DNA of 53,930 nt, the filler included, from Jimgerdemannia flammicorona (taxonomy: Eukaryota), in NCBI GenBank assembly GCA_003990765.1. It is 2 parts of 2 records of this genome, joined end to end, with 100 filler letters (N's around TTAATTAATTAA, not from the genome) between each part and the next. Parts side by side here need not be neighbours in the genome. Positions count along the whole stretch, not along the records: positions 1 to 26,916 come from RBNJ01000678.1; 1 more part is not named here. One strand, 5' to 3'. Below the pieces are notes generated by a model. It ran no database searches. It was not told where the DNA came from and saw only the letters and a program-made list of their open reading frames with translations. Within the stretch, counting starts at the first letter, position 1; each line of letters opens with the position of its first letter. This document shows, piece by piece, positions 1 to 53,930 of the stretch. Both the position numbers and the translations under genes were made by a program.

Positions 1-40
1 CCCCCCCCCCATGCTATCATTATTAACATACAACTCCAAG

Positions 41-3000
41 ACATAATCTCCTATCTCCGCCGTCCTGAAACCTTCTGTGCCATCATCTTTGCCATCGCTC
101 TCATCGCCTTCTACGTTTACGGCTTCTTTTTTTCATCGCCCTACCAATTCCGCCTCACCGCCATTCTCGTCGAAGCTCTGCTTATCGAGGCCATGTTGGT
201 CTGGAACGGGTACCTCTATCAACGAGAGAAACGTCTCTCCCTGCGCGAAATCACGGACCGCGCTGACACCATTATGGAAGCGCTCGAAAGGAGCGGCATG
301 GATATGCCACAGGACACCCGTATTCCCTTTGTTCCCTCCCTTTCCACTGCCAAGGTCATCCGCGACGGCATCGGCCGCGTCTTTCCCACCAACCTCCTTG
401 TCGAGGGCGACGTCGTTGAGATGCTCCTCGGTGACACCGCTCCCTGCCGCATGAAGTACCTTCCCCCGGACACTACTACCACCACCCCCCCGGACACCAT
501 CCCGGGAACCGATTGTTATCTCGACCCGGACCAAGTCTTCAAACCCTCCTTCTTCGGCATCCCTCCACCCTCAGGCTTCCTCTCACAGCACACTCAGCTC
601 CGCGGGCGCCACCATTTCGTCCTCCTCGATACTCCGCTCGAGCGGAACCTCCGCGCCGCCCTGTGCCAGGAACGCCCGGCCACCGTCATCCATAACGAGG
701 CGAACGTTCTCGTCAGCCTGTTTGTCTACCGCCTCCTGTGGTGCGTCCTCGCCGTCGCGCTTGTTATCAACCTGCTTCGATTCACGCTCAAGGATTACCT
801 CGTCAACGGGCACTCAAACCAGGGATTTGAGGTTCTTGTCGTCCTGCCCATCTACGCCATACTCCCACTGCTCCCGCTCTCGTTCCCGACCCTGTGGATT
901 GTGGCGAGGAGCTATGGGAACGCAAAAGTTCTGGTGCTATTCGAGGCGTTGCAGATCTCCAAGACCGAGTACGCCGACGACGACGAGGTAGACGAGTTCG
1001 ATGACGAGGCGCCGCCGCCGACGAAGAATGTTGTGTTGGATTCGCGTATGTGTTTTTTTTTTTGTTTTTTGTTTTGCTGTTGGGCATATTGTAATCGAGG
1101 CGGGAGGACCGATAGACACACGGTCGCCCTCGTATCTAACATATCGGATCCACTACCACAGGAGCCGTCTGGTCGCGGTTCGGGTCTCTGCTGACCAAGT
1201 GGGACAGGCTATCGCTCACGCGGTCCACGAACCTGTTCGAGTCGCTGGGGAGCACGACGGTGATCTGCTGTATCGATCGGGAAGGGACAATATCAAATGT
1301 AGGCGATTTACATTTTAATTAGCAAGCATATTTTTGTAGTGATATTATCATTTCTTTGACACTATTAATTGTACACATACTGTAGCCCTTCCCCACGGTT
1401 GAACAAATCGTCTTCCCTAATGTTGAAGACGACATTACGATCCTCGAAGTGGCCGAAGATGCCACCCGTGCCACGGGCATCCGGTTTGAAGATCAAGACT
1501 GGTCGCAGCACTTGCCGTGAGTAGTGATGACCTAGCTCGGCTCCGCGGGTGTCGTTTCAGGGACAGATTATTCACATAGTATGATATCTATACGTGCATA
1601 TGTGTATCTGAATAGATGTCTCAAGCCGCTCGGTCTGAATCTGCTGCTCAATACCAACTGCGGCGTTCTGCGTGGACAAAGGAGGTCCGAACATCATCGG
1701 AAACGTGTGAGCCTGCATCTGTACGGGAAGACGCAGCCGGCGAGGCAGTGTGAGTTAAATTCGTTGACTAGGATGTGCCAGTATCATGATTACGCGTTTC
1801 TTCAGACCCATCGCAATCTGTGAGCTCACCAACGACGAACAAATACACACACATGCGTATCAATTGATTATTAGCCTGTGTCTGCCGTCTGGGCAAAGAG
1901 ATCGGTTTTACCGACGACGCGCTCAAGAGCTTCGTGCGGCGTAAAGAAATTTACACATTTGCTCCTTACCACGAGTGTTTGGCAGAGCCGCTTCGGAACT
2001 ACCAGTTCGAGGTGCCGAGCATGCTTTCTAGCGTGTACGAGGAGACGAACTCGGGTGAGTGTATTTTTACAATCAGGTCTCGGGACCGAGAGTGGTACAG
2101 CTGCTAATGCAAAAAGATGTAAAAATTGTGTATGCATGCGTGCAGAAACCTACCAGCTGTTGTCGGATGGACATTTGGAGCTGATTTTGGATCTGTGTTC
2201 GGATTACTGGGACGGCGAGGGGTTGCAGGTGATGAGCGAGGCGGTAAGTATGAGAAACGTATCAGTTACGATGATACTTATATAGGGCTCGCACATATGT
2301 CTCCGTGGCATTATGGACGATCCGATGGCCCCTTTCCTGATGAGAACATCAATTCTCCCCCGACCTCGACAGATGGAGAAGAAAATTTACGACTTTTATC
2401 AAACCGCCGTCGTCAACGACATGCAGTGCGTCGCCTATGCCTACCGTCCCATCAACACCGTCAACAACTCCCGTATCGCCTTCCTCGACCACTCGACCAA
2501 TCTGAACGACCCGGGTTTCGCGTTTCACGTGCTGCCATATTCTCCTTTGTCCGTTGAGGACGAGGACGCCGCCGAGGCGGAGAAGGGTGAAGCCGAGGTC
2601 GTCACCGTCAAGAGGCGGAGGAAGAGGGACTCAAATCTTGAGCCTATGCATGATTTCGTGTTCGGGGAGGATGCGCTGGAGGAGGGGGAGGGTGAGAAGG
2701 ACTTCCAAATGACCGAGAAGGAAACCACGGAAGGGTTTTATAGGGATGTGGTGAAGGGACAGATTTTTTTGAGTATGGCGACGTTGTGTCACCGACCTAA
2801 GTTGGTGAGTTGTTTATACACTTTATTATTGCTCGTATCAGTTAGTTGTAGAGACGGACAGGGTGGGCTAGGGGTGGGACTTATGAACGGGACAGCTATT
2901 CAATTTCATCTTGGCCAGAGAAACGCTATTAAACCTGTTCATGACATGATACCATTTTCGTAGAATGTGGTTGACTTCATCGAAGATCTTGGTTTAGCCG

Positions 3001-4485
3001 GTATACGGTTTGTGTATTTCTCCCCGACCGCTGAGCGCGAGAGCAAAGGTATATCATCACCTCTGTCATCATGTACCTGAAGTAATACAATTACGGACCA
3101 CCAAGTAGTTGACCTTGATTCATCACACTTACCACGCTCACGACCAGCCTATGCCGAACGCCTAGGCCTCGAGACCGACTGGAACTGCTGCATTCTTCTC
3201 TCCTCCGCCGACTCCGCCGACTGCGGCACGGGATACCTGCAATCGCATGACATTAAGGCCCGCCTGCCGCGGGGGATCGACAAAATCCGTCCGCACCTCG
3301 AGAACGTGGACGACATCCCGCTCCACGTGTCCCTGTTCGCCGAGTGTACTCCCGAGGCGACGCGCGAGATGATTCGTATCTTCCAGGAGTACGGTGAGGT
3401 GGTGTGCTGCATTGGAAATGCGTTAAACGCGAAAAATACGGCTTCATTTGCGTTGGTAGGACTACGTTTATTTGTGCTCGGGGCCTTTCGTATACGCATG
3501 GCTATGTATATTGAATCGTAACCGTAGTCACCGTGACCAATAATTTGCTCATCATTTCTCATTTCTAATCTTTTACAGGCTGACGTGAGCATCGCAATGG
3601 AGCCCATGCACACGAAGGCGCAGTCTAAAGGTCGGTTGAACTTGAACGGCGTGCAGCCGCCACTAGCCATTGGCGCGTCGCTGGTTAGCCTGCCCTGCGG
3701 TCTGTTCATGCAATACGAGACGAGTCTGTATGCCCTCACACAGTTGATAGGCGAGGCGAGAAGATTGTTGAGCGGGTTGAGAATGGTGGGTTGTTTGATT
3801 CAATTTTTGAAATCAAAGATGGAGCTTTTAGTGCCAAAACAAAAGGACCTACAAAGTTAACGCCTACTGCTCATTTATTCCAGGGCTTCGCTTTCCTTGC
3901 CGGCTCTTTCATGTCCATTTCGTTGATGCTCTTGATCTCCTATTGCATGTTGTTACCACCCATTCTGACGGGATACCAGATCCTGTGGCTCGTGTGGATC
4001 GTTTGCCCGATTTTGGCGTTGTCGATGTTGTTTTCACCGCAGCAGGAGAATATCATGTCCACTATGCCTGGTGAGAAAGCACATAGTTTTTATTTTGATA
4101 TTGCTCTTCGACATTGAGATTGGTGTAACGTGACTTATATGCAACCAGGGAAAAATATTGAGCACCTCAAGGACCGATGGCGATTCATGCTTTATTTCGT
4201 TGCAAGATTCTCACTACCCATCATCATGTGTCTGGTGATTTATATCCTGTAAGCAAATTCGCATCATTTACTCTTTACGATTTATTACGATGGTTCTATT
4301 GTGTGCGAAATCCTCACTCACGAACAATCATCTTAGCTCCCTGCTAGCATTCAGCGAAGAATTAGATGTCGCTCTCGAATTCGGTGCTTTCGGCCCAGGC
4401 GGATGGTTGCATTGGACAAGTAAAGAAGAATGGGCTGTTCTATATGCACAAAATATTATGATGGTCGTGTTCGTTTGGTACCTTG
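41..4485 (+). CDS. TMEM94: TMEM94-like (P-type ATPase-related membrane protein), 5'-partial and 3'-incomplete. Exons approx. 41-1045, 1162-1298, 1386-1516, 1616-1749, 1875-2054, 2146-2243, 2373-2804, 2964-3048, 3148-3455, 3579-3785, 3884-4070, 4149-4248, 4337-4485
   Basis: Manual splicing at GT-AG sites gives one continuous frame. It contains TMEM94-type motifs: PTNLLVEGDVV, SLGSTTVICCIDREGTIS, FIEDLGLAGIRFVYFS, AERLGLETDWNCCILL, ARLPRGIDKIRPHLENVDDIPLHVSLFAECTPEATREMIRIFQEYGEVVCCIG, plus several hydrophobic helices. Confidence 0.88.
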
Positions 4486-4590
4486 GTGAGTTATGGTTAC
4501 AATCCATTTGAATTTTGAATTGGAACAATCAATAAGTTCCAAACGTTACATTTTGTTTGTTTGTACTGACGCATCGTAAATTGGTTTCGG

Positions 4591-4867
4591 CCCCCCCCCA
4601 GATACCCCAACCCTCCCCCCACTCATCACACAAATCCTCTCCACAAGCCCATGATGGGAGCCCCCTCAAGGTCCCCACCCATATAATCAATATATTGTGA
4701 TGACATCTTAGAAACTGATGACATCAAAAGCCAGGAGACTGCTCAGACTTCATAAGCCTCTGGTTAAAAATCATGACTCAATCTATGACTCATCTTGACC
4801 AGAAGATGATCTACATTCAAACTCATTGTGACTCATTGTGACTCATAGTGACCTCAGCAGTATACTA
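4591..4867. other. CpG-free, TE-like junction segment between the last visible TMEM94 intron and the BTB pseudogene
   Basis: Begins at a C9 run and has no CpG, unlike both flanks. Contains a short tandem CTCATTGTGA (x3, ~4822-4851). Reading on from the CAG at 4599-4601 hits a stop after ~17 codons with no TMEM94-like sequence. Confidence 0.45.
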
Positions 4868-5316
4868 CTCCAAATCAGCTCCAGGGGATGGCGGCGACAG
4901 CTTCGTTGAGAAGCGATGAGGCGACACCGAAATCCGCGAGGTCGTGCGCGCGTTCCAGCACCATCTCCATGAGCTTCTGGAGTAGGAGAAAGTTTGCTGC
5001 CCGGTATATTCCTGCCGCGATGGAAATGTTGGCAGTGTTGTCGATGGCTCGGTAGGACGATGTTGAGCACCGGGAGGTGATGTCGTTGAAGACGGCGATG
5101 AGAGGAACCCTCTCGCATATTTCCGTACAATGTCGCTTTGAAGACCGGACTTCATTTAAGAAATCACATGTAATGAAGTCTGTGGGAAGTGTATAAAAAC
5201 GACAGACACAAGTGAGCTTGCAAAACTAAACTCGGGTAATCCTTGAAGCCGGTACTGCACGGCATGCGCCTAGCTCGATCCCATCAATCGTCCCTGAGAT
5301 TGCATTGCTCGACCAT
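4868..5316 (-). pseudogene. Truncated, frameshifted BTB-domain paralogue
   Basis: Aligns with the 5' parts of the genes at 6113-7622 and 16554-21084 (ATG at 5316, ELGACRAV, YGNMREG, LERAHDL, ASSLLNEAVAAIPWS in shifting frames). Has deletions and stops abruptly at ~4868. Confidence 0.85.
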
Positions 5317-6112
5317 TTTTATAAAAGTCAGAGAATAAAAAAATTTGGTTGGGATGTGTCTGGTTTGACTGCAGAAAGAGTAATCTACATGACACATGTA
5401 CTTAATTATTGAAACCAGTACGTATGTGAAAATGTCGAGATTCCTACATCGTCGCTCCGGCACATGAAATGGAGAGCATTACGGAGTGCTTAATTCAACT
5501 CAAAGCATCGTATCGTAATTCAACACCTCGGCCATAAGCACGTACATATATCATTTGCATGGATAGTTCAAATGTATGATTAAAAATATATACATTTCGT
5601 TTGATTCTTTACATCAGTCATGTACATGAATTTTTTTTTATTGTTTCATTTAGCAAAATTGATCTCTAGCGCAATGAACGAAACCAAAGATGTGTAAGGA
5701 ACATCGAAAGAAAATACTTATGTGCTGAAATTTAAGCCGAAGTCCCAGAGATCCAAACCATCAATTCAACCTCTAAAACAGGTCATTAGTGATGCTCATT
5801 TAGGTGGGCATTAGGCCCTGTATTCGGTGTTTAGTTTTTACTGTGTGGAATATACGATGAATTTTGATGTCCTGGATGCCGAATCGAATGTCTAAAGCTC
5901 AAATACAGACTTTTATACAAAATCATAAAGCAGAAAAATTCATTACTGATATTAAATCACCGCAGCCCTACTAAATATATATATATATATATAATATGAC
6001 AGATATGAATAATTATAGCTACAGTGTATATATCTCTGAAAATGTTTAGATGATTCAAAATAGGCTTTGATACAGAAAAATGGCAGTGTTCATATTGCTA
6101 AGCTAAGAGAAT

Positions 6113-7622
6113 TCAGCCTCGGTGATCTTTGATCCGGTACTTGCATCCTTCAGATAAGGACACTGCAGGGTATACCTTGTTGGAGAGATTGCTAAAGGCT
6201 ATCCCGTAATTGATTCCATTGATCGAAATAGCAAAGGTGTGGTCATTTGGGTTTAAATGCAAGGTAATGACATCACCATTTTCAATATGTTTGCCATAAT
6301 TATAATTTAGCCCACTTGCTAGACCAAACGTAAATTTGGTGTTGCCGACAGAAAGGAAACCCCACGAATATATCTGGGATGTCATGTGCGTATCAAAATA
6401 TGTGAATTCTTCGCCAACGAACCCAATAATACAGACACCAGTGTTGTTATATGATCCAATAGATTCGACGACAATGTCCCATTCGCATAGGCCGTTGTGA
6501 GCCTTCGTCCCGGGGACGGAAAGCCGTGCTGTCTGTGAAGAACCCCTCAATGGAAGCTCTACAACCATGCCATCTTCGGAAACGACCAATTGAGAACCGA
6601 TTTTCGATCTATCCCACTGGAGATTGCCACTATGATGTGCCTTTCCACGACTTGCAGACGGATGACCTATAGGGCATATGGTGTTCTTACAGGCGTGATA
6701 GCAAAATGCCATGTAGTGTGGAGAAGTCTCCGCAAACGTGTCAACTGCCTCCGTGAGGGTCTTGAGTCGATGCGGGCAAACGAGCGTGAGGTCAAAATGA
6801 CTCATCATTTGAAGCAGCAAGGCGCGCGATGCACCGTTTCCTAGCCGGACCGTGCCATGGCACCCCTCGGCCATATCATTGATGTCATGCAGAACAGCAT
6901 GGCGTTCCGAAGCTGACGGCCCGTTATCGTTGCGGCCCCAGACCCAGTCGACGATGCACAGCAATAGGTCATGCTCAGGCGTGGAAAGGGTGGCTACCTC
7001 GGTGAGGAGTAACTCGAGGGCCTCTTTGGAGAGGCCAGTCAGCTCGCCGATGGCGAGCTTGTGGGCACGGAAGGGGTTGAGAAGCACGTCGTAGAGATCC
7101 TTGTTGGCCTCGCTCCACGGTATGTCGGCGACGGCTTCGTTGAGAAGCGAGGAGGCGACACCAAAATCAGCGAGGTCGTGCGCGCGTTCCAGCACCATCT
7201 TCTTGAGCTTTGGGAGGAGGAGAAAGCTTGCCGCGCGGTATATTCCTACCGCGGTGGAAATATTTACAGTATTGTCGATTGTTTCGGTGTGAATGAACCC
7301 GAGGACAATGTTGAGCACCGTGGAGGTGATGTCGTTGAGGACGAACCGATATGAAAAACCCTCTCGATTGTTTCCGTACAGCATCGCCTTGAAGACCGGA
7401 CATCTTTTAAGTGACCGCATGAAATTAGGTGGAAAGTGCATAAATAATGACGGACGCAATTAAAATCAAAAATCGGACAAACCTTGAGGCCAGTACAGCA
7501 CGGCATGCACCTAGCTCGACACCGTCAGCGCAGACAATGGCCACATCGTGGTAAGTTGAGTCTTTCCAGATGGAGGCAATATCGTCCTTGAGACTAAAAC
7601 CGCTGTCGGATTGCTCCCCCAT
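6113..7622 (-). CDS. BTB/POZ + helical (BACK-like) + C-terminal SPRY/B30.2 protein, ~476 aa. Exons 7622-7483 and 7403-6113
   Basis: BTB signature YHDVAIVCADGVELGACRAVLASR|CPVFKAMLYG spans a GT-AG intron. The C-terminus has a SPRY pattern (CEWDIVVE, IIGFV, YGKHIENGDVITLHLN, FAISINGINYGIAF, VYPAVSL). Spliced length 1431 nt is in frame. Confidence 0.85.
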
Positions 7623-8027
7623 GTTTGCAAAAGCGAGAGAAATAAAGGGGTCTGTTTGAGATGGTTTATTTTTATATCTAAATCGTGGCGCAGCATTGTC
7701 AAATGAGTCCCCCGAATCTCAGAATTTGACATGCATATGATACAAGTCGTGCAGAAGCTTTACTATATGGTGACCTTGCCCCCGAACCGCCCACAATCCC
7801 TCTGTGATGAACACATCCGCCATTTTATACTGGCCGAAATATAATATTGGCGTTATATTTCCTTCTGCTATATAATTATATTAATTATATTTCAGCTCCC
7901 ATGATGAAGCTCCAAAGGAATGCAATGTACCGAATTTGCGTGATGCTATTTTAATCTTTGCTCTCACGACACTTGGCAGAAATCTGGATATTTATGTTGG
8001 TTGATGTCTGTAAAAAAGATTCAGACT

Positions 8028-8051
8028 GCAAAATTCAATACAAGAGCAATC
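8028..8051. promoter_or_regulatory. 24-bp upstream block identical between the two intact BTB paralogues
   Basis: GCAAAATTCAATACAAGAGCAATC occurs at 8028-8051 and 21276-21299. TAAATCGTGGCGCAGC also occurs at ~7679-7694 and ~21146-21161. A regulatory role is inferred only. Confidence 0.4.
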
Positions 8052-8559
8052 CGCGGAAGCCTCATCGAGTAAACTTTGAACACCAGTTCTGCATTCCCTT
8101 CCTGAAGGCCTGGTAGGCAATTCTCACGACCACTGATAGCCTGATGGCGCTCACCCGAATATTGGTATTGTTGTAATCAAAAATATTATTGTCGCGGTGT
8201 TCCAGAAATCATCCAAGAGGAGAAAGGAGACCCTATTGGATAACAGAAAATAGATTTATTGAGAGGATAATTCTCCTCAGCCAAGAATGCTACGGGCAAA
8301 AGGAACTAACTCCAACCTGCTGTCGCGCATTGACCACAAGTCGGGCTCCAATACCATAATGGAGTCACATACACCTTCTCGGAATTTTCTCGTCAGTATT
8401 GATACAATAAATTGACAATACTTATTTTAAACATAGTAAGTAATAAAATAACCAGAAGCAAATATCGAAATTATGCAGAGTATTTCTATTTGGTCCTTTT
8501 CTGGTGAATTGCCACAAGAATGTGGTTTACATTAATGTTTCAAAATTCTAAATGCAAGA

Positions 8560-9236
8560 TTATATATCTAAGGAGTATAATATATACAGATATATAATTT
8601 TAGATGAACAATTAAATATCTAAATGATATCTTTGATATAACCAAATAAATTATATTTATATATAAATATTTAAAAAAATACAATTTGAAACTCTGAGAA
8701 TAACTGATATATAATTTTTGATAGATATTTAAAAATATTTGAGAATACTAATAAAATATTTTAGATTATTGCTCAGAACTATATAATTATTTAACAGTAA
8801 GATACTTATATATAACAGTAGGATAAATTATATTAAAATATATCTCTAGACTAATTTATATTATAAAGTTAGACTTTTTAAATTTTAAGTTACTATGTAA
8901 TTTTATATTTAGCCATTATAACAATTGATCTCTATCTGAATTTTCTCATAAAAGATCTTTAAACTTAATTATTTAAGCTAAAGTACCTTTTGTAATTGTA
9001 TGAAAATAGCTACTTATATATAGCTTAACTTATATAAGTATACTCTAAGGTATCTATAAGATTAGATATTCAAATTGATCAAAAGTTATATATGAAATGA
9101 GATATATATAAGATAAAATATTTGAAAGAGATGAAATATTTAACTATAGACTAAGTAAAATGAGTTTGACTAATATAGAAGTCTGCACTTTTATTATTTA
9201 TATAAAGTAAAGAGATCAATTATTATTATTATATAT
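8560..9236. mobile_element. Extremely AT-rich, unclassifiable TE relic
   Basis: Abrupt switch to CpG-free, TpA-rich sequence with no ORFs, contiguous with recognisable TE relics. Confidence 0.45.
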
Positions 9237-9985
9237 TGTAATATATTAGCTCAATAGAGATAAATTATAAGATTGGAGCTACTATTTAGATTAACTTAAG
9301 CTCTCAGTTACTTTGTTAAAAGTAATAAAATAATCAATAGTTTCTGGTATAAGTTCAGATAGTATATATACATATAATATAGACAATTTTAGTAGTTTTT
9401 CTATTTAGATAGAATTGGTAGACTTCTCAAATAATACAGAATTGTTACTAAATGTGGTTTCTATATAATATAATAAAATTCTCATATTCTTCAAAATTAG
9501 TAGATTTTTTAAATAATAAAGATAATAGTAATTCTCAAATAGTAACTAAGTTCTTTACTTAAACTTTAGTAGATAATTCAGATTTTATCTGGTAAGTAGA
9601 TCAAGAATAGTAGAGTTTTTAAATTTAGACTTTATCTGATAAGTAGACTAAATAACTATAATAGACTTTTTAAATTTGCAGGCTTCTTTTATTAAAGTTA
9701 TATTAATTGACTACTTTATTTGTATAAATAAGTTTACTATAAAGATATATCTGATTAACTAACTTTGGCAAAAGATAGTAGTAGACTTCTCAAAAGGTAA
9801 TATTCTCAAATTCAGACTTAATCTAATAAGTATACAAAATTGAATCTTCTCTTCTTTATATCAAAAAGTTAATTAAAGTAAAAAAGGAAGCTCTTTGCTT
9901 TTATTTAACTTTTCAGACTGAGGTTTATTTACTCTTATCACTGGGGTATTTTATATAGTTATAGTTACTAACTAGTTACTATATA
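9237..9985. mobile_element. Heavily eroded copy of the LTR-like terminal region at 22383-23290, left part (split by the younger Gypsy)
   Basis: 9237-9330 aligns with 22383-22476. 9898-9985 aligns with ~23067-23146 (ACTTTTCAGACTGAGGTTTAT...CTGGGGTATTTTATATAGTT). Confidence 0.75.
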
Positions 9986-10389
9986 TGTAACAGTTCTAGT
10001 TTCTAAATGAGGAAGTGACTAGTTCTGGTGGTTCTAAGTAGCTCAAAGAGATACTTAAAGATTCAAGTATTCTTGAAGGATTTCTGGGAGAAAATATTCT
10101 GAGACTTTATTCATAAGAATAAAGGGAATATTTATATAAGATTTGAGAGAAGGATCCAGAAGGATCCAAGAAATCAAAGAAAAATTCCAAGAGGAAAGTT
10201 CTTGGCAAAGATGATAAATGATGACAAATTAAGTTCTACAAGTTTTCAAGACATTCAGTGACTAGCTAAATAAGTACCAGAGAATGCTTGGTACCAAGAA
10301 AGAATTTCTAAGCATTCAGAAAGTATTGGAAGGTTGTAGAATATTGAAGAAAGACAAAGAAAAGAAATAAACTATACTAAAATTTTACA
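9986..10389 (-). repeat. 3' LTR of Gypsy element
   Basis: Direct repeat of 15605-16008. Adjacent polypurine tract on the minus strand (plus-strand TTCCTCCTCCTT at ~10391-10402). Confidence 0.95.
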
Positions 10390-10749
10390 TTTCCTCCTCC
10401 TTAAGAATCAACATCCTTGTTGAATTCTCAAAGTTATACATAATAAACAATAAGACTAAAAGAAATCTCAAACAAAATATGTTGGCTCATTGGCAAGAAC
10501 TGGCCATCTTTGTATAAGGTGAAGGCCAAAGTATCATCTTGATCAGTTGAGAACTGGTTCGAATCTCATTGATTGCAGGATTTATAGGGTTCTCCTATAT
10601 CTCTTATTTCTGATGCTATATCCTTTAGAGTACCCTGATGCTTAATGTGCCTGATCAGTACAGTATGTCATCTACTATCCAAGGGGAGAACCTCATGGGC
10701 AGTCAATGAGTTTCTTTTTGCTCAAACTCTTAGATGAGATCTTGAGAGT

Positions 10750-13700
10750 TCTTGAGATTGGTGGCAGGTTCCCAGGTGGTATCATATTCAGGGTAACCCA
10801 TCCACTTGACTAGGTATTCTGTGCGATAGTACTGGACTCATTTGTCTAAGATTTTCTTGACTTCATACTTGATGTGGTCTTTAACTATCACTGGTGCTGA
10901 TGGTGTCAGAATTTGGCCAAGGTAAGGAGGTGACTGATAACAGGCCTTGAGTTGTGACATATGGAATACTAGGTATATATATATGGTTGTTGGCAGATTG
11001 AGGCAGTAAGACCAGGTGGAGACTTGCTCAGTGATTTCAAAGGGTCCAAGGTACTTAGGCTGGAATTTGGCTGACTAGTGGTTGACTTGAGATTGAGCCT
11101 TGATATTGTTGGCTTTGAGTAGAACCATATCACCAATGTTGTATATAACATCTTGCCACTTCTTATCTGCATACTTAGCTTGATATTGCTGAGCCTTTTG
11201 TAGGTTCATAGTGGTAATCTTGAGAAGGAAATCCATTTTGTTGATAAGATTTTGAGCTGTGGGGACTTGTGTGTGACTGGATTGCTAGAATGAGACTAGG
11301 TTTGCAGGAGTCTCAGGGTTTTGATCATGAAGTAGCTGAAATGGGGAAAGGTCAGTTGATAATTAGGTGGCATTATTGTAGGTGAACTTGGTATAGGTCA
11401 GATAGTGGTCTCAATCATCTTACTCATAAGACACATAGTTTCTGAGTATTTGTTCAAGTGTTCTGTTTATTTGCTCAGTCTGTCCATCAGTTTGAGGATG
11501 GAAGGCAGTAGATATAGCAATTTGGGTTCCAAGGGTCTTGAAGAGTACTTACCAGAAGTGACTTGTGAACTTGGGGTCATGGTCGCTGATAATTACTTAG
11601 AGAAGTCCATAATGGCAGAAGACAGTCTTGAAGAAGATTCTTGCAATTTCTGAGGCAGTGGCATTGGTTGTGGTTGGCTCGGCGATTGTAATCTTAGTGA
11701 GATGGTCCACAAATACAACAATAGCATCATAGCCTATTTTGGTTCATGGGAGTTATACAATGAAGTCCATTGTGACCTGTTTGAACTTCTTGGTTGGAAT
11801 TGGCAGAGGTTGCAGAAGACCAGTGAGTGCTTAGTTACTTGACTTGTTTCTTTGGCAAAGATTGCAGCTTTGGACATACTCCTTGATTTCCTTGAGCATA
11901 CTTGGTCAGTAGTAATCTCATTGGATATTCTTAATGATCTTCTCAGTTCTAAGGTGACCAGCTAGTGGAGAGTCATGGTGTTCATGAAGAATCTTATACC
12001 ATAGTTCAGAGTTGGCAGGAATATATACTTTGTCTTAATAGTACATGAGGTTGTTCTTGATGGTGTACTTTTCCTTGAATTCCTTGGTGTTCCTTTGTAG
12101 AACCAGAGAGTCTTGTTCATATGCCTTCTCGATCTGATTGAGGAATTCAGGTGCCATGGTGACTTGTAAAATTGTGGCAAGGTCAGGTCTTCTTGAAAGT
12201 GTATCTGGTACAACTAGAGTTTTGCCAGGCTTGTAGATGATGTTTGGAGTAAAGGTCTGAAGTAGTTGACTCCACTTGGCTTGTTGGTGAGAAAGGGTTG
12301 GTTGAGTGTTGATGTACTGAAGGGATCTGTGATTGGTGATCATGTCAAACTCAACTCCTTCTAGATAGTATCACCAGGTCTTGAGGGCATGCATGATCAC
12401 CAGGAGTTCCTTTTCATGAGTAGCCAGCTTTTGTTTGGCTGGGGACAATTTTCTTGACTCAAAGGCAATAGGTCAGTATCCTTGATCATCATCTTGAGAA
12501 ATGACTACACTAATAGCAAAGTTAGATACATCTATAGTAACTGTGAACTTTAAGTTTGGGTCCATGTTTCTAAGGACAGGTGCATGGGTCAGGCAGTTCT
12601 TGAGTTCTTGAAAAGCTTGTTGACAGAAAGCATCCCAGATGTAGGGGACATAGAGGTCAGAGTTGGGTTCCTTTCACAGGAGATTTGTCAAAGATTCTGT
12701 GATATCAGAGAAGTTCTTGACAAATAAATAGTAGTATCCAGCCAGACCAAGGAAGGACCTGAGTTCAGTGAGGTTTGCTGGTACAGGCCACTATTCAATG
12801 GCTTGCATTTTCCTTGGGTCTACTTGAATTCTTTTGGCTGATACAATGTGTCTAAGGTATTCAACTTGATCCTTGAAAAATTCACATTTCTTGAGCTTTG
12901 CATAGAGCTTGTTCTTGTGAAGGATCTTGAGGACTTGTTCAATATGCTTGAGGTGTTCTTCTTCAGTGCTACTGAAGATCAGAATGTCATCAATGTATAC
13001 AAGTACAAAGATATAGAGCTGATCCTTGAAGACAGTTTATATGAGATCTTAAAAGGTTGCTGGCATATTGGTGAGACCAAAGGCCATGACTAGAAATTCA
13101 TAGAGTCTGAAGGGTATCATGAAGACAGTCTTGGGTATGTCTTCTGGCTTGATTCGAATTTAGTGATACCCAGAGGTGAGATCAATCTTGGTGAAGTACT
13201 TTGTATTTTTGAGAGCATTAAAGATTTGATCTATGAGTAGTAGTGGATAATGGTTCTTGACTGTGATCTTGTTGAGTGCTTGGTAGTCTATACACATTTG
13301 CAGAGTATCATTCTTTTTCTTGACAAATAGAACTGGGGAGCCAAAGGGTGACTTACTTGGCTGAATGGCTTCTTGCTCAATGAGTTCATTGAGTTCCTTC
13401 TTGACTGCATCAATTTCAAGTAGAGACATACAGTACATTTTCTTCTTAGATATAGCTACATCAGGTACCAACTTGATTTCATGGTCATGGTCTCTTGAAG
13501 GTGGTAGACCAGGTAGTTTGTCTGGAAAGACATCTTTATACTTATTCAGTAGTAACTTGACACTTTCACTAATTGATAGCTTCTTATCTTCTTTCTTTAA
13601 TCAGATCAGTACCACAAAGGCACAGGTAGCTTTCTTGAGGGCCTTCTTGAACTGAATTGCCAAAAGGGTAGCAATTGGGGTTTTTGTCTGAGTCTTGTCT

Positions 13701-15536
13701 GGCTTGATGGTGATGTTGGTTCCATTCTGAATCAAGGTGACTTCATTCTTGGTCCAATCAATCTGAGGGTTATGTCATGTAAGCCAGGGTTTGCCTAGGA
13801 TCAGATCATGGTCTCCTAGTGGTGCTACCTCGAAATCTAAACATTCCCAGTACTTCTGGATCTTGAGAGGGAGTTTAGCAGCAATTGAGTCAATTGGTAA
13901 GGTAGTGCCATCTGTAGTGACAACTCTACCATTCTTGCTGGCTGGTTTGGAGAATCTTGAGCTTATTGATGAGGTTCTTGTTGATGAAGTTCTCAATAGC
14001 TCCACTGTCTATGAGAATATCTAGCTCTTGTCTCTTGACTAGGCCTTTGAAAATGAGCATTGAATTGACTTGGTTCTTGGCTATACTTGCAACTTTATCA
14101 GTGCTGCCAAAGTCTTTCTGATCTCGCTTGGTTGAAGACAGCTTGGTGACCTCTTTGATGACTGGTAGAGTGGCTTGCTCTAGAATGAGCTGTACAATTC
14201 TGTCACCTTCATTGATAGTATATGGTTAGTTCTTGTGGTTGACTAGCAGGACTTGCATTTCACCTCGGAAGTTAAGGTCAATGACTCCAGCACTAACATC
14301 CAATGAGTGCTTGAAACTGAGGCCAGATCTTGGTGCAATTCTTGCATAATGTTCCTTGGAAATTTCGACTGAAAGGTCAGTTGGAATGAGCCTTCTTTCA
14401 TGTGTAGGAATAGTAACTTGTTGTACTGCTTGAAGGTCCAAACCAATGACTCTTTCTGACTGTGCTTGAGGGATCTGGGTCTTGGGGTTGACTCGCATGA
14501 AATTGAGTACCACTTCTTGTTCAACTGGTTGACCTTGGGTGTCTTTGGACAGGACCAAAATTCTCTTTGGTTTGGCAGTTTTCTTGGGACATTTGGTTGC
14601 AATGTGACCAGGCTGATGGCAAAAGAAGCAGGCTTCAGCCTTCTTGAGACACTCCTTTTTCTTGGATGTAAGCTTGCCTTTTTTGCTCTTATTGATAGTG
14701 TCTAGGTCCATGGGGGCAGGTCCAATAGTTCTGACTTTGGGTTCCTCCCTTTTGTGGTTGTTGTTGAAAGGTGGTCTCTTCTGTTCAAAGCAGTGACCAT
14801 AGGTGATGATATTAAATCTATCAGCAATCTTCATTGCTGTATCTAGGTCCTTGGGTTCTTCTAGTTCAACATGAACTTGGGTTTGACCTTTTAGGCCTCA
14901 GATATACTTGTTGACCTTCTTGTCTTCAGTGACATGTGGTAATTCAAGCAGAATTGACAGGAATTATGCATTGTATGCTTACACAGACTTGAGTTGTTTG
15001 ACATTTGCCAGACAGTCTCGCGCAGTCTTAGTGTTATTGACTGGTTTGAATTGGTCTTGAACAGTATCAGAGAATTCATTCCAGGTTCTGATCCAGCCAG
15101 CAAATCTGATATTCTGGATATGGTTTCACTACTAGATTGCAGCATTTCCTTGGAGGAGTGTGGCAGTGAATTGGACTAGTGTTGCTTCTTTCAAATTGGT
15201 CAGTTCTCTATATTGCTCCAATTGAAAAAGCCAGGCATTGGTAGACAGTCCTCCTCTTTGACCATCAAAAGTGTCAGGCTTCTGAGGCTTGATAGTAACT
15301 ACTGTCAGATATATTGATATTGGTAGAGGTGTGGAGGTATGAGCAGGGGCCTTGCTTTCCTTTCTTTCTATGCATTCTTGAAGTTGGGCAATCTGAGCTA
15401 ATGCAGTCTGCAAAAGACTCTTGATGGCCCCATTTGACTGAGTAGAGTTTTGCTGTTCCTCTTCTTCTTGCTGATTGTATGAGGTATTGCCTGGACCATA
15501 GGTACTGTATGAAGGATTCCACCCATTGTCCTCCAT
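10750..15536 (-). pseudogene. gag-dUTPase-pol polyprotein with many stops and frameshifts
   Basis: Gag KPDTFDG...AWLFQLEQY; zinc knuckle CFFCHQPGHIATKC; dUTPase PRSG/GVID/FGST; protease LIDSGA (~14010); [28 protein letters not shown] (~12990); RNase H NHRSL/PDTLSR; integrase VTMDFIV, IVVFVDHL; chromodomain YLVKWMGYPEYDTTWEP (~10770-10820). Confidence 0.9.
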
Positions 15537-15593
15537 AGTGTTGTAACTGATATCTTGAGAGGTGTCTTGATAAGGCTAGGTGTAACTTAACTA

Positions 15594-15602
15594 CTGCTAC
15601 CA
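15594..15602 (-). promoter_or_regulatory. Primer-binding site TGGTAGCAG (complementary to the 3' end of initiator tRNA-Met)
   Basis: Lies 2 nt inside the 5' LTR boundary on the minus strand and matches the CUGCUACCA 3' end typical of eukaryotic tRNAiMet. Confidence 0.7.
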
Positions 15603-15604
15603 AG

Positions 15605-16008
15605 TGTAACAGTTCTAGTTTCTAAATGAGAAAGTGACTAGTTCTGGTAGTTCTAAGTAGCTCGAAGAGATACTTAAAGATTCAAGTGTTCTTGAAGGAT
15701 TTCTGGGAGAAAATATTCTGAGACTTTATTCATAAGAACAAAGGGGATATTTATACAAGATCTGAGAGAAGGATCTGGAAGAATCTAAGAAATCAAAGAA
15801 AAATGCCAAGAGGAAAGTTCTTGGCAAAGATGACAAATGATGACAAATAAAGTTCTACAAGTTTCCAGGACATTCAGTGACTAGCTAAATAAGTACTAGA
15901 GGATGCTCGGCACTAAGAAAGGATTTCTAAGCATTCGGAAAGTACTGGAAGGTCATAGAATATTGAAGAAAGACAAAGAAAAGAAATAAACTATGCTAAA
16001 ATGTTACA
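15605..16008 (-). repeat. 5' LTR of Gypsy element
   Basis: TGTAAC...GTTACA, 404 bp, direct repeat of 9986-10389. Confidence 0.95.
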
Positions 16009-16135
16009 ATATAGCTAATTATAAATATACAATAAGACTAATTTAGAAAAATATTCTTTTAGGAGACAGATATTCTTTCTAAATATAAGTATATCTTAGA
16101 TCTATGATATATATATCTTAGATCTATGAAATTTG
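16009..16135. mobile_element. Right part of the older eroded element split by the Gypsy insertion
   Basis: ATATAGCTAATTATAAATATACAATAAGACTAATTTAG continues the alignment with ~23141-23180 (TATATAGCTAACTATAGAATGCATAGTAATACTATTTAAG). Confidence 0.65.
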
Positions 16136-16553
16136 TCCTAATTTGGGATGACGTGCTATATGATGAGAGCTCCTTTCACGAGCTGTCGAGCCCAAGATTT
16201 TCCTATTTGCGTTGTGTCGGCTCGGGTTTTGGGTGAACAGGTGAACAGAACATCCGTGACCACCGATGTCATATTCTTATATATTAATACAGTTCGAAAG
16301 CGCTGATTATATTTTGGAAAATGTGGTTACATTTACGTCGGATACTATGCATTCCAACATGATAGTAAATCGACTGGAATGGGCCGAAATTACATGTCAC
16401 CATTATTTAAAGCAAATGCATTATTCACTACTAATTGACATCTGCTAAACTGGTGCCCCTCTCACTGTATAATAAAGAAAATTGTGGCGCTTCTCTAAAT
16501 TATATTTGCAAAGTTGGCCTATCACTACATCCGCCCTGCCTTAATTTCCATCC

Positions 16554-19500
16554 TCACTTTTTGACGAGCTGCCCAAAGAATTCGATTATGGTGGCTGCAT
16601 AACCTTGCAACTTGTATTCGGCAGCCCTGATATGATTTTAACGGACAATTACATTAAGCAAAACGGAAAACTGAATTTAATAGGATTTTATGTTACTTAC
16701 TCTCTATCAGAAATCTCTTTCTGGAAGCAAATGATGTCTCCATCTTGAATTTCGGCCTGCTGAAACGTCGTTGGTGTCTTCATGGGGTCAATCATGCTAG
16801 GTTTGATTTCCTTTAACATTCAATATGTAAGATACAAAGCGCTAAGGCATCGCCCAACCATTCTACAGGCTCGTCTCACAAATCATTCAATAGCCTACCT
16901 CAAACAATTTTAGTGCAGTATTCAATGGGAATCCTTTCTTCATGTTTAAGATAGGGATGATATCGCGAACTTTCCCGTTCCGCTTCACATAGAGCTTGCC
17001 GCAACCCCTATTTACACACAATTCCAAGGCAACATCTGATTGAGGTCTTTGACACAACGAAAAAAAAGCAGCAACACACAACAGAAAAGCTCTACTAACT
17101 CGATTATCTGTGTTTTCGGATCAAAGTATTTGATAAAGATCATCAGAGATGGGTGGGCGAATACACCCTTTAAAGTCGAGAGTTTGTCACTAATGGGCAT
17201 GTAAGTCTCCTCGAGATAGAGTCGCAGGGTGCTCTGGTAGGCATCCATTCTGGTTTGGATGAATTCCATTGCTATAAGCAGCATTTTTTTTTTAAAAAAA
17301 AATACTATATTAGTACAGACACCTCAAGACACCTGAAACCAATGACCAACAACTTCTTTCATTTGGATGAAGCCCCAATAAATAAAGTGAAATAAAATAA
17401 ATATCCTAACACTTACATGAATTGGCTTCGGTCTCTGAGATCGGTTGGTCAGGCCTCACCGTCCGATTATATCGGTTGACAAGAATCCATAGCCTAAATC
17501 TGTTGACCGGGACCTGGAAATGGTCTGCGACTGATTGTTTGAATACTGAAAACCGCTCCTCCTTCTTTACGCGAAAAGATGGTATTTCTGACTGCATTGT
17601 CTTGTCATCGAAATTTGCCAGATCGAAACCTTGATGCACCTTGAATATGTCGTCTGTCACGACCTAGAGCAAATGATCGCACATGTAATAGGTATTGTAG
17701 CAGAGAAACCTTAAGATACACGACAACTGGTGAACGCAGCTCACCTTGGCAGTCAGATGCGTTTTGTTCTCCTCGTCAAGATGCATTTCTATAGTAAATA
17801 ATTCGGAACACGTAGTCCTTAAAAAAGTTCTGTAATGCGACACTTATGTGTTTTTCTGTATCATTGTTGCTTGATCACATCCTCCGAACAAACAAACGAA
17901 ATGAAAAGAATAAAAAAATAAATAAAAAAAGAAATAAGGAATAATAGGAAACAATACGCACCTATATGAGGTGGAATATCACCAGGTGATATCGGCGCGA
18001 GCATCTCATCGACATCAGACTCACGAATATACACAAGTGCGTATGCGCTCGTGAATCTTCTTTTTGCCGCCATTTGTGGTCGTCGGGCAACGAGTTGGTT
18101 GGCGTTGGGTGCCTCGCCCCCATAGTTATCCTCAAACACCTCAAGGTCCGTTACAGGCGTGACACGTTGACCTTCGTACTTGAACCACTTGTTGTCCTTT
18201 TTGGGCTTCAGAAAAGCAAAGTATTGACCACCGTCGAGATCACCACTATGCACTATGACGCTGAATATGAAAGAGTAACATATCATCAAAAGCATGTATA
18301 CAAACAGTATGCGGGGTGTTGTCATTGACTGTCAGGTTTCTGATTGAGCACTCTTACCCATGAAGGAGATATTTGTGTGGTCCGTTTCTGTCAGCGATCG
18401 GAGAAAGGAACTCCTCGAGGTCGATCTCAGGTGGAAATTCATGACGGCCATTAATCTAAGCACAATCGGCATGGTTAATTCTTTTCTGAATTCGAGATTA
18501 AGTGTCTATTTGCAGGGACAGCCATATCGTGGACCCACCTTGACCATAGTATCTTTTGAAATATCATATTCAAACCGCTTTAGTTGTACATATAGTACGG
18601 ACGGGAAGCTCTCGAAATAGACACCCCTCTTGACGTTTTGCAAACCGTGGTCCCCGATCTGTTGCTTTTCCACGAACTCAGCCACAAACTTCACGAAAGA
18701 TTCATAGAGGTTTTTGCACCCTTTCACGTCGAGTTGAATGTCTAATATATTGCGAAATCAAAAGAATCCAAGAATCAATGTCCACGTCGGTGATGCGACG
18801 ACAGTGCTTTCTCAGTTTACCATAATAATCCTCCACGCGCGAGAACTCATAATCGATGCTTATTCCCTTGACATAAGTCTTCATCTTGCCGATGAATAGT
18901 TTCTTCATGTCGCCATCGGCCGGTGTGTTCTAAAAATGGCAGAAGTCTCGTCACATAGACGTATTGTAGCATAGAATCTGATATTGACTTGCCCAACAAC
19001 GTAACATTTACTACACACCTTCATTTTGGACTCCAGGATTTCCTGTAAAATACGGTTAAACTCCAGAAATTCACGCTCCATGGATGTATCGAGAAAGTCC
19101 CACCCAAAACTCCTTGTCAACTCCGTTGTACCTAATCGTTAACCAAACAGCGAGTGGATTTAGAAACGTCCACTACATCTAAATGATATTAGCTGGCCTA
19201 TATAAGCTGTTCCAGCGCCCTTTCTTGGACTTGGCATCCTAGGGCCTACCTACCAACAGCTACTTCCGAGAACTGGAGATTATAAAACACGCGCTGTAGT
19301 GCCAAGGCAACGTTCTTGGTGGGTACGTCGGATTCCGTTGGGATCTTGTAGACAGCTCTACAAAAGAATTTTATCATATATAAACATTGCACGGCCGTGT
19401 TCAAGTAACTGGTCGTTCCCTGGTTTAAGAGGCCGACAAAACCGGTGACCTTTCTGGAGTCATAGCTAGTGGAAAATCGCAAACAATGAGCTTCATTTAC

Positions 19501-21084
19501 AATTGCAAGGAATGGATTCGCTACATTTTCCCACAACGCGCACTCACCTGACAAAGTTGTGCCACAGTACCCCAGTATGGTCTTTCAAGACACGCACGAA
19601 AGCAGAGATGACTGTCTGGTCATCGTCAATCAAGGGATATGAGCGCCCGTCATTTGGCTGAAACATCTTTTTGATATCACAGAATCGGGTGAAACCTAAG
19701 TTAGGCTTGTCAGCACAAAATCGATTGTGAGCGCTTCGATGCTTCAATTGGGTCGGATCGAACGGGTTAGATATCACCAACGCGAACTGAGCGCACGAAT
19801 GCTTTCCCTGCTCGGACGGCCCGGGGTCAACGAGTTGAAGATACATGGAGGTACTCTCTTTCTGGTTGTTACCAAGAGGGAAGAGCATAATTTTCCTACA
19901 TGTACAGGATAAAAGGTTGAAACCCCCGAAGAGAATGCAAAGTTTTGCCTAATAGTTCGAGTGGGAATACATAGAGAGGTAAAGCATGCTACCATTTCCA
20001 ACCGCCCGCCTCAAATTCCGGGCTGTACACCCTACCAGTCAGGGCACGCCAACTTTCGATTTTCCAGTGGAAGACTTGAAAATCCTCTACGTCGTGATCT
20101 AGGTCAGGCAGTATCTGTCGCGTAGGGCATAGGGTGTTCTTGCAGGCATGATGACAAAACGCCATGTAGTGCGGAGAAGTTTCCGCGAAGTTGTCAACTG
20201 TCTCCGTAAAGGTCTTGAGTCGATTTGGGCAAACAAGCGTGAGGTCGAAATGGCTCATCATTTTGAGCATCAAGGCGCGCGATGTGCCGTCTCCTAACCG
20301 GACCGTGCCAGCGCGTCCCGCAACCACATCGTTAATGTCATGCAGAATTGTACGGCGCTCCGAAGCCGACGTATTCTCGTTGCTTCGCCAGAACCAGTGA
20401 ACGACGCACAACAATAAGTCATGCTCGGGTGTGGAAAGAGTGGCTGACTCGGTGAGGAGCAGCTCGAGGGACTCTTCAGACAGGTCGGACAGCTCACCGA
20501 TGGCAAGTTTGTGAGTGCGAAAGGGGTTGAGGAGCACGTCGTAGAGGTCCTTGCTGGCTTCGCTCCAGGGGATGGCGGCGACAGCTTCGTTGAGAAGCGA
20601 TGAGGCGAAACCAGAATCAGCGAGGTCGTGCGCGCGTTCCAGCACCATCTCCATAAGCTTCTGGAGTAGGAGAAAGCTTGCTGCGTGGTATATTCCTACC
20701 GCGATGGAATTAGTGACAGTGATGTCGATGGCCTCGGTGTGAATGAAGCCGAGGACAATGTTGAGCACCGTGGAGGTGATGTCGTTGAGGGCGACGCGAT
20801 GAGAATAACCCTCTCGCATGTTTCCGTACAGCATCGCCTTGAAGACCGGGCATCTTTTAAGAGATTACATGATATTAAGTGTGTGTAAAATGTGTAGAAA
20901 ACGACGGACACAATTAAACTGTGCAAAATCGAAATCGGACAAACCTTGAAGCAAGTACTGCACGGCATGCGCCTAGCTCGACTCCGTCAGCGCAGACGAT
21001 GGTCACATCGTGGTAAGTTGGGTCTTTCCAGATGGAGGCGATATCGTCCCTGAGATTAAAACCGCTGCCGTATTGCTCGACCAT
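16554..21084 (-). CDS. BTB + helical + MATH + USP7/Ubp15-like (pseudo-)catalytic domain + UBL1-2 fusion, ~1045 aa. Exons 21084-20945, 20853-19993, 19895-19548, 19465-19254, 19131-19019, 18929-18821, 18741-18539, 18455-18358, 18260-17962, 17788-17745, 17663-17417, 17271-17100, 17007-16899, 16810-16701, 16626-16554
   Basis: All 14 introns are GT-AG with compatible phases, giving 3138 nt in frame to TGA. BTB motif as in the paralogue; MATH FHWKIESW...SPEFEAGGWKWKIMLFPLGN; USP7 hallmarks GVLWHNF, YDSRKVTGFVGLLNQG, ALALQRVFYNLQ, TTELTRSFGWD, QLKRFEYD, VHSGD, AYALVYIRE; UBL region HQGFDL, NRTVRP, FIKYFDP, FEEIKP, AEIQDGDIICFQK. Confidence 0.9.
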
Positions 21085-22382
21085 GTTTATAAAAGCGAGA
21101 GAAATAACGAGGTTTGGTTGGGCTTGACTGCGGCAAGAATTTCTTTAAATCGTGGCGCAGCGTAGAAAGCGGTCCTGACAGGAACCTGGGTTTTTTTTAG
21201 TTAATTGATGGAAAATAAATATTTGTCAAAATGATTCAGATTGCTAAGTAGCAACAATTGTCCAATCCTGGTGTGGCAAAATTCAATACAAGAGCAATCT
21301 GAAGGAATCCCTCTTCCGGAGAACTCTGTTAACAAACTCGTAAAAAAAATACTGCTTATGGCAGTATTTCAGTTGGCGTGTTACATCCGCGAGGTACTTA
21401 TGTATCGAACTCAGCTTCTCAGGTTTAGCATTCCCATAGTGAAAGGTTTTTTGAGTATTTGTTTAGGTTCATCAAAATAAATAATAAAATAAGAAAAAAA
21501 AAAAAAATTGATATCATGTTCTGGACGCACACCTTTGCAACCCAGGAATAATAATAACAATAATAATAAGTGCCGGTCCCAGGTGCAATACCAAAAAGGG
21601 GGATTTTTTTTCCGAGAGGAGAGGAATTCAAGGCCGCGCCTTAGTGAATATGGGACATCCGTAGTGGAATGGCTCGTTCCGCCGGCTCATGATCTAGGCG
21701 AGCGGAAACGGCACCATAATCCGATCTAATCTACAAGACGTTGCGCCAAATAATGCTATATTCGTTTTTATGTCCCTCATGGGCAATTGTTGTCATCAGC
21801 AGCGCGACCACGTGTCGACTTTCAATCCATTTTCTGGTGGTGATTCCATTGATTTTAGTCAAGAGACTATTGTTGGAAATCTACCCTCACATTTTAACGG
21901 ATCCAACAGAATATGTTCACGCGTTGCGGGGGTGTGACTCCTGGCAAAAAAATAATGTGGATTGGAAGGCCTCTTCTGCAGAGGAAAAGGAGGTTTATGT
22001 TTTGATTTGCATTATAATTTGTGGCTTCTGCTTATGTTCCACGTCGGCAATAACAACGTCATCAATTTCTCAATCGCAACGCGCAACATGTAATATCAAT
22101 AAAGATTGCCGCTCTTTAAGAAAACAAAATATTACAATAGTTCATCGGTCGGATACGATTGGTTTGCAAACCGATAGGGTACAGGTCCAAAGATCGCATG
22201 GGCCGTTAACTTTTTTTATTTTTTTTATATTTTTTATATATGGCTCAACCAATGGGTTTTATTATGCCCAGAAACTGAGAAAGGATCAGTTGAAAAAAAT
22301 CCAATATTCCTTGTAATCCTCTATTAAAATTACTATAGATAATAGACAAAGTATCAGATATTTTTATTTGTAATATATATAC

Positions 22383-25300
22383 TGTTACGTGGCAGCTTAA
22401 TAGAGGCAGATTACAAGGTTGGGGCTGCTATGTAGATTGGCTTGAGCCCCCAGTTACCTTGTCAAAAGCAACAAAATGTTCTATAATTCCTGATGTCCTT
22501 GGTGTTTAGTGTATAATAGGCAAATCTGGATATCTGGGCGAGTTCTTCTGTTCATATGGCGGACGATTTGTATGCTTTCCTAATCGGGATAGTTCTTTAG
22601 TGTGTAGGCAATTTGGTAATTTCTGTGTAGCATGAGTGATTTCCTTATACATATATGTGGTTTCTGTGTGATGATCTCTGTGTAGCAGGTTCCTTATACA
22701 ATTTCTGCATGATGATCTGATGTTATGCAGGCGATTTGGCAGACTTCCTTATCAGGCAGTGAGTTGGCAATTTGGCAGGTGACACAGATTATTTGAAAAT
22801 AGCAGATAACTTGGTTGATGCAGATTCTTTGGATGACATCGATAACTTGGATGATGCGAATTCTTCCCGAATCAGTGGCCTTCTTGAATAAAGCAGACTT
22901 TTCTTCTTTGTATCAGAAAGTAGACCAGAGTAGGAATAGGGCAAAGTTTATAACTTCTTGGCAGTAGCTCATTGGCAGGCATATCTCCTAAGTGTTGTAA
23001 TCCTATTTCTTTAGGATCAAGTGGTTTTTGACAGATGTTTCTCCTAAGTATACCAAATAGTTGGCTTTTGCTTTTGAACTTTTCAGACTGAGGTTTATCT
23101 CTGGGGTATTTTATATAGTTGTGGTTACTATCTGGTTGCTATATAGCTAACTATAGAATGCATAGTAATACTATTTAAGAGAGAGAGTGACTGAGTATAT
23201 CTACTGAGTACAGGTATATCTAGTGAGTACAGATGTATCTAATGGATACAGATATATCTAATAAGTACAGGTATATCCTTAGAATATAGATTAATAAATC
23301 TGATTTAGTATCTTTGGCTAATTATAAGTATTAGTATATATGGATAACTAGGTATAGATAATTATGCTATACTGAGTATTTATATCATCTGGTTATACTA
23401 TATTATTCTCTTATTACATCAGTCTCTACTAAAGAGTAGTTTGTCTCTAGACTATTCTTTAGTTATTATTGTAGTATCTATAGATATCTTCAGTATCTAT
23501 ATCTGTATTATCATCTTTTTCAGTAACTGAATCACTTTATTTTAGTGACTCTTTCTCTTTTTTAGAGAACAGGACTTCAATGTAATTGATAATACTCAAG
23601 TAGATAGACATAGTCATTCTCTGTAAGTTATTTAGAGGGAACTGGGCCTAGGTCAGTCCTATAAAATTTTATTTGTAAATTGTATAAAGTTTGACTACAG
23701 CAATACTATTTCTTCAGAACAGACTAGTGGTATTATAAATATAGGTCTATTCTAGAGCTGGAAGGTTTTATAATAGTTAACTAATAGTATAGTTGGTCTG
23801 CAGTTGGTGAATCTACAGTAGGTGTTCTGTTAGAATAAGGTTTCCTTAGTATATCTAGATCTATTGAAAACAGATTCTATTAGTTTCTCAGAACTGAGGC
23901 AAGAGAACTAGTAGGACTTAAAAGGAGCTGAGAATAAGGGTCTAGAGGTACTGTTTAATCCTCTAGTTCATTATATGAATAATAGATATATCTTAAGGTA
24001 ATTAATATAGACTAGAGTCCTTAGAATATATCTATTTATACTTCTTAAATAGATATCAATTTCTTTAATATCATATATAAGATAAGATCCTTCTCATTTG
24101 GGCTCCAGTTTGGTGACAAAGTTTATTTTAATTATACTTCTCCAAACTAGTACTTGATCTCTAATCTTAATCTTCTAATCTTCTACTTTTAGTTATAGTA
24201 CTTCTTTTGTCTATTCTAGGTCTTGATTATCTGAGCTCAGACTTGATGATATAATTGTTCTGTCTTTTTATAAAGATCTTTAAGATTCTTATAATCAGTA
24301 GTTCTGATCTTCTTAGTAAACATTATCTCAAATGGCATTTGTTTGGAAAAGATAGTAAGGGTGTTTTAAATTTTCCATAGGATTTTAGATAAGCAAAGGT
24401 CTTAGTTAATATAATTCACTTAGGTAAGTTCTTTTTTAATAGTCTGATTCATTCATTCTATTATACATACCATTGGTTTGAGAGTAATATAATATAGTTT
24501 ATTTGAGACAAATCTTGTAAATTTAGATATAACTTATAATTATATTATTAGAGATCTTCTTTTAGAGTATAGCTTCTTGATACATCATTTTTCTAGTTTA
24601 TTGGAGTTGGTAAAAAAGTATATCAACATTGTTGTAAGCTTTCTCTGCTTTATAAATAATAGTGATTTTATAATCTTATAGGATAAGGATCTAGTAGATA
24701 AGAATTTCAGTAGATTTCTTATAGAGCAGTATGATTAATTATTATAGTAAATCTTTTTTCAGATAGTGTTTGATCAGAGTGACTATCTATATAACTGTAA
24801 GATATTCTAATTTAGTACTGCCATAATTAGCTTATTGTTAGTTAGTAGCATAGCTTGTATAAGCTATTATGTAATACTATTAATTAGATTCTTTTAGGAG
24901 TAGAACTGGTTTAAGGCTATCTTTAGAGATATATATAGTTATGAATATAATTCAAACTTCAGCAAAGTGGCTAAGAGCCGCTTAACATTACGTGGAACAA
25001 TCATGCAATTTCCCCTTGGCGGACTTAGTTTAGCTCATTTCATGCAGTTTCTTATCCCTTTCTATGCCAAAGATAACTTAGCTAGTGGTGTTTTAAAAAT
25101 ATGCCAACCATTAATGCGAGTTAGTAACAATGTAATCAGTCTAGTGACTGAGTATTCATTGCATCTCAGCTAGTCAGGCATATACTATGCCAAGTTGCAA
25201 TTAGTCACTAGTATTTACAATCAGTTCGCATAACCCTCTCACCCATCCCCTTTTAGTAGTATATAATAAAAGAAGGCCCCCTTCACTAATGTGAATGGTG

Positions 25301-26690
25301 GGCCTTGGAGGCATATGCTTCCATATAGCCAAACCTACCCCGCTTCATCCCCTATACACATTCTACATTTTACACTTCATAATCCCCCCTTTTCTACTTC
25401 GTTGAATTGGTCACTCAATAGACACTTTGCTATATATAAGATAAATAGTTTCTATAAATTAGATTACATATGAATTAGTGCTGTAGTTATATAGTGCTTG
25501 AGTTCTCTGAAGGCTAGTTCTTATAGTTTCATCTATTTGTATGATACTTCTTCTTGAAAAGAGATTGAATTAAAGTAGTGATTTAGATAAAGTTCTTAAT
25601 AAATCTTTTATAATAGAATACTAATATTAGAAATGATAGTATTTCTTTCTAGATCTTGAGTACTGATCAGTTATTGATCTTCTTAGTTTTCTATGAGTCT
25701 GTATGAGTTCTTTTTTTAAAAACTATACATTTAAGAAATTTGAGTTTCTGTTTTCTAAAGTAACATTTCTTGGTATTGAGTCTCAGATAGTTCATGTGAG
25801 TGAGCTAGAAGAATTCTTTTAAATAGTATAGGTGTTCTTTGAAATCTTCTGAATAGATATTGGAGTTATCTATATATATAATCAGATAATAGTAGATCAG
25901 CAAGTCATAGACTGAGTTCATCATTTTCTGGACAATTGGGGGTAGATTGTAGAGTCTAAAGAGCATTCAGAGGTATTTAAACAGTTTTTTCAGAGTAAGA
26001 AAAGCTGTTTTCTGAAATTTCTTAGAGTTTATAAAGATCTCATGAAATTTTGCAAAATAATTCATACTACTGAAATATCTAATACTAAGTTGACTTTCTG
26101 TAGTCTATATAGAGTTTCCATCCTTCTTTCTTAGGTATAATAATATAGAACTGATCTAGGAGTTAGTAGAGGATTAGATAACTCTATTGTTAAGAGTTTC
26201 TAAATATAGTCTTTCTTAAATATCTTTTAGTGATGAGGTATTCCATAAGGCTTCTGTCAGATGGGTGTTATATTTTCTGTATTTATGCTGTAGTAATATG
26301 ATAGATTATATGGTAGGTTGTTATAGTTTGCAGTAAAGATGTTCTGAAATTTTGAAGGAGTTCTACTAGTTACTGCTATTGCTGAGATATCAATTCTTCT
26401 CTAATGTTGATAGAAGGCTTTACTTTCTCCTAAATTACAAAAAGGTATTTCTTTTCTTCTGAGATCTTCTACTATTTTCTGATAGGTTTAGATTATAAAC
26501 TTCTCTATATATCTGATTGAGATAAATACTAGATAACTTATGATGATTCCTTTTGATAGAATGAGGCTGTTCCAGCTTTTGTTGATTGCTTGAAAGTATA
26601 TAGAGTTCATCTTATTAGAAAATATATATTGTAATGGTGACCTCAGAATGATAAAATCAGCATAAGAGACAGCAATTCCTTGCAAGCCAC
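22383..26690 (-). mobile_element. Old degenerate Ty3/Gypsy element (terminal LTR-like region plus IN/RH/RT remnants), 5' part missing
   Basis: Begins TGTTAC. Minus-strand RT remnants at ~25700-26250 (KTAF ~26005, degenerate MPFGL ~25960, YID ~25872). CpG-free and stop-riddled. Short internal tandem repeats at 22610-22900 and 23195-23280. Confidence 0.7.
24951..25405. other. Compositionally distinct insert inside the old Gypsy
   Basis: Retains CpGs and is less TpA-rich than its flanks. Bounded by TTCAA...TTGAA. Contains a hairpin AAGGCCC..TTCAC-TAAT-GTGAA..GGGCCTT at 25273-25306. Confidence 0.4.
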
Positions 26691-26897
26691 CAGATCAGAG
26701 TATAAGAAGATTATATTGCATAACTCATCCAGGCTACAAGATGAGTAATGATGACCAACTATAAGTCATTGTGACTACAGTACTAGCATCTTGAGGAATA
26801 TAAAAGAAGGATCAAGGAACCACAGTAGCAGCAACTCAACAAGACCCACTAATTCCAAAATAGCTCAAAGACTTATTATAAAAAAAATGCCTACTCC

Positions 26898-29800
26898 TTT
26901 TTTTTTTTTTTTTTTTNNNNNNNNNNNNNNNNNNNNNNNNNNNNNNNNNNNNNNNNNNNNTTAATTAATTAANNNNNNNNNNNNNNNNNNNNNNNNNNNN
27001 NNNNNNNNNNNNNNNNCCCCCCCTACCCCTACCCAACAAAAGGCTACTTTGTCTAGCACTATTTCTACCCTTCCACCACTCTGTTTACAGATCCTTATCA
27101 CCAAACCACAATGCCACTCCCCCTGAGGACCCCACCTCACCCACCATCCAGTCAGCAGATCCCCCAACAACTCCTCCCATCATAATACCTTCTCCTGTAG
27201 CCCCACCTACTGCCTCTCCTCAAATACAAAAAGCCAATATCCAGCCAGTCCCACCTACACTGCTAACACCCACTAACTGAGATCTCAAGTCCTCCCTCAC
27301 CCACTGGCCTATGCTCCACACCCAGTCTATTCCCAATTTCTATCCAAAAGTTCCCCAAAACCTCACATTCTCCCAGCCAGTATTCCAGCATCTGCACAAG
27401 TCCCCCAGCTTGCCCTACATTGTAACACTCCTCACAATCTAATTGGCCACCATCCACCAGATGCCCAGTGTAGTAATTTAGCATGATATTCCTCTACAGT
27501 ATTCACCACCATACCATCCAGAACTTGGGAGGAAGCCATCTCTATACCTCAGCACTTCATGACCAGATACCTGCCCAGTCCCACTCCTTGCCAATCCCTG
27601 CTGCCTGCCAGCTACTTGGCCAAAGATCCTGGCCAAGACCCTGCTGATACTCCACTCTATCTCCAATATCAAACTCAGCAAGTAAAGCACCCCCCAGAAG
27701 TAGTCTATTCCATCGCTACATCTCAGGACCCCACATCACCTCCCCCTCATTGTCTCACTAGCACAGGCCAATTTGGTGTGCTCCATCTACCACCCCCCAC
27801 CAAAATTCTTTAAACTGCAGCCACTGATTTCCATTCAGCCTCACCAAAGAGAGCAGATCTTCTGAGGACCCTCAAGGGGAGGTTCTCATCTCCCACACCT
27901 TCTGCAGTAGTAGCACCCAACCCCCTCCCTGTAGTTCAGCAGCTCTCTTCAACCACCAGGCTCGCAAACAGTGCAACTTCTTAGGGAAATCCACAAGGCC
28001 AAGACCTCCCCTGACCACTGGTGTTGCCAGAGTATCCCAACTGATCTGGGACCTCCTCCCTGCCCAAATCCAATCTCTAGCCACCTTCGTCAGCCTCTTC
28101 ACCACCCAAGCTGGGAAGTCTAGGTGATAGGTCACATACTATAGCTTGGGGAACCAGTAGATATTCAGAATTGATACCTGCTCTGTCAGAGATATATGGC
28201 GGCCTCCCCAACCTCGAAGGGCCTCCCCCCAAATGGTCACCCTACTCTCCCACCACACCTGTGGTAAGACAGAACTATATACAGAAAGGAAGATGCCCAG
28301 ATACCACACTACCTTGCTAGTAGGGACAATTGTTCCAATGATGTCTCCCCCACTAGTCTATTCCCTAGCACCATTGTCTCACACTTATGCTAGTTGAGCT
28401 TTGCCCCAGAGTGAGCCTCATACCATTCCACTGTCCCCTTAAGTGCCTCGACATCTGCCACTGACCCAAGTCTAACCACCATGTCATCAGCAAAGGCCCC
28501 CACCTTCCACACTATACTATATATAGAGAGCCTTGCTATCTTCTGGCAAATTCTATCCATCAAAGGCTCTAATGAAAGGGTATAGAGAATAGGGGACAGA
28601 GGGTCCTCCTGAGGAACTCCTCTTCCCAAGGAAAATGCCAGACCTCAGTGACCATTATACATTAGTGCCTCCTGACTGCTCTCTAGTAGACTCAATATAG
28701 AAGCCCAAAATCTTAGGGAAACACCAAGTCGATCCAACACCTTGCCCAGCCAAACCCGCCATACATGGTCATAGGCCTTCTCCTGGTCCAAAAAGACCAA
28801 CCTTCCATCTAGTCCACAAGCCTGGGCCCCTTCAATGACACCATGCACCCATGCAGTCTCATCTCTTATAAGTCTGCCCCCAACAAAGCCCCACTGCTCC
28901 TCCCCCAGTACCTGTTGGGCAACTTTCTGCAGCCTTGTGACAATCATCTTAGTCACCATCTTCCTGTCCATATCCAGAAGTATGATTGGTCTCCAATTCT
29001 TCCAGTCTTCTCTCCTCCCCTTATCTTTGTACAATAAGGCCACCAGCCCAAGGTCCTGCTCTCCAACCCACTCACCACTCTGAAGAACATTGTCACAGAG
29101 AGCAGCCATCTCCCCCAAAACTCCAGGGACCTTTACCATCTTCTTTCAGAAGTCCCACAGTAACCCATCCTCCCCTGGCGCCATTCCTAGCTTAGTTGCT
29201 GCAAGGACACTCTGGATCTCCTCTTCTTGCACCAGTAAGATCAAGTCACCCAGTCCTGCTACTTGCAGCAGCTCCCACTCCTCTAGTGTATCTTCAATCA
29301 CCTCCTCATCAGCACCCCCTTCCCCCTCACTCCATAAACCCTGCCATCTCTTCTTCAAAACCCCTAAGATTTGTTGTATACTATGCACCATATCCCCCTC
29401 GGCATCTAAGACCCCATCCCACTGATGTCGTACCCTCCTAGCTTTGAGAAGTCTTGACAAGTATCTAGTAGGCCACTCACCCTCCTCAAGCCCCTGCCAC
29501 CATAGCCTGGCAGCCATTCCTTGCATATGAGTCTCCTCCTCCTCTCACAATACCTGTTGCAGTTCCACTATCTCCAATTTCGCCCACTTTAACCTCCAAT
29601 CCTCTACCCCATCAGAAGTAAGCAAATCTACCCAAATCATTTGCAGCTCTTCAGCCTGCTGGAAGCACACCTTGTACACTTCCTCCTCTGTCTCCCAGCT
29701 TCTCTACCAGCTCCTCCCCAATAAACCCTCACAGCCTCTTTCAATCTCATCCAACAGACACCCACAGACAAACCCTCATATCTCCAGGTAGACACCTTCA

Positions 29801-32744
29801 TCTGAATGTCTGCTGCCCATGAGTCCCACAACCCCTTCTCAGCCAGCAGAGAGGAGTTAAGGTACCAATGTACAGGTCCATCTCCACTCCCCCCAAACTG
29901 CCCCTGCCCCAAAAGTCCCCAGTGATCAGACCATGGGCACCACTCCACCTCTAATGACTTCCAAACATCAGAACCCCAACACTCAGCTATCAGAATCCAG
30001 TCAATTCTTATACCTAAGCTATTCACCCAATGTGTGTAGACCCTGGTGCTGCCCCACTACATTCTGCCCATATCCCCTAAGGAGCTCAAATTCTCCACCT
30101 CCTTCCATGCATCCAGGCCTCCTCTTCTCCCCCCTGCATTTCTCCCTCCATCAGTTCTGTCTAGATGCTGATCCTGGACCATATTAAAGTCCCCACCAAG
30201 AACATCAACCCCTTCCTCCAAGAGAATACCCTCCTCCAGCAGCTCCTTAATCCACATGGTCCTCTTGCCCCTAACTGCTGGGCAATAGCAAGAGCCAACC
30301 CTCACCGACTCCCACCCTGGCTGATGCCAATCTCCCCAGACCAAGCGATCACTCCAGCTCCTGATTTCCCCCAAGTCTCCCCTACCCTTTCTTATCAGAA
30401 TCGCCACTTTTCCAAACCAAGCAGTAGCCCCACCCCATTCCCTAGTCCACTCTATCTGATCATCCTCATCCTCACACTATACATCCTGTAGTAAAAAGAG
30501 ATCAGCCTCCAATCCCTTGAGCTAAGTAAAAATGTTCTTACACCACCCAGCTCCCCTTAACCTATTCACATTCAAAGAGAAAATATTGGTTGTACTGTTC
30601 ATAAGAAATAATGTTATATAGTGATCCCATCCTCTACAAGTCCGCATTTGGCTCCTCCTGCACTAAGTCCAAGTTATGTTCAGCAGCTAGTTCTCTTTCT
30701 CCAGCTTCCCATGCCTCCAACCCTCCCAGAAGTTCCACCATCACTCCATTTTCTCTCTCTTCAAAGTCCTCATGATACTCCAGACAGGCCTCCTGCCAGA
30801 GCTGCAACCCATGATGCTCTGCCCAACAGTAGGTAGCCTGCTCACCAGCAACAACCCCCAGCTCTGCCTTCCTCACCTCATAAACCTCATATCCCTCCTC
30901 CTCCAGGAAGATTGCAAGAATCTCCACCTTCAGTGCCTCCACTACTCCATCTCTACACAGAACCTACACCCAATGCTCCTCAGGTATTACATGTAGGTCC
31001 ACTTCTCCCAATGCCTCAGCTGCTAGATTATCCATCACCTTGCTCATCCACAGCAGATTCCCCACCTCCTTCCCTCCCAGAGTCCCAGGCTGCCCTGTAT
31101 CCAACATTGTGGTATCAGCTCCCACACTGGCAGTCTCATCCTACTCCTCCTCTGGGACATCCACCAGCTCATCCTCACCAACTGCCACCACCTGGCCCCC
31201 TTTTGCCACATCAGGGACCCCAAAGTATACTCGTGGGGCCCTCTGTATCAGCACATCCTCTGCCACCTCTCTCTTCACCATCGGGCCCCTCCTGATAAGA
31301 GGGGGGGGGGTGGTATCCAACTGCTGCTCCCAGACCTCAAACATACCATCTGTATAGGGGTCCTTGTTTGGCACCTTCCCAGCCTCTTCCTTGTTCACCT
31401 CTACCTCCCCTCCTCCTTTATTAGCCCAGACACTAGCTTCAATGCCCCCAGACTCTACAGCCCTATCCACCTTCTTCTTAGCCTCTCCTCTCATACTCAC
31501 CAATAGCTCTCTCTGCCTCATGTGCCCCTGGGCCCACTCCCACTGCTTCTTGTCAGTTCAAATCTGCTTTCCATCTATAACCTCCAGATGCATTGACTCC
31601 TCATACAATTTCCAGGCCTTTGCCCTCCTCTCAACAGCTCCACTCAACTCCTCCAGAGCCTCCAGCAAGTTCTCTTCCTCCTCTTCATTCCCTCTCACCC
31701 TTGACACCTTATAGACAAAAGCCCCCCACATCAATACCAAGGGCCAGTCACTTGTCTTCCCTGTGGCCTCTCTTCCTGCCAGTCAAATCCTCACATCCAT
31801 GTCATTAGTCCTAATAGATATTCCCTTCCACACCTGGAAACTGACATCTACCACATCACCATACTCTGCCATCACCTCTTCCACCCTCCTCCTAGTCTCC
31901 TTCTTCATTACTATAGACACCCTCTTCACTAATAGCTGCACCACCCTGGGGTCCCATCACAGGCATCACATCATGGAGACTGCCACCTCCCCAACTGCCA
32001 CTCCATTCTTCAGAGCCTCTTCCAGTAGGCCCACCTCCTTAAAGCCCACCTTGACCCCCTCCAGGCCCTTTAGGAACTTCACCAAGACAGCTCCAGCCAC
32101 CTGCTTCAAGATGAGCCCCAAGATCATCCTCACCATTACTACCAAGCCTCAGAAGCATAGAGTCACTGCAAACTCCAAGATCGATTTCTTGAGTAACAGT
32201 GCCAACACTAGCCCTGTTACACCATCAGCTAGATCTCCCTTCTGCATCAGAAACCCCTGCCCCACACCTCCATCAACTGTCATATCTCTTTTTTTTTCCT
32301 GATTGCCTGTCACACTGCCATCAGCAGTCCCACCCCCAGCCACAGCCCCTCCAGCACCTATGCTCACATCCCCCACCTGAGTACCTCTCCCCCTCTCTAG
32401 GCTCTCCTTGTCTTTACCCACTGCAATACTAGCCCTAGATCCCGCTGGCCACCCACTCCCCTTCACCTTATCTACAAAACTTGGGGGGCCCAGCCTCCTC
32501 CCAATGCCTCCAGACACCAGTCTATCTCTCAAGCTCTTGCCACTCTTCAATCCTCCAAAGGTCCCCATCCCCAGGCCATAACCCCTCCTGACATTCTGCC
32601 AGCCAAAAGCCCCAGGTCCACCTGACCCAGCATGCTCATCAGAACACTTGCTCAATGACATTTTTATAATACCTTATCTCCAAATTGTGTCGAAAAACCA
32701 TTGCTTAAGATTGGTGTAACATGAATTGTATAGGAGAAAGATGT
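26898..32744 (-). mobile_element. Non-LTR retrotransposon (L1/Tx1-like LINE), copy 1, degenerate
   Basis: ORF1 ~32661-30634. ORF2 starts at 30602 (MNSTTNIFSLNVN; APE motifs GGDFN, RIDW, SDH); RT NWRPIILL, LDQEKAYD, GVPQEDPLSP, AFADD; GGLGL; C-terminal CEEC. The poly-T at 26898-26916 is probably its tail but lies across the gap. Confidence 0.9.
26917..27016. other. Scaffold gap: 44 N + TTAATTAATTAA linker + 44 N (assembly artefact)
   Basis: A symmetric 100-nt spacer with a six-frame-stop palindrome at 26961-26972. Confidence 0.95.
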
Positions 32745-35700
32745 ATGGAGTATATCCTCTACACTTATTGATTTCAAGATTGAGTTGATATCTCAACCTA
32801 AGTCCTTTCTCAAACTTATTGTAGATATTCAGGATTTTCCATATTTCAGAAAGTTCAAGAAACTAAGACCAGCTTAGTTGAATCAGTTTGTTACTACAGA
32901 CAATATTTAATTAAGAAATTTCAGGATCTGGTTAGGAGTGAGACCTAATGTAGTACAGATTTACTTAAGAGTAGTTTGTAGATTATTAAATAGGTTCATT
33001 CACTATTCATGATATTACTATTTACTAATACTAAGAGTAGTGTGTAAAGGGATATTTGTGTGTAACTTTCTCTGATATAATTTGCATTATACAAAACTTC
33101 AGGCAATACTTTTCAACACAACTTAGAGAAAAGGTATTAGGAAAATATATATCATCAAGTAAGAGTTCTGATGAGTATACTAGGTCAGGTAGACCTGGGG
33201 CATTTAGCTAACAATATGTGAGATGGGGTTATGGCCTGGGAATGAGCTTGTTTGGAGAAATGACAGGGGGAGAGTGCTCTGGAGGGTGACCAGGGTCTAG
33301 TGGAAATGGGGAAGGATCTGGGCCCCCAAGATTTGCTGACAAGGTGAAGGAGAGTAGATAGCTGGCAGGTGCTTAAGCTGGCAGAGCTAAGGGAAAAGGT
33401 AAGGCTAGCTTGGAGAGGGCTGGAGGCTCTCTGCTGAGGGGAGTGTGATGGGGAATCAGAAAAAAAAAAGAGATATAATAGTTGATGATAGTACTATACA
33501 GGAGGACAGATAGAGGCAAGAAGACCTGACTGATGGTGTAACAGGCCTAGTAGTGGCCCTATTACTCAAGAAGTCTATCTCAGAGTTTGCAGTCATATTG
33601 TGCTTCTGGGGCTTAGCAGTAATAGCAAGGATGGTCCTGAGGATGATCTTGAAGCAGATGGCTGGAGCAGTCTCAGTGAAGTTTCTGAAGGGGCTTGAGG
33701 GGGTAGAGGTGGGCTTTGAGGAGGCTACTCTCTTAGAGGAGGTAATTAAGACAGAGTTGACCATAGAAGAGATTGTAGTTTCAATGGTCTGCTGTTTGAG
33801 GTGGGACTCCAGAGTAGTTTAGTTACTAGTAAAGGAAGTGCTTATGGTGATGATGGTCAAGATGAGGAGGAGGGTGAAGGAGATTATGACAGAGTTTGGT
33901 AAGATAGTTGATATTAGCTTTGAGGTCTGGGAGGGGACCTCATTCAGGACAGGAGATGTGGATATCAGGCTCAGGTTGGCTGGGAGAGAGGCTACAGAGA
34001 AGCTAAGAGACTGGCCCTCAGTGCTGATGTGAGGGGCATTTATGTATAAGGTGACAAGAGTGAAAAAGAGTATAGAGGAGGAGGAGGAGAAGGATCTGGT
34101 GGAGATGCTGGAGGAGCTCAGTGGAGTAGTGGAGTACCAGACCAAGATATGGCAGATATATGTAGATTCAACTTACTTGGAAGTGGTGGATGAAAAGTAT
34201 ATCAGGGTGGATAAGGAGCAGTGGGAGAGAGTACAGGAGTAGAAGCAGCAGAGGGAGTTGCTGGCTAGCTTGAAGGAGAAGATAAAGGAGAAGGTAGCAC
34301 CCAGCTCTGAGAGTACTATAGGGGGTGTGTGGGAGAGTATCTGGGCAGATGTTGAGGTAGATAGGAGCATGAAGATTATGGATGAGAGCCAGGAGGTAAG
34401 GAACTAGGCTCTCTATGATGATAGCATGCTGGAGATATGAGAGGAGAGTAAGAATTTGAGGAGGAGGTCTGGAGTTGCACAGCCAAAGGCTGGGGAGAAT
34501 ATAGAGATGATAGGGACTCAACACATTTGGTTTGGAGTACCTGAGATAGTGAGTAGAGGGTAGGTGATTGAGGTTGAGGAGGATGAGCAGGTAGATATTC
34601 CTGAGAAGGAGTGGGATGAGTCTGTAAGTGTAGAGGTAGACATGGTAATACTGGGGGCTGGCTGACTAGTAACTCCTAGGGGTAAAGAGATTAGAGACTT
34701 ATAGTAGATATGCTGGGTAACGAACAACTTAGTGGCTGAGAAGTTAGGAGATGTGAATTTGTAAGTCATCAGTAAGAAGTACTGAGAGAGGGTGCTGTAA
34801 GAGGAGGGTATTGTGGAGGCCTTAGTGATAGAGGTATTGGCAGTTTTTCTGAATGAGAAGGGCTATGAGGTGGATGAGGCAAGGGAGGCTGGGATGGTGG
34901 TGACTGCTAGAGAGAGGACAGTCTGTTGGTAGAAACAGAGGCATAGGCTAGAGATCTGGCAGGAGGCTTGCATAGAGTACCAAGAGAAGATAGAGCTGAA
35001 GGATGATATAGTAATGAACAAACTTCTAGTTAAACTAGAGGCTAAGTTGGTTGAGGGAAAGGAGACTACTGTAGAATATAGATTAAACTTGGCTATAGAG
35101 GAGAGGAATATGGAGTTATGAAGAGACTATGTCTATTTTAACATTAATTTCTATGAACAGTATAACTAACATATTTTCATTGAATATGAATGACTTGAGA
35201 GATACTTAGAGATAATGTAATATTTTTACTTGGCTAAAGAGATTAGAAGCTGATCTTTTTCTTCTGTAGGATATATAATGTAAGAAGAATCTGGATCAAC
35301 AGGAGTGTATGAGAGAATGAGAAGGGGCAGCAGTATAGATGAGCAAAGTCAGGATACTGGGGTGGAAAGGGTGAGGTGAAATATGTGACTACAGGAATTG
35401 AGAGGATCAACTGGTTTGAGGGAAATGGCATCAGCCAGAATAAGAACCAATGGTGGTTGGATCTTACTACTATCCTGCTGTCAGGAACAAGTATGTGGAG
35501 TAGATTGTGGGTCTTCTGGATAGTAAAGTACTTGCAGAGACTAGAGTGGATATGCTGGGGAGAGACTTCAATATGGTGCAGTCAATGTAGGTAGATAGAA
35601 CTGATAGAGAAAGGAATGTTGGGGGCAGGAGGGGTGGTCTAGAAGGTTGGAAGGAAGTGGAGTATCTTGGATCCTTGGTGGATGCTGGTCAAGTTAAGTG

Positions 35701-36484
35701 AGGAGATAGGAGAGTCACACCTATTGGGTGGGTGGTCTTGGAACTAGGATAGACTGAGTGCTGACCACTGACTATTGGGGCCTAGATATCTGGAAGTTCC
35801 TGGAGGTTGAGTGGTGTCTATAGTCAGACTACTGGAAATTGTTAGAGTGTGGTTAGTTTGGAGAAAGTGGGGATGAGCCTGGACATTAGTGTCTCAATTC
35901 CTCCTTATTAGCTGAGAAGGGGTTGTGGGATACTTGGGCTGAGAACATTGGGCAGAAAGTAGATAGTTGGGTTTGGAAGCACCTCTGTAGATATTTGGTA
36001 AGTGAGGTTAAAGGAGGAGGTCACTAGGATTTACTAGAGTGAAGCCAGTAAGATGGCTGGAAGACAGTAGTAGAGGAGGGTGGCCTGGGCATCTACTAGA
36101 TTAGTCTGGTTTCAGGAGAAGTGGGTGGATCTTTTGACCTTGGAGGGGATTGAGGATTGAAGGCTGCTGTAAGTAAGACTGAAGATTGCTGAGCTATAAC
36201 AGGTATTGAAGGAGGAGGAGGAGACCCATGTATGAGAAATAGCTACATAGCTGTGCTGGTAGAAACTGGAGAAGGGGAAGAGGCCCTCTAAGTACCTTTC
36301 AAAACTTCTGCAGATAAGAAAAGTGAGGCAGTGGTGGGAGGGGGTACTGGGCTCTAATGGGCTATTGGTATATAGCTTATAAAACATTTTGAGTTTACTG
36401 AAAAAGAGATAGAGTAGTTTATGGAGTAAGAAGGAGAGTGGAGCCAATTAGTACATCACAACCTGAGCCGACCTGTGTACATAT

Positions 36485-36830
36485 TTAATCCAACCTGGAA
36501 TTATACATCACCTGTCTTTAACCTGACCTAGAATTATACATCACCCATCTTTAACCCAACCCAGAATAATATGTCACCCATCTTTAACCTGATCTGGAAT
36601 AATATGTCACCTGTCTTTAACCCAACTCAGAATTATATATTACCCATCTTTAACCCAATCTGGAAATGTACATCACCCATCTTTAACCCAACCCGGAATT
36701 ATACATAACTCATCTTTAACCCAATCCAAGAAATATACATGATCTGACCTGAGAAATATATGTGACCCAACCCAAGAAATATATGTGACCTGAACCTGAC
36801 TCATATTTAACCCAACACAGACCCATCTTT
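36485..36830 (+). repeat. Left subterminal array of ~39-bp repeats (TTAACCCAACCCGGAATTATACATCACCCATCT-like)
   Basis: About 7 degenerate tandem units, mirrored at the right end of the element. Confidence 0.85.
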
Positions 36831-36997
36831 AATCTGCCTTTAAGCTACAAGGCACTCAAAAAAATATATTGCACATCTAAGATATATATTTAGAATAAAC
36901 AAACAGAAATATAATTAGGAATCAGAGATCAAAATGAAATCAGAAATAAATAGGAAGTAAATCAGGAAAATAAAGAACTTACCAGTGTGAACAGATC

Positions 36998-38261
36998 TTA
37001 CTCTTCATTGCTATAAACCAACTGATCCTCCTCCTTCTCATATTTCAAACCATCTTCCTCCATATATTCTGAACTGCTTTCCTCTATATTCTCCTCCTCC
37101 ATATCCTCCTCTGTGCTGACCTCCTCCATGCCAACCTCCATTTCATCCTCTGCACTGACCTCCCCATGTTCCTCTGTGCCAACCTCTCCATGTTCCTCTA
37201 TGCTGACCTCCCCATGTTCCTCCGCACCAACCTCCCCTGTGCTGACCTCCCCATGTTCCTCTGCGCTGACCTCCCCTACACCGACCTCCCCATGTTCCTC
37301 CATACTGACCTCCCCCATGCTGACCTCCCCCGCACTGACCTCCCCCATGCTGACCTATCCACTGACCTCTCTACCAGCACCGACTCCTCCACTGGCACTG
37401 ACCTCTCCCACCTCTCCATTTCCTCCACCACTATCTCTCTCAACAAAATGCACAAGCCTGCCATCCATCAGTCACATATAAAGCATTTTGTCATTCTTCA
37501 CTGGTACTTATTCAAATATGGCCAGCAGTTTTTCATATTCATCCATGATGACAATTCCATCTGAACAACCTTACTTGTTCCATACTTTGGCATTCATCTT
37601 GAAGCCAGTATAGTATGATGAATATTCCATAATTTTCACACAGGTTTCTATTGCTCTTATGACTTCTTGCCTCAGTTGGTCATCATGTACTTTCTTAATA
37701 TGTTTGTTGACCACAGCAAAAGTATGCCTAATGTCCGATTTGTAAGGCCTTTTCTCCATGAGGTTTGGGGCATCTGGGAAATTGGTTTGGTAATGCTTCC
37801 AGGTAGTGTTTGGGTAAACTTGATGGCAAAAATGGCAATTGTAGCAAGATTTGCACTCCAGCCCAGACTTAGAAGTTAGAGGATATGTATATTTCGAATG
37901 TTATTAGGAAAAAAAATTCAGACATTGATTTAAAAAGAAAAAAAAAAAAAAAACTAACTTTTTCAAGCTGTGTTATTGAGATCTGGTGGGGGACCTTGTG
38001 CTTGCAGACCAGTAGTGAGCTGGTGGTCAAGCTGAAGATTGGAGAGCTGAGGGTCAGTGAGCTGGAAGTTGGTGAGCTCAGCAACCTGGGTGTTGGCAAG
38101 CTTGGCAGGCTGGGTTTTGGCAAGCTCAGCAGGCTGGGTGTCAGTAAGCTTGGCAGACTGGGTATCAGAAAGCTCGGCAGGCTGGGTGTCAGCAAGCTGG
38201 GCATCTTTAGGGGACCAAGCTTTGGGACAGCAAAGTAAATACTTATTGGCTGGGTGGTCAT
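36998..38261 (-). pseudogene. Accessory ORF of the hAT element: (S/P/L)-rich 21-bp repeats, Cys/His cluster, acidic 24-bp repeats
   Basis: PSLLTP repeats at 38060-38210. A GT-AG intron at ~37958-37868 joins VCKHKVPH...LEK to SGLECKSCYNCHFCHQ in frame. EEHGEVSA repeats at 37110-37350. At least one frameshift is needed. Confidence 0.5.
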
Positions 38262-38644
38262 ATCTATATTTTCTCAATATAGTGGTGAATTAAGTGAGGC
38301 AAAGTGAAGGACAAGGCAAAGCAAAGGATGAGATGAAAAGAACAAGAGACAAAAGTAAGCTTTCGATATCTTAAATGTTTAAAAGCTATAATATCTTTCA
38401 GAAGCTCTTTCAGAATCTCTCCGAAATCTCTTTCAGAAGCTCTTTCTAAATCTCTTCGAAATCTCTTTCAAAATCTCTTTTGAAACCTATTTCTAAATTG
38501 CATATTGTTTGTAATCTGAGGAATGAGGGTGAGGGAGGTAGAGGAATATGTGAGGGTTGTGCAAGAGGAGTGGAATGCAAGAGGAGTAGAATGCAAGAGG
38601 AGTGGAACATAGTGAGGAAAGCTCCAGATTGCAAGCATAAGTAT

Positions 38645-39173
38645 AAGCATAAGCATAAGTGCAAGCTTTGCTCCACTCAGCTAATAGCTGATATCACATG
38701 ATATTAGCTTATTATCAGCTTGTCAGACTGAGCAGAACAAAGCTTACACTTATGCTTATGCTCCTCTCTACGTGATTCAGTAAGTTCTGTGTAAGCCCTG
38801 ATTGAGCAAGGTTTGCAATGACATTTGAGCAAGGTTTGTAGTGCATTTGAGCGAGATTTGCAGTGAGATTTGTAGTGAGGTTCAAGTGAGATTTGCAAGC
38901 AAGATTTGCATAAGTCAGGCTTTGCAAGCCTTGCACTTGCAAGCTCAGCTGATAGCTGATATCATATGATATCAGCTTATATACATGTCATATCAGCTTG
39001 TGACTGAGCTTGTCCAGGCTTACAAGTGCAAGACTTGCAAAGCCTGGCTTATACAAATCTCACTTTAATCTTACATGCAAATCTTGCTTGCAAATCTTGC
39101 TCAAACCTCGCTACAAATCTCACTCAAATGTACTACAAATCTCACTCAAATATCATTGCAAACCTTGCTCAAT
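38645..39173. repeat. Two long imperfect palindromes (38645-38762; 38801-39173) between the hAT's two ORFs
   Basis: AGCATAAGCATAAGTGCAAGCTTTG pairs with CAAAGCTTACACTTATGCTTATGCT. ATTGAGCAAGGTTTGCAATGA pairs with TCATTGCAAACCTTGCTCAAT. Both are centred on AGCTGATATCAYATGATATYAGCT. Confidence 0.85.
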
Positions 39174-39619
39174 ATAGAACATGCTGAATCTCCAAAGTAT
39201 ATTTGCTGTTTGCAGTTGCGTGGTGGGTACCAGTTCACCACCTGTGCATATTTATTCATCCATCCTCTGTCCACAATCAATCATTGGCTATCACATACCA
39301 CCTTGCTGCTCTCCCTCTCGCTGCCCCCCAGCTTACTGACTCCTGTTCCAAGCCCCACAGTTCCTGACTTTTTCTGCCACTTGCTGCCTCCCCCCAACTC
39401 CCTGCCCCCTAGTTCACTGCCCCCCCAGCTTGTTTCCCAGTTTGCCACTCCCTAGCTTGCTACTTCCTAGCTACTTTCCAGCTCTCAGCCTCCCACTCAA
39501 GCTCCCAGTCCCCACCATCATCAAACATTCGAAATGTCTAAAGATCAAGAAGTACATTTAGGAGAAATCTCGGAACTATCAGATGATATATTGGAGGATA
39601 TATCAGAGGATATATCAGA

Positions 39620-41860
39620 TATCTCCACCAGTTCGTTATCACTAATGAGTATGAGAATAAAAATAAAAACAAAACCTGGTGATAGCTAAGTGTGGAATCA
39701 TACCATAAAGGTAGTTTTATATATTGTACTAATGGTTGCATTTATAGGGGTGATTGGTCTCATCAGTTGTAAGGGTGGGTGGTTGGTTGTAAGCAGTTGA
39801 GGTTCTAATATAGTCTCATATCTCTCTATTCAAATAGAATTTCCAAAGTAAGCTCATCAGTTGCAACCATTGCATGACTTGGAGCTATATATTGAAGGAT
39901 GGCAATATCAACAATCTTAAATGATATCTCTAGAAGTATCACAATGCTATACTCTTACCTCTCCAGTATGCTGAGAATCATCACTGGTCTAAGAAAGATG
40001 ATATTGTGAGTATGGATAGAATGGAATTCGGGAAGTACTTAGGAGATTATTAGAAAAATAATTCATCAAATTTTATTATTACAAATAGGATCACACTAGC
40101 AAGACTTTAAGTGATGAAAATTTCCACCAGTTAATTGCTAACTTCATTGTCACTGGATATCAGCCATTCTCCACTATCAAAAATGCTGGCTTCAAGTATC
40201 TCCTTCACATATTACACCCTGATCTGGCCCTTCCATTGGCTGATATGATTTTGTGAGTTATTTGAAAGAAATTCAAACTATTGTGAACTCAAGTGAAAGC
40301 AAGGCTAACAGGGCTCAAGTTGAAGGTGTTACTTACACTTGATTATTAGACATCAGACGTTAACATCAAGACCTTCCTTGGAATAATAGCCCATTGGATT
40401 GACAGTGATTGGAAGATGTATGATATTATCTTAGACTTTGTGAATATCAGCAAAATAACACACACAGGTGCCAATCTTGTGAAAAGTCTGGAGCTGGTAA
40501 TAGATGATTTATTGCCTAGTGACAATTAAATCATTGCTGTTGTGTGTGACAATACCAGTAATAATGATACTCTATTTGAGAATCTCCATCATCTGCTTGC
40601 TCATATATGCTGTTTTGGATATGTGTTGAATCTCATCATTCATGATGCTCTTGGTTCTCTTAGCAAGCCCATTGGAAAGCTATAAGAGTTAATAAAGAAG
40701 ATCAAAAATTCAGCGCAATGATAAGCACAACTGGCGAAGGTCTGTGAATCCTCCAGAATTCCCATTTTGAAGCCTCTCTTAGATGTTATGATGAGATGGA
40801 GTTCTATACATGAAATGTTAGCACATGCTTTAGAGATTAATAAGATAAGATTTTGAATCTATTTGTATAGATTTTAGAATATGATTCAGAAGTATTTTGA
40901 TACTAAATAAATTTATATTATATCCAAATAGGGCTTGGATATATTGTGTGCTATGGATAAGCAAATGAGTGATATACCTAAAGATGCATGGTAATAATTT
41001 GAAATAATTTGCTGATTTCTTGAGCCTTTTGCCAAAGTGACAACTGTGATGTCAGCTTTGAAGTATTCTACAATAGCAGCTGTTATCCCACTATTTAATC
41101 GGCTATGTGATCACCTCAAAGATGTCATTGATACATATCAAACTGGTGAATATTTTAATCAGGTATATATATGATTTTAAAAGTAATCTTATTTGTGAAT
41201 TTAGGAACTAATTTAGTAAGTAATTGGGAAGTAATATGTATATATTTTTATTTTTTATAGATAATGCTTACTACTGCTGAGAATGTATGTATGAAACTTC
41301 TAAAGTATTACTATAAGATGACACCATTATACAACATAGCTTTGGTCTTAGATCTATATATCAATATATATTATTTCTATCATAAGCAATGGAAAAAATC
41401 CTTAATTGATGAATGGAAGAATCAGATGGAACATATCTGGGAAAAGGAGTATAAGCCTGTTAATGCTGTCATTATACCCTCAATATCTCATGATGCCAAT
41501 GATTTTATCAACTCAATATATGAGAAGAAACAGCATGTCAATGTGGATGATGAGCTTGAATGGTGGGTGTTGTTTTTATGTTTTTTGGTTGGCTTGGTTA
41601 ATTTTCACTCATATTTCTCTGTTTCAGTTATTTGTCAGAGAATCCAGCTGATTCTCATATAGATATACTGGATTGGTGGTGGTGAAATCAGTTGGTATAT
41701 CCCAATCTTTCACAAATAGCTCACAATTATCTTACTATTTTGGTGACATCTGTTCCATCTGAATGTATTTTTTCTATTGCTGGTGAGCTAGTGACTGAAC
41801 ATCAAAACAGCTTGTGTGTAAATACATTTCGTGCATACATGTGTTTGGATTCTTGGTGAT
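39620..41860 (+). pseudogene. hAT transposase (intron-containing, degenerate)
   Basis: LTLDY*TS (~40330), VCDN (~40545), CCFGYVLNL (~40610), MRWSS (~40790), FLEPF, ALVLD, and the dimerisation domain WW...YPNLSQIAHNYLTILVTSVPSECIFS (~41670-41780). Confidence 0.85.
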
Positions 41861-41934
41861 CTTCAGATATTTTTCACTTTCAATTGCTCTGAATATTATC
41901 CAAATATTTTCTGAATCATTTTTTCAGGGCAGAG

Positions 41935-42250
41935 TTCAGAGGGTCAAGTTCAGGGTTGGGTTCAGGGGTTGGGTTCAGGGTTGGGTTCAGAGGTCAGGTT
42001 CAGGTTTAGGTTAAGGGTAAATAACAGGTTGGGTGATATACATTTCCAGGTTGGGTTAAAGATGGGTTATGTTTAATTCCAGGTCAGGTTAAAGATAGGT
42101 AATGTATCTTTCCAGATTGGGTTAAAGATGGGTGACATACAATTCTGGGTCAGGTTAAAGATGAGTGATGTATAATTCTGGGTCGGGTTAAAGATGGGTG
42201 ATATATAATTCCAGGTTGGGTTAAAGATGGGTGACATCTAATTCTGGGTT
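41935..42250 (-). repeat. Right subterminal repeat array (GGGTTCA short repeats plus the reverse complement of the 39-bp units)
   Basis: GGGTTAAAGATGGGTGATATATAATTCCAGG-like units, inverted relative to 36485-36830. Confidence 0.85.
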
Positions 42251-44738
42251 GGCTGTTTTATGGATCAGGTTTCAGATTAATCAGGTTGGGTTTGCAGAGC
42301 ACTAGAGTCAATGCAGCTACTATCAAAAACACTTTAAAGAAGTAGTACCCACCACAAGTAGATAGACTAGACAATTTGGTATTATTAGATCAGAAGGAGG
42401 AGATCTTCCAGATTCTTGCTACAACTTCACTGAGCACTATACTGGATGAGGATGGTCTGCTCTAGGACTTCTGGAAGAAGATAGTGGGAGTTCCTGGGGT
42501 GCTAGGAGAGATGATAGCACTTTGCAACTTGATATTACAGTCAGAGAAGTGAGTGGGAGAGCAGGACTGGGGGTTGGTAGTATTATTGTATAAGGACAAG
42601 AGCAGGAGGGAGGATTGGAAGAACTGGCAACTGATCATACTTCTTCTGGACATAAACAGAAAGATAATCACCAAGGTAGTTGTGGCAAGGCTGCAGAAGG
42701 TGGCTCAGCAAGTTCTGAGTGAGGAGCAGTGGGGCTTTATTAGAGGCCAGCTCATCAGGGATAGCACAGCTTGGGTTCATAACATTATTGAGAGAGCTCA
42801 AGCCTGTAGACTAGATGGGAGATTGGTCTTCCTGAATCAGAAGAAGGCCTATGACCACATCCAGTGGGTCTGGTTGGTAGGGATACTGGATAAGATTAGT
42901 GTCTCCTAGCTATTCTGAGAGTCAATGATCAGTCTACTGAAAGGGAGTAGGGTGGTACTCATATACAATGGTCATCAGGAGGTGGCATTCTCTCTAGATA
43001 GAGGTGTTTCCCAGGGGGACCTGCTGTCTCCTATTTTATATACTTTGTCCTTGGAACCATTGATGGATAGAATTTGATACAAAGTGGTAAGCTATCTGTG
43101 TTTGGAATTGTCTGGAAGATTGGGGCCTTTGCAGATAACATAGTGGTGGGCCTTGGGTCGATTGCTGATATGGGAGCTCTTAGAAAACAGTGGAGTAGTA
43201 TGAGGTGCACTCTGGGGTGAAACTCAACTGACACAAGTGTAAGATGATGGTATTAAGCAATGGTCTGATGGGAGGAGATGTCATTGGAACAATTGTCTCT
43301 ACTGGAGATGCTGTACAGTACTTTGGTATTTTTCTCTTTATCTATGAATCTGTTCTGTCTAGAACTTGGTGGAAGCAGAGAGTTATTATTTTGGGGGAGG
43401 CCCTGCAGAGCTAGAGTGGCTGCCACATCTCTTTGGCAGGCTGTGTTTCAATCCTGAATATTTACTGGCTATCAAAGCTGTGATATTTGACATATCACTT
43501 GAACTTTTCAGCCTTAGTAGTGAAGAGGCTTTTGAAGCTAGCCAAAGACTGGATCTGGGCTAGGAGAAGGAGTCAGATTAGCTGGAAGATTCTGTCATTA
43601 CCAGTGAAGAGAGGAGGTCTTGGGCTAGTTGACTTCCTGAAGAGGCTTTATTGTCTGCAAGCATGGTGGCTGAAGAGGGCTATAGAACTGAGGGGGGGGG
43701 ACTGGGTACCTCTGATATAAAAGGTCTCAAAGATGAGATTTTCACCATAGGACTTGTCTGGGGATCTATTGTCCTTGGTTGGGCTTAGGAGTAGTGGATG
43801 CATGTGGTATAAGAGCTTCTGGTGGGGGGTAGTTAATGGGGCACACCATATCAGTCTTCACTGGCAGAGGGCTGAGAGAGAGATACCATAGGGTCCAGCA
43901 ATGTGGAGATGAAACTACATGTTGTTGGGGAACACTTCACTGATTGACTTTAACATTGGTGATAGAGTAGAGTACCAGAGAGAGTTAAGATAGAATGCAT
44001 GACCTAGTGGCTAGCAGACAATGGATATTGGAGAGGAGTGGAACTGGAATGGAATCTGGACTTGGAGTACAGAGGTGCAGTATTGAATGTTACCTAAGTT
44101 CTAGGTGGTATAGTAGTACTTGCTGAGGAGAAATGTCATGCTCAACTTTTACTCTAGCCACCTTATAGAAGAGAGCCAATTTGAGTGTGAGGAGTGCTAT
44201 AATGTAGAATAGAAAAAGGGATTTATACAGATGCCCAAACATTGGCTTAGAGTGTGTGAGGTACTTGGAGTCTTTTGGTTAGTAGTCAGAACTCAACTAG
44301 GAGTGGTGAGGAGGGAGGTTGATGAGAGGTAGATGGGGAGACTTAAAAGATAGATTGGTGGGGAGGATTGATAATGAGTGGCTCATAGTTGGGTAGACTC
44401 TGGCTGTATAGGTGGGCTGGCTAGATACTAACTGTGAAAGGAAGGTGATTGAGTTTGAAGAAGTGACTGATAAGATGAGTAGAATTGATGGTTGATGTCA
44501 TAATGGGTTGGTAGCTGAGTTGAGGTCTGCAGAGGAGTCATCAGCACTACTTAGTGGAGAAGATCTGTAGGCAGAGTAGGGGAGAGTTGTAATAGTAGAT
44601 GGTAAGGTAGTCTTCAAGCATGAGGGAGTGGGGAGAGGACCCCCTTAGGGGGATTGGGTAGGGGGCAGAGTGTTGGGCTGGGGTACTGTATTTATATTTA
44701 ATAGACTAATAATAAATAGTGAAGTCTAAGAGACTATA

Positions 44739-44801
<63 letters not shown>

Positions 44802-44805
44802 TTAT

Positions 44806-47800
44806 TGTTGAGATATGACAACTCAATATATATGTTGACATTATCATAGAAGACATCACCAATCAGTGTGATCAGTACATGTAAATTCATATCACATGTA
44901 TTATCCAATAAATCACTCTTTCTTCTCTATATCTCAAAGAAGTACTATTATACAACAAAGGTTATGAGCCCCACTAGTACAAAGCAGCAATAACCATAGT
45001 AAAAATACCTCTTTAATATATGCTATGCTACACACACAACACTATGATAGATCATGATGATTAAGAAGAGCAAGGAAGCTCAGATCAGCCAATCACAAGC
45101 ATTCTGGCAATAGTAGAAATAGTCCCCATTATGGGTGTAACCATGGGTGTAACCATAATGGGTATAGAAATAACAGTTCCTGTTATAAGTGTAAACATGA
45201 GCAAGAGGTCCATTCTGATCTTCAATGGGAAAGATTATGCCATTTGGGCATTCTATATAAAGAATCTCCTTGACAAATATGGCTTAGCTATCTATACAAA
45301 GCTACAAGTACAAATTTCACATTACAATACTAACAATGATCACTAAGTACTATGAGAGATTACATTCATACTGTTGAATTTGCAAATGAAGCTCATAATG
45401 CACACTATGATGATACATGACATATGAGAGGTTCTACACATAAATCACATTCAAGTATCTACATTAAACAGGTTCCACTTGAAATCACAGCTATTCAACA
45501 TAAGAATGAAGCCCAAGGAGTGCATCTGTGATTACATCAATCAGGTCAATGACCTGGTGAATGAGGTGAATTCTGTCAGTATATTGATAGATTGCATTGG
45601 TGATAAAGACAAGGTTCTGGTGCTTACAAGAGGCCTTCCTGAGATGTACAATATAGTTGTTGCCACTATACATGAAAGTGAGAGCCTTGTGAACTATACC
45701 CACATGATCACAAGCCTCATCAATAGGGAAATGCACCAAGGAAACAGTCCTAATGATACCAAAGATGATGATGAAAGGGCATTCTATGGGTTCTACAGAT
45801 ATAGCACTGGTAGCAAACATGGTCAATAGCAAAAAGGCGACCAACAAAGAGGAGGAACCTAAACCCAAAATCAATGTGATAGCAGCCAATCAGGTAAGAT
45901 CGATGAGTATTATTATTACTATGGCAAGTATGGCCATATATAGTGTGATTGCTATTGTAAGGATAAGAAAAGTAGTGAAAATGAAAATAAGTAAGGAAAA
46001 GAAAAGTGTGGAGAGAATTATGGCAAAGAGAAACATAGCTATACAAATACTGCTAAAACTAATGAAAGTGGTAATCTATTTTTTGTATAAGATAATACCA
46101 GTTTTGCCAGATCCACCACCAATCCGTCATCTATAACCAGTCAGGAAAATACTTTTAGGCTGATGAAAAGTGGTGATGATAGCAATCCCAGTAAATGGGC
46201 CAATACAGTCAATGACAACAATGTCTGGCTCATGGATTCAGGAGCCACACAATATATGACAGCCCACTGGGAGTGGTTCTCTATGTATGAATTGTTTGAA
46301 CATCTGGTACCTATCAAACTGGGGAACAACAATATAATCTATGCTCAAGACAAAGGAAATGTAGAGATACATCTCTACAGGAATGTTGTCAAGCCTGTAG
46401 CCACTCTTGGAGATGTACTATACACTCCGGAGATAGAAAAGAATCTCTTTTCCATAGGTAAGATAATGGGTTGAGGCAATAAGGAGATGTATATACATCC
46501 AAAAGACACAACTATATATGGCCTATATAGTAATAAATATAATAAGATATTGATGATAGTCTCAAAGTGAGGCAATCTATATATGATCAATGATATACTG
46601 AATGAAGCAAAAGCCTTTGCATATACAACAACAACTATGTGTGATATATACAATACATGGCATAAATATTTGGGGCATATCAGCAAATCGAGCCTTGAAT
46701 GGATGATCAGAAATAGCTCAGTGAGTAGATTGCCAGCATATATACACATAGATAACAACTTCTGTAAAGATTGCATGGTGAATAAGATATTCCAGCACCC
46801 ATTTGAAGAATGATGAAAGTATGTCTCAGAGATCCTAGATCTTATCTATACTGATATATGCAGTCTAATATATGTATATAGCATCATATTCCAGTAAGAG
46901 GTATTTCCTCATATTTATCAATGATAATATATATAAGGTATATATATATCTTCTATTAGTGAAAAGCAAAGTCTTAGAGAAATTCAAAGAATTTAAAGTG
47001 ATTGCTGAGAATGAGATGAGATGTAAAATATACACTATATGCTCAGACAATGGCCAGGAGTACATAAATGGCCAATTTAGGCAATTTCTGACAAAATACA
47101 GCATATGCCATTAGACAATGGCTCTCTATATACCTCAGAAAAACAGCATGGCTGAGCGATTTAACTGTATAGTTGTAGAAATGATGTATATGATGATTAA
47201 TATAGCTGGATTGGGATACTCCTATTGGGTAGAAGCCATAAATATGGTAGTATATATCTGTAATCAGTATATATCTCAATCATTAAGCAAGGACTCTGGC
47301 AATAAGTATTCCAGGGATACTGATTGTACTTCTGAGGAATTATGGAGTAGAATGAAGCCAGACATATCCCATCTATGGATCTTCAGTTGTGAGGTATATA
47401 TCCTCAATAAAAGCAATATAAATCAGTATAAATTCAAGCCAAAGGCCAGTAAGCATGTCCTTCTAGAGTATAGTGGGAAATCATATAGGCTCTGGAATCT
47501 GTATATGAGACATATGGTAATTTTGCATGATGTACAGTTTAGAGAAAAGAGAGATTCAGAGACCTACATGGATGTATCAGTCAAGATATCTATATTCCAG
47601 CCAGTACAACCACCTCTAACATCTCTGAAGGCTCAAGCAGTGAATCAAAATTATTATCAACCACTATATGAGCTTGAGCCAACATTATCTGAAGAACCAG
47701 AAGAAATGATTAAGATTAAAGATGATGATGAATCCTCTAGTAATGAGGAATCCATTAAGAGTAAGGGCAAGCAAAAGCCAAAGCATAAGTCTAGGAATGA

Positions 47801-48086
47801 GATATGTTCCAATTTAGGAAGTTATTGGGATGCACCAGTAAGCCCAAGGTGGCAACACAAGGATCATGTGAGCTATACTGATGTATATGAATGCATATAC
47901 ATCATGATATCCAGTGAGCCATACATATATGACAAGGCTATGTAATGCCTGGACAGTAAGAAATGGGAACACACAATAGATGAGGAATATGATTTGCTCA
48001 TCGAAAATAATACCTGGGACTTAGTATCTCTTCCACAAAATCATTAAGCAATAGGATCCAAATGGGTGTATAGAATAAAGTGCAAT
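44806..48086 (+). mobile_element. Ty1/Copia LTR retrotransposon, 5' portion, interrupted at the start of RT by LINE copy 3
   Basis: Short LTR TGTTG...CAACA (44806-44957) and PBS. Gag FNGKDYAIWAF; protease WLMDSGATQYMT; WHKYLGH...CKDC; integrase SDNGQEY, PQKNSMAERFN; RT start ENNTWDLV...GSKWVYRIK. Confidence 0.9.
44960..44971 (+). promoter_or_regulatory. Copia PBS GGTTATGAGCCC (internal, half-molecule tRNAiMet type)
   Basis: Lies 2 nt after the LTR end and matches the GGTTATG(G/A)GCCC PBS known for Drosophila copia / yeast Ty5-type elements. Confidence 0.8.
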
Positions 48087-51000
48087 ACACCTTTCTCAGC
48101 TACCATTCATGTTATACACACTTTTACAACACACTTTCAAGTCATTTATTGGAGAAAGGTACTAAGGCAATGACAAATAGCAAGCAATCTGAGGTGTATA
48201 CTGAGCAGGGTGGTCCTAGCATGTTTGACTGGTAGCAGGTAGAGAGAGGTCCTGGCCTGAGGAGAGGCATGAGGGGGCTGTTGGCAGAAGGATGAGGAGG
48301 GGGAGGAGGCAGTGGTGGCAGACAGGGGTCTGGGAGGGTGAGCTTTGCAGAGAAGGTAAAGGAGAGGCAGCAGACATCTGGGTTGGAGGGTTGGCTGAGG
48401 AATGGCAAGGAGATGGAGAAGACAGCAGTTTGTGAGGGAGTAGCCCTTGGTGGTGAGAGCAGTAGAGCTGGGGGAGTAGTGGCTGGGGAGAGCATGATGA
48501 CTGATGGTGACAGGACTGCCAATCTGGAAAAAAATCCAGATGTGATGGCTGATGGTATGGCTGAGTGACTGAGGCTTGGAAGGCAAGAAGATTTGGCAGA
48601 TGGTGTGATGGGCCTGGCAGTGACTCCATTACTCAAGAAATTGATCTCAGCATTTGCAGTAACATTGTGCTTCTGGGGCCTGACAGTGATAGTAAAAATG
48701 GTTCTGGGGCTTATTGCTAAGCAGGTGGCTGGAGCAGCATTCATAAAATTCCTGAAGAGATTGGAGGGAGTGGAGGTGGGCTTTGAGGAGGCCAAGCCTC
48801 TGGAGGAAGCACTGAAGGTTGGATTGATAGTTGGAGAGATGTGTGTTCCATGGCACACTGCCTGAAATGGGACCCCAGGGTAGTCCAACTGCTGGTGAAA
48901 GGAGTGTCTATGGTGACAGTGGTGGAGATGAGAAGGAGAGTCGAGGAGGTCATGGCAGAGTATGGTGAGGTGGTGGATATTAGATTCAGAGTCTGAGAAG
49001 GGACCTCACTCAGGACTGGAGATGTGGATGTAAGGATTTGGCTAGCAGGGAAAGAAGCTACTGGGAAGGCAAGGGACTGGCCTTCAGAGATGGTCTGGGG
49101 GGCAATCTTATGCAAGGTAACAAGGGTGAAGAGGAGTGAGGAGGAGGAAGAGGACTTGCTGGAGGTACTGGAAGAGCTGAGTGGAGCAGTGAAGTAGTGG
49201 GCAAAGGCTTGGAAGGCTTTTGTGGAGTCAATATACTTAGAGGTGGTGGATGGGAAGTGGATTCAAGTGGACAAGGGGCAATAGGAAAAAGCTCAGGGGT
49301 GTAAGCATCAGAAGGAGCTACTGGTTAAGATGGAAAGTTGACCACAAAAGGAGATAGATGGAATGGTGGAAATGGGGGGTGCCAGGGTGAGTGTCTGAGC
49401 TAGCGAGGATGGTGGGAGTGCAGAGAAGGGGACAGGAGAGGACAGGAAAGCAGCTGGCAATGACCTGTATACTGATGGTACATTGGAGGTCTGGGAAGAG
49501 GACTGGGAGGGATCACCTACCCCCACTCCTCTTATCAGGTGAGATCCAGCTTCCCAGAGCAGAGTGGGAGAGGATGTGCCAATGAAGGGGGCTCAGTAAG
49601 TGTAATTTGAAGTTCCTGAGGTAGCAAATGGGGGGCAGGTGGTGGTGGTTGTAGAGGAGGAACTGGTAGATGTCCTGGAGGTGTGGGATGAGGCTGCAAG
49701 TACTGGGGCTAACACCACGATGTTGGATGGTGAGAGATCAGCAACCCCTGGGGAGAAGGAGGTGGGAAACCTACTTTGGATATGCAGGATGATGAACAAC
49801 CTGGCAGCTGAAGAGTTGGGGGAGGTAGACTTGAGAGTAATGAGTGATGAGCATTGGGTATAGATCCTGCAGGGGGAGAGTGTAGAGTTGGCATTGAAGG
49901 CTGAGATCCTTATAGTGTATCTGGAGGAGGAAGGGTATGAGGTGGATAAGGAGCAGGAGGCAGAGCTAGCAGGGGTTGCTGGCGAGAGGGCTAAATACTG
50001 TTGGGCCAAGTAATATGGATTGCAGCTGTGGCAGAAGGCCTGCCTGGAGTACCAAGAGGAGTTTGAGGAGAAGGCAGATGGAGAGATGAATGAGCTATTG
50101 GCTGGATTGGAGACTCAGAGGGCTGAAGAGGAGGTGGTGACTGCAGAACATAATCTGGACATGGTACAGGAAGAGATGAACATGGAGCAGTAAGGATGGA
50201 CTGGATAAACACACCATACTTCATTATGAATAGTACAACCAACATTTTTTCTTTGAATGTGAATGGGTTATGGGGTGCTTATTGATATAAAAACATTTTT
50301 ACTTAGCTAAAGGGATTGGAGGCTGATCTCTTCCTCTTGCAGGATGTCAGGTGTGAAGATGATTTAGATAGACTAGAATGGACAAAGGAATGGGGAGGTG
50401 AGGCAGTTTGGAAGGGAAAGGTTGGGATTCTGGTATGGAAAGACAGAGGGGAGATAAGGAATATGCAGAGCTAGGGGGATAGATTGGTCTGGGGTAAGTG
50501 GATATGTACAGGATGGGAGCCAGTCACAGTGGGCTCCTATTACTGCCCTACTGTATAGGGTGAGTATGTAGATTAGATAAAGGGCCTTCAGGAGAGTGAG
50601 ATCCTTGCAGAGGCTGGAGTGGATGTGCTTGGTGGAGACTACAATATGGTCCAAGATATACTGTTGGATAGAACAGATGGAGGACAGGGAGCTGAGGGTC
50701 AAAGTAGCAGACTGGCAGCATGAGAGGAAGTGGAAAGGCTGAGTGCTCTGGTGGATGCAGATCGAGAGTGCTGGGGGGATAGGAGGGTATACGTGCATTG
50801 GACAGGAGGCTTGGGAATAAGAATTGATTGGATTCTGACAGCCAGCTGCTGGGGCTTGGATGTTTGGAAGTCACTGGAGGTGGAATGGTGTCCTTGATCA
50901 GATCATTGGGGGCTTTTAGGACAGGGGCAATTTGGGGGGAGTGGGGATGAGCCTGGACATTGGTGCCTCAATTCCTCCTTATTAGATGATAAGATCTGGT

Positions 51001-53930
51001 GGGATGGGTGGGCTGTGGACATTCAACTGAGGGTAGAGTGTTGGAGACAGGAAGGTGCCCCAGTTGGTGTTCAGTGGTTGTGGATAAAAGAGATGGCCAG
51101 AACCTACTGGAGTGAGGCTAGCAAGGAGGCTGAAAAACAGAGGAGGTGATGGGTGAGATGGGCTTCTAGTAGACTATCTAGACTCATTGAGAATTGGGCA
51201 AGACTGGCAACATTGGAGGGAGAGGAGAATTGGAGATCAATGAGGGTGAAAAAGGAGGTTGGCAAACTACAACAGATATTGTAGGAGGAGGAAGAGGCAA
51301 AGGTGCAGAGCTTGGCAGTACAGCTCCATTGGCAGGGTTTGGAAGAAGGGGAGAGACCCTCTAAGTATCTCAAGAGAGCCCTCTAGGTGAGAAGGGTGCA
51401 GCAAAGGTGGGAGGGGGTGCTTGACTCTGATGGTATACTGGTGTATAGTATATAAGACATTCTTGGATCTTTAAAGGAGCATTGGAGTAGATTGTGGAGT
51501 GAGGAGGAGGGTGGGGTAGATGCTGAGGCCATTGACCAAGTATTAGAGGATTGGTACTCCCTATGAATAGATGGGTTGAGAGACTTGGTGTTGCCAGTAC
51601 AAGAAGAGGAGATCTATCAGGTTCTTGCTATGACATCGCTGGATATGGTGCCTGGGGAGGATGGTTTGCCCTGAGACTTCTGGAAGAAGATGGTGAGGAT
51701 CCCAGGAGTACTGGATAAGATGATAGCATTGTGTGATTTGATTCTACTGATAGGGAGATGGGTGGGGAAACAGGATCTGGGGTTGGTAACATTGCTCTAT
51801 AAGAACAAAGGAAGGCGAGAGGACTGGAAGAACTGGAGGCTGATTATGCTACTGGATATGGACAGAAAGTTGGTTACTAAGGTGGTGGCAGAAGGTGGCC
51901 CAGCAAGTCTTGGATGTTGAGCAGAGGAGCTTTGTAGGAGGCCAGCTCATTAGGGATGATACAGTCTGGATGCATGGAGTTATTGAAGGGGTATGAGCTA
52001 GTGGGTTGGATGGATGTCTGGTCTTTTTAGACCAGGAGAAGGCTTATGACTGGGTGAGATGAGTCTGGCTGGTAAAAATATTGGATAGGACTGGAGTTCC
52101 ATGCCAGTTCAGGTCAGCAATGGTCAGCCTACTGGAAGGGAGTAGGGCTGCACTTATGTGTAATGGACATAGAGGGGTAGTATTTCCCCTTGGTAGGGGG
52201 GTGCCCCAGAGGGACCCACTGTTCCCTATTCTGTATGCCCTTTCCCTAGAACCCTTAATGGATAGAATCAGGCAGAAGATAGTGGGGCTCTCCATCTTTG
52301 GCATTGGGTGGAAAGTAGGGGCCTTTGTAGATAACATAGTGGTCAGACTAAGATCTATTGCTGATATGAAGAAGTTTAAGAAGACAGTGGAGTGGTATGA
52401 GGAGAACTCTGGTGCTAAACTTAATTAGTATAAGTGCAAAACGATGGTGTTAGGCAATGGTCTGGTGGGAGGGAAGGTTATTGGAACAATTATCTCTGCT
52501 GGTGAGGCAGTATAGTACTTGGGTATCTATCTGTTGGTGTATGGGTCAGTTCTATCCAGGCTTTGGTGGGAGCAGTAGGTTGGAATCTGGGGGGAGGCCT
52601 TGTGGAGTTGGGGGGGTTGTCAATTGTCTCTGGCAGGGTGGGTCTCAATTTTGAATGTCTACTGACTGCCAAAGTTATGGTATCTGGCTTATCATCTGGA
52701 CTTCCCAGTCTGGGTGGTGAAGAGATTGATGAAGCTGGCCAAGAGGTGAATCTGGGCTGGATGAAGGAGTCAGATCAGCTGAGAGGTCTTGTCATTACTA
52801 GTGGCGAGAGGTGGACTTGGGCTGGTTGACTTTCCCAAGAGGCTACACTGCTTGAGAGCATAGTGACTGAAGAGAGCTATGGAGTTGAGAGGGAGAGGTT
52901 GGATTCCCCTATTGCAGAAGGTCTGGGAGATAAGGTTCTCACCTAGAGACTTAACTGGAGATCTTCTATCTTTGATTGGCCTTCGGAATACTGAACAATT
53001 GCAATACAAAGGCTTCTGGTGGGGGGTGGCAGAGGGAGTATACCACATTGGAATTCATTAGCAGGAAAATGAAGGAGAGGTGGCTTGGGACCTGGTGATG
53101 TGGTAATGGGACTGGGTATTGCTGAGTAGCATTCCCTTACTTGAGTTTGACATTAGTAATGAGATTGAATGCCAAAGGGGACCAGGTCAGGATCTGTGGC
53201 CCAGTGGTTGGCAAGGAGTAGGAATCAGTGAAGAGTGGGACTGGCATGGTATGTGGGCCTGGAGTGCTGAGGTGAGAAGATGCTGCTGAAGTACTGGGTG
53301 ACTTAGTGGTGCATGCTGAGGAGGAATGTAATACTCAACTACTGCTCAGGTCACCTTGTTGAGGGAGGTTGCTTTGACTGTAAGAAGTGCTATAATGTAA
53401 GGCAGGAAGGGGGATATGTGCAGATACCTGAATATTGGCTAGGTGAGTATGAGGTACTTAGTGACTTTTGGCAGGCTATCAGGGATCATTTGGGGGTAGG
53501 GTGTAGGGGAGTTGGCATGTGGGGGTGGTGGGAGGATCTGAGGGATAGTCTGATGGGGGGAGTGGGAAAGGAATGGCTCACATTAGGCTGGGCTCTGACT
53601 ATTTGGGTGGGGTTGGCCAGCTACTGGCTATTTGTTTTTGAGGATAGGAGGAGACTGGGCTTGGGGGTCTGACTGCTGCAGTGGCATAGACTTATGGAAG
53701 ACACCTTGACAGGCTGGTGGTTTCATTGGAGGTTGCAGGGTGGTTGGAGGTGTCAATTGGTGAAGAAAATCTGTAGGCAGAGTGGGGGAAGGGTTGGAGT
53801 AGTGGGTGAGAAGGTGGTCTTTATTCAGGAGAGGGTGGGGAGTCCTCTATGGAAATTGGGTAGTGGGAGGAGATACTGTAAACTTATTATTAGACTGGTA
53901 ATAAATGGTGGAGTCCAAGTGACTATAAAA
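48087..53930 (+). mobile_element. LINE copy 3, full-length, degenerate; window ends at the start of its poly(A)
   Basis: 5' end ACACCTTTCTC as in copy 1. ORF2 ATG at 50226 (MNSTTNIFSLNVN); RT motifs at 51700-52430. The 3' end TAATAAATGGTGGAGTCCAAGTGACTATAAAA matches the pre-poly(A) end of copy 2. Confidence 0.9.

What the first reader, a model, noticed from the sequence alone, without database searches (positions are those of the whole stretch)
16554..21084. BTB-MATH-USP7 chimera: a putative E3-ligase adaptor built from a deubiquitinase
A BTB cassette is fused in frame, inside one exon (junction ~20120, ...KNTLCP-TRQ-ILPDLDHDVEDFQVFHW...), to most of a USP7/Ubp15 gene that keeps its introns, so it arose by DNA-level rearrangement rather than retrocopying. 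USP7 normally has MATH-USP-5xUBL with no BTB, and BTB proteins commonly recruit Cullin-3. I know of no described protein with this architecture. Hypothesis: it uses USP7's MATH and UBL1-2 substrate-binding surfaces to deliver USP7 clients, or foreign USP7-hijacking proteins, to Cul3, reversing the sign of USP7 or acting as an integrated decoy.
Basis: partly seen in the sequence, partly recalled or inferred. Interest (0 to 1): 0.9.

Follow-up and report, generated by a model that had tools for sequence, protein, structure and literature searches.

The report
BTB head fused to dead USP7
A fungal gene joins the front end of a Cullin-3-type adaptor protein (BTB-BACK) to a copy of the deubiquitinase USP7 that has lost its catalytic residues and its tail, and the gene is intact, spliced and also present in a related fungus.

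Summary
On the minus strand, 21084-16554, there is a 15-exon, 1045-aa open gene (14 GT..AG introns). It encodes a BTB-BACK head, a USP7-type MATH domain, a USP fold and UBL1-2. The in-frame junction lies inside exon 2 at 20123-20111.

Human C223, H464 and D481 correspond to Ser469, Gln707 and Glu724. UBL3-5 are missing, and the MATH motif DWGF reads NLGF.

The head comes from a BTB-SPRY gene family, and an intact member lies 13 kb away in the same window (83.6% nt identity, ending exactly at the junction).

Contigs from two public runs skip 10 of the 14 introns at the modelled sites and bridge the junction without mismatch.

The head shows dN/dS 0.22 and no rate acceleration.

The gene is not unique. 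A Jimgerdemannia flammicorona protein (RUP50644.1) has the same junction, and another ends at the same truncated C-terminus. Gigaspora rosea has separate BTB-MATH(USP7) fusions. I found no paper describing any of these.

Most likely it is a lineage-specific Cullin-3 substrate receptor or scaffold built on a pseudo-deubiquitinase. Cul3 binding and clients are untested.

The parts
16554..21084 (-). Whole coding gene: 15 exons, 1045 aa. Exons: 21084-20945, 20853-19993, 19895-19548, 19465-19254, 19131-19019, 18929-18821, 18741-18539, 18455-18358, 18260-17962, 17788-17745, 17663-17417, 17271-17100, 17007-16899, 16810-16701, 16626-16554.
   Evidence: all 14 introns are GT..AG, the frame is kept and there is no internal stop; contigs skip introns 1, 3, 4, 5, 6, 7, 8, 10, 11 and 14 at these sites.
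21085..21120 (-). Short 5' flank still homologous to the BTB-SPRY paralogue. The 5' UTR and proximal promoter were inherited with the head.
   Evidence: the blastn match starts at 21120 (paralogue 7658); an X2 contig ends near 21098 in adapter-like letters.
20124..21084 (-). BTB-BACK head (residues 1-290), including intron 1 (20944-20854). An M-R-E motif at residues 59-61 (M59 codon 20819-20817) sits where the Cul3-contacting phi-x-E motif of BTB adaptors is expected (motif recalled).
   Evidence: Pfam BTB. AlphaFold model with pLDDT 78.8, helical to about residue 245 of the exon-2 ORF. VIA Z 11.7 to KLHL11 BTB-BACK in its Cul3 complex. dN/dS 0.22 against the paralogue.
20111..20123 (-). Fusion junction inside exon 2 (..CP-TRQI-LPD..).
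   Evidence: fix the two homology ends. Zero-mismatch contigs bridge it: X1 record 6 (20045-20221) and X3 record 17 (20083-20233).
19550..20111 (-). USP7-type MATH domain, split by intron 2 (19992-19896). The DWGF motif is replaced by NLGF (N399-L400, codons 19702-19697).
   Evidence: Pfam MATH_2, tblastn to P0002, motif table, residue positions.
17962..19465 (-). USP (peptidase C19) fold, exons 4-9, without a catalytic triad: Ser469 (19410-19408) for Cys223, Gln707 (18226-18224) for His464, Glu724 (18175-18173) for Asp481.
   Evidence: Pfam UCH. phmmer alignments to human USP7 chains. Panel of 12 canonical fungal USP7s. Coordinates.
16557..17788 (-). Linker exon 10 and UBL1-UBL2 (exons 11-15), ending early. 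The UBL2 motif EIQDGD is kept.
   Evidence: Pfam USP7_ICP0_bdg only to profile position 150/241 and no USP7_C2. P0002 residues beyond about 800 have no match in the window. The end is the same as in J. flammicorona P0003.
16301..16556 (-). Stop codon (16556-16554) and at least 250 nt of 3' UTR.
   Evidence: zero-mismatch contigs X1 record 1 (16301-16625) and X2 record 8 (16386-16625 joined to 16700-16809) run unspliced through the TGA.
6113..7622 (-). Intact parent-type BTB-BACK-SPRY gene: 2 exons (7622-7483, 7403-6113), 476 aa, with its intron in the same position as intron 1 of the chimera.
4878..5353 (-). Degenerate third copy of the BTB head (83% nt identity, in-frame stop).
12038..15621 (-). 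LTR-type retroelement remains just downstream on the same strand (gag-like ORF, dUTPase, RT, RNase H).

Best explanation
This is a real, transcribed and selectively maintained gene of a Mucoromycota fungus. Its nearest named relatives are Jimgerdemannia flammicorona proteins (Endogonales). It arose when the 5' end of a local BTB-BACK-SPRY family gene (promoter-proximal flank, exon 1, intron 1 and most of exon 2) was joined in frame to a duplicated USP7 gene just upstream of its MATH domain. The USP7 part then became non-catalytic or already was: it lacks the triad and lacks UBL3-5, which include the UBL4-5 activating module. The product is therefore a pseudo-deubiquitinase carried on a BTB-BACK head. 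The most likely mechanism is inferred, not shown. The head dimerises and binds Cullin-3 as KLHL/KBTBD/SPOP-type adaptors do. The MATH, dead-USP and UBL1-2 body serves as the recognition module, for proteins that bind USP7-like surfaces or for ubiquitin or ubiquitinated proteins held by the dead USP fold. Bound proteins would then be ubiquitinated rather than deubiquitinated. Shown: anatomy, origin, splicing, ORF maintenance, loss of catalytic residues, and presence of the same fusion in another genome. Inferred: Cul3 binding, dimerisation, and what is recognised.
For: Anatomy and junction.

Dead enzyme: searches align Ser469, Gln707 and Glu724 with human C223, H464 and D481. In one search, 12 of 12 canonical fungal USP7s keep C, H and D. 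The review PMC10919355 (passages read) says the USP7 catalytic domain needs UBL4-5 for full activity, and these are absent here.

Expression: one search shows contigs of X1 and X2 that skip 10 of 14 introns at my sites. Zero-mismatch contigs cover the junction, exons 5+6, exons 14+15 and the stop codon.

Selection on the head: NG86 over 290 codons against the in-window paralogue gives dN 0.095, dS 0.44 and omega 0.22. Tajima relative-rate counts are 14 vs 14 with three outgroups and 16 vs 11 with two, so there is no acceleration.

ORF maintenance: in simulations, 13 of 2000 random replicates at 5% divergence per site keep the 1045-codon frame open, and 0 of 2000 do at 10%.

Read differences: the listed differences to a ~90% identical expressed paralogue fall on 18 synonymous and 19 non-synonymous codons of 37. 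Within the USP7-derived part the split is 15 and 15, which is roughly omega 0.3.

Age and family: J. flammicorona P0013 carries the same junction (86% identity over query residues 182-291; 75% over the MATH exon). P0003 ends at the same truncated C-terminus.

Modular head: the same head carries SPRY (P0001, P0038 and the in-window gene) or a protein kinase (P0040) in relatives.

Fold of the head: the best matches are KLHL11-Cul3 (Z 11.7, rmsd 4.3, 206 aligned) and KBTBD2-Cul3 (Z 10.4). M-R-E sits at the expected phi-x-E place and is in the family consensus.
Against: No test of Cul3 binding was possible, because no Cul3 of this organism is at hand.

Foldseek gave no PDB match at E <= 0.001 (best 7e-3). 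The tool notes that Z below about 13 for helical models can be a common arrangement. Pfam BACK was not hit.

The model lacks the first 47 residues of the BTB domain, because only the single-exon ORF could be folded.

The MATH motif DWGF is NLGF in this copy.

Between this gene and the Jimgerdemannia copies, substitutions are not depleted at columns that are invariant in canonical USP7. Odds ratios are 1.2 (p 0.51), 1.0 (p 1.0) and 1.7 (p 0.03). In the USP fold, 38 of 138 canonical-invariant residues are changed. So the old constraints are largely relaxed, and no codon-level dN/dS could be computed for the USP7 part.

Splicing of intron 2, which links the junction exon to the rest of the MATH domain, is not among the 15 joints shown (10 more were not shown). 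If intron 2 were retained, a TAG follows at once.

The Jimgerdemannia gene models are fragments. The locus sits among retroelements.
Confidence: 0.5

Rival explanations
1. It is a Cul3-independent scaffold or dominant-negative decoy. The BTB head only oligomerises the protein. The dead USP7 body sequesters USP7 partners, ubiquitin, or foreign proteins that target USP7, without any ligase being recruited.
For: Pseudo-DUBs are described as scaffolds and allosteric regulators (PMC10919355, passages). The UBL2 motif EIQDGD is kept. Pfam BACK was not detected. Not every BTB protein binds Cul3 (established knowledge). Dead or UCH-less USP7 paralogues without any BTB exist in Gigaspora and Agaricales, so the body alone appears to be useful.
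Against: The best structural matches of the head are BTB-BACK adaptors solved with Cul3. M-R-E is at the phi-x-E position. The head is combined with interchangeable C-terminal modules, as in adaptor families.
Confidence: 0.2
2. It is a young, transcribed but functionless chimera produced by duplication and shuffling in a repeat-rich region, and it is on its way to decay.
For: The catalytic triad, DWGF and UBL3-5 are lost. The substitution pattern is relaxed relative to canonical USP7. Retroelements flank it and a decayed head copy lies at 5353-4878. The relatives in J. flammicorona are only fragmentary models.
Against: The 1045-codon frame is open and all 14 splice sites are intact. The same junction exists in a copy that is 14-25% diverged at the protein level. 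Simulation leaves 0.65% of frames open at 5% neutral divergence and none at 10%. The head has omega 0.22 and evolves at the same rate as the intact paralogue. Read differences in the USP7 part are half synonymous. The truncated C-terminus is conserved to the last residues in P0003.
Confidence: 0.2
3. It is an active deubiquitinase tethered to a BTB domain.
For: The USP fold is recognisable. The review PMC10919355 (passages) notes that some proteins first labelled pseudo-DUBs were later reported to be active.
Against: Ser, Gln and Glu stand at the positions of Cys223, His464 and Asp481. The UBL4-5 activating module is absent.
Confidence: 0.03
4. The junction is an assembly artefact that joins two separate genes.
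For: The region is rich in repeats and in BTB paralogues.
Against: Zero-mismatch contigs from two other runs bridge the junction with at least 38 letters on each side: X1 record 6 and the soil run X3 record 17. A protein in a separately deposited genome (RUP50644.1) has the same junction. One caveat: a holder run may come from the same material as the assembly.
Confidence: 0.01

Closest known systems
Canonical USP7 / HAUSP / fungal Ubp15 (MATH-USP-UBL1-5 deubiquitinase)
   Same: Residues 295-1045 are homologous along their whole length to fungal USP7: 51.6% identity to the Cylindrobasidium torrendii protein over 768 columns. The domain order MATH, USP, UBL1-2 is the same. Human USP7 is the best PDB match for the Cys-box and His-box exons.
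   Different: It has a BTB-BACK head in place of the short N-terminus. The catalytic Cys, His and Asp are replaced by Ser, Gln and Glu. UBL3-5 (USP7_C2) are absent. DWGF reads NLGF. None of the 25 hits has BTB listed among its precomputed Pfam domains.
BTB-BACK Cullin-3 substrate adaptors (KLHL11, KBTBD2, KLHL3; also vaccinia A55)
   Same: The head has a Pfam BTB domain followed by a helical extension. Its model superposes best on KLHL11 and KBTBD2 BTB-BACK chains solved with Cul3 (Z 11.7 and 10.4). A variable recognition module follows the head.
   Different: Sequence identity is only 13-17%. Pfam BACK is not hit. The C-terminal module is not Kelch. Cul3 binding is untested.
SPOP / MATH-BTB (BPM, BATH) adaptors
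   Same: They combine a MATH domain with a BTB domain. SPOP BTB chains match the head at Z about 7.
   Different: The order is reversed here (BTB first). The MATH domain is of USP7 descent and brings a USP fold and two UBLs with it.
Jimgerdemannia flammicorona RUP50644.1 (P0013) and the fragments P0003, P0004, P0012
   Same: P0013 has the identical junction (..CPTRQILPD.DHDVEDFQ..), and P0003 has the same truncated C-terminus. The Cys box is also dead (Asp in P0013, Ser in P0004). They form a clade with the window's gene with 100% SH-aLRT support.
   Different: They are partial gene models, and none shows the BTB domain itself. P0013 keeps DWGF, and P0003 keeps His and Asp. Protein identity is 60-86%, so they are diverged copies or orthologues and not the same gene.
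Gigaspora rosea RIB14835.1 (BTB-BACK-MATH) and RIB11625.1 (BTB-MATH-USP7_ICP0_bdg)
   Same: A BTB head lies in front of a USP7-type MATH domain in another Mucoromycota lineage.
   Different: The BTB-BACK head is a different one, the junction lies further upstream, and there is no USP fold. In the quick tree they group with other Gigaspora USP7-like proteins rather than with the window's gene, which suggests a separate fusion event.
Pseudo-deubiquitinases (inactive members of DUB families)
   Same: A USP fold without catalytic residues. Such proteins are described as scaffolds or allosteric partners (PMC10919355, passages).
   Different: In the passages I read, none is USP7-derived or fused to a BTB domain.

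Membership tests
USP7/Ubp15 deubiquitinase (peptidase C19) | N-terminal MATH/TRAF domain followed by a USP fold | tested here: met
   Pfam MATH_2 and UCH on exons 3-9. Collinear tblastn match to P0002.
USP7/Ubp15 deubiquitinase (peptidase C19) | Catalytic Cys (human C223) | tested here: not met
   Ser469. Alignment to human USP7 chains. 12 of 12 canonical fungal USP7s have Cys.
USP7/Ubp15 deubiquitinase (peptidase C19) | Catalytic His (H464) and Asp (D481) | tested here: not met
   Gln707 and Glu724.
USP7/Ubp15 deubiquitinase (peptidase C19) | Five C-terminal UBL domains, including the activating UBL4-5 | tested here: not met
   USP7_ICP0_bdg is matched only to position 150/241 and USP7_C2 is absent. 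There is no tblastn match to P0002 beyond about residue 800 anywhere in the window. The stop codon is present in contigs.
Cullin-3 substrate adaptor with BTB-BACK head | BTB/POZ domain | tested here: met
   PF00651: 32.2 bits on exon 2 (cut-off 20.5) and 17.7 bits on exon 1.
Cullin-3 substrate adaptor with BTB-BACK head | Helical BACK / 3-box extension after the BTB domain | tested here: inconclusive
   The model is helical with high pLDDT to about residue 245. It superposes on KLHL11 BTB-BACK at Z 11.7 over 206 residues. However, Pfam BACK is not hit, Foldseek's best E is 7e-3, and Z is under the tool's caution line for helical models.
Cullin-3 substrate adaptor with BTB-BACK head | phi-x-E motif in the BTB domain that contacts Cul3 (motif recalled) | tested here: inconclusive
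   M59-R60-E61 follows ..KAMLYGN.. and is in the family consensus. No residue-level structural alignment was available to confirm that it is the equivalent position.
Cullin-3 substrate adaptor with BTB-BACK head | Physical binding to Cul3 and dimerisation | not testable with these tools
   No Cul3 sequence of this organism was available, and no complex prediction was run.
MATH-BTB (SPOP/BPM) family | MATH domain N-terminal to the BTB domain, with no other large domains | tested here: not met
   The order here is BTB, MATH, USP, UBL.
Pseudo-deubiquitinase | DUB fold that lacks the catalytic residues | tested here: met
   Lack of activity itself was not assayed.

The most novel reading that the evidence does not exclude
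USP7-derived non-catalytic bodies (MATH, dead USP, UBL1-2) may be an undescribed class of fungal recognition modules that have been recruited more than once onto BTB heads, in Endogonales and separately in Gigaspora. In that case this protein would be a Cul3 receptor that reads ubiquitin or ubiquitinated USP7 clients through a dead deubiquitinase and extends or re-writes their ubiquitin marks. Alternatively it would act as an integrated decoy for molecules that target USP7, within the fast-expanding BTB families of mycorrhizal Mucoromycota.
Probability: 0.15. Interest if true: 0.8.

Novelty: new variant of a known kind. Interest (0 to 1): 0.55.

Why it matters
BTB adaptors and pseudo-deubiquitinases are each known. 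An adaptor whose recognition module is a whole, catalytically dead USP7 body has not been described in any paper I could find. If it binds Cul3, it would show a deubiquitinase turned into part of a ligase, which is a clean natural case of sign reversal in ubiquitin signalling. The wider pattern seen here may be the more useful lead. Dead or USP-less USP7 paralogues occur in Gigaspora, Jimgerdemannia and Agaricales, and there appear to be two separate BTB fusions. Together these suggest that the MATH and UBL surfaces of USP7 are reused as a binding scaffold in fungi. The finding also adds a concrete, expressed example to the poorly understood BTB gene expansions of mycorrhizal early-diverging fungi.

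Tried and rejected
- Whole-genome search for a separate canonical USP7 was not possible, because no genome is held for this window. Whether the organism keeps a catalytic USP7 therefore stays open. A second, roughly 90% identical expressed paralogue is seen in reads, but its catalytic residues could not be read.
- No RNA holder is listed for the stretch. X1 and X2 are only guessed to be RNA. I infer RNA from the exact intron-skipping contigs.
- Intron 2, and introns 12 and 13, are not among the 15 joints shown. Intron 9 is matched by a joint of the right length (173) that is one base off. Ten further joints were not shown.
- The search for long proteins with the head found 2 hits, neither of them a full BTB-MATH-USP protein.
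- In the all-against-all representative search, 1 of 149 hits (P0013) carried the same junction.
- The JGI metagenome scan returned 4 loci. None is chimeric. L002 is a USP7-like gene with in-frame stops. No DNA of relatives was obtained, so no codon-level dN/dS could be computed for the USP7 part.
- I considered horizontal transfer of the USP7 part from Basidiomycota, because the first named hits were basidiomycetes, and rejected it. In the quick tree the gene groups with Jimgerdemannia (100) and then Gigaspora (95), outside the basidiomycete clade. Caveats: the careful tree search did not finish, many rows are fragments, the root is at midpoint, P0012 was dropped, and the heads of 4 rows were cut off before alignment.
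- The PDB sequence search with the MATH exon found nothing at E <= 0.001.
- Earlier-findings look-ups returned nothing.
- The Protein Atlas gave only BTB-BACK(-MATH) clusters of animals and plants at scores of 0.88-0.91, which are leads only.
- No complex prediction was run.


Full report
**Observation**

The minus strand between 21084 and 16554 carries a multi-exon gene. Pfam scans of the stop-to-stop ORFs gave these results:
- BTB on exon 1 (17.7 bits, below the 20.5 cut-off) and on exon 2 (32.2 bits).
- MATH_2 on exon 3 (32.6 bits).
- UCH on exons 4, 7 and 9.
- USP7_ICP0_bdg on exons 11-14, reaching only profile position 150 of 241.
- No match to USP7_C2.

I set the exon borders by eye on the sequence and checked them by script. 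The model has 15 exons and 14 introns of 74-173 nt, all GT..AG. The CDS is 3138 nt and encodes 1045 residues with no internal stop. It runs from the ATG at 21084 to the TGA at 16556-16554.

**The junction**

tblastn with a Logan-derived BTB protein (P0001) and with Cylindrobasidium torrendii USP7 (P0002) showed two adjoining matches. The head matches BTB family proteins up to ..FCHHACKNT.C, and USP7 homology begins at LPDLDHDVEDFQVF (20111).

blastn of the 5' part against the rest of the window matched 21120-20123 to 7658-6670 at 83.6% over 1001 nt. That homology stops at 20123. Only residues 291-294 (TRQI) are of unassigned origin.

**Where the head came from**

The matching locus at 7622-6113 (minus strand) is an intact two-exon gene of 476 aa with BTB and SPRY domains. 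Its intron is in the same place as intron 1 of the chimera. A third, decayed head copy lies at 5353-4878.

Relatives of the head carry other C-terminal modules:
- SPRY in P0001 and P0038.
- A protein kinase in P0040 (J. flammicorona RUP46980.1).

The head is thus a reusable N-terminal module. The homology begins 36 nt upstream of the ATG, so the chimera took the 5' end of a BTB gene with it.

**The USP7 part is not an enzyme**

phmmer alignments to human USP7 chains put Ser469 at C223, and Gln707 at H464 and Glu724 at D481. In a panel aligned, 12 of 12 canonical fungal USP7s have Cys, His and Asp, and also DWGF in the MATH domain. The window's gene has Ser, Gln, Glu and NLGF.

The role of DWGF in the peptide-binding groove of human USP7 is from my memory, not from a call.

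The protein ends after UBL2. P0002 residues beyond about 800 have no match anywhere in the window. The review PMC10919355 (passages read) states two relevant points. The USP7 catalytic domain needs UBL4-5 for full activity, and the other UBLs mediate interactions. The UBL2 motif EIQDGD is kept.

**Transcripts**

One run search listed three holders: X1 and X2 (kind only guessed as RNA, same coded organism) and X3 (a soil metagenome). I laid them on 16000-21600 at 90% likeness.

- X1 and X2 contigs skip introns 1, 3, 4, 5, 6, 7, 8, 10, 11 and 14 at my coordinates, allowing for the cut offsets and one or two differing letters that the tool states. That is 10 of 14 introns.
- Intron 9 is matched by a joint of the right length that is one base off.
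- Introns 2, 12 and 13 are not among the 15 joints shown, and 10 more joints were not shown.

Zero-mismatch contigs cover:
- 20045-20221, bridging the junction;
- 18826-18929 joined to 19019-19128;
- 16386-16625 joined to 16700-16809;
- 16301-16625, which runs unspliced through the stop codon.

X3 contigs include intron sequence (18177-18327), and one of them bridges the junction (20083-20233) without mismatch.

I infer that X1 and X2 are transcript assemblies and that the gene is expressed and spliced as modelled. The step from exon 2 to exon 3 is not shown. A second class of contigs is about 90% identical (for example 29 differences in 298 nt of exon 9) and comes from at least one expressed paralogue.

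**Is it maintained by selection?**

Evidence for constraint:
- Head against the in-window paralogue, 290 codons: dN 0.095, dS 0.44, omega 0.22.
- Relative-rate counts with five outgroups: 14 vs 14 three times and 16 vs 11 twice. The chimera's head has not sped up.
- Random mutation of the CDS left 13 of 2000 frames open at 5% divergence per site and 0 of 2000 at 10%. The same fusion exists in a copy that is 14-25% different at the protein level.
- The 40 read differences shown, out of 163 reported (123 more were not shown), fall on 37 codons: 18 synonymous and 19 non-synonymous. In the USP7-derived part the split is 15 and 15. This suggests omega around 0.3, but the sample is partial and may mix paralogues.

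Evidence of relaxed constraint:
- Between this gene and three Jimgerdemannia fragments, substitutions are not depleted at columns invariant in canonical USP7. Odds ratios are 1.2, 1.0 and 1.7, with p values of 0.51, 1.0 and 0.03.
- The gene keeps 170 of 223 canonical-invariant residues: MATH 27/34, USP 100/138 and UBL 34/38.

The frame and the head are under constraint. The USP fold has lost much of its old constraint, as expected for a pseudoenzyme. I could not measure codon-level selection on it.

**Relatives**

Three word-based searches and one full HMMER search were used. The nearest named proteins are from Jimgerdemannia flammicorona:
- P0013 (RUP50644.1, 382 aa) starts in the tail of the head and carries the same junction. 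Its Cys box has Asp, and it keeps DWGF.
- P0004 has the same Ser as the window.
- P0003 keeps His and Asp, and it ends ..EFFEQLVKQ at the same point as the window's ..EFFGQLVKK. The blastp alignment reaches the last residue of both proteins.

Of the 149 representatives, only P0013 has the same junction.

Two Gigaspora rosea proteins have a different BTB(-BACK) head in front of a USP7-type MATH domain: RIB14835.1 (BTB-BACK-MATH) and RIB11625.1 (BTB-MATH-USP7_ICP0_bdg, no USP fold).

Other USP7 paralogues have also lost catalysis or the USP fold:
- A 1015-aa Gigaspora rosea USP7-like protein (RIB08235.1) is also dead (Gly and Tyr).
- USP-less MATH-UBL proteins exist in Gigaspora margarita and in two other NCBI fungal records (P0116, P0180) whose organism names are cut off in the listing; in the quick tree P0116 falls inside the Agaricales.
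- Dead paralogues exist in Galerina and Mycena.

A quick maximum-likelihood tree groups the window's gene with the Jimgerdemannia proteins (100), then with the Gigaspora proteins (95), outside the basidiomycetes. The caveats are that the careful search did not finish, many rows are fragments, the root is at midpoint, P0012 was dropped and four heads were trimmed. On this tree the USP7 part is native to Mucoromycota, and the Gigaspora fusions look like separate events.

**The head's fold**

AlphaFold on the exon-2 ORF with 20 relatives gave pLDDT 78.8 and pTM 0.74. The model is helical to about residue 245 and disordered across the junction. The model lacks the first 47 residues of the protein, because only a single-exon sequence could be submitted.

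Foldseek found no PDB match at E <= 0.001, but its top rows are BTB-BACK adaptors. VIA-align ranked KLHL11-Cul3 first (Z 11.7, rmsd 4.3, 206 residues), followed by KBTBD2-Cul3 (Z 10.4), with SPOP BTB at about 7. The tool warns that Z under about 13 for helical models may reflect a common arrangement. Taken with the Pfam BTB hit, I read the head as a BTB-BACK. An M-R-E triplet sits where the Cul3-contacting phi-x-E motif is expected (motif recalled).

**Mechanism**

The best-supported reading is a Cullin-3 substrate receptor or scaffold of a lineage-specific family. In this reading the recognition module is a dead USP7 body. What it recognises is open:
- The canonical MATH groove is altered in this copy.
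- The UBL2 acidic motif is intact.
- A dead USP fold could still hold ubiquitin.

The rivals are a Cul3-independent decoy or scaffold, a decaying chimera, an active enzyme and an artefact. They are weighed in their own sections.

**Literature**

Searches found no paper describing a BTB-USP7 fusion or dead USP7 paralogues in fungi. Two papers were read as passages:
- PMC8647823 documents that BTB/POZ genes are among the high-copy expanded families of Rhizophagus irregularis.
- PMC10919355 gives the USP7 domain facts and the pseudo-DUB concept.

All other papers were seen only as search listings. No supplements were consulted.

**Context**

The gene lies among retroelements:
- an LTR-type element with a dUTPase domain just downstream (15621-12038);
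- copia-type pieces at 45428-47942;
- three diverged copies of a strand-skewed RT-bearing repeat.

**Verdict**

This is a new variant of known kinds (BTB adaptor and pseudo-deubiquitinase). It is present in public protein sets only as unnamed fragments and has not been described in any paper I found.

Noticed in passing
window 6113-7622 (-): Intact two-exon BTB-BACK-SPRY gene (476 aa). It is the parent type of the chimera's head, and its intron is in the same position.
   Followed up: yes
window 4878-5353 (-): Decayed third copy of the BTB head (83% nt identity to the chimera, with an in-frame stop in the tblastn alignment).
   Followed up: partly
window 12038-15621 (-): Retroelement remains directly downstream of the gene on the same strand: a gag-like ORF, a dUTPase domain (E 5e-20), RT and RNase H.
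   Followed up: partly
window 28600-32300, 33500-36000, 48500-52100: Three 70-77% similar copies of an RT-bearing repeat with extreme GC skew (-0.4 to -0.5, or +0.45 to +0.5, depending on orientation). The first copy is inverted relative to the other two.
   Followed up: partly
window 45428-47942 (+): Copia-type LTR element pieces (Retrotran_gag_2, Pol_BBD, SH3_retrovirus).
   Followed up: no
window 8001-10000: A very AT-rich stretch (GC 0.25) between the BTB-SPRY gene and the retroelement.
   Followed up: no
proteins P0186, P0132, P0101, P0151, P0116, P0180, P0156, P0011: USP7 paralogues that have lost catalytic residues (Gigaspora rosea and G. margarita, Galerina marginata, Mycena alexandri) or the whole USP fold (MATH-UBL proteins). 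They occur in several fungal lineages, and in the quick tree the Agaricales ones nest inside Agaricales.
   Followed up: partly
L002 (metagenome contig, 7223 nt): A USP7-like gene with several in-frame stops in the tblastn alignment and a changed Cys box. It is probably a pseudogene or a poorly aligned intron-rich paralogue of another fungus.
   Followed up: no
window 20121 (loose ends): Two X2 contigs match the head down to 20121 and then continue with unrelated letters. They are transcripts of other BTB family members that diverge from the chimera exactly at the junction.
   Followed up: partly

Follow-up and report, generated by a model that had tools for sequence, protein, structure and literature searches.

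A BTB-MATH-USP7 fusion gene in which all three residues of the deubiquitinase triad are replaced

The window, by which we mean the whole 53,930-nucleotide stretch of DNA that was analysed, carries on its minus strand a gene whose product joins a BTB domain to a MATH domain, a USP fold and a USP7-type Ubl region (16554–21084). The coding sequence was rebuilt from tblastn matches and contig joints as 15 exons encoding 1045 amino acids, with exons 1–5 at 21084–20945, 20853–19993, 19895–19548, 19465–19254 and 19131–19019, exons 6–10 at 18929–18821, 18741–18539, 18455–18358, 18260–17962 and 17788–17745, and exons 11–15 at 17663–17417, 17271–17100, 17007–16899, 16810–16701 and 16626–16554. The reading frame runs from the ATG at 21084 to the TGA at 16556–16554 over 1045 codons with no internal stop, and all 14 introns have GT..AG ends, in agreement with the first-pass annotation, which had described 15 exons free of stops and frameshifts. 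Exon–exon joints are present at 12 of the 14 introns in contigs of two runs, X1 and X2, which are presumed to be RNA. The contig support for intron 2 consists of a 17-base loose end only, no joint for intron 12 (17099–17008) occurs among the X1 and X2 contig joints listed, and the cover is uneven, with several bins of the gene bare in either X1 or X2. Single X1 contigs also showed two anomalous joints, which were left unused (16531>16700, bounded by CG..TA, and 20851>20943, bounded by AT..AA). The stop codon (16554–16556, minus strand) follows the residues EFFGQLVKK, and contigs of X1 (16301–16625) and X2 (16386–16625) continue past it with 0 differences each; the unspliced contig sequence beyond the TGA, to at least 16301, is 3' UTR. 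Retroelements and a decayed BTB fragment surround the gene. Truncation by a downstream retroelement was considered and rejected, since the related Jimgerdemannia flammicorona protein P0004 stops at an identical position and the contigs run through the stop.

The BTB domain (residues 1–125; 20619–21084, minus strand) includes intron 1 (20944–20854) and was matched by Pfam BTB (PF00651) in the exon-2 ORF with an E value of 1.3e-07. A PDB sequence search with exon 2 alone gave no match, and a family profile used afterwards matched SPOP best (1.8e-14), then KLHL3 (2.2e-13), and also KBTBD4, KLHL22 and KBTBD2; from these matches the domain is predicted to be of the Cul3-adaptor kind. Residues M59-R60-E61 (20811–20819, minus strand) occupy the phi-x-E Cul3-contact place in the alpha3-beta4 region, where the family consensus 'nmre' aligns with SPOP 'EMEE', and hence M-R-E with M-E-E. 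The equivalent KLHL3 residues are A77, M78 and M83-S84-E85, as given in PMC3616122, and the A-M-x4-M-x-E spacing in the window is identical. The following region (residues 126–293; 20115–20618, minus strand) is BACK-like and helical by homology to residues ~125–297 of P0113, a 48%-identical relative. In its AlphaFold model (pLDDT 84.4), P0113 is helical in this region, and it superposes on the BTB-BACK of the KLHL11-Cul3 complex over 287 columns with a TM of 0.61 by target; the BTB-BACK of KBTBD2-CUL3 was also matched. Pfam BACK is absent from the profile matches to the window's protein. Residues 1 to ~293 are thus modelled, with the fold taken from the relative P0113, as a BTB-BACK module of the Cul3-adaptor type.

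The fusion junction, CP/TRQILPDLDH, lies within exon 2 (20094–20129, minus strand) at the point where BTB-SPRY homology gives way to USP7 homology: the DNA alignment to a BTB-SPRY gene ends there, and the tblastn match to USP7 begins at 20111. An assembly chimera was rejected, since an X1 contig (20045–20221) crosses the junction with 0 differences and the same junction is found in P0091 of J. flammicorona. The BTB-SPRY gene itself (6115–7622, minus strand; two exons, 476 amino acids, tblastn with Pfam BTB and SPRY) lies 12.5 kb from the fusion gene and is a paralogue of its N-terminal module, with 83.6% DNA identity over 1001 bases and N-R-E at the phi-x-E place. The module is read as a copy of the corresponding part of this gene that was joined in frame to the MATH domain of USP7. 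Comparison of the BTB part of the fusion with this paralogue gave a dN/dS of 0.22 at a dS of 0.44; the BTB part is under constraint. A third BTB copy (4878–5353, minus strand; 83.2% identity over 428 bases) is decayed, being truncated, with at least five indels (12, ~53, 2, 1 and 14 bases) and a stop within its tblastn match, and was used locally as the yardstick of neutral decay. Of the C>T erosion that had been reported nearby, this fragment shows no more than a modest excess of C>T/G>A, which make up 19 of its 55 private changes. Among 15 scanned relatives of the BTB module, five carry a C-terminal SPRY domain and one each a kinase, a caspase and a MATH domain; the C-terminal domains are swappable, a layout that substrate receptors have.

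Beyond the junction the protein follows the domain order of USP7/HAUSP (fungal Ubp15, peptidase family C19), namely MATH, USP fold and Ubl domains, with 47–70% identity per exon to fungal USP7 (tblastn); compared with P0003, the canonical USP7 of J. flammicorona, the USP domain is 65% and the Ubl region 72% identical. The MATH/TRAF domain (residues ~300–450; 19548–20096, minus strand, intron 2 included) was matched by Pfam MATH_2 (PF22486, E 1.1e-07) and retains 32 of the 40 near-invariant USP7 columns. The D-W pair of the USP7 MATH groove serves peptide binding. In the alignment, N399-L400 (19697–19702, minus strand) stands in place of this D-W of the DWGF peptide-groove motif, a replacement peculiar to the window's copy, with D-W kept in P0091; the idea that the MATH domain still binds USP7-type degrons is weakened because the groove reads N-L. 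The USP (peptidase C19) fold domain (residues ~455–790, exons 4–9; 17975–19452, minus strand, Pfam UCH) was recognized by PF00443 in two pieces of ORF, with E values of 3.8e-09 and 5.7e-09, while another piece (0.0014) fell short of the cut-off, and it keeps 105 of 143 near-invariant columns. The Ubl region (a partial ICP0-binding domain, residues 810–1045; 16557–17663, minus strand) has a PF12436 match at its start, and in P0004 positions 1–168 of the 241 in this profile are matched. It is the best-kept part of the protein, with 27 of 29 near-invariant columns retained. The protein end maps near human USP7 residue 800, so that about the last 300 residues of USP7 are absent, comprising most of Ubl3, Ubl4-5 and the tail (PF14533). 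A tblastn search of the whole window with residues 761–1105 of P0002 found no USP7 C-terminus past residue 784 (next E 0.54), and a PDB sequence search with exon 14 alone gave no match. According to PMC4243247, the catalytic domain of USP7 depends on the pair of Ubl domains at its C-terminus, and these bind to the switching loop.

Alignment to human USP7, with numbering taken via PDB chain 5j7t_A (index + 210), placed Ser469 (AGT, 19408–19410) at the catalytic Cys (C223), Gln707 (CAA, 18224–18226) at the catalytic His (H464) and Glu724-Gly-Gln (GAA GGT CAA, 18167–18175) at D481-D483, where human USP7 has DDD. The replacement of all three triad residues, proposed by the first-pass annotation, was thus confirmed at the codons AGT, CAA and GAA on the minus strand and, through 5j7t_A, at C223, H464 and D481. 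Each codon also recurs in other data: Ser in an X2 contig (19380–19465, 0 differences), Gln in X3, a soil-metagenome read (18177–18327, 0 differences), and Glu in X1, which agrees over the whole tripeptide. The Glu codon lies inside X1 contig cover at 18144–18202 without a difference, and no difference is listed up to the joint at 18260; a 94%-alike X2 contig reads Ala-Asp-Asp at the Asp-box site. The Cys box reads NQGTTSY in the window versus NQGATCY in 49 canonical fungal USP7 proteins, the His box GGQY for GGHY, and the Asp box WFKYEGQ for W.K[FY]DDD.

The region WDFLDTSMEREFLEF (19058–19102, minus strand, human numbering mapped) spans the switching-loop region and the QHDVQEF box, which here reads EREFLEF; MEREFLEF stands for MQHDVQEF, and the QHD box is altered at five of seven positions. 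The earlier reading of QHDVQE as EREFLE holds for the residues but not for the name given to them, as QHDVQE (human 293–298) sits just past the switching loop, which we take to be residues 285–291 of human USP7. The fingers region had been called shortened; this corresponds to a four-residue deletion common to the whole family. That each triad change needs only one transversion is true, but little informative, and the description of the frame as otherwise intact applies to the reading frame but not to the conserved sites, since 48 of 212 near-invariant USP7 columns are altered in the window's copy, versus 3 of 151 in the canonical P0003. The 49 canonical proteins were picked by four intact motifs, which makes about 21 of the 212 columns invariant by construction, and without these the window keeps about 154 of 191. 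The window's copy is predicted to be unable to act as a cysteine protease, because the remaining triad residues have gone along with the Cys (His>Gln, Asp>Glu).

The closest relatives of the gene are those of J. flammicorona (Endogonaceae, Mucoromycota), in a lineage-specific family in which P0091 has the same fusion junction and P0004 the same C-terminal end. The catalytic Cys is absent in all three family sequences that span the Cys box (S, S and D, with Asp in P0091), and the catalytic positions vary across the family (S/S/D, Q/H and E/D/D/A), the His being retained in P0004. Private to the window's copy are His>Gln, the change of the Asp box to Glu/Gly/Gln and the D-W>N-L change in the MATH domain. 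In a tree of 34 rows (LG+G4, quick search; P0012, P0014, P0017, P0025, P0031, P0040, P0043, P0060, P0070 and P0079 left out), the window's copy, P0004 and P0011 form a clade (SH-aLRT 100) that is sister (100) to the canonical P0003, with a stem of 0.34 and a terminal branch of the window's copy of 0.14 changes per site. By this placement the gene is a lineage-specific USP7 paralogue and not a Ubp15 orthologue. A Rhizophagus clarus protein with NQGTTSY was rejected as an orthologue of the family, since it groups with Glomeromycotina USP7. A metagenome scan with exon 9 gave 203 pattern matches, and one locus (L001) encodes a relative, at 49% identity. By eye, the P0004 and P0090 models take exon 13 in another frame, and some J. 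flammicorona copies may therefore be broken.

It is highly improbable that the window's product is still an enzyme that hydrolyses ubiquitin or a ubiquitin-like protein via Ser469 or other non-canonical residues. Activity has been claimed for USP39 and USP52 despite their missing triads, as the review PMC10919355 reports, and P0011 and P0004 jointly show Ser, His and Asp, which makes a serine-type triad possible in principle. In the window's copy, however, with Gln in place of the His and Glu in place of the Asp, no general base would be left; the altered QHD box, the absence of the activating Ubl4-5 and tail, and the variability of the catalytic positions within the family likewise speak against retained hydrolysis.

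We favour, at a probability of roughly 0.55, the reading that the gene is a retained pseudo-DUB, a non-enzymatic scaffold of the ubiquitin pathway and possibly a Cul3 substrate receptor. The earlier proposal that catalysis was lost while the USP fold was kept in an open frame is supported by the intact and spliced gene, by the relatives without the Cys and by simulation. No stop, frameshift or lost splice site occurs in 3135 coding bases and 28 splice dinucleotides, whereas in simulations the frame and splice sites stayed intact in 0.004 of runs at 100 random substitutions and in 0.037 at 60. Comparison with near-identical contigs, in which alleles and paralogues are mixed, gave 16 synonymous and 20 non-synonymous codons among the differences listed, versus the 3.2:1 excess of non-synonymous codons expected under neutrality (one-sided binomial p = 0.005). 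Among the differences listed, the same tally was 9:14 (p = 0.07) within the USP domain and 2:8 around the Asp box; the sign of selection there is weak and counts against the scaffold reading.

The main rival to a retained scaffold is that the gene, although transcribed, has no function and is turning into a pseudogene, as a copy from a multi-copy family under birth and death in a transposon-rich region, with the open frame left over from recent constraint; we regard this as unlikely. It would account for the His, Asp-box and MATH-groove changes all being private to the window's copy, for the near-neutral change around the Asp box between close copies, for the J. flammicorona models that look broken, and for a gene ringed by retroelements and a decayed BTB fragment. 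The private changes are also not depleted at invariant columns (12 of 102, versus 13 of 150 elsewhere; Fisher p = 0.52), a count that becomes 9 of 102 once three sites with the ancestral residue in the window are removed, while the comparison sequence P0011 has the expected depletion (8/98, 16/111 and 8/48). Five of these nine changes are conservative (K>R, I>L, D>E, D>E and K>R), however, which argues against decay, as do the dN/dS of 0.22 in the BTB part and the spliced contigs with 0 differences to the very copy in the window; an intact frame with intact splice sites is, moreover, improbable under neutrality at a branch length of 0.14.

The sequence changes, the domain architecture, the spliced contigs, the kinship of the family and the constraint on the BTB part are established, and the scaffold role is inferred. 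The retained-scaffold reading would imply the following course. A USP7/Ubp15 gene of the fungus would have been duplicated, and the duplicate would have lost its catalytic Cys and also the activating parts of USP7, namely the tail, Ubl4-5 and the greater part of Ubl3. It would then have gained, in place of the first ~40 USP7 residues, a BTB-BACK module from a BTB-SPRY gene, and the remaining triad residues would have drifted in the window's copy (His>Gln, Asp>Glu). In the resulting protein, BTB-BACK would dimerise and dock Cul3, as it would do in the parental BTB-BACK-SPRY protein, and the block of MATH, dead USP and Ubl1-2 would replace SPRY as the end that binds targets or ubiquitin, so that an eraser would be rebuilt as a ligase receptor. 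The Cul3-adaptor step, for which the BTB profile matches, the M-R-E at the phi-x-E place, the P0113 model and the fusion protein P0146 of Gigaspora rosea speak, is the weakest link of this explanation and a tentative one that we hold to be rather doubtful. Similarly doubtful is the extension that in Endogonaceae the family may act in CRL3 as the receptors through which USP7 clients, or proteins that already carry ubiquitin, reach the ligase. If true, a deubiquitinase would have been turned into its functional opposite by a graft onto a Cul3-docking BTB-BACK.

A functional pseudoenzyme could also do without Cul3, acting as a decoy or dominant negative that competes with the real USP7 for partners or ubiquitin, with a BTB domain that only dimerises or oligomerises. 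The Ubl1-2 region, which binds partners in human USP7, is the best kept (27/29) and closer to P0003 than the USP domain is (72% versus 65% identity), Cys>Ser is the change by which USP7 is routinely inactivated in the laboratory, and many BTB domains do no more than dimerise. The window's BTB domain, in contrast, is nearest to those of Cul3 adaptors and keeps the phi-x-E place, and its module relatives, with their swappable C-terminal domains, have a substrate-receptor layout, although a decoy role would be compatible with this all the same. We consider this alternative improbable.

The laboratory mutant USP7 C223S, a catalytically inactive form, has the same nucleophile replacement; the change in the window, in contrast, is natural and fixed throughout a gene family, and the activating domains have been lost with it, as have the His and the Asp. 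USP7 itself differs from the window's protein, a paralogue, which lacks Cys, His and Asp, has an altered QHDVQEF and a four-residue deletion in the fingers, ends near human residue ~800 and carries BTB-BACK for the N-terminal ~40 residues. SPOP and other MATH-BTB Cul3 receptors appear similar in combining a MATH domain with a Cul3-type BTB(-BACK) in which phi-x-E can be aligned. Their order is reversed relative to the window, where BTB-BACK comes first, followed by a MATH domain that derives from USP7 and has N-L in its groove, and where a dead USP and two Ubl domains are added. USP39 belongs to the spliceosome and USP52 to the PAN2-PAN3 complex. USP39/Sad1 and USP52/PAN2 share with the window's protein a USP fold without catalytic Cys and His and are presumed scaffolds (PMC10919355); P0091 resembles USP39 further in having Asp at the Cys place. 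Unlike the window's family, which is young, lineage-specific, multi-copy, USP7-derived and BTB-fused, USP39 and PAN2 are ancient, single-copy, eukaryote-wide and members of known complexes.

No description of a USP7-derived pseudo-DUB was found in the literature searched, and the described pseudo-DUBs of the USP family are ancient single genes such as USP39 and PAN2. The window's case is young, USP7-derived and multi-copy, and the order of events is therefore still readable, as duplication, then loss of the nucleophile and activating domains, then fusion to a ligase adaptor and then drift of the other triad residues. It offers a natural experiment on why a USP fold persists after the loss of catalysis, and a concrete case in which the shuffling of domains between the arms of the ubiquitin system that erase and that write can be put to the test. 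Should the gene prove to be a decaying copy only, it would be a commonplace result of the turnover of gene families in a fungal genome rich in transposons.

Dead USP7 paralogues, so far unremarked and otherwise USP7-like, were also found among database proteins of other fungi, in Melanogaster (P0056; C>G, H>Q, D>N), Racocetra (P0077; C>S, H>R, D>N), Cetraspora (P0088; C>S, H>S), Mycena galopus (P0076; C>G, H>R) and Rhizophagus clarus (P0018; C>S), and these triad losses are independent because each protein groups with its own taxon. The precomputed Pfam assignments give no BTB domain for any of them, and, unlike the window's protein, several keep the USP7 C-terminal domain. In Gigaspora rosea, P0146 resembles the window's gene in having BTB-BACK joined to a MATH domain of the USP7 type together with the N-terminal lead-in of USP7, but its BTB is of another family (Pfam BACK detected) and it has no USP or Ubl part; this fusion arose independently. 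If the proposed reading is true, the Gigaspora fusion and the repeated triad loss in USP7 paralogues of other mycorrhizal fungi would mark a recurrent route of innovation in expanded genomes.

Analysis of the minus-strand gene at 16554..21084, together with a tblastn search of the window with a basidiomycete USP7 (P0002), revealed that its product reads NQGTTSY instead of NQGATCY in the Cys box, GGQY instead of GGHY in the His box, WFKYEGQ instead of WLKFDDD in the Asp box, and MEREFLEF instead of LQHDVQEF in the QHD box. The substituted triad codons are AGT (Ser, 19410-19408), CAA (Gln, 18226-18224), and GAA (Glu, 18175-18173), all on the minus strand and exactly where the first-pass annotation had placed them. 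They correspond to human USP7 C223, H464, and D481, as numbered by aligning a close relative to chain 5j7t_A (index + 210), and the triad columns agree in an alignment with 16 other proteins. The Ser codon is covered by a contig of run X2 (19380-19465, 0 differences), the Glu codon by run X1 without difference, and the Gln codon, with part of intron 8, lies inside a soil-metagenome read (X3) identical over 18177-18327. The triad observation is correct, the gene being more elaborate than first described, and the protein, as predicted from these residues, cannot act as a cysteine protease. Another X2 contig, 94% alike, carries Ala-Asp-Asp in the Asp box (KYEGQ > KYADD) and differs from the window at 13 of 59 bases over 18144-18202 (8 non-synonymous and 2 synonymous codons), marking a local divergence hot spot between close copies.

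The gene model, assembled from tblastn pieces and exon joints in public contigs, extends from the ATG at 21084 to the TGA at 16556-16554 on the minus strand and consists of 15 exons and 14 introns, all GT..AG. It is open over 1045 codons, bearing out the uninterrupted 15-exon frame reported earlier. X1 and X2 are runs from two studies of a single coded organism; their RNA label is guessed, and one of them may share its source material with the window. Their contigs contain exon-exon joints with GT..AG ends for 12 of the 14 introns; intron 2 has a compatible 17-base loose contig end, and no joint for intron 12 is among those listed. The BTB/USP7 junction is spanned by an X1 contig (20045-20221, 0 differences), and contigs run through the stop codon and on for at least 250 bases (16301-16625, 0 differences). 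Such contigs without introns are most simply mRNA. Pfam searches of the ORF pieces identified BTB and MATH_2, two UCH matches above the cut-off, and the beginning of the ICP0-binding domain of USP7. The protein terminates after ...EFFGQLVKK, at approximately human residue 800 in the alignment to 5j7t_A, which we take to be just beyond Ubl2. The product thus lacks the greater part of Ubl3, along with Ubl4-5 and the tail. USP7 residues 785-1105 have no match anywhere in the window. A passage of PMC4243247 describes the USP7 catalytic domain as adopting an incompetent conformation.

Closest in the databases are partial gene models of Jimgerdemannia flammicorona; one search gave 88 proteins at E <= 0.001 out of 117 candidates, and another 25 out of 62. 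P0011 has the same Cys box, NQGTTSY; P0091 shares the BTB/MATH junction (KNTICPTRQILPDIDHDVEDFQIF) and reads NEGATDY, a Cys>Asp change; P0004 shares the C-terminal end (...EFFEQLVKQ) but retains GGHY and KYDDE. The Cys is absent in 3/3 family sequences that reach the Cys box, while His>Gln and Asp>Glu occur within the family only in the window's copy. In a quick LG+G4 tree of 34 proteins (ten rows dropped), the window's copy, P0004, and P0011 form a clade (SH-aLRT 100, stem 0.34) that is sister to the normal J. flammicorona USP7, P0003 (SH-aLRT 100), which places the USP7 duplication within this lineage. Judged by likeness alone, the window is probably from a fungus of the Endogonaceae. In P0004 and P0090, exon 13 is in another frame than window 17007-16899 (GLWQAICAAE... 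versus GCGKLYVKRNG...); these copies may be either broken or mis-annotated.

Replaced catalytic residues were also observed among the matches in P0056, P0077, P0088, P0076, P0018, P0054, P0082, and P0083. All three triad residues are lost in Melanogaster P0056 (C>G, H>Q, D>N) and Racocetra P0077 (C>S, H>R, D>N), whereas Cetraspora P0088 has C>S and H>S, Mycena galopus P0076 has C>G and H>R, and Rhizophagus clarus P0018 has C>S. The losses in these five fungi are independent, because each paralogue groups with its own taxon in the tree; no report of independent triad loss in fungal USP7 paralogues was found in the literature searched on USP7 pseudo-DUBs. The window's protein would work like a pseudo-DUB. 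Five features set it apart from an active USP7 orthologue: the Cys, His, and Asp positions, the C-terminal Ubl domains, and the orthology itself. A portion of PMC10919355 names USP39 and USP52 as USP-family pseudo-DUBs, both now debated, and an excerpt of PMC8778642 describes C19 hydrolases as abundant in Mucoromycota, with nothing further on the point in that excerpt. No USP7-derived pseudo-DUB or BTB-MATH-USP fusion was found in the literature searched on pseudo-DUBs, BTB/MATH/USP7 fusions, and Endogonales ubiquitin families.

The possibility that the window's own copy has recently been relaxed and is drifting is not negligible for this lineage-specific gene, whose function is deduced from sequence. 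Against drift, the BTB-BACK part compared with its BTB-SPRY paralogue gives dN 0.095, dS 0.44, and dN/dS 0.22 (290 codons), with a single in-frame 3-base indel, whereas a third copy at similar identity is full of indels. Under simulated random substitution, with indels not counted, every splice dinucleotide and the open frame survived in 0.20 of runs at 30 substitutions, 0.037 at 60, 0.004 at 100, and 0.0008 at 150; the terminal branch measures 0.14 changes/site. Among the differences listed between the window and near-identical contigs, 16 codons are synonymous and 20 non-synonymous (neutral expectation ~3.2:1 non-synonymous; p = 0.005). The same tally is 9:14 for the USP domain alone (p = 0.07) and 2:8 around the Asp box, which favors drift, as does the exon 13 frame of the two J. 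flammicorona models, since some copies may be broken. Of 212 columns with a conservation of 97% or more across 49 canonical USP7 proteins (~21 invariant by construction of the set), the window's copy keeps 164 (MATH 32/40, USP 105/143, Ubl 27/29), so that 48 are changed, against 3 of 151 in P0003 (148 kept). By our reading of the list, ~25 of the 48 changes occur in at least one relative and are therefore older than the copies; the remainder are private or, owing to gaps in relatives, unjudgeable. Private changes are no rarer at invariant columns (12/102, three of them retained ancestral residues) than elsewhere (13/150, p = 0.52), and the MATH groove D-W has become N-L in the window's copy alone. 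The first-pass annotation's claim of a frame free of stops and frameshifts stands, and its reading of catalysis lost with the fold retained is supported. Taken together, the family was long maintained as an open, spliced gene after nucleophile loss, and the catalytic cleft has been evolving almost freely.

Residues 1-293 are not USP7 and match the N-terminal part of an intact BTB-SPRY gene on the same strand (7622-6115, minus strand; 2 exons, 476 aa), a paralogue of the fusion's N-terminal module. The two are 83.6% identical over 1001 bases of DNA (mean column identity 86% in a separate alignment), and the likeness takes in the intron and reaches ~40 bases upstream of the ATG with good conservation, continuing more weakly for ~50 more. 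It ends within exon 2 at ...KNTLCP, where USP7 homology begins at residue ~41, just before MATH; the fusion point lies directly after the last BACK helix in the model of a module relative, P0113. The third module copy (5353-4878, minus strand) is decayed and truncated, 83.2% identical, with at least 5 indels (12, ~53, 2, 1, and 14 bases) and a stop. It seems nearer to the fusion's BTB than to the BTB-SPRY gene (shared ~430 bases); private changes in the three-way alignment number 22 (fusion), 44 (BTB-SPRY), and 55 (decayed fragment). The region is rich in transposons, with retroelement remains at 13926-15575 (minus), 28645-29145 (minus), and 47115-47945 (plus). ORFs with a dUTPase domain lie downstream of the gene, and the remains further include a fragment of a reverse transcriptase and an integrase SH3 domain of retroviral type.

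The module family is small, comprising 107 representatives at E <= 0.001 among 1.84 billion (24 at <= 1e-10, 11 at <= 1e-30), and the C-terminal partner among 15 scanned relatives is SPRY in five and kinase, caspase, or MATH in one each. In J. flammicorona itself, P0116 and P0127 join the module to a protein kinase domain and to a caspase domain, respectively. The BTB-BACK module looks like a shuffling-prone scaffold; a scaffold with varying C-terminal domains is a layout typical of substrate receptors. The family profile matched SPOP (1.8e-14) and KLHL3 (2.2e-13) best in the PDB, then KBTBD4, KLHL22, and KBTBD2, and M59-R60-E61 occupies the place of SPOP M-E-E and KLHL3 M83-S84-E85, the phi-x-E contact to Cul3 according to a section of PMC3616122. 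The BTB-SPRY gene has N-R-E at this place versus M-R-E in the fusion. The AlphaFold model of P0113 (48% identical, pLDDT 84.4) matches KBTBD2-CUL3 (E 2.8e-10), the KLHL11-Cul3 BTB-BACK (287 columns, TM 0.61 by target), and also RanBP9/10 SPRY. With a Cul3-adaptor-type module and a fusion point after BACK, the fusion put MATH, a dead USP, and Ubl1-2 in the place of SPRY, on a scaffold of the Cul3 type. The window's protein is thus predicted to be a non-catalytic scaffold, most likely a putative Cul3 receptor; the nearest functional alternative is a decoy of USP7 acting independently of Cul3. The Cul3-receptor reading is consistent with the architecture of Gigaspora rosea P0146, BTB and BACK followed by a USP7-type MATH without a USP domain, in which a BTB scaffold has been joined to the MATH of USP7 for a second time and independently.
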